NCBI GenBank assembly: GCA_002269645.1
Contig: NIVC01001346.1
Span: forward strand, 186,001-250,000
Source: Macrostomum lignano
Taxonomy: Eukaryota
Direction of reading: 5' to 3'
Length of the DNA stretch: 64,000 bases
Shown piece after piece: positions 1-64,000 of this stretch. Position numbers and translations under genes: made by a program. The notes below the pieces were generated by a model, which was not told where the DNA came from, made no database searches, and saw only the letters and a program-made list of their open reading frames with translations. The first letter of the stretch is position 1. Every line of letters starts with the position of its first letter.

Positions 1-1540
1 GCTTTGTATTGGGAAAAATTGATTTTTTTATCTTGTACGAGTACGCTGAGTACTGTTCGATTTTTGCCTCGAATCAGGCGATAATTATGTATTAAAACCC
101 TCGTAGATTTTTGAGCGGCATGAGTTGGAGACGCGAAGTGTACAAGTATTAAACTTTGCCTTCTCTGTTCTGTCTTGGTCCCGGTACTCTGAGCTGTCTG
201 CACTCTCTAATGCAGATCGACAAGGCGACAGAAATACTATAGAATAATATGCTTAGAGATTATGGCAGGAATGCAACTGCAAAATAAGCCTGTCATATCC
301 AATCCATTTCCTCTGCCTCAGCGTTGCTCTAAGTTGTTCAGCATTCACTTGCTTCTCTGCCAAGGGACGGATGCATTATTTACGAATCGAGCAGCTCTCG
401 CCTTCTTCCTTACCACTATCGGTCCACTTGGTATCCCTCGCTCCTTGCCTAATGCAGTTGATAGCTTCAGCCAGCAGCTTAACCTAATTGCACTGGAAAC
501 GAGCACCATCTCCCAGTTTGAATGAACTCGGCCCGCCCTCTCTTTGGCTGGAGCCGCTGCTCTTGAAGTATTATAGAATAATTTTCAAAACTTCTCTCCT
601 TCCTAGCTCATCCTTCATCTCCTTACAAGAATGGTTCGATCTATCCAGTTTATTGGTACTTTTGTGCGTTCGCACTGCCCATTAGAAGTATCTGTCTGCA
701 TCGCAGAGGGTACGCATCATTGCACCGTTTTCAGTGTATATTGCTGAGTAAACCTCTTGTTCCGTCCACTCTATGCTAGACTAGTAAGCCATATGCTGTT
801 GCAGCATGCTTTGTTTATTAGAACTTCGTGCTGTTCCAACTTTTCGTAGTAGATCTGGATGAATTCTGACCAAATTTATGACGGATGGTCTTGATTTTTT
901 ATTTCATAGTGTTGTACCATTAAGTAATGGAAGTTTTTTGGGTACGTATACTTAGCCACAATAATAGCATATATTAGTTTTTTTATTCAGCTGTAATTTT
1001 AAAAAATTCTAACAGCCACTCGGTAGGATCGCTGGGGGAACTGTTTATGCAATAGATTGACGTCCACTTATAGCACACTTTAATTTTTATTGACTTTGCT
1101 AAGTAGGGCTAAGGGAATGATTTTATGTGCAAAATATTTCTTCCGATCCGAGTTCAAGGACTTCTTGAAGTATAACCCGAGTTGATTTACCACTTTTATA
1201 ACGCTGGACAGTGACTTTTCGAAGTCCAAAATGTTTTTAAATGTTTGTACGCTTTGTCCAGTTTTTAGTTAATCTTAGACTTTAATACACTTTGAGATAA
1301 AACTTTAAAATGAAACGTTTTTAGATGGTTGCTGCAGTCGTAAGCTTTTGCCGATGATGCCAATCGTTATTTTAAAGGTGTCTTGTGAATTTGCACAAAG
1401 TGCATAGTGTACTTTTGCAACTTTACAAGTTTTTTAATCAATCATGAATTTTATTTCTGTATAATAGAGAAAGTTCAACATAAATAATTTCTAATACCAA
1501 TACTAATAAGACAACTTTATTTATTCCTATTAAACTTTAG

Positions 1541-2305
1541 GGAGAAGAAATGGGTGCACATCAAGGACACAAGTTTAACCGTGTACAAATGGATTCCATG
1601 TAAGTGAGATACGCAAGCAATGTTTATTACAGTAACATTCACTATAGTCGATTATTTAAATGATTCGATTTTCAAGGTCACCTGAATTTTCAAATCTGCA
1701 CCCGCCGATCACCCCGAGGTGACACTAACAGTACATAGCAATCTTCTCTTATCCCCGAACTTCCAGCCGCCGAACAGAATTTCACCCGGCACAAGCCCAA
1801 GCCCTACCAGGTGTCCGACAAGGCCCGCTTTGCCCTGTCCGGCCCCGAGGCTGCCTCCTCGGCCACGCCGGACGAGGCGGCGGCCGCCGCCGCCGTAGCT
1901 GCAGCAGCAGCGGACGCAGACGCCGCCGCGGCCGCTGTCGCCGTTGACAGCGCGGCAGCCGTGGACACTAGCAGCATCATTGCTCCGATGTCGTCCGCTT
2001 CAGCGGTAGCGGCGGCGGCTTCTTCAGCGCCAACCGGCCTAGATGTCGATCTGGACTCGGCTAACGGCGACTCCAACATCGGCTTGGGCGGCAGCTTGGG
2101 CGTCGGCGATTCCAACAATTCGCCGCCGACCAACCTGCTGATGGACGACGACAGCAAGTCGGGCGGCACCGAGTTCACCGCCGGCAGCTGCCAGGGCCCC
2201 GGCGGACCCAGCGAGGACAACACTAATAGCGACCTGATGTCCGCCTGCCAGGACGCCAGCCAGGACGGGCCGCCGGCCGCTAAACGCACCAAACAAGATT
2301 TCTAA
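1541..2305 (+). CDS. BCL7: BCL7-family protein (SWI/SNF-associated), partial; first exon not found in window
   Basis: Exon 1541-1599 (ttag|G, donor GTAAGT at 1600) encodes (W)EKKWVHIKDTSLTVYKWIP, matching the BCL7 motif [20 protein letters not shown]. Phase-1 join to exon 1767-2305 (ttccag acceptor): Ala/acidic low-complexity tail ending PPAAKRTKQDF*. AATAAA at 3039-3044. Confidence 0.85.
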
Positions 2306-2394
2306 CCGCTTGGCATTGATTCTTGGCGCTCTTTAAAATTTTCGCGTTTGGAAATTACAGATATTAACCAAAAAGTCTTTAGATAACGACATAG

Positions 2395-2395
2395 C

Positions 2396-2492
<97 letters not shown>

Positions 2493-2782
2493 GTCTGCAT
2501 GTCTGTCTGTCTGCATGTCTGTCTGTCTGTCTGTCTGTCTGTATGTCTGTCTGTCTATCCCCTCTCAGTGTTTGTCTGTCTGTCTCTGTATGTCTGTCTG
2601 TCTGTCTATCCCGTCTCAGTGTTTGTCTGTCTCTCTGTATGTCTGTCTGTCTGTCTATCCCGTCTCAGTGTTTGTCTGTCTGTCTCTGTATGTCTGTCTG
2701 TCTGTCTGTATGTATGTCTGTCTGTCTATCCCGTCTCAGAGTTTGTCTGTCTGTCCATATGTCCACGTCAGTCTGTCTATCT
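2395..2782 (+). repeat. (TCTG)n microsatellite with degenerate higher-order variants, BCL7 3' region
   Basis: Pure GTCT run then interrupted copies; explains ORFs 2499-2798, 2515-2793 and 2543-2788. Confidence 0.95.
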
Positions 2783-3409
2783 GGATGATCTAAGATAATG
2801 TCAATCTGGGTATCCAAAATGGACTTTTCAGAGGCGAAAACTTTCGTTACTTTGACGTTGCTTGGCGCATTCTGAAAAATTTCCGGTGTCCAAAGTGTGA
2901 AATAGACAAGCGTAAACGATTTTTTTGTTAATATTGGCCGCCGCATTTGCACTTTTCTTGTTAGAAACAATAACAGCTTTGTCTGGATTATAATGCTAAT
3001 TTAAGGCTTGGAAAAAATTAAATAATATTACGAGTAATAATAAAGCTTTTATTATTGTTAATTTGCACCAAATATCCAATGTGCGTGTTTGTGTGTCCAC
3101 TTTTTCGTGTTCGTCGCTGCTCTTATACTCTTTTATAAGTATACCTGATCTTCTCATAGCTGTTTTTAATTGCTTGCTGTTAATTTGCTTTATTCGTTGT
3201 TCATACTCGATATTTTATAATTTATGGCCCTTCCCTGGATTTTTTAACTGTTTCAAGTTTCGCGTCAAGTGTTACCAAAATGTTTTAGACTTGACTTCTG
3301 GAGTCTGCAGGTAGCGTAATTATTGCCTCGTTATCTTTTTTGATTATCTTGTTTACAATCGGAATTTTCATGTTTTGGGGCATGATTGGCAATTATTGTA
3401 TTACTAATA

Positions 3410-3795
3410 GCAATTGGGAAACACCAAGACATTTCCGCAGCACGTCGAGTGTGCGAGAATCTTTCTAAAAACAGCAACTGGGAACCACCCATAGATTTCC
3501 GCAGCATGGCGGGTGTGCGAGAATCTTTCTAAAAATAGCAACTGGGAACCAACCATAGATTTCCGCAGCATGGCGGGTGTGCCAGAATATTTCTAAAAAT
3601 AGAAACTGGGAACCACCTATAGATTTCCGCAGCATGGCGGGTGTGCCAGAATCTTTCTAAAAATAGAATCTGGGAAACACCCATAGATTTCCGCAGCAAG
3701 GCGGATGTTTCTTTCTCTTTCTAAAATCTTTCTAAAAAACTATAGACTCATAGATTTCCGCAGCACGTCAAGTGCCGAGAATATTTTTTAAATAG
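3410..3795. repeat. Tandem repeat, about 64-bp unit, about 6 copies
   Basis: AACTGGGAACCACCCATAGATTTCCGCAGCATGGCGGG recurs at 3476, 3540 and 3604. Confidence 0.85.
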
Positions 3796-4954
3796 TACCT
3801 GGGATTCCCCGTAACCAAAGTCTGGTTTGCTCCACAGAAATTATTAATACGTATTTTATTGCTGCTTAAAATAGTTTTACTGTATAGCGGTTGCATTGTT
3901 TTTATTGAGTTTCAATTGAACACAATTGATTTTATTCAATTTTAATTTATGTTAAATGACTCTTCAAATTGCAAACTCAAATGTCAATGGTTTATTTGAT
4001 TTTATTCACAACTGTTTACAATTAATTGTTAGTTTATCTAGTCCCTTGCGCGGTGGGTTTTTATTGTCCTTTTCACTGTTAAATAAGCAGCTACCTGTTG
4101 CTTGGTTGAACTTTTGTTTTAATGAAATAAGACCACACCGGTTATATTTGTTGTAATTATTTAATGATTCCGAAACGTGTTCTGCTATTTGTGTAACACA
4201 GTTTCGTTAGCTATTACAATAAAATAAATTACCAATCTTATACAACACTGAAAGAAATCGGAAACTTTAATTTTTTACGACTAAACTTTATTTTCTTTAT
4301 CAGCCAAAATATAATTTCAATTACCTTTACATTTGTGTTCCAGTCCTGGTCCCCCAGTTGCACTCAGCTGTCAAAGCATCAGCTGTCCGCCTGTCTCGAA
4401 TTTCGAAGCCTACTGCTTGATCCACTGTTCATTTCCTGGCACGCGCGCTGTGTTGTGGTCCTTTCCCGATGCTCCATCTCTGCCTTCCCCTCCCTCAGCT
4501 ACCGTGATAAACTGCTATGCAGATGCGGCTTCCCTTCCTTCCCATGCATTCTTGAAATGCTATGCGAACTGAAGAAATCCTAGCAGCGGCTGGCTGTGCT
4601 GCAGGCGCAGACCGTCCGTCTATTGATTGAAAACAAAGCATTTTTCTCCCGTGTGTCGTCTAGCTTTTTGCACGATTTCGTCTGCAATTGTACTTTTAAA
4701 TTATTTCGCTTAGAAACCGGTTTGGGTTCAGGCAAAACCAGAGATATTGGCTAAACGGTCTGCTTTTTGATATTCTGCTAGCAAATAATGTGGCTCTTGG
4801 ACTCGCGGGTTTTTTCATTATTGTAGGTTTTTTGACACGGGCATCGTAGCTATGACGGAAATTTCCGTTTTTGCAGAGTTAAGTTAAATATTGTTGACCT
4901 ACTACATAATAGTCACCTTTTGCGCCTATGTAGCCTCTTTGTAGAGGTCTATAG

Positions 4955-5590
4955 ACATTTAAGCACCTACTATAAACATTTAGGCACCTACTATAGACAT
5001 TTAGGCACCTACTATAGACATTTAGGCACCTACTATAGACATTTAGGCACCTACTATCGACATTTAGGCACCTACTATAGACATTTAGGCACCTACTATC
5101 GACATTTAGGCACCTACTATCGACATTTAGGCAGCTACTATAAACATTTAGGCACCTACTATAGACATTTAGGCACCTACTATCGACATTTAGGCACCTA
5201 CTATCGACATTTAGGCACCTACTATAGACTTTAGGCAGCTACTATAAACATTTAAGCACCTACTATAGACATTTAGGCACCTACTATAGACATTTAGGCA
5301 CCTACTATAGACATTTAGGCACCTACTATAGACATTTAGGCACCTACTATAGACATTTAGGCACCTACTATAGACAGGTGGGCACCTACTATAGACATTT
5401 AGGCACCTACTATAGACATTTAAGCACCTACTATAGACATTTAGGCACCTACTATAGACATTTAGGCACCTATTATAGACATTTAGGCACCTACTATAGA
5501 CATTTAGGCACCTACTATAGACATTTAAGCACCTACTATAGACAGGTGGGCACCTACATGTACTATAGGCACACTGGCACCAACTATAGA
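4955..5590. repeat. 21-bp minisatellite (TTAGGCACCTACTATAGACAT)n
   Basis: About 30 near-identical units; source of the HLGTYYR ORFs. Confidence 0.95.
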
Positions 5591-5828
5591 CAGAAACGCA
5601 TCCATATTAACATCCACTAGTATTGGCGCACAGGCACTAATTTATCTTTCAAAGACAATGGCAACCCTTAGAGAACGCTTGCACCCGTCTGAATGCTGGA
5701 TGCCCGAAGTTTCAATAGCCAAGCTTTATTTATTGCAAAAGTTTCCCTGCATCCTCATTACTGCCTACATCTGGTCCATGTTTACAGACACTGACTACTG
5801 CAGTTAAAGGGATTCCACCTTGCTTAGA

Positions 5829-7421
5829 ATGCAGCCTAGCAGAGGCGGCAGCGACTTTGCCTGGTCCCTGGCCTACGGCGCCACCAGCGGCGCCATCAGC
5901 TCCGTTGTTTTCCAACCGTTGGACGTGCTGAAGACTCGAGTCCAGGCGGCCGCTGTGCAGCAGCCGGCGGCATCTCGCCGAAGCCTGCCGAGGTTTGCGG
6001 CAGAGCTGATCAGACGGGAGGGGCCGCTGGCGCTGTGGCGGGGCACCTCGCCAACCCTACTGCGGACTGTGCCGGGACTGGCAATGTACCTGGCTGCTGT
6101 GAACAGGTAATAAGGTTACCATTGGTGACAGAGCAGCTCAGGGGTTAAAACGCCCGACTCTCCCTGGTTTGATTCCGTGCGCAGCCCCCCCCCCAAGGCA
6201 CAGAGAGTGTACATGCCTGACACCCTGTGTGCCGCTGTACACCCTGTGTGAGCGTGTGTATGAGTGCCTGCGTACAGTACTGGAGCGCTTGTGTGGTCAG
6301 GAGTCAGCGGAATGAGCAGAATTGCCTCAGCTCTGGGTGTGAGGGACGATTTCGCCGAAGGCGTTGCGCCAGGGTGTTCACAGCCTTCCTGAGAATATTT
6401 TAATTTTTTATTTTGGAATTACTATTAGCTTGTGGCGGCTAGTGACTTCTAGTAATTTCTTATCGTTTGAACTTGCATGTGCATATAGGCTCATAATTGT
6501 ACAAAATACATGTATTGTGATATACCGATTCAATCACAAGCGGATCATCTATCAACTATCTAGTTTTGGTGGACCTCATGTAGCTCAGTGGACTTAGGGA
6601 AACCCGAGCAGGGAGCAGTCGAATTTATCCAACTGGCTCGCCGAAAAGTATGCGAGTAATTTGAAATAGTTAGGCAGTTAAATCGTAAACAAAAAATCGA
6701 ATATTTCTACTATAAGTAGTCGAATGCATCGCAACGATTTTTTGATGATGCGGAAACTTTTAACAACATCGCCGCCTGCAGCCTGCACGACAGATTGTCG
6801 ACAAGTCGTGACGACGCAACAATCGGCGGCCTCGCTAAAGCGGCCGGCGTCGCCGCCGCCGCCAGATCCGCCACGGCTGTCGCTCTGCAGCCGCTGGTGA
6901 CACTGAAGACCAACATCGAGGCTGGCGGCCGGTGCCCGCCCGGCCTGTTCAGCGCAGCCGGCTGGCTCTGGCGCGCTGGCGGCGGCCCCGCTGCCTTCTA
7001 CAGAGGCTTGGCGGCAACCCTAGCCAGAGATGTGCCTTATTCTAGCATCTACTTTGCTGTGTACTCCGAGACCAATAGCTTATTAATTCACCTGCCCATA
7101 TTCCTAGAAAATAATGCCAACTTCAAGTACCGCCTTGCCCGGCTCTGCTTTGCGTCCGCCTGCGGCTCCCTGATTGCCACGCTGGCCACCCATCCGGCAG
7201 ATGTTGTGAAAACTCACCAACAGCTGCTGGCTGCTGGCGGCCGTCTGCGCCTGGCGGATCTGCTGCAGCGAATCCGTGATAGCGAGGGCTCGCTCGCCGC
7301 CGGCCTGACGAGGGGCCTGGCACCCAGGCTGCTGCGTAGATTGGGTTTCGGCGCCGTATCCTGGGTCACCTTTGAAGAGCTGCGCCGGCTGAGGACTGCC
7401 CGGTCCGCACAGCCACGATAA
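5829..7421 (+). CDS. SLC25A38: Mitochondrial glycine carrier SLC25A38-like, 2 exons (5829-6106, 6782-7421), about 305 aa
   Basis: Three mitochondrial-carrier repeats: QPLDVLKTRVQ, QPLVTLKTNIE (no acidic residue, as in SLC25A38) and HPADVVKTHQQL; also RGLAATLARDVPYSSIY. Donor AG|GTAATA at 6107; phase-compatible acceptor at 6781 (alternative 6793). Confidence 0.9.
6126..6380 (+). mobile_element. Possible tRNA-derived SINE in the SLC25A38 intron
   Basis: A-box-like CAGCTCAGGGG (about 6134) and B-box-like GGTTTTGATTCC (about 6166), followed by a GC-rich body. Single copy, no clear TSD. Confidence 0.3.
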
Positions 7422-7514
7422 CGGTGTCTAGCAGTAGCACTAGTCTAATGGTATTGCCTCTTAGCCATCTTTTCAGGTGGTATATTCGTGTGCCGAACTT
7501 GATAGTGCCACTCT

Positions 7515-8435
7515 TCAGTGCCCCTCGTTCCAGAGTGCCCCTCCTTCCCGAGTGCCCCTCCTTCCCGAGTGCCCCTTCTTCCCGAGTGCTCCTCCTTCCC
7601 GAGTGCCCCTTCTTCACGAGTTCCCCCTCATTCCGAGTGCTCCTTCTTCCCGAGTGCCCCTCTTTCATGAGTGCCCCTTCTTCCCGAGTGCCCCTTCTTC
7701 CCGAGTGCTCCTCCTTCCCGAGTGCCCCTCTTTCCCGAGTGCCCCTTCTTCACGAGTGCCCCTTCTTCCGAGTGCTCCTTCTTCCCGAGTGCCCCTTCTT
7801 CACGAGTTCCCCTCCTTCCAGAGTGCCCCTTCTTCCCGAGTGCCCCTTCTTCCCGAGTGCTCCTCCTTCCCGAGTGCCCTTTCTTCCGAGTGCTCCTTCT
7901 TCCCGAGTGCCCCTTCTTCACGAGTTCCCCTCCTTCCAGAGTGCCCCTCATTCCCGGGTGCTTCTCCTTCCAGAGTGCCCCTCCACTCAGAGTGCCCCTC
8001 CGTTCAGAGTGCCCCTCCACTCAGAGTGCCCCTTAATTCAGAGTGCCCCTCCGTTCAGAGTGCCCCTCCACTCAGAGTGCCCCTCCGTTCAGAGTGCCCC
8101 TCCACTCAGAGTGCCCCTCCACTCAGAATGCCCCTCCGTTCAGAGTGCCCCTCCGTTTAGAGTGCCCCTCCGTTTAGAGTGCCCCTCCACTCAGAGTGCC
8201 CCTCCGTTCAGAGTGCCCCTCCGTTCAGAGAGCCCCTCCACTCAGAGTGCCCCTCCGTTCAGAGTGCCCTCCACTCAGAGTGCCCCTCCGTTCAGAGAGC
8301 CCCTCCACTTAGAGTGCCCCTCCGTTTAGAGTGCCCCTTCGTTCAGAGTGCCCCTTCATTCAGAGTGCCCCTCCACTCAGAGTGCCCCCTTCGTTCAGAG
8401 CGCCCCTTCATTCAGAGTGCCCCTCCATTCAGAGT
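7515..8435. repeat. About 17-bp minisatellite (GAGTGCCCCTCCGTTCA / GAGTGCCCCTTCTTCCC), SLC25A38 3' region
   Basis: GAGTGCCCC core repeated about 50 times; explains ORFs between 7424 and 8516. Confidence 0.95.
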
Positions 8436-8727
8436 CCCAAATGGGTTGTAAAATTATTGAGTCTACTTTACTTTGTATATGACAGTCAACATTATCATGT
8501 CGATCACGGTTTTTAGCATGCATTGATTTCATTCAAATTACTAGAAATACATTTTGAGTTTCCTACTTAGACCTGAGACATTGCTGGCCTTTTCTCTGCC
8601 ACTAACTGGCTTCATTGGTAAAGAATTGGTAAAGATATTTTATAAAACATTTTTATACGCTTGTGCTGTGCATGCCTACGAGATATGAATTCTTATCAGA
8701 AAACTGTCATATATACCCGGAATAGCA

Positions 8728-10727
8728 GTGACCAACTGATTGACTGGGTGACCAACTGATTGACTGGGGGACCAACTGTTTGACTGGGGGACCAACTGAT
8801 TGACTGGATAAAAGCTGTTTGACTGGGGGACCAACTGATTGACTGGGTGACCAACTGATTGACTGGGTGACCAACTGATTGACTGGGTGACCAACTGATT
8901 GACTGGGTGACCAACTGATTGACTGGGTGACCAACTGATTGACTGGGTGACCAACTGATTGACTGGATAAAAGCTGTTTGACTGGGGGACCAACTGATTG
9001 ACTGGGTGACCAACTGATTGACTGGGTGACCAACTGATTGACTGGGTGACCAACTGATTGACTGGGGGACCAACTATTTGACTGGGTGACCAACTGTTTA
9101 ACTGGGTGACCAACTGATTTACTGGGTGACCAACTGATTGACTGGGTGACCAACTATTTGACTGGGTGACCAACTGATTGACTGGGTGACCAACTGATTG
9201 ACTGGGTGACCAACTGATTTACTGGGTGACCAACTGATTGACTGGGTGACCAACTGATTGACTGGGGGACCAACTGTTTGACTGGGGGACCAACTGATTG
9301 ACTGGGGGACCAACTGATTGACTGGGGGACCAACTGATTGACTGGGTGACCAACTGATTGACTGGATAAAAGCTGTTTGACTGGGGGACCAACTGATTGA
9401 CTGAGTGACCAACTGATTGACTGTGTGACCAACTAATTGACTGGGTGACCAACTGATTTACTGGGTGACCAACAGATTGACTGGGTTACCAACTGATTGA
9501 CTGGGTGACCAACTGATTTACTGGGTGACCAACTGATTGACTGGGTGACCAACTGATTGACTGGGTGACCAACTGATTGACTGGGTGACCAACTGATTGA
9601 CTGGGGGACCAACTATTTGACTGGGTGACCAACTGTTTAACTGGGTGACCAACTGATTTACTGGGTGACCAACTGATTGACTGGGTGACCAACTATTTGA
9701 CTGGGTGACCAACTGATTGACTGGGTGACCAACTGATTGACTGGGTGACCAACTGATTTACTGGGTGACCAACTGATTGACTGGGTGACCAACTGATTGA
9801 CTGGGGGACCAACTATTTGACTGGGTGACCAACTGTTTGACTGGGGGACCAACTATTTGACTGGGGGACCAACTGTTTGACTGGGGGACCAAATTTGACT
9901 GGGGGACCAACTATTTGACTGGGTGACCAACTGTTTGACTGGGGGACCAACTGTTTGACTGGGGGACCAACTGATTGACTGTGTGACCAACTGATTGACT
10001 GGGTGACCAACTGTTTGACTGGGGGACCAACTGATTGACTGGGTGACCAACTGTTTGACTGGGGGACCAACTGATTGACTGGGGGACCAACTGATTGACT
10101 GGGGGACCAACTGATTGACTGTGTGACCAACTGATTGACTGGGGGACCAACTGTTTGACTTGGGGACCAACTGATTGACTGGGTGACCAACTGATTGACT
10201 GGGTGACCAACTGATTGACTGGGTGACCAACTGATTGACTGGGTGACCAACTGATTGACTGGGTGACCAACTGATTGACTGGGTGACCAACTGATTGACT
10301 GGGTGACCAACTGATTGACTGGGTGACCAACTGTTTGACTGGGTGACCAACTGTTTGACTGGGTGACCAACTGATTGACTGGGTGACCAACTGATTGACT
10401 GGGTGACCAACTGATTGACTGGGTGACCAACTGTTTGACTGGGTGACCAACTGATTGACTGGGTGACCAACTGTTTGACTGGGTGACCAACTGATTGACT
10501 GGGTGACCAACTGATTGACTGGGTGACCAACTGATTGACTGGGTGACCAACTGATTGACTGGGTGACCAACTGATTGACTGGGTGACCAACTGATTGACT
10601 GGGTGACCAACTGTTTGACTGGGTGACCAACTGATTGACTGGGTGACCAACTGTTTGACTGGGTGACCAACTGATTGACTGGGTGACCAACTGATTGACT
10701 GGGTGACCAACTGATTGACTGGGTGAT
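8728..10727. repeat. 20-bp minisatellite (GACTGGGTGACCAACTGATT)n, about 100 copies
   Basis: Highly homogeneous 2-kb array; all VTQSISW ORFs derive from it. Confidence 0.97.
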
Positions 10728-12889
10728 TAACTAATTGGCTAATTAAGTGACTAGCAAAGTCTGGGGATAATGCAGTAGCAGAAAATAACTCGAAAAATCG
10801 ATTTTTAAAACCGACGTTCTCAGCACTTTGTAGCTTCGTGATCAACTGAGTTTATTGATTTTTGCTGACTATGCGCATACAAAAAATTGAAATTATGTAT
10901 TGACATTTCAGTTTTAACTACACAGTTTTGTCATCCCTCTCCTAGAATTTCAAACTAAACTACCTGCATATGACTAGCAATTTCCAATACTGCACAGTGC
11001 AAACAGGCGATCCCCGCCTTCCTCGCCTGTACGCTGTACATGTCTAGGCTGTTAATGAATAGTCCGGAAATTGCAGTCTCTGATTACAGACTGCATACGC
11101 CGGGGAAATTCCATACCGAGACCAGCTGGCTTGAGTGACGTCTATACACAAGCTTGAGCGCAGTCATTTTGTTAGCAATGGAAATAGTCAACTGCATGTA
11201 CTTACTGTACTCAAATTCACAAGCTGGAAATTTCATAGCTTTGAACAGTCTATCTTTTGCAAGTCAATTCGCTAGATTGCAACTTGGAAAGCGAACGGTT
11301 CGACGATGTGAAACTTCGAGCTTAAGAATTAAAGTTTCGCGCTGGTAAAAGTACGAGCTACACTACAGTATCTTATGTCCCTCGGGTTCCTATTGAAACT
11401 TCACGATAGCAATCCGGCTCGCTCAAGATTCATCTCTTCTCAGCTCCGCTATCATCTGACCCACAGCCATTAGCTGCATGTAGAATCTTATTCGAATTAA
11501 TCAAATTATTTGACTCATACCTTTAACTAAAGGTATGAAGTTGTGAGAACACTATAGCTCGTAGATACGAATACTTTCATCCAGTGTTTTGAGCTTATTA
11601 TGACTAAAAAGTGACGCACAATAATGATCTGGTTAAAATTCTTCAATGACACGATTTTCAACAACGAATGCCTACCACGGATAGACATCAACACTTAGGC
11701 GTCGCGTATATTTATCTATAGTAAATATACTGTGTAATAATCTAAGTTCTACTACAAAACATAATTTATTAAACGGCATGTGTGTAGCTTGAGTGGGCGA
11801 GTGACTAACATAGTAAAATAAAATCACAAGTTTTTGTTTGCCTCAATTGTGAATTAAATAATGCAAGCTGCAAAACTTCCTGTATAGACAGAATAGTCGC
11901 GGTATTAAAAATTCCACAACGTATCGGATCATTACGAATACGAATCCATGAATTTGAACTGTGTGAGAAAATGATGATTAGACTAGATAGGTACTAAGGG
12001 TGATAGTAACAATACTATTAGCTACAATACAAAAATATACAAGAGAATCTGACGTAGAGACAGCTGTGTACAGATGTTGATTTATCAAAACACTGGAACA
12101 GAACAGGCAGATATTTAAAAGTACTTATTAGCAATATACACATAAGTATACACACAGTGCGACCGGATTAAGTGCATATTTGTTTAAACTAAAGCTACTA
12201 AGAGTAGTACACTATAAATTAACGTATATCAAAAGTAAAATTATACAAAGTATGCACTAGCTACTGACAGGCAGTAAATTCAACAAGTATTCAGATTTTA
12301 AAAGTTCATGTTCACCAGCCAGTTCGCTTCCATGACAGCTGGGCAATCGCCAATCGCAAGAAAGAGAGCGCGGAACTCGGAGAAATTCTTACCTCATGTC
12401 TACTAGGAGAAAAGAAGAGCAAGCAAGACAGGGGGGCAGAATGGGGAGGAAGGGAAGAGAGCTGAGTTAAAATCGATACCCAAAGAAGCAACATCCACAG
12501 GCCTGGAGAAGACTGGATCACGTTCTGTTGAGCGCTCAAGAGGCGCACTAAGCTATCCTGGAAACATGAAGAAAAAGCATAGGCCAGGCTCTGCCTAGCA
12601 ACCAGGAGAAAGGACGGATTAACGCAAAACACAAATCGCCAAAGCTGTCTAATAGTATACAAAGACGACGCGTAGTGACTAGTTTTACATAAAAACCCTT
12701 CCAGTCTGCAAAACTCATTTCGATTACAAATCTCGCAGAATTTTTATAACAACGATTTTAAAACAACCAATTATTAAGATATGGGCACGAAAAAGCAGGC
12801 AGCAAAAAGCTCTTAGGACGCGTAGATCTGTAAAGTTAGTAGCTTATATCAGTGCCCCTGAAGAATCGGAGGTTAGGGATCCGCGACGA

Positions 12890-13350
12890 CTTCTGAATAA
12901 TCGGTGGTAGCTAGGGGTTGGCAGCGGACCCTGAATAATCGGTGGTAGCTAGGGGTTGGCAGCGGACCCTGAATAATCGGTGGTAGCTAGGGGTTGGCAG
13001 CGGACCCTGAATAATCAGTGGTAGCTAGAGGTTGGCAGCGGACCCTGAATAATCGGTGGTAGCTAGGGGTTGGCAGCGGACCCTGGAGAATCGGTGGTAG
13101 CTAGGGGTTGGCAGCGGACCCTGGAGAATCAGTGGTAGCTAGGGTTGGCAGCGGACCCTGAATAATCAGTGGTAGCTAGGGGTTGGCAGCGGACCCTGAA
13201 TAATCAGTGGTAGCTAGGGGTTGGCAGCGGACCCTGGAGAATCGGTGGTAGCTAGGGGTTGGCAGCGGACCCTGGAGAATCGGTGGTAGCTAGGGGTTGG
13301 CAGCGGACCCTGGAGAATCGGTGGTAGGGGTTGGCAGTGAACCCTGGCGA
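12890..13350. repeat. 38-bp minisatellite (CCCTGAATAATCGGTGGTAGCTAGGGGTTGGCAGCGGA)n
   Basis: About 12 tandem copies. Confidence 0.93.
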
Positions 13351-13604
13351 ATCGGGGTACGGCTCGTTCACCGCACTGTCATCAAACGAGAGGCCAATTT
13401 TAGAGTGATCACACACGGCTTGCACATAAATCTTCGCCGCTTTGTATATCAACTGTGTGGTTTGATAAATTATTTGATGCCGGTGTGAACGAGCCTTACG
13501 AGCCAGGGGTTGGTATCGGCTCATGAAGAATACGGGGGTTTGCTCGTATGGGGTAGTTTCGATTCTTGAAGGATCAGAGGGGGTAGCGGCTGTCCCTGAA
13601 TTAA

Positions 13605-14630
13605 CTGGGGCTGTGGTACTGAGGGCCCTGAATGATAGGGGCTGTGGTACTGAGGGCCCTGAATGATCGGGGCTGTGGTACTGAGGGCCCTGAATGATCG
13701 GGGCTGTGGTACTGAGGGCCCTGAATGATCGGGGCTGTGGTACTGAGGGCCCTGAATGATCGGGGCTGTGGTACTGAGGGCCCTGAATGATAGGGGCTGT
13801 GGTACTGAGGGCCCTGAATGATCGGGGCTGTGGTACTGAGGGCCCTGAATGATCGGGGCTGTGGTACTGAGGGCCCTGAATGATAGGGGCTGTGGTACTG
13901 AGGGCCCTGAATGATAGAGGCTGTGGTACTGAGGGCCCTGAATGATAGGGGCTGTGGTACTGAGGGCCCTGAATGATAGGGGCTGTGGTACTGAGGGCCC
14001 TGAATGATCGGGGCTGTGGTACTGAGGGCCCTGAATGATAGAGGCTGTGGTACTGAGGGCCCTGAATGATCGGGGCTGTGGTACTGAGGGCCCTGAATGA
14101 TCGGGGCTGTGGTACTGAGGGCCCTGAATGATCGGGGCTGTGGTACTGAGGGCCCTGAATGATAGGGGCTGTGGTACTGAGGGCCCTGAATGATCGGGGC
14201 TGTGGTACTGAGGGCCCTGAATGATAGGGGCTGTGGTGCTGAGGGCCCTGAATGATCGGGGCTGTGGTACTGAGGGCCCTGAATGATCGGGGCTGTGGTG
14301 CTGAGGGCCCTGAATGATCGGGGCTGTGGTACTGAGGGCCCTGAATGATCGGGGCTGTGGTGCTGAGGGCCCTGAATGATCGGGGCTGTGGTACTGAGGG
14401 CCCTGAATGATCGTGGCTGTGGTACTGAGGGCCCTGAATGATCAGGGCTGTGGTACTGAGGGCCCTGAATGATCAGGGCTGTGGTACTGAGGGCCCTGAA
14501 TGATCAGGGCTGTGGTACTGAGGGCCCTGAATGATCGGGGCTGTGGTACTGAGGGCCCTGAATGATCGGGGCTGTGGTACTGAGGGCCCTGAATGATCGG
14601 GGCTGTGGTACTGAGGGCCCTGAATGATGG
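13605..14630. repeat. 31-bp minisatellite (GGGGCTGTGGTACTGAGGGCCCTGAATGATC)n
   Basis: About 33 tandem copies. Confidence 0.97.
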
Positions 14631-15409
14631 GGGTAGAGTATAGCGCCGCTCAACTTCAATTTTTTGGTGTAATTTTTAAAAGCTTTTCTGCTCGATGCGT
14701 CGGTGCTAAATATGCATTAAACGCAGAATATACACTCGTATAAATGCATAACAAATAAAAGAATTGCTCAAGAGATACAATAGAATTCGAAGATGTCAAA
14801 AACAAGAAATTTATTATTTGCAAAACTCTAGACTAGAATTCGGATAAGTGCAGAGAAGGAACACTCAGACAACATATTATTATCGAATAATAAAATCTGT
14901 CTTTAAAAATAAGAGCAGCCGTATTGCTGGTCCAAGCGATGCAGAAAAGAAAAAAAATGGCTAGAAGCAGACTCGTCACAAAACAACAGCTAAACTATAA
15001 GCAAGTCGAACACTAATAAATAGAATTACTTCAGTAGTATGTAGTAACTTTTCAATAGTCACGATATAATCTTGCCGACTCGTGATAATTCAAGATTTGC
15101 ATTCAGTGTGCAGCGTGGACACGGATGTCTAAAATTTACAGTTTATCTGTTCAATAGATTTTCTCACGCTTAAGCCGCGGAGTCCTTAAAGCCAGCCAGC
15201 TGGATTGGAAGCGAGTAGATACAGTATCTAATTAGAACTCTTGATTGAGGAAGCATCACTTGCAATTTTATCATTGATTTTAAACACAAAAAAACTACGT
15301 ATATCAGACTTAATGACAGCCTACTGAAGGATAAGCTGCGGTTCCTGAAGAATTGGGGGTAGGGATCGCGGAAACCCCTGAAGAATAGGATGTTAATGTT
15401 GGCAGTGGC

Positions 15410-16975
15410 CACTGAAGAATCGGGGGTAGGGGCTGTTTAGCGACGGAGCTCCTGAAGAATCGGGGGTAGTGGCTGTTTAGCGACGGAGCTCCTGAAGAAT
15501 CGGGGGTAGGGGCTGTTTAGCGACGGAGCTCCTGAAGAATCGGGGTAGGGGCTGTTTAGCGACGGAGCTCCTGAAGAATCGGGGTAGGGGCTGTTTAGCG
15601 ACGGAGCTCCTGAAGAATCGGGGGTAGTGGCTGTTTAGCGACGGAGCTCCTGAAGAATCGGGGGTAGGGGCTGTTTAGCGACGGAGCTCCTGAAGAATCG
15701 GGGGTAGGGGCTGTTTAGCGACGGAGCTCCTGAAGAATCGGGGGTAGGGGCTGTTTAGCGACGGAGCTCCTGAAGAATCGGGGGTAGTGGCTGTTTAGAG
15801 ACGGAGCTCCTGAAGAATCGGGGGTAGGGGCTGTTTAGCGACGGAGCTCCTGAAGAATCGGGGGTAGGGGCTGTTTAGCGACGGAGCTCCTGAAGAATCG
15901 GGGGTAGGGGCTGTTTAGCGACGGAGCTCCTGAAGAATCGGGGTAGGGGCTGTTTAGCGACGGAGCTCCTGAAGAATCGGGGTAGGGGCTGTTTAGCGAC
16001 GGAGCTCCTGAAGAATCGGGGGTAGTGGCTGTTTAGAGACGGAGCTCCTGAAGAATCGGGGGTAGGGGCTGTTTAGCGACGGAGCTCCTGAAGAATCGGG
16101 GGTAGGGGCTGTTTAGCGACGGAGCTCCTGAAGAATCGGGGGTAGGGGCTGTTTAGCGACGGAGCTCCTGAAGAATCGGGGTAGGGGCTGTTTAGCGACG
16201 GAGCTCCTGAAGAATCGGGGGTAGGGGCTGTTTAGCGACGGAGCTCCTGAAGAATCGGGGGTAGTGGCTGTTTAGCGACGGAGCTCCTGAAGAATCGGGG
16301 GTAGGGGCTGTTTAGCGACGGAGCTCCTGAAGAATCGGGGGTAGGGGCTGTTTAGCGACGGAGCTCCTGAAGAATCGGGGGTAGGGGCTGTTTAGCGACG
16401 GAGCTCCTGAAGAATCGGGGGTAGTGGCTGTTTAGAGACGGAGCTCCTGAAGAATCGGGGGTAGGGGCTGTTTAGCGACGGAGCTCCTGAAGAATCGGGG
16501 GTAGGGGCTGTTTAGCGACGGAGCTCCTGAAGAATCGGGGTAGGGGCTGTTTAGCGACGGAGCTCCTGAAGAATCGGGGGTAGTGGCTGTTTAGCGACGG
16601 AGCTCCTGAAGAATCGGGGGTAGGGGCTGTTTAGCGACGGAGCTCCTGAAGAATCGGGGGTAGGGGCTGTTTAGCGACGGAGCTCCTGAAGAATCGGGGT
16701 AGGGGCTGTTTAGCGACGGAGCTCCTGAAGAATCGGGGGTAGGGGCTATTTAGAGACGGAGCTCCTGAAGAATCGGGGGTAGGGGCTGTTTAGCGACGGA
16801 GCTCCTGAAGAATCGGGGGTAGGGGCTGTTTAGCGACGGAGCTCCTGAAGAATCGGGGGTAGGGGCTGTTTAGCGACGGAGCTCCTGAAGAGTCGGGGGT
16901 AGGGGCTGTTTAGCGACGGAGCTCCTGAAGAGTCGGGGGTAGGGGCTTAGCGACGGAGCTCCTGAAGAATCGGGG
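15410..16975. repeat. 39-40-bp minisatellite (CCTGAAGAATCGGGGGTAGGGGCTGTTTAGCGACGGAGCT)n
   Basis: About 39 tandem copies that differ mainly in G-run length. Confidence 0.97.
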
Positions 16976-17173
16976 TTAGAGGAAGTTTTACTGGTCCAAG
17001 CGATGGGGTGGGGGTCACCACGAAGATTTACTTTCTTTGAAGAATTAATAGAACGATACTACAAGCTAATATAGATTTGAGATTAAACTGTCAGAAACTG
17101 AAGAATGACATTCATTGATCACCCAATCGCTCCCGCTAGCATCACAGCCTACTGCTCACTCTCTACTCGTATC

Positions 17174-19649
17174 TCAGGCCCAGATGCGCAGCGTGGTGTC
17201 CCAGCTGCCGGTACAAACGGCCGTGCCGTCTGGCACAACCCGCAGACAGCTGACCCGATTCTCGTGCCCGTACAGCATAGCAACTCGTTTAGCCTTCAAC
17301 ACGTCCCAAACGTTGAGCACGTAGTCCGAATAGCCGGCGAATAGCAGGCGGCCGCTCAGGCTGAAATCCACGGCGTTGCAGCCAAACAGGACAGACTCCT
17401 TCTTGTAGACGGCCACCTCCCGGTCGGTGCGCAGGTCGAACAGTCGGCAGCTGGCGTCGTCGCTGCCAGTGACGAAGGCATCGCCGGACGGATAGAATCT
17501 GACGCTATTGACGTCCGACTCGTGACTGTCAAATAGTTGGACACACTGGCCGCTGCGCATGTCCCAAACGTTGGCGGCTCGGTCACAGCCGGCCGAGACG
17601 AAAACTCGGCCACTCTCAGACGGGCTTAGGTCCAATGCCTGGACGTCGCCGGCGTGGCCATGGAAGGATTGAATCATCTGGCCGCTCTCGACGTCCCAAA
17701 GGACGCAGGTCGAATCTCCACTACCTGTTAGCACCTGGCAGTTTGGTGAAGGATATTTTTTAGAGATTTTTGCTAAAGTACATAGTGACTTTTTATTATG
17801 CTTCATATTAGGCCAATGACTATTATGCAAAACACCATCAGGCTTACTAATTGACTGGGTGACCAACTGTTTGACTGGGTGACCAACTGATTGACTGGGT
17901 GACCAACTGATTGACTGGGTGACCGACTGATTGACTGGGTGACCAACTGATTGACTGGGTGACCAACTGATTGACTGGGTGACCAACTGATTGACTGTGT
18001 GATCAACTGATCGACTGGGTGACCAACTGATTGACTGGGTGACCAACTGATTGACTTGGTGACCGACTGATTGACTGGGTGACCAACTGATTGACTGTGT
18101 GACCAACTGATTGACTGGGTGACCAACTGATTGACTGGGTGACCAACTGATTGACTGGGTGACCAACTGATTGACTGGGTGACCAACTGTTTGACTGGGT
18201 GACCAACTGTTTAACTGGGTGACCAACTAATTGACTGGGTGACCAGCTATTTGACTGGGTGACCAACTGATTGACTGAATGAACAACTGATTGACTGAAT
18301 GACCAACTGATTGACTGAATGACAAACGGATTGACTGAATGACCAACTGATTGACTGGGTGGGTCTTATTTTGTAAAAGTTCGGTTCAACCATAAAGTTT
18401 TTCCTTAATTGGAATACGACTAAGTTGCTAAATGGGCGCTCGTTGTGCGGCCCTCGGCAAGTGGTACTCAGCATGTGACATTTTCTGGCGTGCGCTGCGC
18501 AGTAGCGTAGAAAATTTCCATCCATTGGACCACCCTCCCCCCCCCTCGGTTTGTCCCGTGACCCTTTGACGCGGCTCCCATCCCATATAATCAAAAATTA
18601 AAGAGAATCCTCAGATAGCTAGAGCTTAAGTTGTCAGACCTCGAAAACCATACAGGCTTGAATTATAATTTACATTTACAAACGCGAAACGAGAATGCAA
18701 GAAATATCAGAAAATAAACAATTTCACACCTGATGATCGGAGGTGTTAAACTGGCAGCAAGCCAGGTAAGACGTGTGCGTGCCAACCAGCCTCTTCTTGG
18801 TGACGGGTTCCTCTTCCAGCAGCGGGTAGATGCTGCACTTGTTATCCAACCCGCCACAGGCCACAAACTGGCCAGATGGGCTATAGGCGCAGGCCATCAC
18901 CCAGGTGGTTGCCATGGAGATGGCGTGCTCCTTATTGGTTGTAAATGCATCCCATACAAGCAGTTTTCCATCCTAAAGAAATGTATAAAGAAAGCAGATG
19001 TTAAATGATACATTGCATACTTGTCTAACTTGGCACACATTAAACTTACATGAGATGTTGACACAAGATGGCGCTTGTCTTGAGACCAGGACATACAAAG
19101 AACTTTTCCCTGGTGACCCTTGAGTACTTTTCGAACTTTGATGTTGACTTGAGTGATTGGCTCTATCTTTTGGCATGATAGAATCACTAAAAATTAATAG
19201 GATAGTGAGAATTTCATAAGCACTTATTACATTTCAATAAAATAGAAACTTTTTCACTACCTAATTTAGCACAGTATTTACTGCATAAATATGTATTTTA
19301 GTATATGGATTTAGGAAAAGCTATCTATATACAAGTATCAGCAGCACATATACAGGCTTACATGGATAAAGTATCTTAACCATGGTAACTTCTTGCATTA
19401 TATAATATTACCAAAAAAGCAATAGATCAACACAAAAATTATTCAAAAAACAAATTGTACTTCCCCACATAACCACATAACCTAGGAATTTATCATGTTG
19501 GTTTAAATCAGAATAGTGTTAATTTTAGAAAATTAAAAAAAAGTTTAGAAAGTAAAAAACTTACAGTCAGCATCAGAAAGCTTTCCCTGTTCCTCAGCAA
19601 GCTTCTTTTTCAGTGTCTCTATTTCTCCTGTTAGATCTTGTTCTTCCAT
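17174..19649 (-). CDS. GNB5: G protein beta-5 subunit, 4 exons (19649-19565, 19186-19050, 18972-18730, 17734-17174), 341 aa
   Basis: Spliced product [29 protein letters not shown]...[13 protein letters not shown]...[17 protein letters not shown]...[15 protein letters not shown]...[12 protein letters not shown]...[13 protein letters not shown]40 repeats with GNB5-type features; all junctions GT-AG and in phase. Confidence 0.95.
17850..18362. repeat. Second array of the 20-bp GACTGGGTGACCAACTGATT family, GNB5 intron 3
   Basis: Same unit and orientation as 8728-10727; about 25 copies, degenerate on the right. Confidence 0.95.
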
Positions 19650-20585
19650 TTAGTAAATAAATTCAGAAAAATGAGAATATATTTTATAAGAAATAAGAAA
19701 TAATTAAAATAGATTGAACTCGTTAATTTAGAACTAAAAAAATTGAATATATAAAATCAATGTAGAATTTTGTCCAGTTATAATTGTATACACAAAAATG
19801 AACTGATTTTGACCAGATACAGTAGTTTAATTGTGTATATGGTAGTTCTCAATGACACCTACTGCATCTAAAATTGAATAGGTTTACTTGCAGTCCGTGT
19901 TGGTGGACGTCCTATCTAAGTGCCCAAAAAGAAGTTTGCTTTCAAAGTTAAAAAAATATTTATATATTGTCGCGAGTCATGAATCGCTTTATTCAGAATA
20001 AAGGTTTACTATTATAAATTAATAATGCTGCAAATACTAGCTTTATTCTGTAAGTATGTAGGATGTCTGAAGAGTTTGTTTTATTTTGATCCTAAGTTTC
20101 TATTTTTTTAACTTTGCTCATGATTTCGAGTTTCTAGAAAATTGTTTTATTTACACCGCTTAATACATACAATACAGCCTTTCTTTTTTCTTTGTTTGAA
20201 ACGCAGCTTTTCATTCACGATTTCCCAGTGATTTTTTTACTTTCGAGGCCTATATACTTAGATTATATACAAAATCTGATTTTTACTGAATATACTCTCC
20301 TTTGGCTTTAGTTTGACTATTTAGTTTGACTATTTTTTGTATTAGTCTTAGACCTCTAATAAATTAACTTGAGTAGTGTTTAATAACAATATGTCTACTT
20401 GCTTTGTGAATTTCATCGGTAACTTAACTCTAGTTCATTGTTTATTTAAGTATTTTTGAGCAGTTTTAGATCCTAACACTGACTTATTAACTTATTTATA
20501 AAAAAACTTATTATAATTTATAACATTCATTCTAAAATGAAACAAAGGACCTGCATAATCAACATTTGTTTTTAGCTAGTTTTTA

Positions 20586-20894
20586 ACTAGGAAGTTGAAT
20601 TTGCCAAAAAAGTGACAAAAATTTGAACTTGGATAGGAGAGAACAAGCAAGGGGAGAACTAGGAACTCCACTTTATAAACTTAAGTTCGCAAATAGTCCC
20701 TAATTGCCCCCTTGCTTGTTCTCTCTGAATTTTTGTCCTTTTTGCCAAATCCGGCTTCCTGGTGACACTGAGCAGAATGATATATCAATTATGTACATAG
20801 GTTACTCGGGCTCCACTTTATGAGCCTAAGTTGACAGGCCCTTTCTGTGTTCACAGCAATATTTAAAATAAACCAAAAGGAGTAGCAGCTCTAT
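20586..20894. mobile_element. Left-truncated copy of a palindromic MITE-like element
   Basis: About 300-bp direct repeat of 24010-24287, with internal inverted arms of about 55 bp. Confidence 0.65.
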
Positions 20895-23800
20895 GTTAAT
20901 GTTGATTTCTAGGTTAATAGAAAGATAATACATATAATACATAGTTTAATAAATAGATAATATAGTATTGGTTCTCTAAAATAAGAATGAGAACTATCTT
21001 AAATTTATTTTTGGCAGTTTTTACTATATTATTATTATTTCATATTTTGTTATTAGGGTACTTTTTTAATAATAATATCCCTACTACTATCACTAACAGT
21101 TGTAGGGCTATTCTAACTTCTATTTTCTGGTTTCCTAAAGCTGCCACCAAAGTTGTTTCAGGGTAACCTTTCTATTAATTAATCAACTTTTGTATCAATG
21201 TACTCTATATTTATTGGTGGTGTGACTAATTTTCTATCTACTTCTATATTGGTAGTGTCTACTTATCTTATTAGTAGCATTTGTATATTCACTATACTCT
21301 GGCCTGAGCAGTCTAATGGCACTGTCTATTCTATTTACTTTATAAGTTTTCTCTTAGTCCTGGGCATTCCCTAGATTAGAGGGTCACAACCTTATGTGAT
21401 TTTCCCTGCTCTGAGGCAATTTCTCCTGCCCTGAGGTGGCTATACACTCTATAAGGTTATTGCCCTGAGGCGATTCTTGTTCCTTAGTGGTTCTCTGATA
21501 CTCCCAAAGTTAGGTTTTTACCATAGAAATGAATAAGCTTTTCTGAACACTAGCAAATTTTATATGAGAACTATTGTATTAACTTTGCTTAGGCAAGTTT
21601 ATTAGCTTGCTAACGATTCAAGTCAAGTTGCTTTCCTGGCCCATTCTAGCCCTTTATTTATACCATATTTTTAGAACAAGCTTAAACAAAGTGGAATATT
21701 TTTGAAAATGACAACAGTTAAACAAAATTTTGCATCAATTTGAATGTGCATATTTTTTAAAAAGTGTAGCAAAATGTAAAGTATTAATTGTGCATAAAAA
21801 AAGACTAATATTTTTTTACTTACCACAGGCACTATCTTAATTTGTTCATTCAATCTTATTAAATTCAAATTTAAATTATAAATTTCAAATCATTTTAAAC
21901 TTAAACTAAAAAATTGTAAATTATATTAAATATCTATTGAAATCAAAATATACAATCATAAACTAAAAATTGTACTTTCATTGAAATCTTTAATATTTAG
22001 TTAAAGATAAAAAGGCTTTAAAGATAAAGCCTTGTCAACTCATCTGTTACCATTAGATTAAAAAATTTAATGTTAAGCCAGTTTTGCTTAATTCATTTGT
22101 ATAAGCCTATATATGGACTTATTCTTTATATATACTATAGGAAATAAAGCACTTAGTATAACAGTTGACATATACTTAGATTCAAATTTTTAGTATAAGT
22201 CTGAACCAATAATATTCTAGATAAAGATTAAAAATAAGATTATATATTTTAGATATATGTGTATCGATAGACTACAAAAGAAATAGATAGGAACTTGAAA
22301 CTAATGAGAATAAAGGTAAGTTAAGAGGTTGTTTTTTGGCTCAAAAAGGTTGGTTCAAAAAATATAAATGTCAACTTTTGATTGAGTTACCAAAATAAAA
22401 AGATGGGCAAAGATTTTTTAAAATCAAAATGCTATAACTTGTAGGCAGAGATAATTTTTAAGATGCTATATAGTTTATATAGTTGCATGGGATATTGCTA
22501 AGATACTAAGGCTTGTAGAAATAATAAGCATTTTTTTATTTAGCATTATTAAATAGCTCTTAAAAAGAGATCCTTTTAATTGATTTTTTGTTTGTTCTTT
22601 CTTATAGGATTTTTAAAGAATAAATATCTATGTGTATTCTACTAGCAATCTAATGCACCCTTTGGGGTGCCCAATAAGCAAAGAGCAAAAATTATCCATT
22701 TAAAAGCACATTATCTAAAGAATAAGTTCCTTTTTCAGTTTTAAAAATCACCTTATTTGAATAAAATTGTCATAGAAAAAGATGTTTGCTATAAATCCCT
22801 TTTTTTAAGTAACAATAAGACTGCAAAATAAAGCCTTCAGAGAGATAATAGGCATTCCCCCTAAATAGAAAACATATCCAAAATAGCAAGCACCTTCCCA
22901 ATACTAATAAGCTCTTTCAAATAACAAGCATCCCCCAGATAGCAAGTAGCTAGTGCAACCATTTCATTTGGCTAATGCCATAATCCATATAGCCATGATA
23001 TTAGAAGCCTTAGAAGAGAAAGGTATTAGAAAAGAATTATAAGAGGTATTGGCTATATGTAGATCTTTTTTTATTTTTACTGTTACCATTCTATAATTCT
23101 GACTCTAGGTCTTTGAATATAAATAAATATTAAGACTTAATTATTTGAATTTAGCAAAATTTACTTTAACAAAGCCCTATAAAAATGCTAGAAATACTAT
23201 TTGGAGCTTAGGCATATATTTTATAATGATTTGAATTTTATATCCTCTGCTACCAATGGGATAAATTCCTAGATGGTTAGCAATGGTAGGATTCTTTGCA
23301 ACCACATTCAGAATGTATTTGATGCCTTTTATAAGCAAATATTTTTAAATACTATATTGTTATAGCTATAAAGATTGAGTTAAGTCAAGTTACAAAGATT
23401 GATTTGGTTGACTTAGAACATTTAGGGAAGGTCATTCTAAGTCTTCCATTCTTTTATAAGCATTGGCTTGTATGAGTATAGGTTTATTCCTTTGTCTGCT
23501 TCTTTTTAGGCCAATTCTAGCCTAGCCACATTCTATGCTTATCAAACTCCTTAGTCTTTCTGACCTTGCTTATCAACTACTATATAGATCTAGTTTGCTA
23601 AGAAATTGTTAAATGCTAAGGGGTTTTATTTGAAAACAAGTAGTATATTTTGTTCATGGAATTTAAAATAAGGCAAAAATTTGAACAACCAAATTTGGAT
23701 TATAATTTGAACTTTTAAGTCAGTTTCTCATTCTCTTGGTTCATGTTTCCTCCCTCATCCTCATTGCACATATCTGATTGTGTCTACAATGTCATATTTA

Positions 23801-23910
23801 TTGGCAGTTGCACTAAGCTCTAAAGATTTGCACCTCACATTTTTACACTCATTTTCTTTTTTATGTTTTGATCCATTCTAATCTAGCTTATTTGTTATGA
23901 TTGACTCTTG

Positions 23911-24287
23911 TTAGATATTCCCTGTATCCCACAAAGGGCCTGTCAACTTTAGCTCATAAAATGGAGCCTGAGTAACCTATAGATAATATGTCAGTCTGCT
24001 TACAGTGACACTAGGAAGTTGAATTTGGCAAAAAAGTGACAAAAATTTGACCTGGGATAGGAGAGAACAAGCAAGGGGAGAACTAGGGACTCCACTTTAT
24101 GAACCTTGCTTGTTCTCTCTGGATTTTTGTCCTTTTTGCCAAATCCAGCTTCCTGGTGACACCGAGCAGAATGATGTATCAATTGTGTACATAGGTTACT
24201 CAGGCTCCACTTTATGAGCCTAAGTTGACAGGCCCTTTCTGTGTTCATAGCAATATTTAAAAAAGCCAAAAGGAGCAGCAGCTCTAT
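23911..24287. mobile_element. Palindromic (foldback) MITE-like element
   Basis: Left arm 23930-24085 (CACAAAGGGCCTGTCAAC...AGAGAACAAGCAAGG) is the imperfect reverse complement of right arm about 24104-24243; short central spacer. TSD not resolved. Confidence 0.65.
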
Positions 24288-26197
24288 ATCACTGGATCTG
24301 CACTGTAAGCCTCTAAGCCTTAATTCCTTTGTTGTTCTGATCTGCTAGATAGCAATAGGCAGCTTAGAAGGATCTAGCGTGTTTTACATTTTGGCTCTGC
24401 TCCATTTAGCACACGAGGTTTGGCTAGCTGCTACCCAATGATCAGTCTAGGCACATTCTATTTAACAAAATGCACCGTGCCAATGGTTTTAGCTACTTGC
24501 TAAGTATACTGATAGTAGTAGTAAATAAGGCTAATAAAATTAGCAGAAAATCTGATTGAATTCTGTTTATTATTATTCACTTGTAACTCTCTTGTCTCAT
24601 AAAGAGTTTTCAAATTGAAGCTTAATTTAAATTCAGTTTTTTATTTGGTTTTTGTTGTCACTGTTTCTATTTGAATAACAATCTTATTTAAGGTCAGTAC
24701 ATTAAAGTGTCATTAATAAAAACTTTTAAACGTTCTACCTCAGAAAAGTTATCCAAAATTTGAATAACAATTTTATTTTCCTGCATCAGATTCTATTCAA
24801 TTTGCCTATTCGAATTTTCAATTCGCGTGCTTAATTGCTTTTTCTATAAAAGCAGAACTGTATTCAGCCAGTTGCTTGTAATTAAGTGCATAGTTCTTCT
24901 TGGGTCGCCTGCTTTTATTAAGGACAGGTGAAACACAGAGTATGAGTATATTTAGAAGCACGAAATTAAATATTAAGCTTGCGTAGAAACTGATCCTGCA
25001 GCGCTGTAGATTTTTTCCATCTGCTTTTTTAGCGCTTGTCGCTCATCGTTTAATTCTCTTTTCTTTAACTTTTCTTTCTTTCTCTTCTCATTGTCTTTCT
25101 TCTAGAAGCTTCTGGTTCACTCTCTCTGCGTGCGCCGCGATTTAAATGGCCCGCTCGCGGCAGCGGTCGTGGTTGACCCAACTCAAGCATTGCCAGCCTG
25201 CCTTAAACCTCTTGACGTTCACCCCCTTCCCTCCGCTATTAAAGCTAACCCACAGAAGCCGCCAGTGAACTGTCCGTTCCATCATCACTACAGCTTCTAT
25301 ATAGTCACTACAGCTTCTATTCTCCCCCTTGGTACTTAGAGATATTTTATTGCTGGCCAGCCTGCTGCTCCATGCACACGCCTCTTATTTCGCTCGTCTT
25401 CTCTGCAGTTTCGCCGCATGCGTGCGAGAATAAAAAAGTTGTGTTGCATAGCTAAGCTCCGAGTACTACTCGGGCGTGTACTGAGAACTAATTGAGCGAG
25501 TATGGCCTCAGTGCAACGAATAGTCTTGAGTAGGCAATCTGTCTTTCCCTCTTCATAGTCGAGCTTGCTCAATGCTCATTCACCGATTGGCAACACGCAC
25601 TGCGGTTGGTTGGCGGTCGGGGAAAACAGTCTCTCCCTTCCAAGCCACCTCTCCGCTGCCCTCTTCTGCCAGAGCCGGTCAATGCGCTCAGAATGAAAAA
25701 AAAATATGTGTGAAGGCTTGGCCTTGGCGAGAGGGCCGCGCAAAGGACAGAGAGAAGATGGGTTGCGCCTGTGCATGGGTTGGTGGCGAAGGCTTAGACT
25801 TTAACAAAAAACAAAAAGCGAGTAAGGTGGCGCTGCTGGTAGCCGCGAAGCCGGTTCATTTTTCTATATTTTTTGCTTCGCTCGGCCTCGAAACTTCGAA
25901 CGTTTGCTGTTAGTTCTAATCTTTCCTCTTGCAAACATTCCTTCTCCTGCGATTGGATAAGAACAGCTTTTGGCCAGATAAGCGCTCGAGCGTATCTTGA
26001 GTGTTCAAAAGAAGTTAAAGTCCCCTCTTCCGCGGCTTGGTGCGCGCGCAAAAACATATACTCTTTTCAGTTGAAGGCATAACTGCATTAAACGCGTCAT
26101 TTGGTCTTGGCCAGTGGTTTCTCCGCCTCTTATTAGCGCCTAAGCGCGCTGCAGCATTCAGAAAAGCGAAAAGTCAGAATTAAACACTATCGTGAAT

Positions 26198-29100
26198 ATG
26201 GACGAGTTCTACTTCGACCAAGAATTCCAAGAGCAGTCGGGCTTTAACTTCGATCAGTATCAGTACTTGTTCGGCCTGCAGCCTAAGCCGGACAATTCGC
26301 CCGACGATCCTCAGCAGCCAGTTGGTATTATTGTGAAACGTCCTCGCTCCGCTAGGCACAAGTCCGGCGGCAGCGACGCCTCGGACTCAATCAACCAGTT
26401 GTTGCACGTCACCTTCAAGCAGACTGACAGCGAGCCAGCTCAGTATGATCTTGATGACGACGACGACGATAGCGCGTTCATCCCCGACGGAGCTCTGGCG
26501 CGTCCGCCGTCTCGTCGGCATCAACATCATCGGGATCGCTGGCAGGCGCCCAGCGTTCAGCCGACTGGCATCCCGGCGCCAGCGCCGCCGCCTCCGCCAG
26601 TGTCGCGCCAGACGCGCCGAGTTAAATCGCGCGATCCGTCGCCGCTGGATCGGGGCGGTCCGAGGCATCGGTTTAGCAACGGAGATGCACAGAATGGGAT
26701 AGGTCTGTACACGTAGAGAGAATGGGATCTTTTAGTTTTTCCCTCAGGTAAAAATGATCGTTTCGAATTGCAAAGATCGTCAGCAGTCAGCAAACTAATC
26801 TACCTTGAAACTCTGCCTTGTTTGATGCTGCTCCAATGGGTCAAGTCTCCAGCTCCCATCTACGATCCTTTAAAATAGCGCTGCTGATCCTCATGGAGTG
26901 CCGCTAAACCTCACGGAATGCCGTTAATTCCCTTGAGGTGCCGCTAATCTTCATGGAGCGCAGTTAATTCCAATAGAATGCCTTTAATCCCCAAGAAGCG
27001 CCGCTGATCCCCATAGAGCGCTGCTTATCCCCATGGATCGCCGCTAATTCTCATGAAGCGCCGCTAATTCTCACGAAGCGCCGCTAATTCTCATGAAGCG
27101 CCTCTAATTCTCATGAAGCGCTGCCAATTCTCATGAAGCGCCGCTAATTCTCACGAAGCGCCGCTAATTCTCATGAAGCGCCTCTAATTCTCATGAAGCG
27201 CCGCTAATTCTCACGAAGCGCCGCTAATTCTCATGAAGCGCCTCTAATTCTCATGAAGCGCCGCTAATTCTCACGGAGCGCCGCTAATTCTCATGTAGCG
27301 CCGGTAATTCTCACAGAGCGCCGCTAATTCCCATGGAGCGCCGCTAATCCCCAGTTCTATCCCATTCTAAATCATTCAGTATAAAAATACGTATGTAAAT
27401 TATTGAACTTAAAAAAAAATGAAAAGAGAAATAGTTTTGTCAGTTTTTGTTGAAATATGTTATCAATGCACTATCATCTTAAAACTAGAAAGTGTGTTGT
27501 TATAATGCTATGTATTTTATTACTATTTATATAGATTTTATTAATAGACTTAAACCATGCTTAATAAGCATCTATTAGTATTAGACTATCCAAGCAAAAG
27601 TGTAACTTTCTTTACTACTATTCCAGACCAGCGGCGGCACAACAGCCAGACGCGCCAGATGAACCGGCCAGTAAACAGCGGCGCCGGCGGCAGTCAGCTG
27701 AGGCGGCCGCTTCACAGTGGCCGGAATGCGATTTCCTCCGCTACTGCTGCTAGTGAGTCTTCTCCCGTGTTTGATGCACTTTTTTAATTTAGTAATATGC
27801 GCGCTCCCTTATTTGTGAATAGGAAATAGATGAGTTGCTGGACTTTGTTAACGCGATTGAGTTAGTGGATTAGGCCCTTTTTGCAATCGAATTGCTGTCT
27901 TAGAGATGCGATACTGTGTCATCGGAGTTCTAATATGTGAGAAGGAACACGTGGCGTTGTGCAATTCGATACATTCTTTGCTTGCCTTGGTTACTAGTCT
28001 TCTTTACTCCGCCTTTATTCTCTTCAGAATCCATCTTGTCTTATCTCATTTTCATATGTCCGATTTCTCATCTACCATATCCGATCTCTCATCTCCCATG
28101 CCCGACCTCTTATCTCCCATGCCCAATCTCTCATCTATCATATCCGATCTCTCATATTCCATATCCGATCTCTCATCTAATATATCCGATCTCTCATCTA
28201 CCATATCCGATCTCTCATCTACCATATCCGACCTCTCATCTACCATATCCGACCTCTCATCTACCATATCCGACCTCTCATCTACCATATCCGACCTCTC
28301 ATCTACCATATCCGATCTCTCATCTACCATATCCGATCTCTCATCTACCATATCCGACCTCTCATCTACCATATCCGATCTCTCATCTACAATATCCGAC
28401 CTCTCATCTACCATATCCGACCTCTCATCTACCTTATCCGATCTCTCATTTACCATATCCGACCTCTCATCTACCATATCCGACCTCTCATCTACCATAT
28501 CCGATCTCTCATCTACCATATCCGATCTCCCATCTACCATATCCGATATCTCATCTACCATATCCGATCTCTCATCTCCCATGCCCGACCTCTTATCTCC
28601 CATGCCCAATCTCTCATCTATCATATCCGATCTCTCATATTCCATATCCGACCTCTCATCTACCATATCCGACCTCTCATCTACCATATCCGACCTCTCA
28701 TCTACCATATCCGACCTCTCATCTACCATATCCGACCTCTCATCTACCATATCCGACCTCTCATCTACCATATCCGATCTCTCATCTACCATATCCGATC
28801 TCTCATCTACCATATCCGACCTCTCATCTACCATATCCGATCTCTCATCTACAATATCCGACCTCTCATCTACCATATCCGACCTCTCATCTACCTTATC
28901 CGATCTCTCATTTACCATATCCGACCTCTCATCTACCATATCCGACCTCTCATCTACCATATCCGATCTCTCATCTACCATATCCGATCTCCCATCTACC
29001 ATATCCGATATCTCATCTACCATATCCGATCTCTCATCTCCCATGCCCGACCTCTTATCTCCCATGCCCAATCTCTCATCTATCATATCCGATCTCTCAT

Positions 29101-32100
29101 ATTCCATATCCGACCTCTCATCTACCATATCCGACCTCTCATCTACCATATCCGACCTCTCATCTACCATATCCGACCTCTCATCTACCATATCCGACCT
29201 CTCATCTACCATATCCGACCTCTCATCTACCATATCCGATCTCTCATCTCCCATGTCAGATCTCTCCTCGTCCTCTGTCCTCTCGTATGTCTTATCTCTA
29301 TTATCTCCGTTCATACATACAATGCCTAATCTCTTTTCAACTCTAATATCTTTATGCTTCTTGTCTTGACGTCTGTTTCTTCTGGCTTTGCCCTCTTAGT
29401 CTTCTCCCTGAGTCTCATTATTGGGTCGCATTCCAATTCTGATTCCATTACCTGCTTGAATTTATTCAAGCTACAGACCCTGCAGTGCCAGGGCTTCTGG
29501 GTAGATGATTAATTTACCGTATTATTCGTTCAGTTTACATACCTACTTATATGGGTTTCTTACTAACAGGAAATCTGTTTTAATGCATATTATTGTTAAC
29601 TAATTAATTGTAACTAAGAGCCTAATTTCCTCATTTCGCAAGGCGGAATTAGCTTTCATTCACCTGTCAGTAATTTGCTTGCATTACTATATCATTTTCT
29701 CTCACCCCGTATTGTATAGTATGCGATGCGTGCTTTGAGAAAAAGTTTATATATGAAGATTTTTTAGTATCTAGGTGCATTGTAGGCAGATTGTGGAATT
29801 ATAAGTTAGGAGCAGATCGCGTGGATTTGATTGATCGCTCATTAGCGTGTTGGAGCATCGATTGAACCAAAAAACTGCTCAATATTAGGCCTGGCTAATT
29901 ACAATAAGATTGTCTAAAAAGTATGTTTTTGTGGGTTTAGCGCCAAAATCAGCATGTTCAAAGTGTACATGTGAGTGGCTAGCGCCAAAATCAGCATGAT
30001 CAAAGTGTACATGTGAGTGGCTAGCGCCAAAATCAGCATGTTCAAAGTGTACATGTGAGTGGCTGGCGCCTAAATCATCATTTTCAAAGTGTACATGTGA
30101 GTGACTAGCGCCAAAATCAGCATGTTCAAAGTGTACATGTGAGTGGCTAGCGCCAAAATCATCATTTTCAAAGTGTACATGTGAGTGGCTGGCGCCAAAA
30201 TCATGTTCAAAGTGTACATGTGAGTGGCTGGCGCCAAAATCATGTTCAAAGTGTACATGTGAGTGGCTGGCGCCAAAATCATCATGTTCAAAGTGTGCAT
30301 GTGAGTGGCTGGCGCCAAAATCAGCATGTTCAAAGTGTACATGTGAGTGGCTGGCGCCAAAATCATCATGTTCAAAGTGTACATGTGAGTGGCTGGCGCC
30401 AAAATCAGCATGTTCAAAGTGTACATGTGAGTGGCTGGCGCCAAAATCAGCATGTTCAAAGTGTACATGTGAGTGGCTGGCGCCAAAATCATCATGTTCA
30501 AAGTGTACATGTGAGTGGCTGGCGCCAAAATCAGCATGTTTGGATTGTCTGCAAGATCGTAGAAAAATGGTTTGTCAGCTGTCTTATTCTTAAATCGCTT
30601 AAAAATACATGTACATACATGTACATTTCCAATGCATTTACTAACTAAGCTGGAGAGAACCTGTTGTCAAATGTGCCTTACCTCAACCTATAGTATTTAT
30701 ATAATATATATTCAATCTAATAGCAAGCAACTGATACTAAGAATTAGACAAGCTCTTAAACAAAAAAGCCACAATGACAATAACTAACAGGCTACGCCTA
30801 CTGCGGCCCAAGACGGGCCACAGTCTCCGCAGTTGATGATGTTGTTAGCAGTTTTGGCCTAACGGCCAGGCCGCCAGCCTTGTCTAACTCAACTAGGCAG
30901 CGCCGCGACTCTGCTGCAGGTATTTCTTGATCGCGTTTTTTTCTCATAAAAACTACAGAAAGAAGACACGACCTTGGAGGTTTTTAGGTTGAGACAAGAT
31001 TAAAATTAGACAAGCGAGCTTAATTGAGTCTTATGTGTTTCCCTATGCGTCGCCAGAGTGTTTGCAGTTTTTTCCCACTGATTTCTCTTGCTCTCTCAGT
31101 CTGTCAGTCTGTATAACTCGAAAATTTTGGTTCCATGCATTTATTTAATCTATTAAGAGTGGGCGGCTGGCTCGTTGGTGTTTTCCTTCTTACTTCAGTG
31201 TTATCTCAATGAGGTCAATTGGCCGTATATTGCATTCAGTGTAAATTATTAGCTGCACCAATGTTAATGCACATGGTATGTGTTATAATATATTCTATAC
31301 ACACACTGGCACTGGGGTAGGGTTCTACGCATAATTTGATACATACCCAGTGGTGTGTCAAATCTGATGCGGCCTCTGATTTCGTATTTCGCCTTAAAAT
31401 GTATACCCCACTGTCATACTTGTGGTGTTGTTAATTCTTACTAGCTTTAAACGGTGTTTTTTTGTCCGTGTCTTTGTCATATTTGCTGTCTTAAATTCTG
31501 GAATCGATTTTTTATGATTTATATGTGTTATAAGTATCGGAACCCTTTATTGTGTTGAGTTGTTTTTTTTGCTAACAACATTAACCACAATTCCCTGCAG
31601 GTGCCGGCTCTATTGACGAAGAGGGATTCCTGGCGGCTTTTGAACAGGTGCCAAAAATTAATGTAAGTTTTGTTATACCGTTTGGGGCGCCGGGTTACCC
31701 CATTTTGAACAGATCGGTCTTTATCATTACCTCTGATATCCACACTAGTCCTTCATTAGCCTCCCACAGGTCCTTCATTAGCCTCCCACTGGTCCTTCAT
31801 TAGCCTCCCACAGGTCCTTCATTAGCCTCCCACTGGTCCTTCATTAGCCTCCCACAGGTCCTTCATTAGCCTCCCACAGGTCCTTCATTAGCCTCCCACT
31901 GGTCCTTCATTAGCCTCCCACTGGTCCTTCATTAGCCTCCCACTGGTCCTTCATTAGCCTCTCACTGATCCTTCATTAGCCTCCCACTGGTCCTTCATTA
32001 GCCTCACACTGGTCTTTCATCACGAGCGTGCCCTTCGCTGATTCTTTATTGGCACTGCCACCACCTTCCCAGGTGTACAGCAACCGAGATGCCATCGAGT

Positions 32101-35100
32101 GTCTGAACCGGATTCGCGACACTCTATCCAGCAGCGCCTCCGAGGACTGGGAAAAACGTGTCGACGCAATGAAACAGCTGCGCTCCCTGTTGCTAGCCGG
32201 CGGTCCCGAGTTCGAAGACTTTCTTCCCACGCTCCGATCCCTAGCCGTTCCATTTCGAGGCTGTATTTCCGATCTTCGCTCTCAGGTTGTTCGAGAAGCC
32301 TGCATAACTATTGCCCACCTGGCTAGTTGCCTTGGCAACCGGTTTGACCAATTCGCCGAGCCGATTATGGAACCGTTGTTAGCGTTGCTAGGCAACACTG
32401 CCAAGATTGTGGCCACATGCGGAATGGTGAGTCTAATGACTTGTTATGGTGGACTCATCAATGAGAGAATCGGATTGCGAATCTCACCCATGGATAAGAG
32501 AATCGGATTGCGAATCTCACCAATCAATGAGAGAATCGGATTGCGAATCTCACCCATCGATGAGAGAATCGAATTGAGAATCTCACCCATTGATGAGAGA
32601 ATCGGATTGCGAATCTCACCCATCGATGAGAGAATCGGATTGAGAATCTCACCCATCGATGAGAGAATCGGATTGCGAATCTCACCCACCAAAAGAATAG
32701 GAAAGTTCTGCTGGCAAAGGTTAGAGATGGAAATAACTTTTTGTCTCGTTAATAACGGCTCTAACTGCGCATTAAAAATATGCGTTAATAAAATTGCTTA
32801 CTAAAGTCTGAATTAAAGTTAAGACCCGACCACAGACTGACGGTTGCAAATGCTAAAGAAACAAAATATAATAGCAGCATGCAGGTTTTCCAAGCCCGCT
32901 TATTTGTTTAAGCGCGCTACTTTAAGGACTGAGCCAACTCTGTACAGCTTTCAAGCTGAAAAGGTCCTTCGAAAGCTACTTATTTATTTATATAGACCCG
33001 GTGATAGAAAGCAAATCAATACCTGAGCTTATTACCTTTTCGTTAAAGCTGTTATAATTGCTACAGTAGGCCATTAATGTGCTAGGAAGAGAATGTCGAA
33101 AATTTTAGATGAATTCATTGATATAATAATTAAAAATATATGATAAGTGCTGCAAGTTAAGCAGGGTTGGCCGGGGTTAGTACGTTGCTGAATAAGCTTT
33201 ATTGCGTGACCACCTAAGTCACGTAGGAGATCCAACAATACTGACTTTTTAACGACGCAAACGAATTTAATGCGACAGAGAGACGGCTGTTAACTCACAA
33301 GCGCTTCACGTGAGTTGCAGAATCGTGAAAGAGTCGTTGTGCTGGCGCTTAACTTCCTATTATCTTAAGTAGACTAAATAGAGTTATAAATGCTAAATGC
33401 GATTCTAATTCATGAAGTGACGCTGATGCGCTTTAGACACAACTCAGTGATTCTACAGCAACTCTAGCCAGTACGCCTCAAATTGACTCTTTAACGACTT
33501 TTTCTACCGTGAAATCTCGCCGTTTTAGAGTCGTCTAGAGTCGCTTCTTACTATTTTGCGTGTTACCTGCAACGACATGAGGTACCTTCTCCTTTGTTAT
33601 CCATCCACACCCGCCTTGCCATTCACAGGTGTGCACCTCCCTGCTGCTGCGGTACACTCAGAGCCACCGCCTCCTGCCCAGCCTGTTGGCACTCGGCCAA
33701 GCAAAATCGGCCATCCAGAGACGCTGCGTTGCCGAATTAATGGCCGACCAGGTAAGGCAATTATGCTATTACTGTTAATTATTGGGTTTTTAAGGAATGG
33801 AACTCAGTGCCAGTCTCTTCCGTAGGCATATCAAACTTCTAGCACTGTTTTAACTGGATATTTCAATTTCTTTTCGTATCAATTGCCAAAATTTCACCTG
33901 CAGCGCCCAAATCAGTGCCAGCAAGGGGCGCCAAACTGGGAACTGGGTGCCGAAATCTGGCGCCAAACTGGGAATCGAGTGTTAAAATCTGGCGCCAAAT
34001 TGGGTATCGAGTGTTAAAATCTGGCGCCAAACTGGGAATCGGGTGCTAAAATCTGGCGCCAAACTGGGTATCGGGTGCCGAAATCTGGCGCCAAACTGGG
34101 AATCGGGTGCTAAAATCTGGCGCCAAACTGGGTATCGGGTGCCGAAATCTGGCGCCAAACTGGGAATCGAGTGTTAAAATCTGGCGCCAAACTGGGAATC
34201 GAGTGTTAAAATCTGGCGCCAAACTGGGTATCGGATGCTGAAATTTGGCGCCAAAATCAGCGCCAACCAGGGGCGCCAATCGGGTTTACTCTACTATTTC
34301 GTTACTAATCGGACCCGCAGGTCCTGGCCAGCTGGCCTGCGCACGCGCTCGAACGCCAGCTGCCCGGCCTGCTGGACTGGCTGCGCCGCTGCCTCACAGA
34401 CGCCGATCAGGAGGCCCGATCGAATGGCCGGCGGGCATTCTGGCGATTCGGCAGGCAGTTCTGGGCCCAGGCGGCCAGCATTTTAAACGGCTGCGATTCG
34501 CGCACCCGGGCCGCTATTGAGCGGGTCCGACCGTCCGACATGCCGGCTCCGGCCGCGCCTGGCGCCACGGCCGCTTCCAGGGCGCCGCAATCGACGCCGG
34601 CAAGTCGGGGCGCTTCGCCACCACGCAGCGGCCGCGGCGGCCCCAGATCGCAGGTGAGATTTTATTCTCACTGGTTGTAAGGGTGAGATTCTCTTTTCTC
34701 ACTTGTTGATGGAGATGGAGACTCCGGTTGTTGCATCACATCCTCTCACTGGTTGTGAGGGTGAGCTTCTCTTTTCTCACTGGTTGTGAGGGTGAGACTC
34801 CGGTTGTTGCATCACATCCTCTCACTGGTTGTGAGGGTGAGCTTCTCTTTTCTCACTGGTTGTGAGGGTGAGCTTCTCTTTTCTCACTGGTTGTGAGGGT
34901 GAGCTTCTCTTTTCTCACTGGTTGTGAGGGTGAGCTTCTCTTTTCTCACTGGTTGTGAGGGTGAGCTTCTCTTTTCTCACTGGTTGTGAGGGGGTGAGAT
35001 TCCGGTTATTGCATCACATCCTCTCACTGGTTGCAGGGGTGAGACTCCGGTTATTACATCACATCCTCTCACTGGTTGCAGGGGTGAGACTCCGGTTATT

Positions 35101-38100
35101 ACATCACATCCTCTCACTGGTTGCAGGGGTGAGACTCCGGTTATTACATCACATCCTCTCACTGGTTGCAGGGGTGAGACTCCGGTTATTGCATCACATC
35201 CTCTCACTGGTTGCAGGGGTGAGACTCCGGTTATTGCATCACATCCTCTCACTGGTTGCAGGGGTGAGACTCCGGTTATTGCATCACATCCTCTCACTGG
35301 TTGCAGGGGTGAGACTCCGGTTATTGCATCAAATCCTCTCACTGGTTGTAGGGGGTGAGACTCCGGTTATTGCATCAAATCCTCTCACTGGTTGTAGGGG
35401 GTGAGACTCCGGTTGTTGCATCACATCGTCTCACTGGTTGCAGGGGTGAGACTCCGGTTGTTGCATCACATCGTCTCACTGGTTTTGGGAGTGACACTCC
35501 GGTTTAGGATAGGATAAAAGCTGTCCCCGCAGCTCAGCAAGCCGCATGCATTCCACTCCGTGTCGCGCAGGCCTCCAGCCGGGGCTCCTCGCCGCCTCGG
35601 TCCGGCATCCCGGTGCCGATGAACTCCTCGACGCCGGCGCCCGCCGGCTCGTCCTCGCTGCGCCGATCCTCGCAGGGTGCAGGCGGCGGCGGCGGCGGCG
35701 GCGGCTCGATCTCGGCTCGCAGCTCCTTCCGCGGCGGCCGGCAGCGAGTTGAACAGCAGGCGGCGGCGCAGTCCGCTCTGGCCGAGGCGCTGCAGTTCAA
35801 ACTGCAACAGCGGCGTCAGACTGGCGACGGTGACGACGCAAGCGAGACGTCGTCCGTTTGTTCGGACGCTTCGTTCAAGTCGTTCACGGTGAGTTTTAGA
35901 CAGACTGTTCGCAGCGGGATCAGGGGAGTTCACTAACGTTGGAGCGTTTGTAAGCTCAAAAGATTGAGCTCGATGCTTTGCAGGTTCGAACTTTTTAATG
36001 AGCTCGAAATTTCACGTCATCGAAATGGAAAAGAAGTGACTAGCATTAATTTTTTCGACGATGTTAACAAGCTTGTGAATTAAGTTTCTTACTACTGTAA
36101 GTAGCTGAATTTTATATTTAAAAGCGATCCTGCGCGTCACTTATCTGTCTGCCACTTTTTACACCAATAAGAATTTCCGCCATTCTAACAAGTGATCCCT
36201 TTATGCAGGTTGGATCTCTGGCAAACGGGCCTTGTCTCTTAATAATATGCCAGTATGTAATTTGAGCTTTGAAACCCTCTAGAAAGCTTTTCAGTTTTAT
36301 TTTTTGTTTATTACAGTCAACTTTGCTGCTTCAGCTACTTAAAGTAGCTCTGTGAGTTTTCTGTTATACTATTAAAAATTATTTGATAAAATTTATCCAA
36401 CATCGCAGAGCTGCTACACTGGACGCAGATTTGTAGCCCGAATCAGCAAGGTAAAAAGCATTATTCAGGTGGTACTTTTTAGTACTTTTTTCTAGTCATT
36501 TTTGTGTGTGCGTTTATGGTTCTCGTCATTATCTATTTTTATTCCTTTATTCATGGTGTCGACGGTCTTCTTATTCTCCTTTTTTATTCCTTTTGTTCTT
36601 TCGCATTGGATAGATTAGCAATCCATTTTGATCCTTCACATGGGATATATTAGCAATCCATTTTGATCCTTCACATGGGATAGATTAGCAATCCATTTTG
36701 ATCCTTCACATGGGATAGATTAGCAATCCATTCTGATCCTTCACATGGGATAGATTAGCAATTCATTTTGATCCTTCACATGAGATAGATTAGCAATTCA
36801 TTCTGTTCCTTCACATGGGATAGATTAGCAATTCATTCTGTTCCTTCACATGGGATAGATTAGCAATCCATTCTGATCCTTCACATGGGATATATTAGCA
36901 ATCCATTTTGATCCTTCACATGAGATAGATTAGCAATTCATTTTGATCCTTCACATGGGATAGATTAGCAATCCATTCTGATCCTTCACTTGGGATATAT
37001 TAGCAATCCATTTTGATCCTTCACATGGGATATATTAGCAATCCATTCTGTTCCTTCACATGGGATAGATTAGCAATCCATTCTGATCCTTCACATGAGA
37101 TAGATTAGCAATTCATTTTGATCCTTCACATGGGATAGATTAGCAATCCATTTTGATCCTTCACATGGGATAGATTAGCAATCCATTTTGATCCTTCACA
37201 TGGGATAGATTAGCAATCCATTTTGATCCTTCACATGGGATAGATTAGCAATCCATTTTGATCCTTCACATGGGATATATTAGCAATCCATTTTGATCCT
37301 TCACATGGGATAGATTAGCAATCCATTCTGATCCTTCACATGGGATATATTAGCAATCCATTCTGATCCTTCACATGGGATATATTAGCAATCCATTCTG
37401 ATCCTTCACATGGGATTAGAAATTAGAAATCCTGAGGGTGTTGGTGTTTTATTTCCTTAACTTAGTAGATTATATACCATTATATTTATTGTAGTGTGTA
37501 CTTTTGTTGTCGAACTTGTATGAGTGTTTTTATTTAATTGTATGTAATGCTATTAAAATGCACAAAAACCCACTGTGTTGATGTTGTCTTTTACAGCATG
37601 CATATTTAAAATGTATCATAAATGCTTGAATTATATACAAATTCATACATTGTGTGAATACTTGTATAAGTTTTACTCACTTTGCACACACTATGTATTT
37701 AGTTTTCTTGTCGTGTTTAACTTAGAAGTTGATATACACAAATCCTATGCAAAATCTTAGACTGAGTTAGTTTATATTTATTAGATTAGATGTTCACCAC
37801 ATTGCACACTGATACAGCTCCGAGCTATTTAAATAAAACAATGTTTTTGCATTTTAGTTATCCACCCCAGAATACCTTCCTACACTTCAAAAAATCGCCC
37901 CTGAACTATAAGAAATCGCCCTGAACTATTGTCTATAAGAAATCGCCCCTGAACTGTCTTCAAGAAATCGCCCCTGAACTATATTTTAAAAAATCGCCTC
38001 TGAACTATCCTAAAAAAATCGCCCCTTAACTAGAAGAAATCGCCCCTGAACTACAAGAAATCTCCCCTAAAATATCTTCAAATAATCGCCCATAAACTAC

Positions 38101-41100
38101 AAAAGATCGCCCCTGAACTATTATTTTCAAGAAATCGCCCCTGAACTATCTTCAAGAAATCGCCCCTGAACTATCTTCAAGAAATCGCCCCTGAACTATC
38201 TTCAAGAAATCGCCCCTGAACTATCTTCAAGAAATCGCCCCTGAACTATCTTCAAAAAATCGCCCCTGAACTATCTTCAAGAAATCGTCCCTGAACTATC
38301 TTCAAGAAATCGTCCCTGAACTATCTTCAAGAAATCGCCCCTATCTATCATTAAAAATCGTCAGTAAACTGATATGAAGAATCGGCTCTGAACAACCTCA
38401 AAGCATCCAAACTCCCCAAACTCGCCGCCAGAACCTGGCCGAGATTCTCGCCCAGCTGCAATCGTCCGAATGGAGCTGCCGCCGCGACGGCCTGGCCAGC
38501 TTCAGCAGCTACCTGGCCAGGGAGGGCGGCCCGTCGCTGAATCAACTGGAATTGCGCCGGGTCTGCGACATCTTCGCTAAAATGTTTGGCGAGCCCAACG
38601 GCCGGGTGATGCAGTTCTTTCTGGAGGCTTTGGCCGACTTTGTCACCCGCTATCACGGGGAGCTGCACGACTGGCTGTACACCCTGCTGGTGCGGCTTGT
38701 TGGCCGGATGGCTACGGAGACTCTGGCCAGTCAGCAGGCCAGGTTCCAGGTGAGAGGGATGCTGGGCTAGGGGAGATTTGGCGTTGGGGAGAATACTAAT
38801 GGGGAAAATTGGGTATTGGGGAGAATACTAATGGGGAAAATTGGGTATTGGGGAGAATACTAATAGGGAAGATTGGATATTTGGGAGATTACTAATGAGG
38901 AAAATTGGGTATTTGGGAGAATACTAATGGGGAAGATTGGGTATTTAGGAGAATACTAATGGGGAAGATTGGGTATTTGGGAGAATACTAATGGGGAAGA
39001 TTGGGTATTGGGGAGAATACTAATGGGGAAAATTGGGTATTGGGGAGAATACTAATAGGGAAGATTGGATATTTGGGAGATTACTAATGGGGAAGATTGG
39101 GTATTGGGGAGAATACTAATGGGGAAGATTGGGTATTTGGGAGAATCCCAAATTGGGGAGAATAACTAATGGGGAAGATTGGGTATTGGGGAGAATACTA
39201 GTGGGGAAGATTGGGTATTTGGGAGATTACTAATGGGGAGATTTTATGTTTTTGGGATAATACTAATGGGGAAGATTTTATGTATTGGAAGAATACTAAT
39301 GGAAGATTAGGTGTTTGAGAGATTACTAATGGGGAAGATTGGGTATTTGGGAGATTACTAATGGGGAAGATTGGGTATTGGGGAGAATACTAATGGGGAA
39401 GATTGGGTATTGGGGAGAATACTAATGTGGAAGATTGGGTATTGGGGAGAATACTAATGGGGAAGATTGTGTATTTGGGAGAATACTTATGGGGAAGATT
39501 GGGTATTTGGGAGATTACTAATGGGGAAGATTGGGTATTGGGGAGAATACTAATGTGGAAGATTGGGTAGCTGGCAGAATACTAATGGGTAGGATTATAT
39601 CTGCTGAAAGTACTTATGGAAAATAGGGTTGCCAAATACTACTTTAATACAAGTACACTATACTACTATACTCGTATAGTACATTGTATAAAATAATACA
39701 AATCTATCCCCGCAGACCGCCATGGAACGAGTTCAGCGAGCCTTTCCCATAACGCTGCAATTGCGCTGCCTGTTGCGCTTTTTAATCGATCAAAATCAGC
39801 AGCCGTCGCCGCGGGTGCAGGCCGCGCTGCTCCAGTGCCTGCTGCAGGTGGTCCGCCAGCTGCCAGCCGACGCTCTGGTGCCCTGGCGCAACCAGTCCGA
39901 CCAGCCGGGGCAGGAGGCCCGCATCGCTCTGTCGCGCCTGACCACGCTGACCAAGGATCCGAAATCGCCTGATGTCCGCCGGCTGTCACAGGCTGTGTTG
40001 GCTGCTCTGTTCGACTTGAATCCCGGATGCTTTAGCGCTGTGCTCAAGGAGATGCAGCCGACTATACAGCAGCGGGCTACGGATGTGCTCAAGCTGCAGC
40101 TGGGGCCCAAGGCCGCCGGTGTTGGGTGAGTGTTCTAGGCTCAGATTTCCAGAGCTGTTGTGTTCTAACTAGGGTGAGATTTCCAGAGCTGTTGTGTTCT
40201 AACTAGGGTGAGATTTCCAGAGCTGTTGTGTTCTAACTAGGGTGAGATTTCCAGAGCTGTTGTGTTCTAACTAGGGTGAGATTTCCAGAGCTGTTGTGTT
40301 CTAACTAGGGTGAGATTTCCAGAGCTGTTGTGTTCTAACTAGGGTGAGATTTCCAGAGCTGTTGTGTTCTAACTAGGGTGAGATTTCCAGAGCTGTTGTG
40401 TTCTAACTAGGGTGAGATTTCCAGAGCTGTTGTGTTCTAACTAGGGTGAGATTTCCAGAGCTGTTGTGTTCTAACTAGGGTGAGAATTTCAGAGATGTTG
40501 TGTTCTAACTAGGGTGAGAATTTCAGAGATGTCGAGTTCTAGGGTGAGATTTCCAGAGCTGTTGTGTTCTAACTAGGGTGAGATTTCCAGAGCTGTTGTG
40601 TTCTAACTAGGGTGAGAATTCCAGAGCTGTTGTGTTCTAACTAGGGTGAGAATTTCAGAGATGTCGAGTTTTAGGGTGAGATTTCCAGGAATTTAGAGTT
40701 CTGTGGTGAGATTTCCAGGGATGTAGAGTTCTTGGGGGAGATTTCCAGGGATTGTACACTAATATTCTAGACAAGGCTTTATTGGTGCTATTTTGAGTGA
40801 GACTTCTGAGACTTTAAAGAAAGTGTTAAAAGCAGATTTTTGTCCTGATAATCCCAGCGCGTTACCAATATTTGCTAGTAGCCAAAACTAACAGCTATCA
40901 TTGCTGAACTCTCAGCGCCGACTCAGCCTCAGCTTCAGCAGCTGCATCGTCATCATTGTATCGCGTATCGCCTCTCCTGTCCCGTCGCACCCGACTTGGC
41001 CAGTTTAGGTAGCGATTAAGTGCTAATCTGCAAGAAAAAACACTATTAATTTCCTTGATCTTGTGCGCGTATTTTCTCTGAAAATCGAATGCTATGTGTA

Positions 41101-43153
41101 CACGGGATTAATAGACATCGTAAATTATCACAGTTTTAATTTATATTGCAACAAACTTCCTATACACTCTGCATGCCGTCTATTTCTGAATATTTTTGCT
41201 ATTTACGATTTTTCTAATCATACTACTGGCATTTTGCTGCGTCAGTAGTGCAGATTGAATTTTGCAATCTATTTTTATAATTGGAAATTTAAAAAACCAT
41301 TAATTCATACAGGTCGGATATTCCCGCATCTGCTGAGACGCCCCAGAAGCAGCAGCAGGTGTCTGGGCCGCCAAGTTCAGCTGCAGCGACGCCGGCGCCG
41401 TTGTCTGCTCGCGGCGGAGTCGCCAGACCAGCCGCCGCTGTGGTCCGACGGGCCGCTCCCGCAACCCCCGCCGCCGCCGCCGCTGCAAACGCCGCCGCGG
41501 ATGCCGGCGACGGTTCGGACGACTTGCTTAACAGCGTCCACAGGGCGGCGCTCAATCTGCAGTCCTTCACTCGGACAGCCGAAGACGCTGACGCGACTGA
41601 AAACAAGGCGCCAATTATTGAAGCTCTGCCGGCGCCAACTCCGGTCAGGCCCGCCCAGCTGGCCAATGGCCGCGCCCCAGCCTCTGCTTTGCAGCCTTCG
41701 CGGCAACAGCAACAACAGCAGCCGCCGCTGACTGCTGGTGGACCGCGTCAACAGCAGGCGACTGTCGCGGAGGTGACCTCAACTCCGTCGCGTTTCCAGC
41801 CTGTGCAAAAGCAGCAGCAGCAGCAGCAGCAGCAGGCTCCGCCTGCGCCGCCACCTGCTGCATTACAGTCTACTCTTGGCCAGCCAGACTTTGAAGATTT
41901 CGACGATGATGAAGAATTATTGGACGACGACGACGAGGATATTGATGGTGAGACAACTCTGGATTGTGTGCTCACCTCTGGCGTTAGATGCCTGCGCAGT
42001 TCATTATATGCGAAATAAACTTGCCGTTACACAGCTGTGATTGATCTCCTAGGGTGAGACTTCTCTGAATCTCCTAGGATGAGATTTCCCCGAATCTCCT
42101 AGGGTGAGACTTCTCTCAATCTCCTAGGATGAGATTTCCCCGAATCTCCTAGGGTGAGACTTCTCTGAATCTCCTAGGATGAGATTTCCCCGAATCTCCT
42201 AGGGTGAGACTTCTCTGAATCTCCTAGGATGAGATTTCCCCGAATCTCCTAGGGTGAGACTTCTCTGAATCTCCTAGGATGAGATTTCCCCGAATCTCCT
42301 AGGGTGAGACTTCTCTGAATCTCCTAGGATGAGATTTCCCCGAATCTCCTAGGGTGAGATTTCTCTGAATCTCCTAGTGTGAGTTTTTTCTGATAAATAA
42401 TTTCCTAGGGTGAGATTTGCCTGAATCTCCTAGGGTTATATTTTTTTAATCTGCTAGGGTGGAATTTCTCTGATAAAATCTCCTAGGGTTAGATTTCTCT
42501 GAATCTCCTAGGGTGGGATTTCTCTGATATTCATAAATCCCCTAGGGTGAGATTCCCCTGAATGTTCTAGGGGGGGATTTCTTTGATAAATCTTCTAGGG
42601 TGAGATTTCCCTGAATCCTAGTGTGAGATTTCCCTGAATCCTAGTGTGAGATTTCCCTGTATCTTCTAGAGTAAGATTTCTCTGATAAATCTCCTAGGGT
42701 GAGATTTCCCTGAATCCTAGTATGAGATTTCCCTGAATCTCCTAGAGTAATATTTCTCTGATAAATCTCCTAGGGTGAGATTTCCCTGAATCCTAGTATG
42801 AGATTTCCCTGAATCTCCTAGGGTGAGATTTCCCCGAATCTCCTAAGGTGAGATTTTTCGGAAACCCCTGTTCTGTTGTGAATCTAGTAATCTAGGGTAT
42901 GATTTCTGAATCTTATGATTCTTATGAATCTTATGAAACTTATGATTCTCCTATGACAGTGTTGAATAGTAACTTCAATGTGTGTTTTAACTACTGTAAG
43001 TAGTTAATGTTTGAAATCATATCTATCGCCTGCATGCAATAATAACATACACAGCTAATTCGCAAAATTGCAGAAATGTCTACGGACGATGCAGTGACTG
43101 GAATATTGAAAGAGCTGTCGAATCACAATCAACGGTAAATTAACTTGTACTTT

Positions 43154-43184
<31 letters not shown>

Positions 43185-44452
43185 TTTTATTTCTATCCTT
43201 TCCACTTCAGGCACGAGCAGCGAATGAGCTCTATGCAGCGGCTGGTCCGAATGGTCCGTGACAACTCGGTAGACAGCTGGGATGAGAACTTCAAGACCGT
43301 GCTGCTGATCCTGCTGGAAACGCTGGGAGATAATGAGGTCAGTGTGCTCATTTATGTGCTGTTGTGTGCCGGGGTTTGGTCATTAAGTTGAAATTACTGA
43401 TTCAGAGTATCACACTCTAAGTTGTGGTATGGATTTCTTACTGTTGTATGATCATTTCCTGGGTCATAGTATCACTTCGTGGGTCATAGAATCACTTCCC
43501 GAGTCATAGTATCACTTCCCGAGTCATAGTATCACTCCCCGAGTCACAGTATCACTTCGTGGGTCATAGAATCACTTCCCAAGTCATAGTATCACTTCCC
43601 GAGTCACAGTATCACTTCGTGGGTCATAGAATCACTTCCCAAGTCATAGTATCACTTCCCGAGTCACAGTATCACTTCGTGGGTCATAGTATCACTTCCC
43701 AAGTCATAGTATAACTTCCCGAGTCATAGTATCACTTCCCTTCTCTTCTCGAGATTTCCTTCTCGAATCATAGTATCACCTTCTGAGTCATAGTATTGCT
43801 AAATAAGTCCGAATCACTTCCTGGGTCATAGTATCACTTGATGAGCCATAGCAGCACATTCTCAGTCGCTATTAATCCCCCACTACCCACCACAGGCAGA
43901 CATCCGCGCCCTGGCGCTGACGGTGCTGCAGGAGCTGATCAGGGCGCAGCCCCGCCGCCTATCCAACTACACCGAGCTGACCCTGTTAAAAATTCTCGAA
44001 GCCCACCGAGACACCGACAAGTTGGTGGCCAAAGCGGCCGAGGATTGCGCCAAGCACGTGGCCGCCCACCTGCCCGGCGATGTCTGCCTTCGCGTCCTGA
44101 CTCCGCTGGTGTCCGGCGCCGACCCCGGCCTGGCCCTGGCCGCCGTGAAGATGCAGATGCGAGTGGTGCAAGAGTGCGAGCCCGTGCCGTGGAGGCCGCC
44201 CTGCCCGAGCTGTGCCCAGGCCTGGTGCGCTGCTGCGATCACGCCGAGTCTCAAATACGCAAGGCCGCCATCTTCTGTCTAGTGCAGATGTACATGAAAG
44301 TTGGCGAGACGCTGCTGTTGCATCTCAAAGACATGAGCAGCACGAAACGGCGCCTGCTGCAGCTGTACATCTGCAAGGCCCGCGTTGGCACCGCCCAGGA
44401 CGCCGGCGGCGGCGGTGGCGCCGGCGGGGTTGCCCTGCCTCCAGTCAGCTGA
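26198..44452 (+). CDS. CLASP: CLIP-associating protein (CLASP/Orbit-MAST), TOG1-less, about 16 exons, about 1400 aa; apparent 1-nt deletion near 44183
   Basis: Exons 26198-26702, 27627-27752, 30791-30919, 31601-31662, 32073-32426, 33629-33751, 34321-34653, 35571-35888, 36409-36450 (tentative), 38432-38749 (start uncertain), 39716-40125, 40916-41008, 41313-41947, 43074-43134, 43211-43337, 43896-44452; phases match. Motifs: GAGSIDEEGFLAAF, DWEKRV, DLRSQVVREACIT (TOG2); SETSSVCS; TOG3 (LRRVCDIFAKMF, KDPKSPDVRR); C-terminal domain (LKELSNHN, FKTVLLILLETLGD, ESQIRKAAIFCL). The first three exons are less certain than the rest. Confidence 0.93.
26880..27350. repeat. 20-bp minisatellite (GAAGCGCCGCTAATTCTCAT)n, CLASP intron 1
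   Basis: About 23 copies, degenerate toward the left. Confidence 0.93.
28058..29265. repeat. 21-bp minisatellite (CCGATCTCTCATCTACCATAT)n with a 22-23-unit higher-order repeat
   Basis: Variant block ATCTCCCATGCCC starts at 28091, 28574 and 29036; explains ORFs 27906-29369, 27937-29346 and 28052-29314. Confidence 0.96.
29938..30540. repeat. 42-bp minisatellite with GGCGCCAAAA core, CLASP intron 2
   Basis: About 14 copies of GTGGCTGGCGCCAAAATCAGCATGTTCAAAGTGTACATGTGA. Confidence 0.95.
31750..32017. repeat. 22-bp minisatellite (CCTTCATTAGCCTCCCACTGGT)n
   Basis: About 12 copies just upstream of CLASP exon 5. Confidence 0.93.
32458..32690. repeat. 33-bp minisatellite (GATGAGAGAATCGGATTGCGAATCTCACCCATC)n
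   Basis: About 7 copies just after the exon 5 donor. Confidence 0.92.
33920..34280. repeat. 32-bp minisatellite with CTGGCGCCAAA core, CLASP intron 6
   Basis: CTGGCGCCAA at 33957, 33989, 34021 and onward; about 11 copies. Confidence 0.93.
34660..35490. repeat. Composite 31-bp and 45-bp minisatellite with GGTGAG core, CLASP intron 7
   Basis: 31-bp CTGGTTGTGAGGGTGAGCTTCTCTTTTCTCA units, then 45-bp ...CTCACTGGTTGCAGGGGTGAGACTCCGG... units; the array fills almost the whole intron. Confidence 0.94.
36608..37415. repeat. 35-bp minisatellite (TTAGCAATCCATTTTGATCCTTCACATGGGATAGA)n
   Basis: About 23 copies. Confidence 0.96.
37895..38342. repeat. 25-bp minisatellite (AAGAAATCGCCCCTGAACTATCTTC)n
   Basis: About 18 copies; homogeneous on the right, degenerate on the left. 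Confidence 0.93.
38780..39590. repeat. 32-bp G-run minisatellite (GGGGAGAATACTAATGGGGAAGATTGGGTATT)n, CLASP intron 10
   Basis: About 25 copies starting about 30 nt after the donor. Confidence 0.94.
40130..40755. repeat. 34-bp minisatellite (CTAGGGTGAGATTTCCAGAGCTGTTGTGTTCTAA)n, CLASP intron 11
   Basis: About 14 intact copies plus degenerate ones. Confidence 0.96.
42045..42860. repeat. 25-bp minisatellite (CTCCTAGGGTGAGACTTCTCTGAAT)n with 50-bp dimers, CLASP intron 13
   Basis: Alternating A/B units, then degenerate copies; shares CTAGGGTGAGATTTCC with the intron 11 array. Confidence 0.93.
43455..43840. repeat. 20-bp minisatellite (GAGTCATAGTATCACTTCCC)n with 60-bp trimers
   Basis: Lines at 43561, 43621 and 43681 repeat with a 60-bp period. 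Confidence 0.92.
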
Positions 44453-44574
44453 GAGTCGCCCCCCCCCCGCTGCTATGCCGGATTTTACTTTGATTCATTT
44501 TTAAGCACGATTTGTATTTGTGCGTTTGTGCTTTTAGCCTGTTTCTTTTAGTTCTCTGGGTTTTATCTGCTTTT

Positions 44575-44684
44575 GTGTGTCCGTCTGCCTGCCTGCCTGC
44601 TTGCCTGTCTGTCTGTCTGTCTGTCTGTCTGTCTTAGTTTCTGTCTGTCTTAGTGTCTGTCTGTCTTAGTGTCTGTCTGTCCGT

Positions 44685-44778
<94 letters not shown>

Positions 44779-44868
44779 TAGTGTCTGTCTGTCTTAGTGT
44801 CTGTCTGTCTTAGTGTCTGTCTGTCTTAGTGTCTGTCTGTCCGTCTGCCTGCCTGCCTGCCTGCCTGT

Positions 44869-44905
<37 letters not shown>

Positions 44906-44937
44906 TGCCTGCCTGCCTGCCTGCCTGTCTGCCTGCC

Positions 44938-44999
<62 letters not shown>

Positions 45000-45122
45000 C
45001 CTGCCTGCCTGCCTGCCTGCCTGTCTGTCTGCCGGCCTGCTCTGTCTTAGTGTCTGTCTGTCTGTCTGTCTGTCTCTCTGTCTGTCTGTCTCTCTGTCTG
45101 TCTGTCTCTCTGTCTGTCTCTA
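44575..45122 (+). repeat. Compound (CCTG)n/(TCTG)n microsatellite, CLASP 3' region
   Basis: Alternating CTGC and CTGT tracts starting about 120 nt after the stop codon. Confidence 0.95.
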
Positions 45123-46019
45123 CCTCTTCTTAGCTCTCTTCGCTCGCGACTTCACAACAACACCTAGTAGGCATCTGTACTTGTAAATGTGGCTTTTATA
45201 ATTGTAAAATTGCTCGCGCGCTTTGGTGACAGTTGCAGCCATCAGTCCCGATCGATGCCGCACAGACGAATAAGCACATATAGTAGATGTAAATCTAGCC
45301 ATTTTAAAATCATCATCGCGAGATCGTCAATCGCATCAAACGCCAATTGTACTAGTAGTATCTGCGGGATCGCATCGCATTCATTAGTTAATGCTCATTT
45401 CACAGTGTTGTAATTAAACGTATTTGTCAACAGGCACACAGCACTGTTGCCATTTAGTCAGCTTACTGCAGCTTTCAATACACTGGCGCCCCCCCTCCCG
45501 ATCGTCAGTCCATCCATCCTCTGTTCAATCTGTTCATTTCATTTTTCTATTGCCCACGATTAATTAAGCATAACATTTGTCGGATTTTATCGTATTATTA
45601 AGCGCGATTGCGTGTTGTTTTCTTTCGAATCGATTTTCCGTCACTTTTTTGTTCACTGATTTACTTGTTAAAATGTGGATTTCGTTCTTCTTTAACACCT
45701 GTTGCTGCTGCTGCCTTCTTGATCGCCTTGGCAAGCTGTAGCTGCAGACCGTTTGATTTGTTCCCACTTTTATAGTTTATTTGCAACCAATATGGATTTC
45801 TAGGCGGCTGGCCTAGCGTTGTTAAATAATAACTTATTATAAATCATACTATTGTGACATTATTGACTGTCTCATGCTTGCCACTGCGGCTTGTTTGTAT
45901 TATTTGTGACTTTGCCTTGCCTTCATTCTACAGCTCACCTGTGCTGCTGCTGTTAGTGTTCTGATTATCTGAATCAGATAATCTCTTCTTCGATCCCCAG
46001 TTCCTGAGACATGCTCCCA

Positions 46020-46695
46020 GATCCCAGTGCCTGGGCCCGCCTCCCAGATCCCCAGTTACTGGGCCAGCCTCCCAGATCCTCAGTTGCTGGGCCAGCCTCC
46101 CAGATCCCAAGTTGCTGGGCCAGCCTCCCAGATCCCAAGTTGCTGGGCCAGCCTCCCAGATCCTCAGCTGCTGGGCCAGCCACCCAGATCCTCAGCTGCT
46201 GGGCCAGCCTCCCAGATCCTCAGCTGCTGGGCCAGCTCCCTGATCTTCAGCTGCTGATCCACCCTCCCAGATCTTCAGCTGCTGATCCACCCTCCCAGAT
46301 CTTCAGCTGTTGATCCACCCTCCCAGATCCCCAGTTGCTGAGCCAGGCTCCCAGATCCCAGTTGCTGAGCCAGCCTCCCAGATCCCAGTTGCTGAGCCAG
46401 GCTCCCAGATCCCAGTTGCTGGGCCAGCCTCCCAGATCCCCAGTTGCTGAGCCAGGCTCCCAGATCCCCAGTTGCTGAGCCAGCCTCCCAGATCCCCAGT
46501 TGCTGAGCCAGCCTCCCAGATCCTCAGCTGCTGGGCCAGCCTCCCAGATCCCCAGTTGCTGAGCCAGCCTCCCAGATCCCAAGTTGCTGAGCCAGCCTCC
46601 CAGATCCTCAGCTGCTGAGCCAGCCTCCCAGATCCCCAGTTGCTGAGCCAGCCTCCCAGATCCCCAGTTGCTGAGCCAGCCTCCCAGATCCTTAA
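46020..46695. repeat. 28-bp minisatellite (GCCAGCCTCCCAGATCCCCAGTTGCTGA)n
   Basis: About 24 copies; explains ORFs between 45928 and 46720. Confidence 0.94.
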
Positions 46696-47747
46696 CCTGC
46701 ATCTCATACCTGAAACACACGCAGCTAGCTCAATAGTAATAAGACCAGCAAAAGTAATTTTTGCACTGTATTGCGCCCAGTAACTTTTCGGCTCAATAAG
46801 AATTTCCCCATCGTGCTGGGAGCTCCGGAGCCTCTTGTCTGCATTCGGTAATTAGTAGTTGGCCTACCGTGACATTGGAACAGTCCTATGTGCATGTTAT
46901 GTTTATTGAGAAGAAAAACTCAAGCCAATTATTCCGATATGAAATACTTCTATAGTTTTAGACGCAATCGATTTATTAATTTATTTTTATTTGTCTATAT
47001 AAGCCGGCCACTGTTTTACATTTGCGGAACTAAGGCTTAGACCATTCCTGGAAAAACTTATTAATCTCTTCTGTCCACTTTTTGTTTTAATTTAAGTAAC
47101 AGAAATTGAAAACATTTCCTTTCGCTCTGATATTTTTGACAAGTTTGTAGGCACAGTTTGTACTTCAAATAAGTGCTGCTAGTGGTGTTGCTACATTATT
47201 GCATTACATAAGCGCAGGCCCGTTGTGATAATATTTATGCCATTTATTGTCGAATTTCTCACCTTGCTCACCTGCACTGGTATATTAATTTGTATTTGCT
47301 CTACTACGAGTAGTAATGTAATGTCATTGCACTTTCCATGTCGCGTCTTAATTTCAAGTCGCAAATCTATCTCTCTCTGTTGCTTTTTTGTTGATTGCTT
47401 TTTTTAAAATAGCTACGCGCATTTGCCCAGTCAGGGAATCGGTTAATATACAAAATCTGATTCTAGGTTCATACAGTGTAGTTATTGGTATTTATGTGCT
47501 GCCTGATTACTAAATATAGTTTAGTTTGATTTGGTAACACGGACACTTTTAATAACTTGACGTTTGTCGCTATGCTCTGTAAATTTGCAGCAGCTCATTG
47601 TGACTTACAGCTGTCTGATTATTTATAATTCAATACTGATCTCTTGTCTTGGTGTAGGAGCGTTGCATCTTTTATCAGGCTGGCTGTCGTTGCTGCATGT
47701 GGTCTTCTTTATTAATAGAAGCGTATTAATGTCGGTAAATTTGGCTA

Positions 47748-48946
47748 TCTGACACCCATTTCGCGTCTCTGACACACATATTTGGCGTCTCTGACACCCA
47801 TTTCGCGTCTCTGACACACCTATTTGGCGTCTCTGACACCCATTTCGCGTCTCTGACACACCTATTTGGCGTCTCTGACACCCATTTCGCGTCTCGGACA
47901 CCCATTTCGCGTCTCTGACACCCATTTCGCGTCTCTGACACACCTATTTGGCGTCTCTGACACACCTAGTTGGCGTCTCTGACACACCCATTTGACGTCT
48001 CTGACACACCCAGTTGGCGTCTCTGACACCCATTTGACGTCTCTGACACACCCATTTGACGTCTCTGACACACCCATTTGACGTCTCTGACACACCCATT
48101 TGGCGTCTCTGACACACCCAGTTAGCGTCTCTGACACACTCATTTGACGCCTCTGACAGACTCATTTGACGTCTCTGACACACCTATTTGGCGTCTCTGA
48201 CACACCTATTTAGCGTCTCTGACACACCCATTTTGCGTCTCTGACACACCCATTTGGCGTCTCTGACACCCATTTGGCGTCTCTGACACACCCAGTTAGC
48301 GTCTCTGACACACTCATTTGACGCCTCTGACAGACTCATTTGACGTCTCTGACACACCCATTTGGCGTCTCTGACACACCTATTTGGCGTCTCTGACACA
48401 CCTATTTAGCGTCTCTGACACACCCATTTTGCGTCTCTGACACACCCATTTGGCGTCTCTGACACCCAGTTGGCGTCTCTGACACACCCAGTTGGCGTCT
48501 CTGACACACTCATTTGACGTCTCTGACACACCCATTTGACGTCTCTGACACACCCATTTGGCGTCTCTGACACACCCAGTTGGCGTCTCTGACACACCCA
48601 TTTGACGTCTCTGACACACCCATTTGACGTCTCTGACACACTCATTTTGCGTCTCTGACACACCCAGTTGGCGTCTCTGACACACCCATTTGACGTCTCT
48701 GACACACCCAGTTGGCGTCTCTGACACACCCATTTGACGTCTCTGACACACCCATTTGACGTCTCTGACACACCCATTTTGCGTCTCTGACACACCCAGT
48801 TGGCGTCTCTGACACTCATTTCGCGTCTCTGACACACCCATTTGACGTCTCTGACACACCCATTTGACGTCTCTGACACACCCATTTGGCGTCTCTGACA
48901 CACCCATTTGACGCCTCTGACAGACTCATTTGGCGTCTCTGACACA
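47748..48946. repeat. 20-22-bp minisatellite (GGCGTCTCTGACACACCCATTT)n
   Basis: About 55 copies. Confidence 0.96.
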
Positions 48947-49664
48947 CTGGGCGGAGCGATTGAGGGGAAGGGCCACGGCCCCCTCTGCGTGCGCCAGTGA
49001 TCATTTTTGTGTTTTCGTTATCTAAAAGATGTGGAAATGAACGTCGCTGTCCAAAAGTCTACACCGACGCAACAGAAGAGAGGACAGTTGCTAGGCTTTG
49101 GACCCCAGCCGGTGCCATTCCCAATTATCTAGGAGATGGCGCTAGCACCTGGCTTGTCTCAGTCGCCCTCAGCTGCCTAATTAATTGGCTGCCTGCATTC
49201 TTCCATGCTTCAGTTTATTTATCCGCTGAAGTTGAATTTGCCAGACTCAGCGCAATCGATATCGCTGCAGGACATCTGCTGCTCTCCTTGTGCTGGAGCT
49301 CGCGGCCTGGCTTGCTGTGCATAGCTGGCTAAGTTGATTCTTTCGACGACCTCTTGAGCACTGGCTCAGCGCTTGTCATTGAACTCTACCCTAGCGCAGT
49401 CAACAAGTTTGAGCTAAAATTTCTTGTTTTATCGTCCCAATGAAACAAAACCTGTAAGAATTTTACTCGATTAACCAGAGAATCGAAGGTAATTTTTGAT
49501 GGTTAGCCTGCGGCTTGTGTCAAGTCTATGGCTCAGGGGCGTCGCCACGGGTGACAGGGGGACCCTATCGATTTAACATTTATGGAAGGACATGCCAATG
49601 CTTTGTTTCACCTTGTGACCCGTTATGGAAATCAATAAGTTTGCTTCAGGCGCCAAAATATAGC

Positions 49665-50382
49665 TCCTGTGGCGCCAAACTGAGTGCCTGCAGCACTAAG
49701 ATGAGTGACTGCGGCGCCAAGATGAGTGCCTGTCTGCGGCGCCAAGATGAGTGACTGCGGCGCCAAGATGAGTGACTGCGGCGCCAAGATGAGTGCCTGT
49801 CTGCGGCGCCAAGATGAGTGACTGCGGCGCCAAGATGAGTGCCTGTCTGCGGCGCCAAGATGAGTGACTGCGGCGCCAAGATGAGTGCCTGTCTGCGGCG
49901 CCAAGATGAGTGACTGCGGCGCCAAGATGAGTAACTGCGGCACTAAGACGAGTAACTGCGGCGCCAAGATGAGTGACTGCGGCGCCAAGATGAGTAACTG
50001 CGGCACTAAGATGAGTAACTGCGGCGCCAAGATGAGTGACTGCGGCGCCAAGATGAGTAACTGCGGCGCCAAGATGAGTGCCTGTCTGCGGCGCCAAGAT
50101 GAGTGACTGCGGCGCCAAGATGAGTGACTGCGGCGCCAAGATGAGTGCCTGTCTGCGGCGCCAAGATGAGTGACTGCGGCGCCAAGATGAGTGCCTGTCT
50201 GCGGCGCCAAGATGAGTGACTGCGGCGCCAAGATGAGTAACTGCGGCACTAAGATGAGTAACTGCGGCGCCAAGATGAGTGACTGCGGCGCCAAGATGAG
50301 TAACTGCGGCACTAAGATGAGTAACTGCGGCGCCAAGATGAGTGACTGCGGCGCCAAGATGAGTAACTGCGGCGCCAAACTG
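49665..50382. repeat. 21-bp minisatellite (GCGGCGCCAAGATGAGTGACT)n with 25-bp variants
   Basis: About 33 copies, most with GGCGCCAA. Confidence 0.95.
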
Positions 50383-50982
50383 AGGTAACAACACCGATTC
50401 CCAAAATAATATAGGAGTTTTGTTGCATGTTCCTTCACTGCACATAGTCTATGGCCAAAAGTCCCAAATTTGGGATGCACGGTATGATTTTTGCGTCAGC
50501 AAGTAGCTGTCTTTATTCATGTAACGTAGAGATTGCATATTACGCTCGTAGATCCCATTTTGGGTTTACGAGGATTCATACATATGAAAATACTGTTACA
50601 TGAACACTCAATTCTCAAGTCTCTTCAGGTGGCAAACTCGTATTTTCAATTCCGTGGTTAATCGAGTAAATTGTTTACAGAGTTTGTTACATATTTGCCC
50701 ATTTGCGTGTCGTTTTTTGCTTATATCTGATAAACAGATGATAAATCCTACAAGTAGATCCTCCTGATCTAACTTCCTAGTTACCCCCCCTAGGTGCTCT
50801 TTTGAGGCAGAGTAGTGCATTATGCACTTTCTGAATGTTCATGGCGAGAACTTATGAATTTCTCCAGTTTAAGAATCAAGAATTTTACACCTGCTCTCGT
50901 TGAAGCAGCAATATGGTTCGGAAATCAAGAAAAATCATTTTTACTTTGAATTCAATTTTTACATTAGAAAATTTTCGGAGAG

Positions 50983-51086
50983 TCAGTAGTGGCCTTTGTC
51001 CAGCACCACCAGCTCGTTCCGTTTCGGAGGCTGCGGCTTTCGCAGAACTTGTCCAGATGGGGTGGTCGCTTCTTGAAGCTGCCGTA

Positions 51087-51149
<63 letters not shown>

Positions 51150-54100
51150 TTCCAGCCTGTCTGAGCGAGGCTTCCAGAAAAGTTCTCTGCCGTCGCAGCT
51201 GCACAAGATTAGCATTTTGACATAGTAACTTTGACATCATCATTCAAACTGAGAATCATCATCATTGAGACTGAGAATCATCATCATCATTGAGACTGAG
51301 AATCATCATCATCATTGAGACTGAGAGTCATCATCATTGAGACTGAGAATCATCACAACTGAGACTGAGAATCATCATCATTGAGACTGAGAGTCATCAT
51401 CATTGAGACTGAGAATCATCACAACTGAGACTGAGAATCATCATCATTGAGACTGAGAGTCATCATCATTGAGACTGAGAATCATCACAACTGAGACTGA
51501 GAATCATCATCATTGAGACTGAGAATCATCACAACTGAGACTGAGAATCATCATCATTGAGACTGAGAGTCATCATCATTGAGACTGAGAATCATCACAA
51601 CTGAGACTGAGAATCATCATCATTGATTCTGACTGAGAGTCATCATCATTGAGACTGAGAATCATCACAACTGAGACTGAGAATCACCATCATTGAGACT
51701 GAGAATCATCATCATTGAGACTGAGATTAATCATCATTGAGACTGAGATTAATCATCATTGAGACTGAGAATCAGCACTATTGAGACTGAGAATCATCAT
51801 CTCCCCTCCCCTCACCTGTGTCGGAGGCTCCTCGTAGTCCTGGCTGACAACATAGTGAAAAGTTTTTTCCCGGCCCAACCCAGCGGATCGGAACGACCGT
51901 CCAGCGCTGTCCCTGGTGGACATCGGCGTCGGCGGCGTCGGCTGCTGTCCACCAGCCGCTGCGATGCGGCCAGCTTTGAGGTCCACAATCATGGGCGACT
52001 GTTCGTTGAAGACCCGGTTCAGATTCAGGTCTCTGTTGGCCAGCTCCAGTTTGTACTTTGTCAGCTCTCGCTGCAGTCGCTCGCATTCCTCCTCCAGTTG
52101 GCGCTCCGTCTGTTTTTTTGGTTGTTTGTGAAGGTATTTGACAGGGTAGCGTGTGACCCAGTGGACAACTCAGGAATGGTAGCGGCTGACCCAGTGGACA
52201 ACTCAGGAATGGTAGCGGCTGACCCAGTGAACAACTTAGGAATGGTGGCGGCTGACCCAGTGGACAACTCAGCAATGGTAGCGGCTGACCCAGTGAACAA
52301 CTTAGGAATGGTGGCGGCTGACCCAGTGGACAACTCAGGAATGGTAGCGGCTGACCCAGTGAACAACTTAGGAATGGTGGCGGCTGACCCAGTGGACAAC
52401 TCAGGAATGGTAGCGGCTGACCCAGTGGACAACTCAGGAATGGTAGCGGCTGACCCAGTGGACAACTCAGGAATGGTAGCGGCTGACCCAGTGGACAACT
52501 CAGGAATGGTAGCGGCTGACCCAGTGGACAACTCAGGAATGGTAGCGGCTGACCCAGTGAACAACTTAGGAATGGTGGCGGCTGACCCAGTGGACAACTC
52601 AGGAATGGTAGCGGCTGACCCAGTGAACAACTTAGGAATGGTGGCGGCTGACCCAGTGGACAACTCAGCAATGGTAGCGGCTGACCCAGTGAACAACTTA
52701 GGAATGGTGGCGGCTGACCCAGTGGACAACTCAGGAATGGTAGCGGCTGACCCAGTGAACAACTTAGGAATGGTGGCGGCTGACCCAGTGGACAACTCAG
52801 GAATGGTAGCGGCTGACCCAGTGGACAACTCAGGAATGGTAGCGGCTGACCCAGTGGACAACTCAGGAATGGTAGCGGCTGACCCAGTGGACAACTCAGG
52901 AATGGTAGCGGCTGACCCAGTGAACAACTTAGGAATGGTGGCGGCTGACCCAGTGAACAACTTAGGAAGGGTAGCGGCTGACCCAGTGAACAACTTAGGA
53001 AGGGTAGCGGGTGACTCAGTGAACAACTGGGGAGGGTAGCGGGTGACTCAGTGAACAACTGGGGAGGGTAGCGGGTGACTCAGTGAACAACGTAGGAAGG
53101 GTAGCGGGTGACCCAGTGAACAACTGGGGAGGGTAGCGGGTGACTCAGTGAACAACTTGGGAGGGTAGCGGGTGACTCAGTGAACAACTGGGGAGGGTAG
53201 CGGGTGACCCAGTGAACAACGTAGGAAGGGTAGCAGGTGACCCAGTGAACAACGTAGGAAGGGTAGCGGGTGACCCAGTGAACAACGTAGGAAGGGTAGC
53301 GGGTGACCCAGTGAACAACGTAGGAAGGGTAGCGGTGATCAGTGAGCTTGCGTTCAGAGTGAACTTTTACATATGCTAATGCTCGATCGAGCATCGAATT
53401 TCAGAAAAAAAGGCAATTCAGATATCGAACTGGAGCAGACCTGACTCTGGGCCGCCCTGTCCCCTCGGCCGCCCAGCGGCTGCACCAGCCCCTCGGATAG
53501 GCGCCTGTTGGCGTCGCGCTTCATGGTTCTCAGCTCGTTCTCAATCTGCTTGTTCTTCAGCCGGAGCGCCTCGGCCGCCTTTGCCTGCTCCTCGGCGTAC
53601 GCCTGCAGCTCGCTGCACTCTTTGTTCCACTTCTGTGCCCTCTTCTTGGCCGAGTCCAGCTCCTTGGACAGCTCGTCGGCCACTCGCTCTCGCTCGGCCA
53701 GCTTGTAGGACAGCTTGGCCAGCTTCTCGCGCAGTCCGGCGTTCTCCTCCTCTACCAGGCGGCTCCGTTCGCCTTTCTCGGACAGCTCGAGAGTGACGCT
53801 ACTGCGCATGCTGTCGATCTCTCGGCCAGCCTCTTCTAGCATCTTCTTCATCTGGTCGCGGCTCTCCCGCAGCCTGGCAAGCTGCGCGTCTCGGTCGGCC
53901 AGTTTCCGTTCGAGTTTTGTCCGCTGTTCGTCGAATTCCCGCCGGCGTTTAGCCAGGTCATCGTCCAGACGCTTCGCCGTTTCTTCCCTGTCGCGAGCCA
54001 GCAGCTCCTGGGCCTCCAGACGCTCGGCGGCGTCCTTCCGAGTGAGTTCGAGCTCGCTCTCGTAGGCCGAGCGGACGGCTGCCAGCTCGCACTCGCGCTC

Positions 54101-54199
54101 GTGCTGCCGTTTGAACAGCATGTGCACCACCTGGGTGAGCTCGGCGATCTTCTTCGAGACCCGGTACTCGAAGCTCAGCCTCGGCTCGTTTAGATTCAT
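50983..54199 (-). CDS. FAM184: FAM184-like coiled-coil protein, 3 exons (54199-53441, 52109-51816, 51198-50983), about 422 aa, with Q20 tract
   Basis: N-terminal FEYRVSKKIAELTQVVHMLFKRQHERE and C-terminal YKLELANRDLNLNRVFN resemble the conserved FAM184A/B termini; long E/K/R/L coiled coil; all junctions are phase-0 GT-AG. Confidence 0.8.
51088..51147 (-). repeat. CAA(CAG)18CAA polyglutamine tract in the last FAM184-like exon
   Basis: 18 uninterrupted CTG on + (51091-51144) flanked by TTG. Confidence 0.95.
51240..51800. repeat. 22-bp minisatellite (GAGACTGAGAATCATCATCATT)n, FAM184-like intron 2
   Basis: About 25 copies filling the intron. Confidence 0.94.
52148..53335. repeat. 33-bp minisatellite (GTAGCGGCTGACCCAGTGGACAACTCAGGAATG)n, FAM184-like intron 1
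   Basis: About 36 copies; explains ORFs 51759-53039, 51778-53058 and 52061-53026. Confidence 0.96.
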
Positions 54200-54689
54200 G
54201 CCGAGGCAACCTGAGTGCTGAGTGCAGTTTGAAGTTGCACTGCAGTCTTGCATACACAGTGTAGCTGTCTGCTGCATTAATATTCACAACTGAGAGCGCC
54301 GTCCTCTCCTCTCTGAAACATCAATAGGTGGCGACCCTTGCCTGCAGTGCAACAATAGCCTGTCTGCATCTCCAGAATTAATTGTACGCGCTTCACGTTG
54401 CGTCGCAACCCCCCCCTCCCCTCCGCGTCTTTTACGAAGGCTTCTTGCGCAGCTCGTAGCACGTAACAATTGAGAAAGCTGGCCATTTCTTATCGCAGAT
54501 TTTTCAGAGCCGACGAAAGGGCTTGAGAATTTCGCTCGCCATTTCTGGCGGCTACTGGCGAGGGGCGTCTGCAGTGTCTCTCTGTTTTTTTAATTGCCAA
54601 TTGGCTACTTGAACAAATAAGCACATCGAGAGACATATATTTCCCCGAGTCTCTGCAGGTGCGTAGAAATGAGTACATTTACTCTCATA

Positions 54690-55440
54690 TGTGACTGTAC
54701 ATAATTGTACACAGCAGACATGAGTACCTGCACACTCATGTGACTGTACATGATTGTACACAGCAGACATGAGTACCTGCACACTCATGTGACTGTACAT
54801 GCTTGTACACAGCAGACATGAGTACCTGCACACTCATGTGACTGTACATGATTGTACACAGCAGACATGAGTACCTGCACACTCATGTGACTGTACATGA
54901 TTGTACACAGCAGACATGAGTACCTGCGCACTCATGGGACTTACATGATTGTACACAGCAGACATGAGTACCTGCACACTCATGTGACTGTACATGCTTG
55001 TACACAGCAGACATGAGTACCTGCACACTCATGTGACTGTACATGATTGTACACAGCAGACATGAGTACCTGCACACTCATGTGACTGTACATGATTGTA
55101 CACAGCAGACATGAGTACCTGCACACTCATGGGACTATAAATGATTATACACAGCAGACATGAGTACCTGCACACTCATGGGACTGTACATGATTGTACA
55201 CAGCAGACATGAGTACCTGCGCACTCATGGGACTGTACATGATTGTACACAGCAGACATGAGTACCTGCACACTCATGTGACTGTACATGATTGTACACA
55301 GCAGACATGAGTACATGCGCACTCATGGGACTGTACATGATTGTACACAGCAGACATGAGTACATGCGCACTCATGGGACTGTACATGATTGTACACAGC
55401 AGACATGAGTACATGCGCACTCATGGGACTGTACATGATT
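54690..55440. repeat. 49-bp minisatellite (ATGTGACTGTACATGATTGTACACAGCAGACATGAGTACCTGCACACTC)n
   Basis: About 15 copies; period of 49 seen at 54721 and 54770. Confidence 0.95.
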
Positions 55441-55749
55441 ACACGTAAAACATTCCCAATAGGAATTTGGATATTAAATTATAACAAAGAAGAAATATTT
55501 TACTGCAGCACTCGGAAAACAATTGCTTTCGGTGTCGGGGCTTCGGACACTCCAAATGGATTTCTATTTAGATGTTCTTTTGCTATTATGAGATACATAA
55601 AGTTCGATTGCTTATTTTTCAAGTTTCAAAGTGCTCATTTTGGAGAAAAACGAAACTCGTTGGAATGTAGGAGAGCTGTGAAGTCTCTCTCGACTGTCTC
55701 TCTCGCCGCAGCAGCCCGCCTCATCCGAGCTATTGAGTAATCCAGATTG

Positions 55750-56784
55750 TTATTTTCCAATAAACTCGGACAGCCGTTTCTGAGCGCTCGGTTGGCTTCG
55801 CCTGTCCAGATAGGCGGACACCCGTTTACGGAACTCGTTCACAATGCGCCTCAGCGCTGAGTCGGCGCCTTCGTTGTTGCTGTCGGCTCCATCCCGGACG
55901 AGGAGCACCACGGGCAGCTCCGCGCGGTTCAGGCCCGCTTTGGACTGCACCGAGCTGTCCGAACCATCCGGGTCCGCCAGCAGCCCATCTGGAGTCGTTT
56001 GAAAGGAATGGCTGATATTGTAGCGTTTGAATAGTAGTGTTAGATATTAGTTAGTAGTATATTGATTTTCATTTATGATGTGCCACTTAAGACCGGCAAC
56101 TTTTATCTGCATTAGCACAATTTTAAAATAATTCTAATATCTAATTCTAACCTGTTAATCTGTTTGTTAGATTTGTTTATCTATTTGTTAGATTTGTTTA
56201 TGTGATTGTTAAATTTGTTAATTTGATTGTTATATATGTTTATCTAGTTGTTAGATTTGTTTGTCTGGTTGTTAGATTTGTTCATTCGGTTGTTAGATTT
56301 GTTTATCAGGTTGTTAAATTAGTTTATCTGAATGTTAAATTAGTTTATGTAATTTTTAGATTTGTTTATCTGATTGTTTGATTTATTAATCTGGTTGTTA
56401 GATTTTTTAATATGATTGTTAAATTTGTTTATCTGAATGTTAAATTTGTTTACGTAATTTTTAGATTTGTTTATCTAATCCGTGTATTTGTTATTTGTTT
56501 GAATGGTAGTAGTTAAGAAAATTCTCAGCACAAAAAATGGATAGAGTTAAAAAGATTCCTGATACTAAAAACAACAACACGAGATTAAAATACTCGTACG
56601 AGCCTGTGTCTACCTGGAATGTCACCTTGGTACTGGGCGGCGCTTATCAGCTGCAGCAGCAGGTAAAATCCCAGAACTAAAGCCAGTAGGGAGCTTCGCG
56701 TGGACACTGAAAAATGAATGGAAATTTAATTACAAATTTTAACTTTTCGGGATCAACACAGACCGACACAGCGGCTCACTTACT
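55750..56784 (-). CDS. Secreted neuropeptide precursor, 110 aa, predicted to yield LSEFI-amide (TRH/EFLamide-like)
   Basis: Exons: A at 56784 (donor GTAAGT), 56706-56614, 55988-55750. Product MSTRSSLLALVLGFYLLLQLISAAQYQGDIPDGLLADPDGS...SALRR-IVNEF-RKR-VSAYLD-RR-SQPSAQ-KR-LSEFI-GK*: hydrophobic signal peptide, acidic spacer, basic cleavage sites and Gly amide donor. In-frame TGA 11 codons upstream of the ATG. Confidence 0.82.
56155..56480. repeat. Degenerate about 20-bp AT-rich tandem repeat (TTGTTAGATTTGTTTATCTG)n
   Basis: About 16 diverged copies in the prepropeptide intron. Confidence 0.8.
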
Positions 56785-56884
56785 GGTTAGGATTTGGAAA
56801 TTTCGGTAGTAGAAAGATCAGCAGTTGGTCTTCTCTTTTGATTCAACTCCGATAGATGCCGAAGTCGAAGTCTGGAAAGCCTTC

Positions 56885-56920
56885 ATTTATATTTACGATT
56901 CCTCAGCTACACTGATTGGC
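56885..56920 (-). promoter_or_regulatory. CCAAT box plus TATA box, putative core promoter of the prepropeptide gene
   Basis: Minus-strand GCCAATCAG (56920-56912, NF-Y consensus) and TATAAAT (56891-56885), about 100 nt upstream of the first donor. Confidence 0.5.
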
Positions 56921-57469
56921 CAATGCAGCTTTGTGTCTATCCAATAGAGTTAATGTCCTCATACAGTTACTGCATACGGCTTCACAACCGCCCACACCTG
57001 TTGAACTGGCCAAATAAGGACTTGTACAAGACGATCTTTCTTTAGCACAGGGTTTGTCGGAAAAATAAATTAACAAACAGGACACAAAAGCATTGTTTGT
57101 GCTGGGCTGTCTATGCCTAAATGTATTAATTATATGTATTTTAGAGTCACGTGACAACACACCAAGGTAAATCGAGTTAAATTTCGGTATTAGAATAAAA
57201 TTACTTGAACTAATTAATAGAGGCACAACATGTCAGTTCCTCGAAAACAGTCAATTTAAAATGTACTTCAGTATAAGAACGAGTGTACTTTATAAGTGTA
57301 CTGTAATACGAGCGACATCTCAGTTATAAAATAATGTCATTAGGAAAACTCCATTCGTAAGAGAACGGAGAGCTACAGTGAACCCGAACACCGGACAGCA
57401 AACTCAGCTCAAACTCCCCCTATACGTTACACAGCCGTCTTCTTCAATAGGAACGTTGCTTTGTTTGCC

Positions 57470-57912
57470 CACCTCACTCCTCACCCACCTCACTCCTCAC
57501 CCGCCTCACTCCTCACTCAACTCACTCCTCACCCACCTCACTCCTCACCCGCCTCACTCCTCACCCGCCTCACTCCTCACCCACCTCACTCCTCACCCAC
57601 CTCACTCCTCACCCACCTCACTCTTCACCCGCCTCACTCCTCACTCAACTCACTCCTCACCCACCTCACTCCTCACCCACCTCACTCCTCACCCACCTCA
57701 CTCCTCACCCACCTCACTCCTCACCCACCTCACTCCTCACCCACCTCACTCCTCACTCGCCTCACTCCTCACCCACCTCACGCTTCACCCGTCTCACTCC
57801 TCACCCACCTCACTCCTCACTCGCCTCACTCCTCACCCACCTCACGCTTCACCCGTCTCACTCCTCACCCACCTCACTCCTCTCCCACCTCACTCCTCAC
57901 CCGCCTCACTCT
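57470..57912. repeat. 16-bp minisatellite (CTCACTCCTCACCCAC)n, TRPM 3' region
   Basis: About 27 copies starting about 25 nt after the TRPM stop. Confidence 0.93.
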
Positions 57913-57935
57913 GCACCAATCTCGTGCCCCAGCCC

Positions 57936-60900
57936 TCAAAAGTACGCTCCGTGCTGCTGCGCCACCAGCCGCAGCAGAGTGTTGTGCGACTGTCGCATCA
58001 GCCTCCGATTGGCCACGTCGATCCAGGCAACGCGCTCGCCGCTGCCGCCCTCGCGCAGGCACTCGGTCACAACGTCGTCTTCAAAATTATAATTGAAGTG
58101 TTCGTGCAAATTAACCAAGTCGGTCTCCAGCCAGGCGTTGTCGCCGTTCACCCTGTCGTCGAGCAAGCCGGTGTACACTGTGCTGCAGGCCGCGGCGGTG
58201 ACCGCCTCCTGCTGAATGTGCAGCCGTTTGGCGCCCAGCCTGCCAGCGTCCAGAGCCTCGATGCGCTCCCGCAGCCAGGCCCGCAGCAGGTTCTGCAGGC
58301 CGCACTGGCCAACTGTCGACGAAGAAGCCGATGAAGCTGACACGGAGGCTGGACCGATACAGCTCGGCAGGCAGTGCTTGACGTGATACCACGGCAGCTG
58401 CATGCCGCCCCGACGGTCCAGCACCGCCGCAACCTGCAGCACCGGCCGTCCAGCCTTCTTGGCGATGTTCTGACGATCGTCTCGTCGCCAACGAGTGACG
58501 GCCAAGTGGAGGCAGTGGTTGGGACCCCACAGCGGCAGCCGGTTGCGGTCCGGTGCCCCCGGCTTGCCGCTGGGGTTCATCGGGCGGCCGGCCTCGTCAG
58601 TCACGTAGCTGGGTGGCGGCGGCGGTGGGTGGGGTTCCAACTTCTTGTTGAAATTTGCTTCCAATTTCCGCTTCAAATTACTGACTTAGTTTTAATTAAC
58701 TCAAAGAGGCTCATGTATATTCTATTTATTGATATATTTTGTTTAACTCTGACATCGTCTAAATTCAAAACGAATGACAAATGAGCACTAAAGAAACAGT
58801 CGGTTAAAAATATTAAATTAGCTGATTCCTGTAAAAGTGAAACTGAGTAGCTGCATCTTCTTTTGCTAGCGATGGTGTTGATATTTCTGATTATAAAATT
58901 TAATAACTTCAAATGGTAATCCATCGACACTTCATTCTCAATTATTATAATTGTGAAATACATTCACAATGTAGTCACTACATTTTCTACCATTGTGCAT
59001 TTAAATTTCGCCGCTATGCACAAATTTGGTCTTCGCCAAAAATTTTCAAATGCCCCTGGGACGAAAGTGTCCGATTGCCCCTCGGAAGATATGTTCCAGT
59101 AAGTCTGGGACGTAATGTCCGATTTCCCTGGGACAAAGTGTCACTGTACCACTCGGGACGAAATGTCCGATTTCCCTGGGACAAAGTGTCACTGTACCAC
59201 TCGGGACGAAATGTCTTACCGCCCAGCATGCGAGCCCCTGTGGAACCCGCTGCTCGAGTCGAATCCGTTAAAAGCTCCGGCCGCCTCGGCTCTGTCCGGC
59301 CAGTCGGAGCTGCTCCAGACTTCAGGCATCTCGGCCACTCTGGCCGAGCCGGAGTCCAGCTGGTACGGCACTAGCCTGGCCAGCTGGTGGTGCTGCAGTT
59401 TGCCGCGCCAAACTCGCGGCCGCTGCTCCTCCTCGGTCGAGTCCTCGCTGCCCAGATGGACGCTCAAGTCGTCGTCCACCGCGACCGGCTGCGATGTGGT
59501 CCGGCGATCGCTGCGAGAGCCTCCGGACAGCGTCATGGCCTGGCGACGGGTGCGCTCCTCGGACTGCTCGTACTGGTGCTGGATGATGGTCACCATCTGG
59601 GGGGGGAGGGATCAGAATCCGATCGTGAGCATGCATTTGCGAAGGCTGAGTTTGTAACCAACTGAATAATGCAAGCAGCTATTCAATAGCATTTTGATTC
59701 TTCACAGCAACAGAAAGTCTAGAAATTAGACAAAAAATATACTGAAATAGACCCAACAGTCACAAGAACAGACACAACAGACACTAGAACAGACACACCA
59801 GAGAGACACTAGAACAGACACAACAGACACTAGATCAGACACAACAGACACTAGATCAGACACAACAGTCACTAGAACAGACACAACAGAGAGACACTAG
59901 AACAGACACAACAGAGAGACACTAGAACAGACACAACAGTCACTAGAACAGACACAACAGAGAGACACTAGAACAGACACACCAGAGAGACACTAGAACA
60001 GACACAACAGTCACTAGAACAGACACAACAGTCACTAGAACAGACACAACAGTCACTAGAACAGACACAACAGTCACTAGAACAGACACAACAGACACTA
60101 GAACAGACACAACAGTCACTAGAACAGACACAACAGACACTAGAACAGACACAGCAGACACTAGAACAGACACAACTGTCACTAGAAGAGACACAATAGT
60201 CACTAGAACAGACACAACAGTCACTAGAACAGACACAACAGTCACTAGAACAGACACAACAGAGAGACACTAGAACAGACACAACAGTCACTAGAACAGA
60301 CACAACAGTCACTAGAACAGACACAACAGTCACTAGAACAGACACAACAGTCACTAGAACAGACACAACAGAGAGACACTAGAACAGACACAACAGTCAC
60401 TAGAACAGACACAACAGAGAGACACTAAAACAGACACAACAGACACTAGAACAGACACAACAGTCACTAGAACAGACACAACAGTCACTAGAACAGACAC
60501 AACAGTCACTAGATCAGACACAACAGTCACTAGAACAGACACAACAGAGAGACACTAAAACAGACACAACAGTCACTAGAACAGACACAACAGTCACTAG
60601 AACAGACACAACAGTCACTAGAACAGACACAACAGTCACTAGAACAGACACAACAGAGAGACACTAGAACAGACACAACAGTCACTAGAACAGACACAAC
60701 AGAGAGACACTAAAACAGACACAACAGTCACTAGAACAGACACAACAGTCACTAGAACAGACACAACAGTCACTAGAACAGACACAACAGTCACTAGATC
60801 AGACACAACAGTCACTAGAACAGACACAACAGAGAGACACTAGAACAGACACAACAGTCACTAGAACAGACACAACAGTCACTAGAACAGACACAACAGA

Positions 60901-63325
60901 CACTAGAACAGACACAACAGTCACTAGAACAGACACAACAGAGAGACACTAGAACAGACACAACAGTCACTAGAACAGACACAACAGAGAGACACTAAAA
61001 CAGACACAACAGTCACTAGAACAGACACAACAGTCACTAGAACAGACACAACAGTCACTAGAACAGACACAACAGTCACTAGAACAGACACAACAGTCAC
61101 TAGAACAGACACAACAGACACTAGAACAGACACAACAGACACTAGAACAGACACAGCAGACACTAGAACAGACACAACTGTCACTAGAAGAGACACAACA
61201 GACACTAGAACAGACACAACAGACACTAGAACAGACACAACAGAGAGACACTAGAACAGACACAACAGACACTAGAACAGACACAACAGAGAGACACTAG
61301 AACAGACACAACAGTCACTAGAACAGACACAACAGAGAGACACTAGAACAGACACAACAGACACTAAAACAGACACAACAGACACTAGAACAGACACAAC
61401 AGAGAGACACTAGAACAGACACAACAGTCACTAGAACAGACACACCAGAGAGACACTAGAACAGACACAACAGACACTAGATCAGACACAACAGACACTA
61501 GATCAGACACAACAGTCACTAGAACAGACACAACAGAGAGACACTAGAACAGACACAACAGAGAGACACTAGAACAGACACAACAGTCACTAGAACAGAC
61601 ACAACAGTCACTAGAACAGACACACCAGAGAGACACTAGAACAGACACAACAGTCACTAGAACAGACACAACAGTCACTAGAACAGACACAACAGTCACT
61701 AGAACAGACACAACAGAGAGACACTAGAACAGACACACCAGTCACTAGATCAGACACAACAGTCACTAGAACAGACACAACAGAGAGACACTAGAACAGA
61801 CACAACAGTCACTAGAACAGACACAACAGACTAGATCAGACACAACAGTCACTAGAACAGACACAACAGACTAGATCAGACACAACAGTCACTAGAACAG
61901 ACACAACAGAGAGACACTAGAACAGACACAACAGACACTAGATCAGACACAACAGTCACTAGAACAGACACACCAGAGAGACACTAGAACAGACACAACA
62001 GTCACTAGAACAGACACACCAGAGAGACACTAGAACAGACACAACAGTCACTAGAACAGACACAACAGAGAGACACTAAAACAGACACAACAGTCACTAG
62101 AACAGACACAACAGAGAGACACTAGAACAGACACAACAGTCACTAGAACAGACACAACAGTCACTAGAATAGACACAACAGCTCCGACACTAACCAGCTG
62201 ACACAATCCTTAGAAACACAGGCTCGAGTCCCGGACTCACCTCGTAATGCCTCTCACCCATAGACTTGGCCAGATTGGCCACCATCTCCGCCAGCTCCTC
62301 AAGCCGTCGCTCAACATTATCGATTCGCTTCACATTCACCTCGACTTCGCGAATCGAATCGCGAAACAGGTCGCCAAGGCCTTCCTGAACTGAGTCCAGC
62401 TCCTTCTTCATGTTGGTGGCGTTGCCGCCCACCCCGCCAGCCCGGACAATGGTCCTGGTGTCCGACTTGCGCCGTCGTTTCGGATCGTCCTGGCCGCGCA
62501 GAAACTCAACGGCACGAATGTGCTCCCACTGCATCAGCTGACGCTCTCGCTGCCTGTTGCCAGAGTAACTGCGCTCTGGAATATTGAGATTGTTGGCCAT
62601 AGACGTCTAAAAGCTAGGCGTCTGTATTGGAAGCTTAATTTTCCGAATCAAGGATCCCTCAGTCTGGGTAAGCTACTTAGTCTGACTTTAACCTCTATCT
62701 TACTGTTCTCTGATTGGCTGAGCCAGATTGGGCCCCCTCTCTAAGCTGGGCTTCGTCCGTCTAACTTTGACCTCTCTCGATCCTTACTGTTCTCTCATTG
62801 GCTGAGCTACAAGTAGATTGGGCCTGCCCCCTAGGCTGAGTTTCGTCCGTCCTGTGTTCACTTGTGTACATAGAGTTAAATGCCCCGTACGCTCCTGAGG
62901 CCGAAAACCCGGAGGAAGGAAGGAAATTTTAGCTGCCACATCAACTTTAGGTGCCAATGTGCAGAAAACTACTGAAAAAGAGTAGACGTTCTGCTTTTCA
63001 ATAACTTTACTTGAAAGTGATATATCTGGCAGTCTACTCGTAGTATCACTGGTTGAAAGTTTGATGCACAAAAGGTTGGGAATATTAGTAGTAAACAGTG
63101 CTGTTACTGTCACCTTAGTACTCCAAGCACTTACTAAATGGTCCGTTTTCGAATACCCGATGTCCGCGACAGCGCTGCACGAGCACGTACAGTACAAAGA
63201 CCAGGTGCCACACTATAATTAGAGGCGGAGCTATCGGACTGCGTTCGGTGTATTCTCGCATGATCATGTACCGCTGCAGGGTCCAGTGCTGTGTGCTGGA
63301 GCTCTGTATCTCCTCGTAGGTGTGC
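57936..63325 (-). CDS. TRPM: TRPM-family channel (TRPM2-like), 3' part: TRP helix, coiled coil, NUDT9-H domain; continues beyond window end
   Basis: Exons 63325-63135 (HTYEEIQ...HWTLQRYMIMREYTERSPIAPPLIIVWHL, TRP box), 62575-62241 (RQLMQWEH..., coiled coil), 59596-59220 and 58680-57936 (GRPMNPSG...WGPNH...VTRWRR...VYTGLLDD..DNAWLET...HNTLL..VAQQHGAYF*). All junctions are in phase. Confidence 0.9.
59105..59215. repeat. 48-bp tandem repeat, 2-3 copies, abutting a TRPM donor
   Basis: AATGTCCGATTTCCCTGGGACAAAGTGTCACTGTACCACTCGGGACGA repeated. Confidence 0.85.
59750..62182. repeat. 21/25-bp minisatellite (ACAGACACAACAGTCACTAGA)n, 2.4 kb, TRPM intron
   Basis: About 110 copies with an internal block duplication (about 59770 vs about 61430). 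Confidence 0.97.
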
Positions 63326-63399
63326 CTGGTTGGGTTGGTGGAGTGTTGGTGGCTTTAGTAACGTGTCTGCGGCATTGAGTGGGGGTTATCCAGAATTTA

Positions 63400-64000
63400 G
63401 GTGGATAAGGGGGGTAGGCTATCCACTACCCCCAATGGATGGGGGGTAGGAGTGTCTGCGGCTATCCACAATGGGGTAGGCTATCCACAATGGGGGGGTA
63501 GGCTATCCAGAATGGGGGTAGGCTATCCACAATGGGGGTTAGGCTATACACGATGGGGGGTAGGCTATCCATAATGGGGGTAGGCTATCCAAAATGGGGG
63601 GTAGGCTATCCACAATGGAGGGTAGGCTATACACGGTGGGGGTAGGCTATCCACAATGGGGGGTAGGCTATCCACAATGGGGGGTAGGCTATCCACAATG
63701 GGGGGTAGGCTATCCACAATGGGGGTTAGGCTATACACGATGGGGGGTAGGCTATCCATAATGGGGGTAGGCTATCCAAAATGGGGGGTAGGCTATCCAC
63801 AATGGAGGGTAGGCTATACACGGTGGGGGTAGGCTATCCACAATGGGGGTAGGCTATCCACAATGGGGGGTAGGCTATCCACAATGGGGGGTAGGCTATC
63901 CACAATGGGGGGTAGGCTATCCACAATGGGGCCGGGGGTAGGCTATCCACAATGGGGGGTAGGCTATCCACAATGGGGGTAGGCTATCCACAATGGGGGG
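63400..64000. repeat. 21-22-bp G-rich minisatellite (GGGGGTAGGCTATCCACAATG)n running off the window end
   Basis: About 27 copies with G5-G7 tracts. Confidence 0.95.

What the first reader, a model, noticed from the sequence alone, without database searches (positions are those of the whole stretch)
55750..56920. Hidden TRH/EFLamide-type neuropeptide gene (LSEFI-amide)
Seen: a three-exon gene absent as such from the ORF track, encoding a 110-aa precursor with a signal peptide, acidic pro-region, RR/RKR/RR/KR sites and terminal KR-LSEFI-G-K-stop; an unamidated IVNEF between basic sites resembles a degenerate second copy. Known: G-K signals amidation, and protostome TRH-type peptides include annelid FSEFLGamide and arthropod GSEFLamide. 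Inference: a flatworm-type TRH orthologue releasing LSEFI-NH2. I cannot tell whether it is already catalogued.
Basis: partly seen in the sequence, partly recalled or inferred. Interest (0 to 1): 0.8.

Follow-up and report, generated by a model that had tools for sequence, protein, structure and literature searches.

The report
Unannotated flatworm fulicin/EFLamide-type neuropeptide gene
A small three-exon gene that plain ORF lists miss probably encodes a secreted precursor whose last five residues would be released as the amidated peptide LSEFI-NH2. That peptide fits the known fulicin/EFLamide ("invertebrate TRH-type") family, so this is a likely new member of a known kind, not a new kind of signal.

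Summary
On the minus strand, exon 1 (ends 56784), exon 2 (56706-56614) and exon 3 (55988-55750) join through canonical GT-AG introns of 77 and 625 nt. Splicing assembles the start codon (A|TG) in an ACCATG context, and CCAAT and TATA boxes lie upstream.

Codon usage and GC3 (0.70, against 26-36% GC in the introns) support only this frame. The intron layout matches the homology-verified GNB5 gene in the same window.

No whole-precursor homologue exists in either protein library searched (5.8 billion cluster representatives; 1.84 billion representatives). The terminal unit KR-LSEFI-G-K still fits the published protostome TRH-type signature: oyster (F/Y)S(E/D)FL-amide, nemertean KR-FSEFLG[AV]-G-KR, arthropod SEFL-amide. 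A motif query recovered natural multi-copy precursors with FSEFI-G, LSEFIG-G and MSEFI-G units. That family motif occurs once in the window, against 0.01 expected.

A one-gene GNB5 tree places the organism next to parasitic flatworms.

Not tested: transcription, peptide processing, receptor pairing, and conservation in sister species. Verdict: a probable real gene and a new member of a known family. Orthology to TRH is inferred from the motif only. Interest is moderate.

The parts
56915..56919 (-). CCAAT box (ATTGGCCAATCAG context), about 55 nt upstream of the inferred transcription start
   Evidence: Read directly from the sequence. Function is inferred, not tested.
56886..56893 (-). TATA box (AATATAAA). 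Its last A starts the only upstream ATG (56886), which would therefore lie outside a transcript that starts about 25-30 nt downstream.
   Evidence: Inferred.
56784..56860 (-). Exon 1: 5' UTR with no ATG. The 5' end (about 56860) is inferred from the TATA position. Its last base, A56784, is the first base of the start codon.
   Evidence: An upstream in-frame TGA lies at 56820. The first ATG of the modelled mRNA is the spliced A|TG, in the context CTAACCATGT.
56707..56783 (-). Intron 1: 77 nt, GTAAGT…TTTTTCAG, 36% GC
   Evidence: It resembles the homology-verified short GNB5 intron (GTAAGT…TTTAG).
56614..56706 (-). Exon 2: starts with the TG of the start codon, then codes the signal peptide (codons 2-24 = 56704-56636, STRSSLLALVLGFYLLLQLISAA) and QYQGDIP. 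It ends with the first base of codon 32 (a phase-1 intron follows).
   Evidence: GC is 55%. Codon log-likelihood is +13.1 bits in this frame only. The mean Kyte-Doolittle value is 2.57 over the 15-residue h-region. Ser and Ala sit at positions -3 and -1 before Q25.
55989..56613 (-). Intron 2: 625 nt, GTAGAC…GACTCCAG, 26% GC. It contains a 21-nt minisatellite at 56153-56476.
   Evidence: The long GNB5 intron in this window likewise carries a minisatellite and ends …CTGCCAG.
55750..55988 (-). Exon 3, coding part: acidic spacer, the processing sites and the peptides. Stop codon TAA at 55752-55750.
   Evidence: GC is 62%. Codon log-likelihood is +11.3 bits in this frame only.
55831..55845 (-). IVNEF, flanked by RR (55851-55846) and RKR (55830-55822). 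Possibly a decayed second copy: an [SN]EF core without the aliphatic residue and Gly.
Evidence: The chance of a second [SN]EF within 80 residues is about 0.014. YNEFI-G units occur in natural family members (P0131).
55759..55779 (-). KR (55779-55774) followed by LSEFI (55773-55759): the convertase site and the predicted bioactive peptide
   Evidence: This is the only match in the window to the family motif.
55753..55758 (-). Gly109 (amide donor) and Lys110 (removed by a carboxypeptidase), directly before the stop codon
   Evidence: The processing rules are established knowledge, summarised in PMC7294237.

Best explanation
This is a small, unannotated three-exon neuropeptide precursor gene on the minus strand of what is probably a free-living flatworm genome.

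Proposed mechanism, with shown and inferred steps marked:
1. Transcription starts about 30 nt downstream of a TATA box (inferred).
2. Removal of a 77-nt intron joins A56784 to TG56706-56705, creating the start codon in an ACCATG context. The junction sequence is shown; the splicing itself is inferred.
3. The 24-residue signal peptide directs the 110-aa product into the secretory pathway and is cut after Ala24 (inferred from sequence features).
4. Prohormone convertases cut after RR79, RKR87, RR95 and KR103.
5. A carboxypeptidase removes Lys110, and peptidylglycine alpha-amidating monooxygenase converts LSEFI-Gly into LSEFI-NH2. Steps 4 and 5 are inferred from standard processing rules.

The by-products are a 53-residue acidic spacer, IVNEF (probably a decayed second copy), VSAYLD and SQPSAQ.

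LSEFI-NH2 belongs by motif to the fulicin / EFLamide / EFLGamide family. Its annelid, arthropod and nematode members activate orthologues of the TRH receptor, so the most likely target is a TRHR-clade rhodopsin-type GPCR (inferred).
For: Gene model:
- Both introns have canonical GT-AG boundaries.
- The first ATG of the modelled mRNA is the spliced one, in an ACCATG context. Exon 2 contains no ATG, and an in-frame TGA lies upstream.
- CCAAT and TATA boxes lie at plausible spacing.
- GC1/2/3 is 0.66/0.43/0.70, matching the GNB5 exon in the same window at 0.61/0.46/0.75.
- Codon-usage log-likelihood is +25.9 bits in this frame and negative in the five others. Only 2.4% of 330-nt segments in the window reach that score.
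- One short intron plus one long minisatellite-bearing intron is the same pattern as in the homology-verified GNB5 gene.

Precursor features:
- The n-, h- and c-regions of a signal peptide are present.
- There are four di- or tribasic sites in the last 33 residues.
- The spacer is acidic, pI 4.05.

Family:
- Motif C occurs once in the window against 0.01 expected.
- The chance that an arbitrary pentapeptide matches [FYWLM]SEF[LIV] is about 6e-6.
- Published family members: oyster (F/Y)S(E/D)FL(M/-)amide, detected by mass spectrometry (PMC8398477); nemertean KR-FSEFLG[AV]-G-KR; arthropod T/SEFLamide.
- Natural precursors carry FSEFI-G (P0128), LSEFIG-G (P0127), M/WSEFI-G (P0123) and YSEFI-G (P0130, P0133). 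Chelicerates carry LSEFLGGP-G (P0126, P0134).
- In some of these the last copy abuts the stop codon (P0130, P0131), as it does here.

Taxon: the GNB5 exon is 78.5% identical to Paragonimus and groups as sister to trematodes plus cestodes in a neighbour-joining tree.
Against: - There is no transcript, EST or protein record. No gene with these products is on record, and the species itself appears absent from the protein collections.
- No precursor-level homologue was found. The first search returned nothing at E<=10. phmmer against 1.84 billion representatives gave only two repeat-driven spurious hits.
- There is only one intact copy, whereas most family precursors carry 4-18 copies.
- Spiralian members usually carry one or two extra residues before the amide (EFLG-, EFLGA-), which are absent here.
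- No canonical AATAAA was found within 700 nt downstream. Only AATAGA (55567) and AGTAAA (55503) occur, and a minisatellite starts at 55440.
- The signal peptide was judged by rule of thumb, not by SignalP.
- A five-residue motif can arise by convergence.
- The donor of intron 2 (GTAGAC) and the -1 base of donor 1 (A) are not consensus.
Confidence: 0.6

Rival explanations
1. It is a real secreted-peptide gene, but the resemblance to fulicin/EFLamide is convergent. LSEFI-NH2, or another product of the precursor, acts on an unrelated receptor. That could be a lineage-specific flatworm system or the F[V/L/I]amide / Mytilus-inhibitory-peptide system.
For: - No precursor-level homology was found anywhere.
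- There is a single copy, and it lacks the extra Gly/Ala typical of spiralian EFLG(A)amides.
- The peptide ends in -FIamide, as some F[V/I]amide peptides do (PMC8398477).
- Flatworm neuropeptide sets are known to be divergent, and planarians and parasitic flatworms have lost several ancestral peptides (PMC13551398).
Against: - The Mytilus-inhibitory-peptide signature is PxF[V/I]amide, and there is no Pro here.
- Glu-Phe-aliphatic-amide preceded by Ser directly after KR is the fulicin/EFLa signature. The match probability is about 6e-6 for the strict motif and about 6e-5 for the loose one.
- The I-for-L and L-for-F variants both occur inside bona fide multi-copy family precursors.
Confidence: 0.2
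2. It is not a functional gene. It is either a chance conjunction of an open GC-rich segment with splice-like sites, or an unexpressed, decaying remnant of a formerly multi-copy precursor.
For: - There is no expression evidence.
- ORFs ending dibasic-x-G-K-stop are not rare by themselves (0.36 expected per window).
- IVNEF looks like a decayed copy.
- There is no canonical poly(A) signal.
- The region is full of minisatellites.
- If the first stage read many windows, look-elsewhere effects apply.
Against: - Frame-specific codon usage is positive in both coding exons independently.
- Sharp GC steps fall exactly at the GT and AG sites.
- The spliced ATG has an optimal context and there is no competing ATG.
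- TATA and CCAAT boxes are present.
- The reading frame is intact across 110 codons.
- The family motif is expected 0.01 times per window.
Confidence: 0.13
3. It is a small secreted or vesicular protein that is not processed into signalling peptides.
For: A signal peptide and an acidic, low-complexity body could fit many small secreted proteins. Pfam finds nothing.
Against: Four basic cleavage sites cluster in the last 33 residues. They delimit 5-6-residue pieces, and the last piece ends in Gly-Lys-stop. That is the standard signature of a prohormone and would be unexplained otherwise.
Confidence: 0.05

Closest known systems
Mollusc fulicin family: Achatina fulicin (FNEFV-NH2, own knowledge; cited in PMC8398477) and oyster Cragi-fulicin peptides (F/Y)S(E/D)FL(M/-)amide
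   Same: These are amidated pentapeptides with an aromatic or aliphatic residue, then S/N, E, F and an aliphatic residue. They are cut out after KR and use a Gly amide donor. FSEFL-NH2 and LSEFI-NH2 differ only by two conservative changes.
   Different: - Mollusc precursors are multi-copy.
- The oyster gene also yields Mytilus-inhibitory peptides by alternative splicing. No such exons were found within 45-64 kb of this window.
- Fulicin carries a D-residue at position 2. Whether that applies here is unknown.
Annelid and nemertean EFLGamide / 'FSE' peptides (FSEFLG-NH2; KR-FSEFLG[AV]-G-KR), which are ligands of the Platynereis TRH-receptor orthologue
   Same: They share the KR-x-S-E-F-aliphatic core placed directly after the cleavage site, C-terminal amidation, and a spiralian host.
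   Different: - They have one or two extra residues (G, GA, GV, AP) before the amide.
- There are many tandem copies.
- In annelids the peptides lie behind a stop codon of the FVamide precursor.
Arthropod EFLamide (crustacean/chelicerate x-SEFL-NH2; hemipteran TVGTEFL-NH2; chelicerate LSEFLGGP-NH2, P0126/P0134)
   Same: The amide follows directly after EF-aliphatic. Hemipteran precursors carry only 1-2 copies. Leu at position 1 occurs in scorpion and tick units.
   Different: - The peptides are usually longer at the N-terminus.
- They end in Leu, not Ile.
- In Hemiptera and Locusta the peptide is fused to Prohormone-4 by alternative splicing.
- The phylum is different.
Unnamed natural precursors P0128 (JGI 3300013843), P0127 (Logan SRR28981368) and P0123 (JGI 3300005037)
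   Same: They contain KR-FSEFI-G-RR, KKR-LSEFIG-G-KK and KR-MSEFI-G-KR units. These are the same SEFI core, and in P0127 the same LSEFI string. Their peptide exon lacks a signal peptide, which implies an upstream signal-peptide exon as here.
   Different: - They are multi-copy, with 5-6 units.
- The source organisms are unknown.
- Outside the units there is no similarity to the window precursor.
- They were retrieved with a synthetic query built from the SEFI-G unit, so their Ile frequency is biased.
Polyclad flatworm 'TRH' and 'TRH2' proneuropeptides (Prostheceraeus crozieri; PMC10396302, PMC13551398)
   Same: They belong to the same phylum and are assigned to the same family in the literature.
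Deuterostome TRH (pGlu-His-Pro-NH2)
   Same: It is a short amidated peptide cut from a precursor. The receptor clade is held to be orthologous.
   Different: There is no sequence resemblance. N-terminal pyroglutamate and the Q-x-P-G units are absent.

Membership tests
Protostome TRH-type neuropeptides (fulicin / EFLamide / EFLGamide) | The precursor has an N-terminal signal peptide | tested here: met
   The n-region is MSTRSS (one Arg). The h-region is a 15-residue stretch with mean Kyte-Doolittle 2.57. The c-region is S-A-A with small residues at -3 and -1. This was judged by rule; SignalP was not available.
Protostome TRH-type neuropeptides (fulicin / EFLamide / EFLGamide) | Peptide core x-[S/T/N/A]-[E/D]-F-[L/V/I] (published core E-[L/F]-[L/F/V]) directly after a dibasic cleavage site | tested here: met
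   KR-LSEFI is present. It is the single match in the window against 0.01-0.31 expected, depending on the pattern. The signature comes from PMC8398477 and from the nemertean sequences.
Protostome TRH-type neuropeptides (fulicin / EFLamide / EFLGamide) | C-terminal Gly amide donor followed by basic residue(s) or the stop codon | tested here: met
   The sequence ends …LSEFI-G-K-stop. Units abutting the stop codon also occur in P0129-P0131.
Protostome TRH-type neuropeptides (fulicin / EFLamide / EFLGamide) | Several tandem paracopies of the peptide in one precursor (typical, not universal: Hemiptera have 1-2) | tested here: not met
   There is one intact unit plus one possible decayed unit, RR-IVNEF-RKR. 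Copy numbers of 1-18 are reported in PMC7294237.
Protostome TRH-type neuropeptides (fulicin / EFLamide / EFLGamide) | The peptide activates a GPCR of the TRH-receptor / EFLGa-receptor clade | not testable with these tools
   No receptor gene was identified in the window, and no assay was possible. This is the criterion that defines orthology in the literature.
Protostome TRH-type neuropeptides (fulicin / EFLamide / EFLGamide) | Detectable precursor-level homology or conserved synteny with accepted members | tested here: inconclusive
   There were no hits at E<=10, and only two spurious repeat hits among 1.84 billion representatives. This is expected for fast-evolving short precursors, so absence is not informative. 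Synteny could not be tested.
Protostome TRH-type neuropeptides (fulicin / EFLamide / EFLGamide) | Spiralian subtype: extra residue(s) between EFL and the amide (EFLG-, EFLGA-), or co-encoding with FVamide/MIP peptides in one gene | tested here: not met
   The amide follows directly after Ile. No F[VIL]-G-[KR] peptide exons were found on either strand between 45 and 64 kb, apart from this one and two isolated non-coding-looking matches. Oyster FSEFL-amide shows that the extra residue is not obligatory.
F[V/L/I]amide / Mytilus inhibitory peptide family | PxF[V/I]amide signature in multi-copy precursors | tested here: not met
   There is no Pro at -4 or -3 (the peptide is L-S-E-F-I), and only a single copy.
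Deuterostome TRH | Repeated Q-x-P-G units flanked by dibasic sites, giving pGlu-x-Pro-NH2 | tested here: not met
   There is no such unit in the 110-aa sequence.

The most novel reading that the evidence does not exclude
This would be the functional TRH-type (fulicin/EFLamide) ligand gene of a non-polyclad, free-living flatworm. It would be reduced to a single terminal copy, have its start codon assembled by splicing, and have been missed by annotation. If so, TRH-type signalling persists in a part of Platyhelminthes where ancestral bilaterian peptides are thought to be largely lost. It would also supply the ligand needed to deorphanise flatworm TRHR-like receptors. As in fulicin, residue 2 (Ser) might be isomerised to the D-form.
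Probability: 0.45. Interest if true: 0.5.

Novelty: new member of a known kind. Interest (0 to 1): 0.4.

Why it matters
Short neuropeptide genes are routinely missed by gene callers, and flatworm peptide inventories are incomplete. Reviews state that planarians and parasitic flatworms failed to yield several ancestral bilaterian peptides, and that TRH-type precursors are so far reported only from a polyclad (PMC13551398).

A confirmed LSEFI-NH2 gene would add a data point for how the TRH-type system survived and changed in Platyhelminthes: a single copy, no extra Gly, and Ile for Leu. It would also give a concrete ligand for receptor deorphanisation and RNAi in a regenerating model group. It would not change the general picture of bilaterian neuropeptide evolution.

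Tried and rejected
- Whole-precursor homology searches gave nothing usable. The two phmmer hits are repeat proteins matched in many stretches.
- Exact-product look-ups returned nothing on record. The exon-3 ORF and two neighbouring ORFs gave no record. The species seems absent from the collections, so no transcript or orthologue could be fetched.
- A paralogue in the window was sought with tblastn and none was found.
- Rfam returned no hits. Pfam returned none for the precursor.
- Literature searches for SEFIamide, EFIamide or SEFIGK strings found no relevant paper.
- The planarian prohormone catalogue has no SEFI/EFIG/EFLG-type peptide apart from unrelated internal strings. Nor do a schistosome peptide paper or the stored part of the multi-phylum peptide sets in the PMC8557429 supplement.
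- Prostheceraeus TRH/TRH2 sequences are not in the held supplement.
- Spliced-leader trans-splicing supplying the ATG was considered and rejected. From memory, flatworm leaders end in …ATG. Joined to the exon-2 acceptor, that would read ATG TGT CCA CGC… and hit a stop after ten codons. Only the cis-spliced A|TG gives the signal peptide.
- Exon 3 as the terminal exon of the upstream 246-aa ORF gene was rejected, because that ORF has its own stop at 57936.
- The ATG at 55988 is out of frame and terminates after 19 codons.
Full report
**1. What is there**

- Exon 1 ends …CTAACCA at 56784 and is followed by GTAAGT.
- Intron 1 is 77 nt and ends TTTTTCAG.
- Exon 2 (56706-56614) is followed by GTAGAC.
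- Intron 2 is 625 nt and ends GACTCCAG.
- Exon 3 runs from 55988 to the TAA at 55752-55750.

The spliced CDS is 333 nt and gives a 110-aa product ending …QKRLSEFIGK*.

The start codon does not exist in the genome. It is made by joining A56784 to TG56706-56705. Exon 2 has no ATG, the frame upstream in exon 1 is closed by a TGA at 56820, and the junction creates ACCATG, a good initiation context. The only ATG upstream (56886) overlaps a TATA box (AATATAAA, 56893-56886). A CCAAT box lies at 56919-56915. A transcript starting about 30 nt downstream of the TATA box would therefore have the spliced ATG as its first ATG.

The mechanical ORF list shows only two GTG-started fragments, so the gene is invisible to an ORF track.

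**2. Is it more than chance?**

The neuropeptide-like ending taken alone is weak evidence. One open frame of at least 40 codons in the window ends dibasic-x(3-15)-G-[KR]-stop, and 0.36 are expected. Several independent lines add to it.

- **Composition.** Exon 2 is 55% GC and exon 3 is 62%, against 36% and 26% for the introns. The steps fall at the predicted GT and AG sites. GC at codon positions 1/2/3 is 0.66/0.43/0.70, the same pattern as the homology-verified GNB5 exon in this window at 0.61/0.46/0.75.
- **Codon usage.** A codon table was built from 505 codons of three Pfam- or homology-supported exons of the same window. It scores the CDS at +25.9 bits in the proposed frame and -14 to -47 bits in the five others. 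Exons 2 and 3 are each positive only in that frame. Only 2.4% of 330-nt segments in the window reach this score.
- **Gene architecture.** GNB5 exons were mapped by tblastn. They are separated by one short intron (GTAAGT…TTTAG) and one long intron of roughly 1 kb that holds a minisatellite and ends …CTGCCAG. That is the same layout as here, where intron 2 holds a 21-nt minisatellite at 56153-56476.
- **Family motif.** See section 4. It is expected 0.01 times per window and occurs once, at this site.

I put the probability that this is a real gene at about 0.85.

Points against are these. There is no transcript evidence. No canonical AATAAA lies within 700 nt downstream; only AATAGA and AGTAAA variants occur, and a 49-nt minisatellite starts at 55440. 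Donor 2 is not consensus.

**3. The product**

- **Signal peptide.** Residues 1-24 have the three regions of a signal peptide: MSTRSS, a 15-residue hydrophobic core LLALVLGFYLLLQLI (mean Kyte-Doolittle 2.57), and S-A-A before Q25. This is a rule-based judgement; SignalP was not available.
- **Spacer.** An acidic spacer follows, Q25-L77 (pI about 4.05 for residues 25-76).
- **Cleavage sites.** These are RR78-79, RKR85-87, RR94-95 and KR102-103.
- **Predicted pieces.** They are IVNEF, VSAYLD, SQPSAQ and LSEFI-Gly-Lys.

By the standard rules (convertase cleavage, carboxypeptidase trimming, Gly-dependent amidation; summarised in PMC7294237), the end product is LSEFI-NH2, with [M+H]+ 607.345 (my own calculation).

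IVNEF carries an [SN]EF core next to basic sites. A second [SN]EF within 80 residues has a chance of about 0.014, and YNEFI-G units occur in natural relatives (P0131). Reading it as a decayed second copy is reasonable but unproven.

**4. What family?**

Whole-precursor searches were empty. The word-indexed library of 5.8 billion cluster representatives gave nothing at E<=10. phmmer against 1.84 billion representatives returned only two repeat-driven artefacts. Pfam returned nothing. This is usual for short, fast-evolving prohormones and says little either way.

The peptide unit itself is informative. The literature unites the following as protostome TRH-type peptides with the core E-[L/F]-[L/F/V], because the annelid, insect and nematode peptides activate TRH-receptor orthologues (PMC8398477; PMC7294237; PMC11890989; PMC3890597):

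- mollusc fulicin;
- oyster (F/Y)S(E/D)FL(M/-)amide, detected by mass spectrometry;
- annelid FSEFLG-amide;
- arthropod T/SEFL-amide;
- nematode ELF-amide.

Nemertean precursors read KR-FSEFLG[AV]-G-KR in tandem (supplement of PMC8557429). KR-LSEFI-G-K fits this pattern: S-E-F are identical, position 1 has Leu for Phe/Tyr, and position 5 has Ile for Leu.

To see whether those two substitutions occur in nature, I spent the last protein search on a synthetic tandem query of x-SEFI-G units. It returned twelve natural proteins:

- P0128: KR-FSEFI-G-RR followed by five YSEFLG-G units.
- P0127: five FSEFIG-G units and one LSEFIG-G unit.
- P0123: WSEFI-G, MSEFI-G and MSEFL-G.
- P0129-P0131 and P0133: YSEFI-G, YNEFI-G, WSEFV-G and YMEFL-G. 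These look like fulicin-type precursors to me; their source organisms are unknown.
- P0126, P0132 and P0134: LSEFLGGP-G units. P0126 is from a scorpion and P0134 from a tick; P0132 has no named source.

Both substitutions therefore occur inside unquestionable multi-copy family members. Some of those precursors also end with a unit abutting the stop codon, as here. Because the query was built from the SEFI-G unit, the frequency of Ile among these hits is biased. Their existence is not.

The encoding contigs are unnamed Logan/JGI exon fragments without a signal peptide and show no DNA similarity to the window.

The family motif, taken from the literature only, occurs once in the six-frame translation of the window, at 55779, against 0.01 expected. 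An arbitrary pentapeptide matches the strict core with probability about 6e-6.

**5. Differences from typical members**

- There is one intact copy instead of many. Hemiptera, however, have one or two.
- There is no extra Gly or Ala before the amide, unlike annelids and nemerteans. The oyster and arthropods also lack it.
- No co-encoded FVamide/MIP peptides were found on either strand between 45 and 64 kb. In oyster and annelids the two share one gene.
- There is no paralogue in the window.

**6. Organism**

The window is eukaryotic and rich in minisatellites. The 186-aa GNB5 exon finds a trematode as its best hit (79%), and no near-identical protein. In a neighbour-joining tree it is sister to trematodes plus cestodes on a short branch. 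From the parasites' side it is their closest non-parasite sequence, at 78.5% against at most 74% for the others.

That supports a free-living flatworm. It rests on a single gene, and the species is unknown.

**7. Is it already known?**

No paper in the library contains SEFIamide or EFIamide-type strings. The planarian catalogue, a schistosome peptide paper and the stored parts of the multi-phylum peptide sets hold no such peptide.

TRH-type proneuropeptides ('TRH', 'TRH2') have been reported for the polyclad Prostheceraeus (PMC10396302; PMC13551398). So the class is known in the phylum. Whether this particular gene is catalogued cannot be decided here.

**8. Verdict**

| Reading | Confidence |
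|---|---|
| Real prohormone gene yielding LSEFI-NH2, a member by motif of the fulicin/EFLamide/EFLGamide family, probably acting on a TRHR-clade GPCR | 0.6 |
| Real peptide gene, but the motif is convergent and the receptor unrelated | 0.2 |
| Non-functional or chance | 0.13 |
| Unprocessed small secreted protein | 0.05 |

It is a new member of a known kind. Interest is moderate: useful for flatworm neurobiology and for tracing TRH-type signalling in Spiralia, but not surprising to a specialist.

Noticed in passing
window 54689-55440; 56153-56476; 57468-57911: Three minisatellites flank or sit inside the peptide gene: a 49-nt unit x15 just 3' of it, a 21-nt unit x15 inside intron 2, and a 16-nt unit x28 upstream. 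They generate many long spurious ORFs in the ORF list.
   Followed up: partly
window ~17830-18400, 8676-9173, 9813-10845: The same ~20-nt array (CAGTCAATCAGTTGGTCACC, read as …[20 protein letters not shown]…) lies in the long GNB5 intron and at two other places in the window. This suggests a dispersed minisatellite family, or one carried by a mobile element.
   Followed up: no
window 17177-19190 (-): A G-protein beta-5 (GNB5) gene. At least three exons were mapped by tblastn, with GT-AG introns. It is 78.5% identical to Paragonimus and groups with trematodes and cestodes in a neighbour-joining tree. It was used here as the internal reference for intron structure, codon usage and taxon.
   Followed up: yes
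window 32028-32804 and 43838-44452 (+): Two ORF fragments, one with a CLASP_N domain and one with a weak HEAT match, probably exons of one CLASP-like gene spanning about 12 kb.
   Followed up: no
window 6795-7421 (+): An exon-sized ORF with two mitochondrial-carrier repeats (Pfam Mito_carr, E = 6.5e-26).
   Followed up: no
window 57936-58676 (-) and 53354-54277 (-): These are the same-strand neighbours of the peptide gene. Upstream is a 246-aa ORF with no Pfam match. Downstream is a 307-aa coiled-coil ORF with only sub-threshold Filament/OVT1 matches. Neither product is on record in the collection. Both would serve as synteny anchors.
   Followed up: partly
L001-L006 (Logan SRR28981368/70/87; JGI 3300013843, 3300013842, 3300005037): Unnamed AT-rich eukaryotic contigs carry GC-richer exons that encode multi-copy FSEFIG-G/LSEFIG-G, FSEFI-G + YSEFLG-G and MSEFI-G precursors without a signal peptide. 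They appear to be unannotated EFLamide/fulicin-type genes of unknown animals.
   Followed up: partly
P0126 (Centruroides vittatus): A scorpion precursor with seven x-SEFLGGP-G units is named 'helicostatins-like' by its source. By motif it is an EFLamide-type (TRH-type) precursor, so the name looks like a mis-annotation.
   Followed up: no
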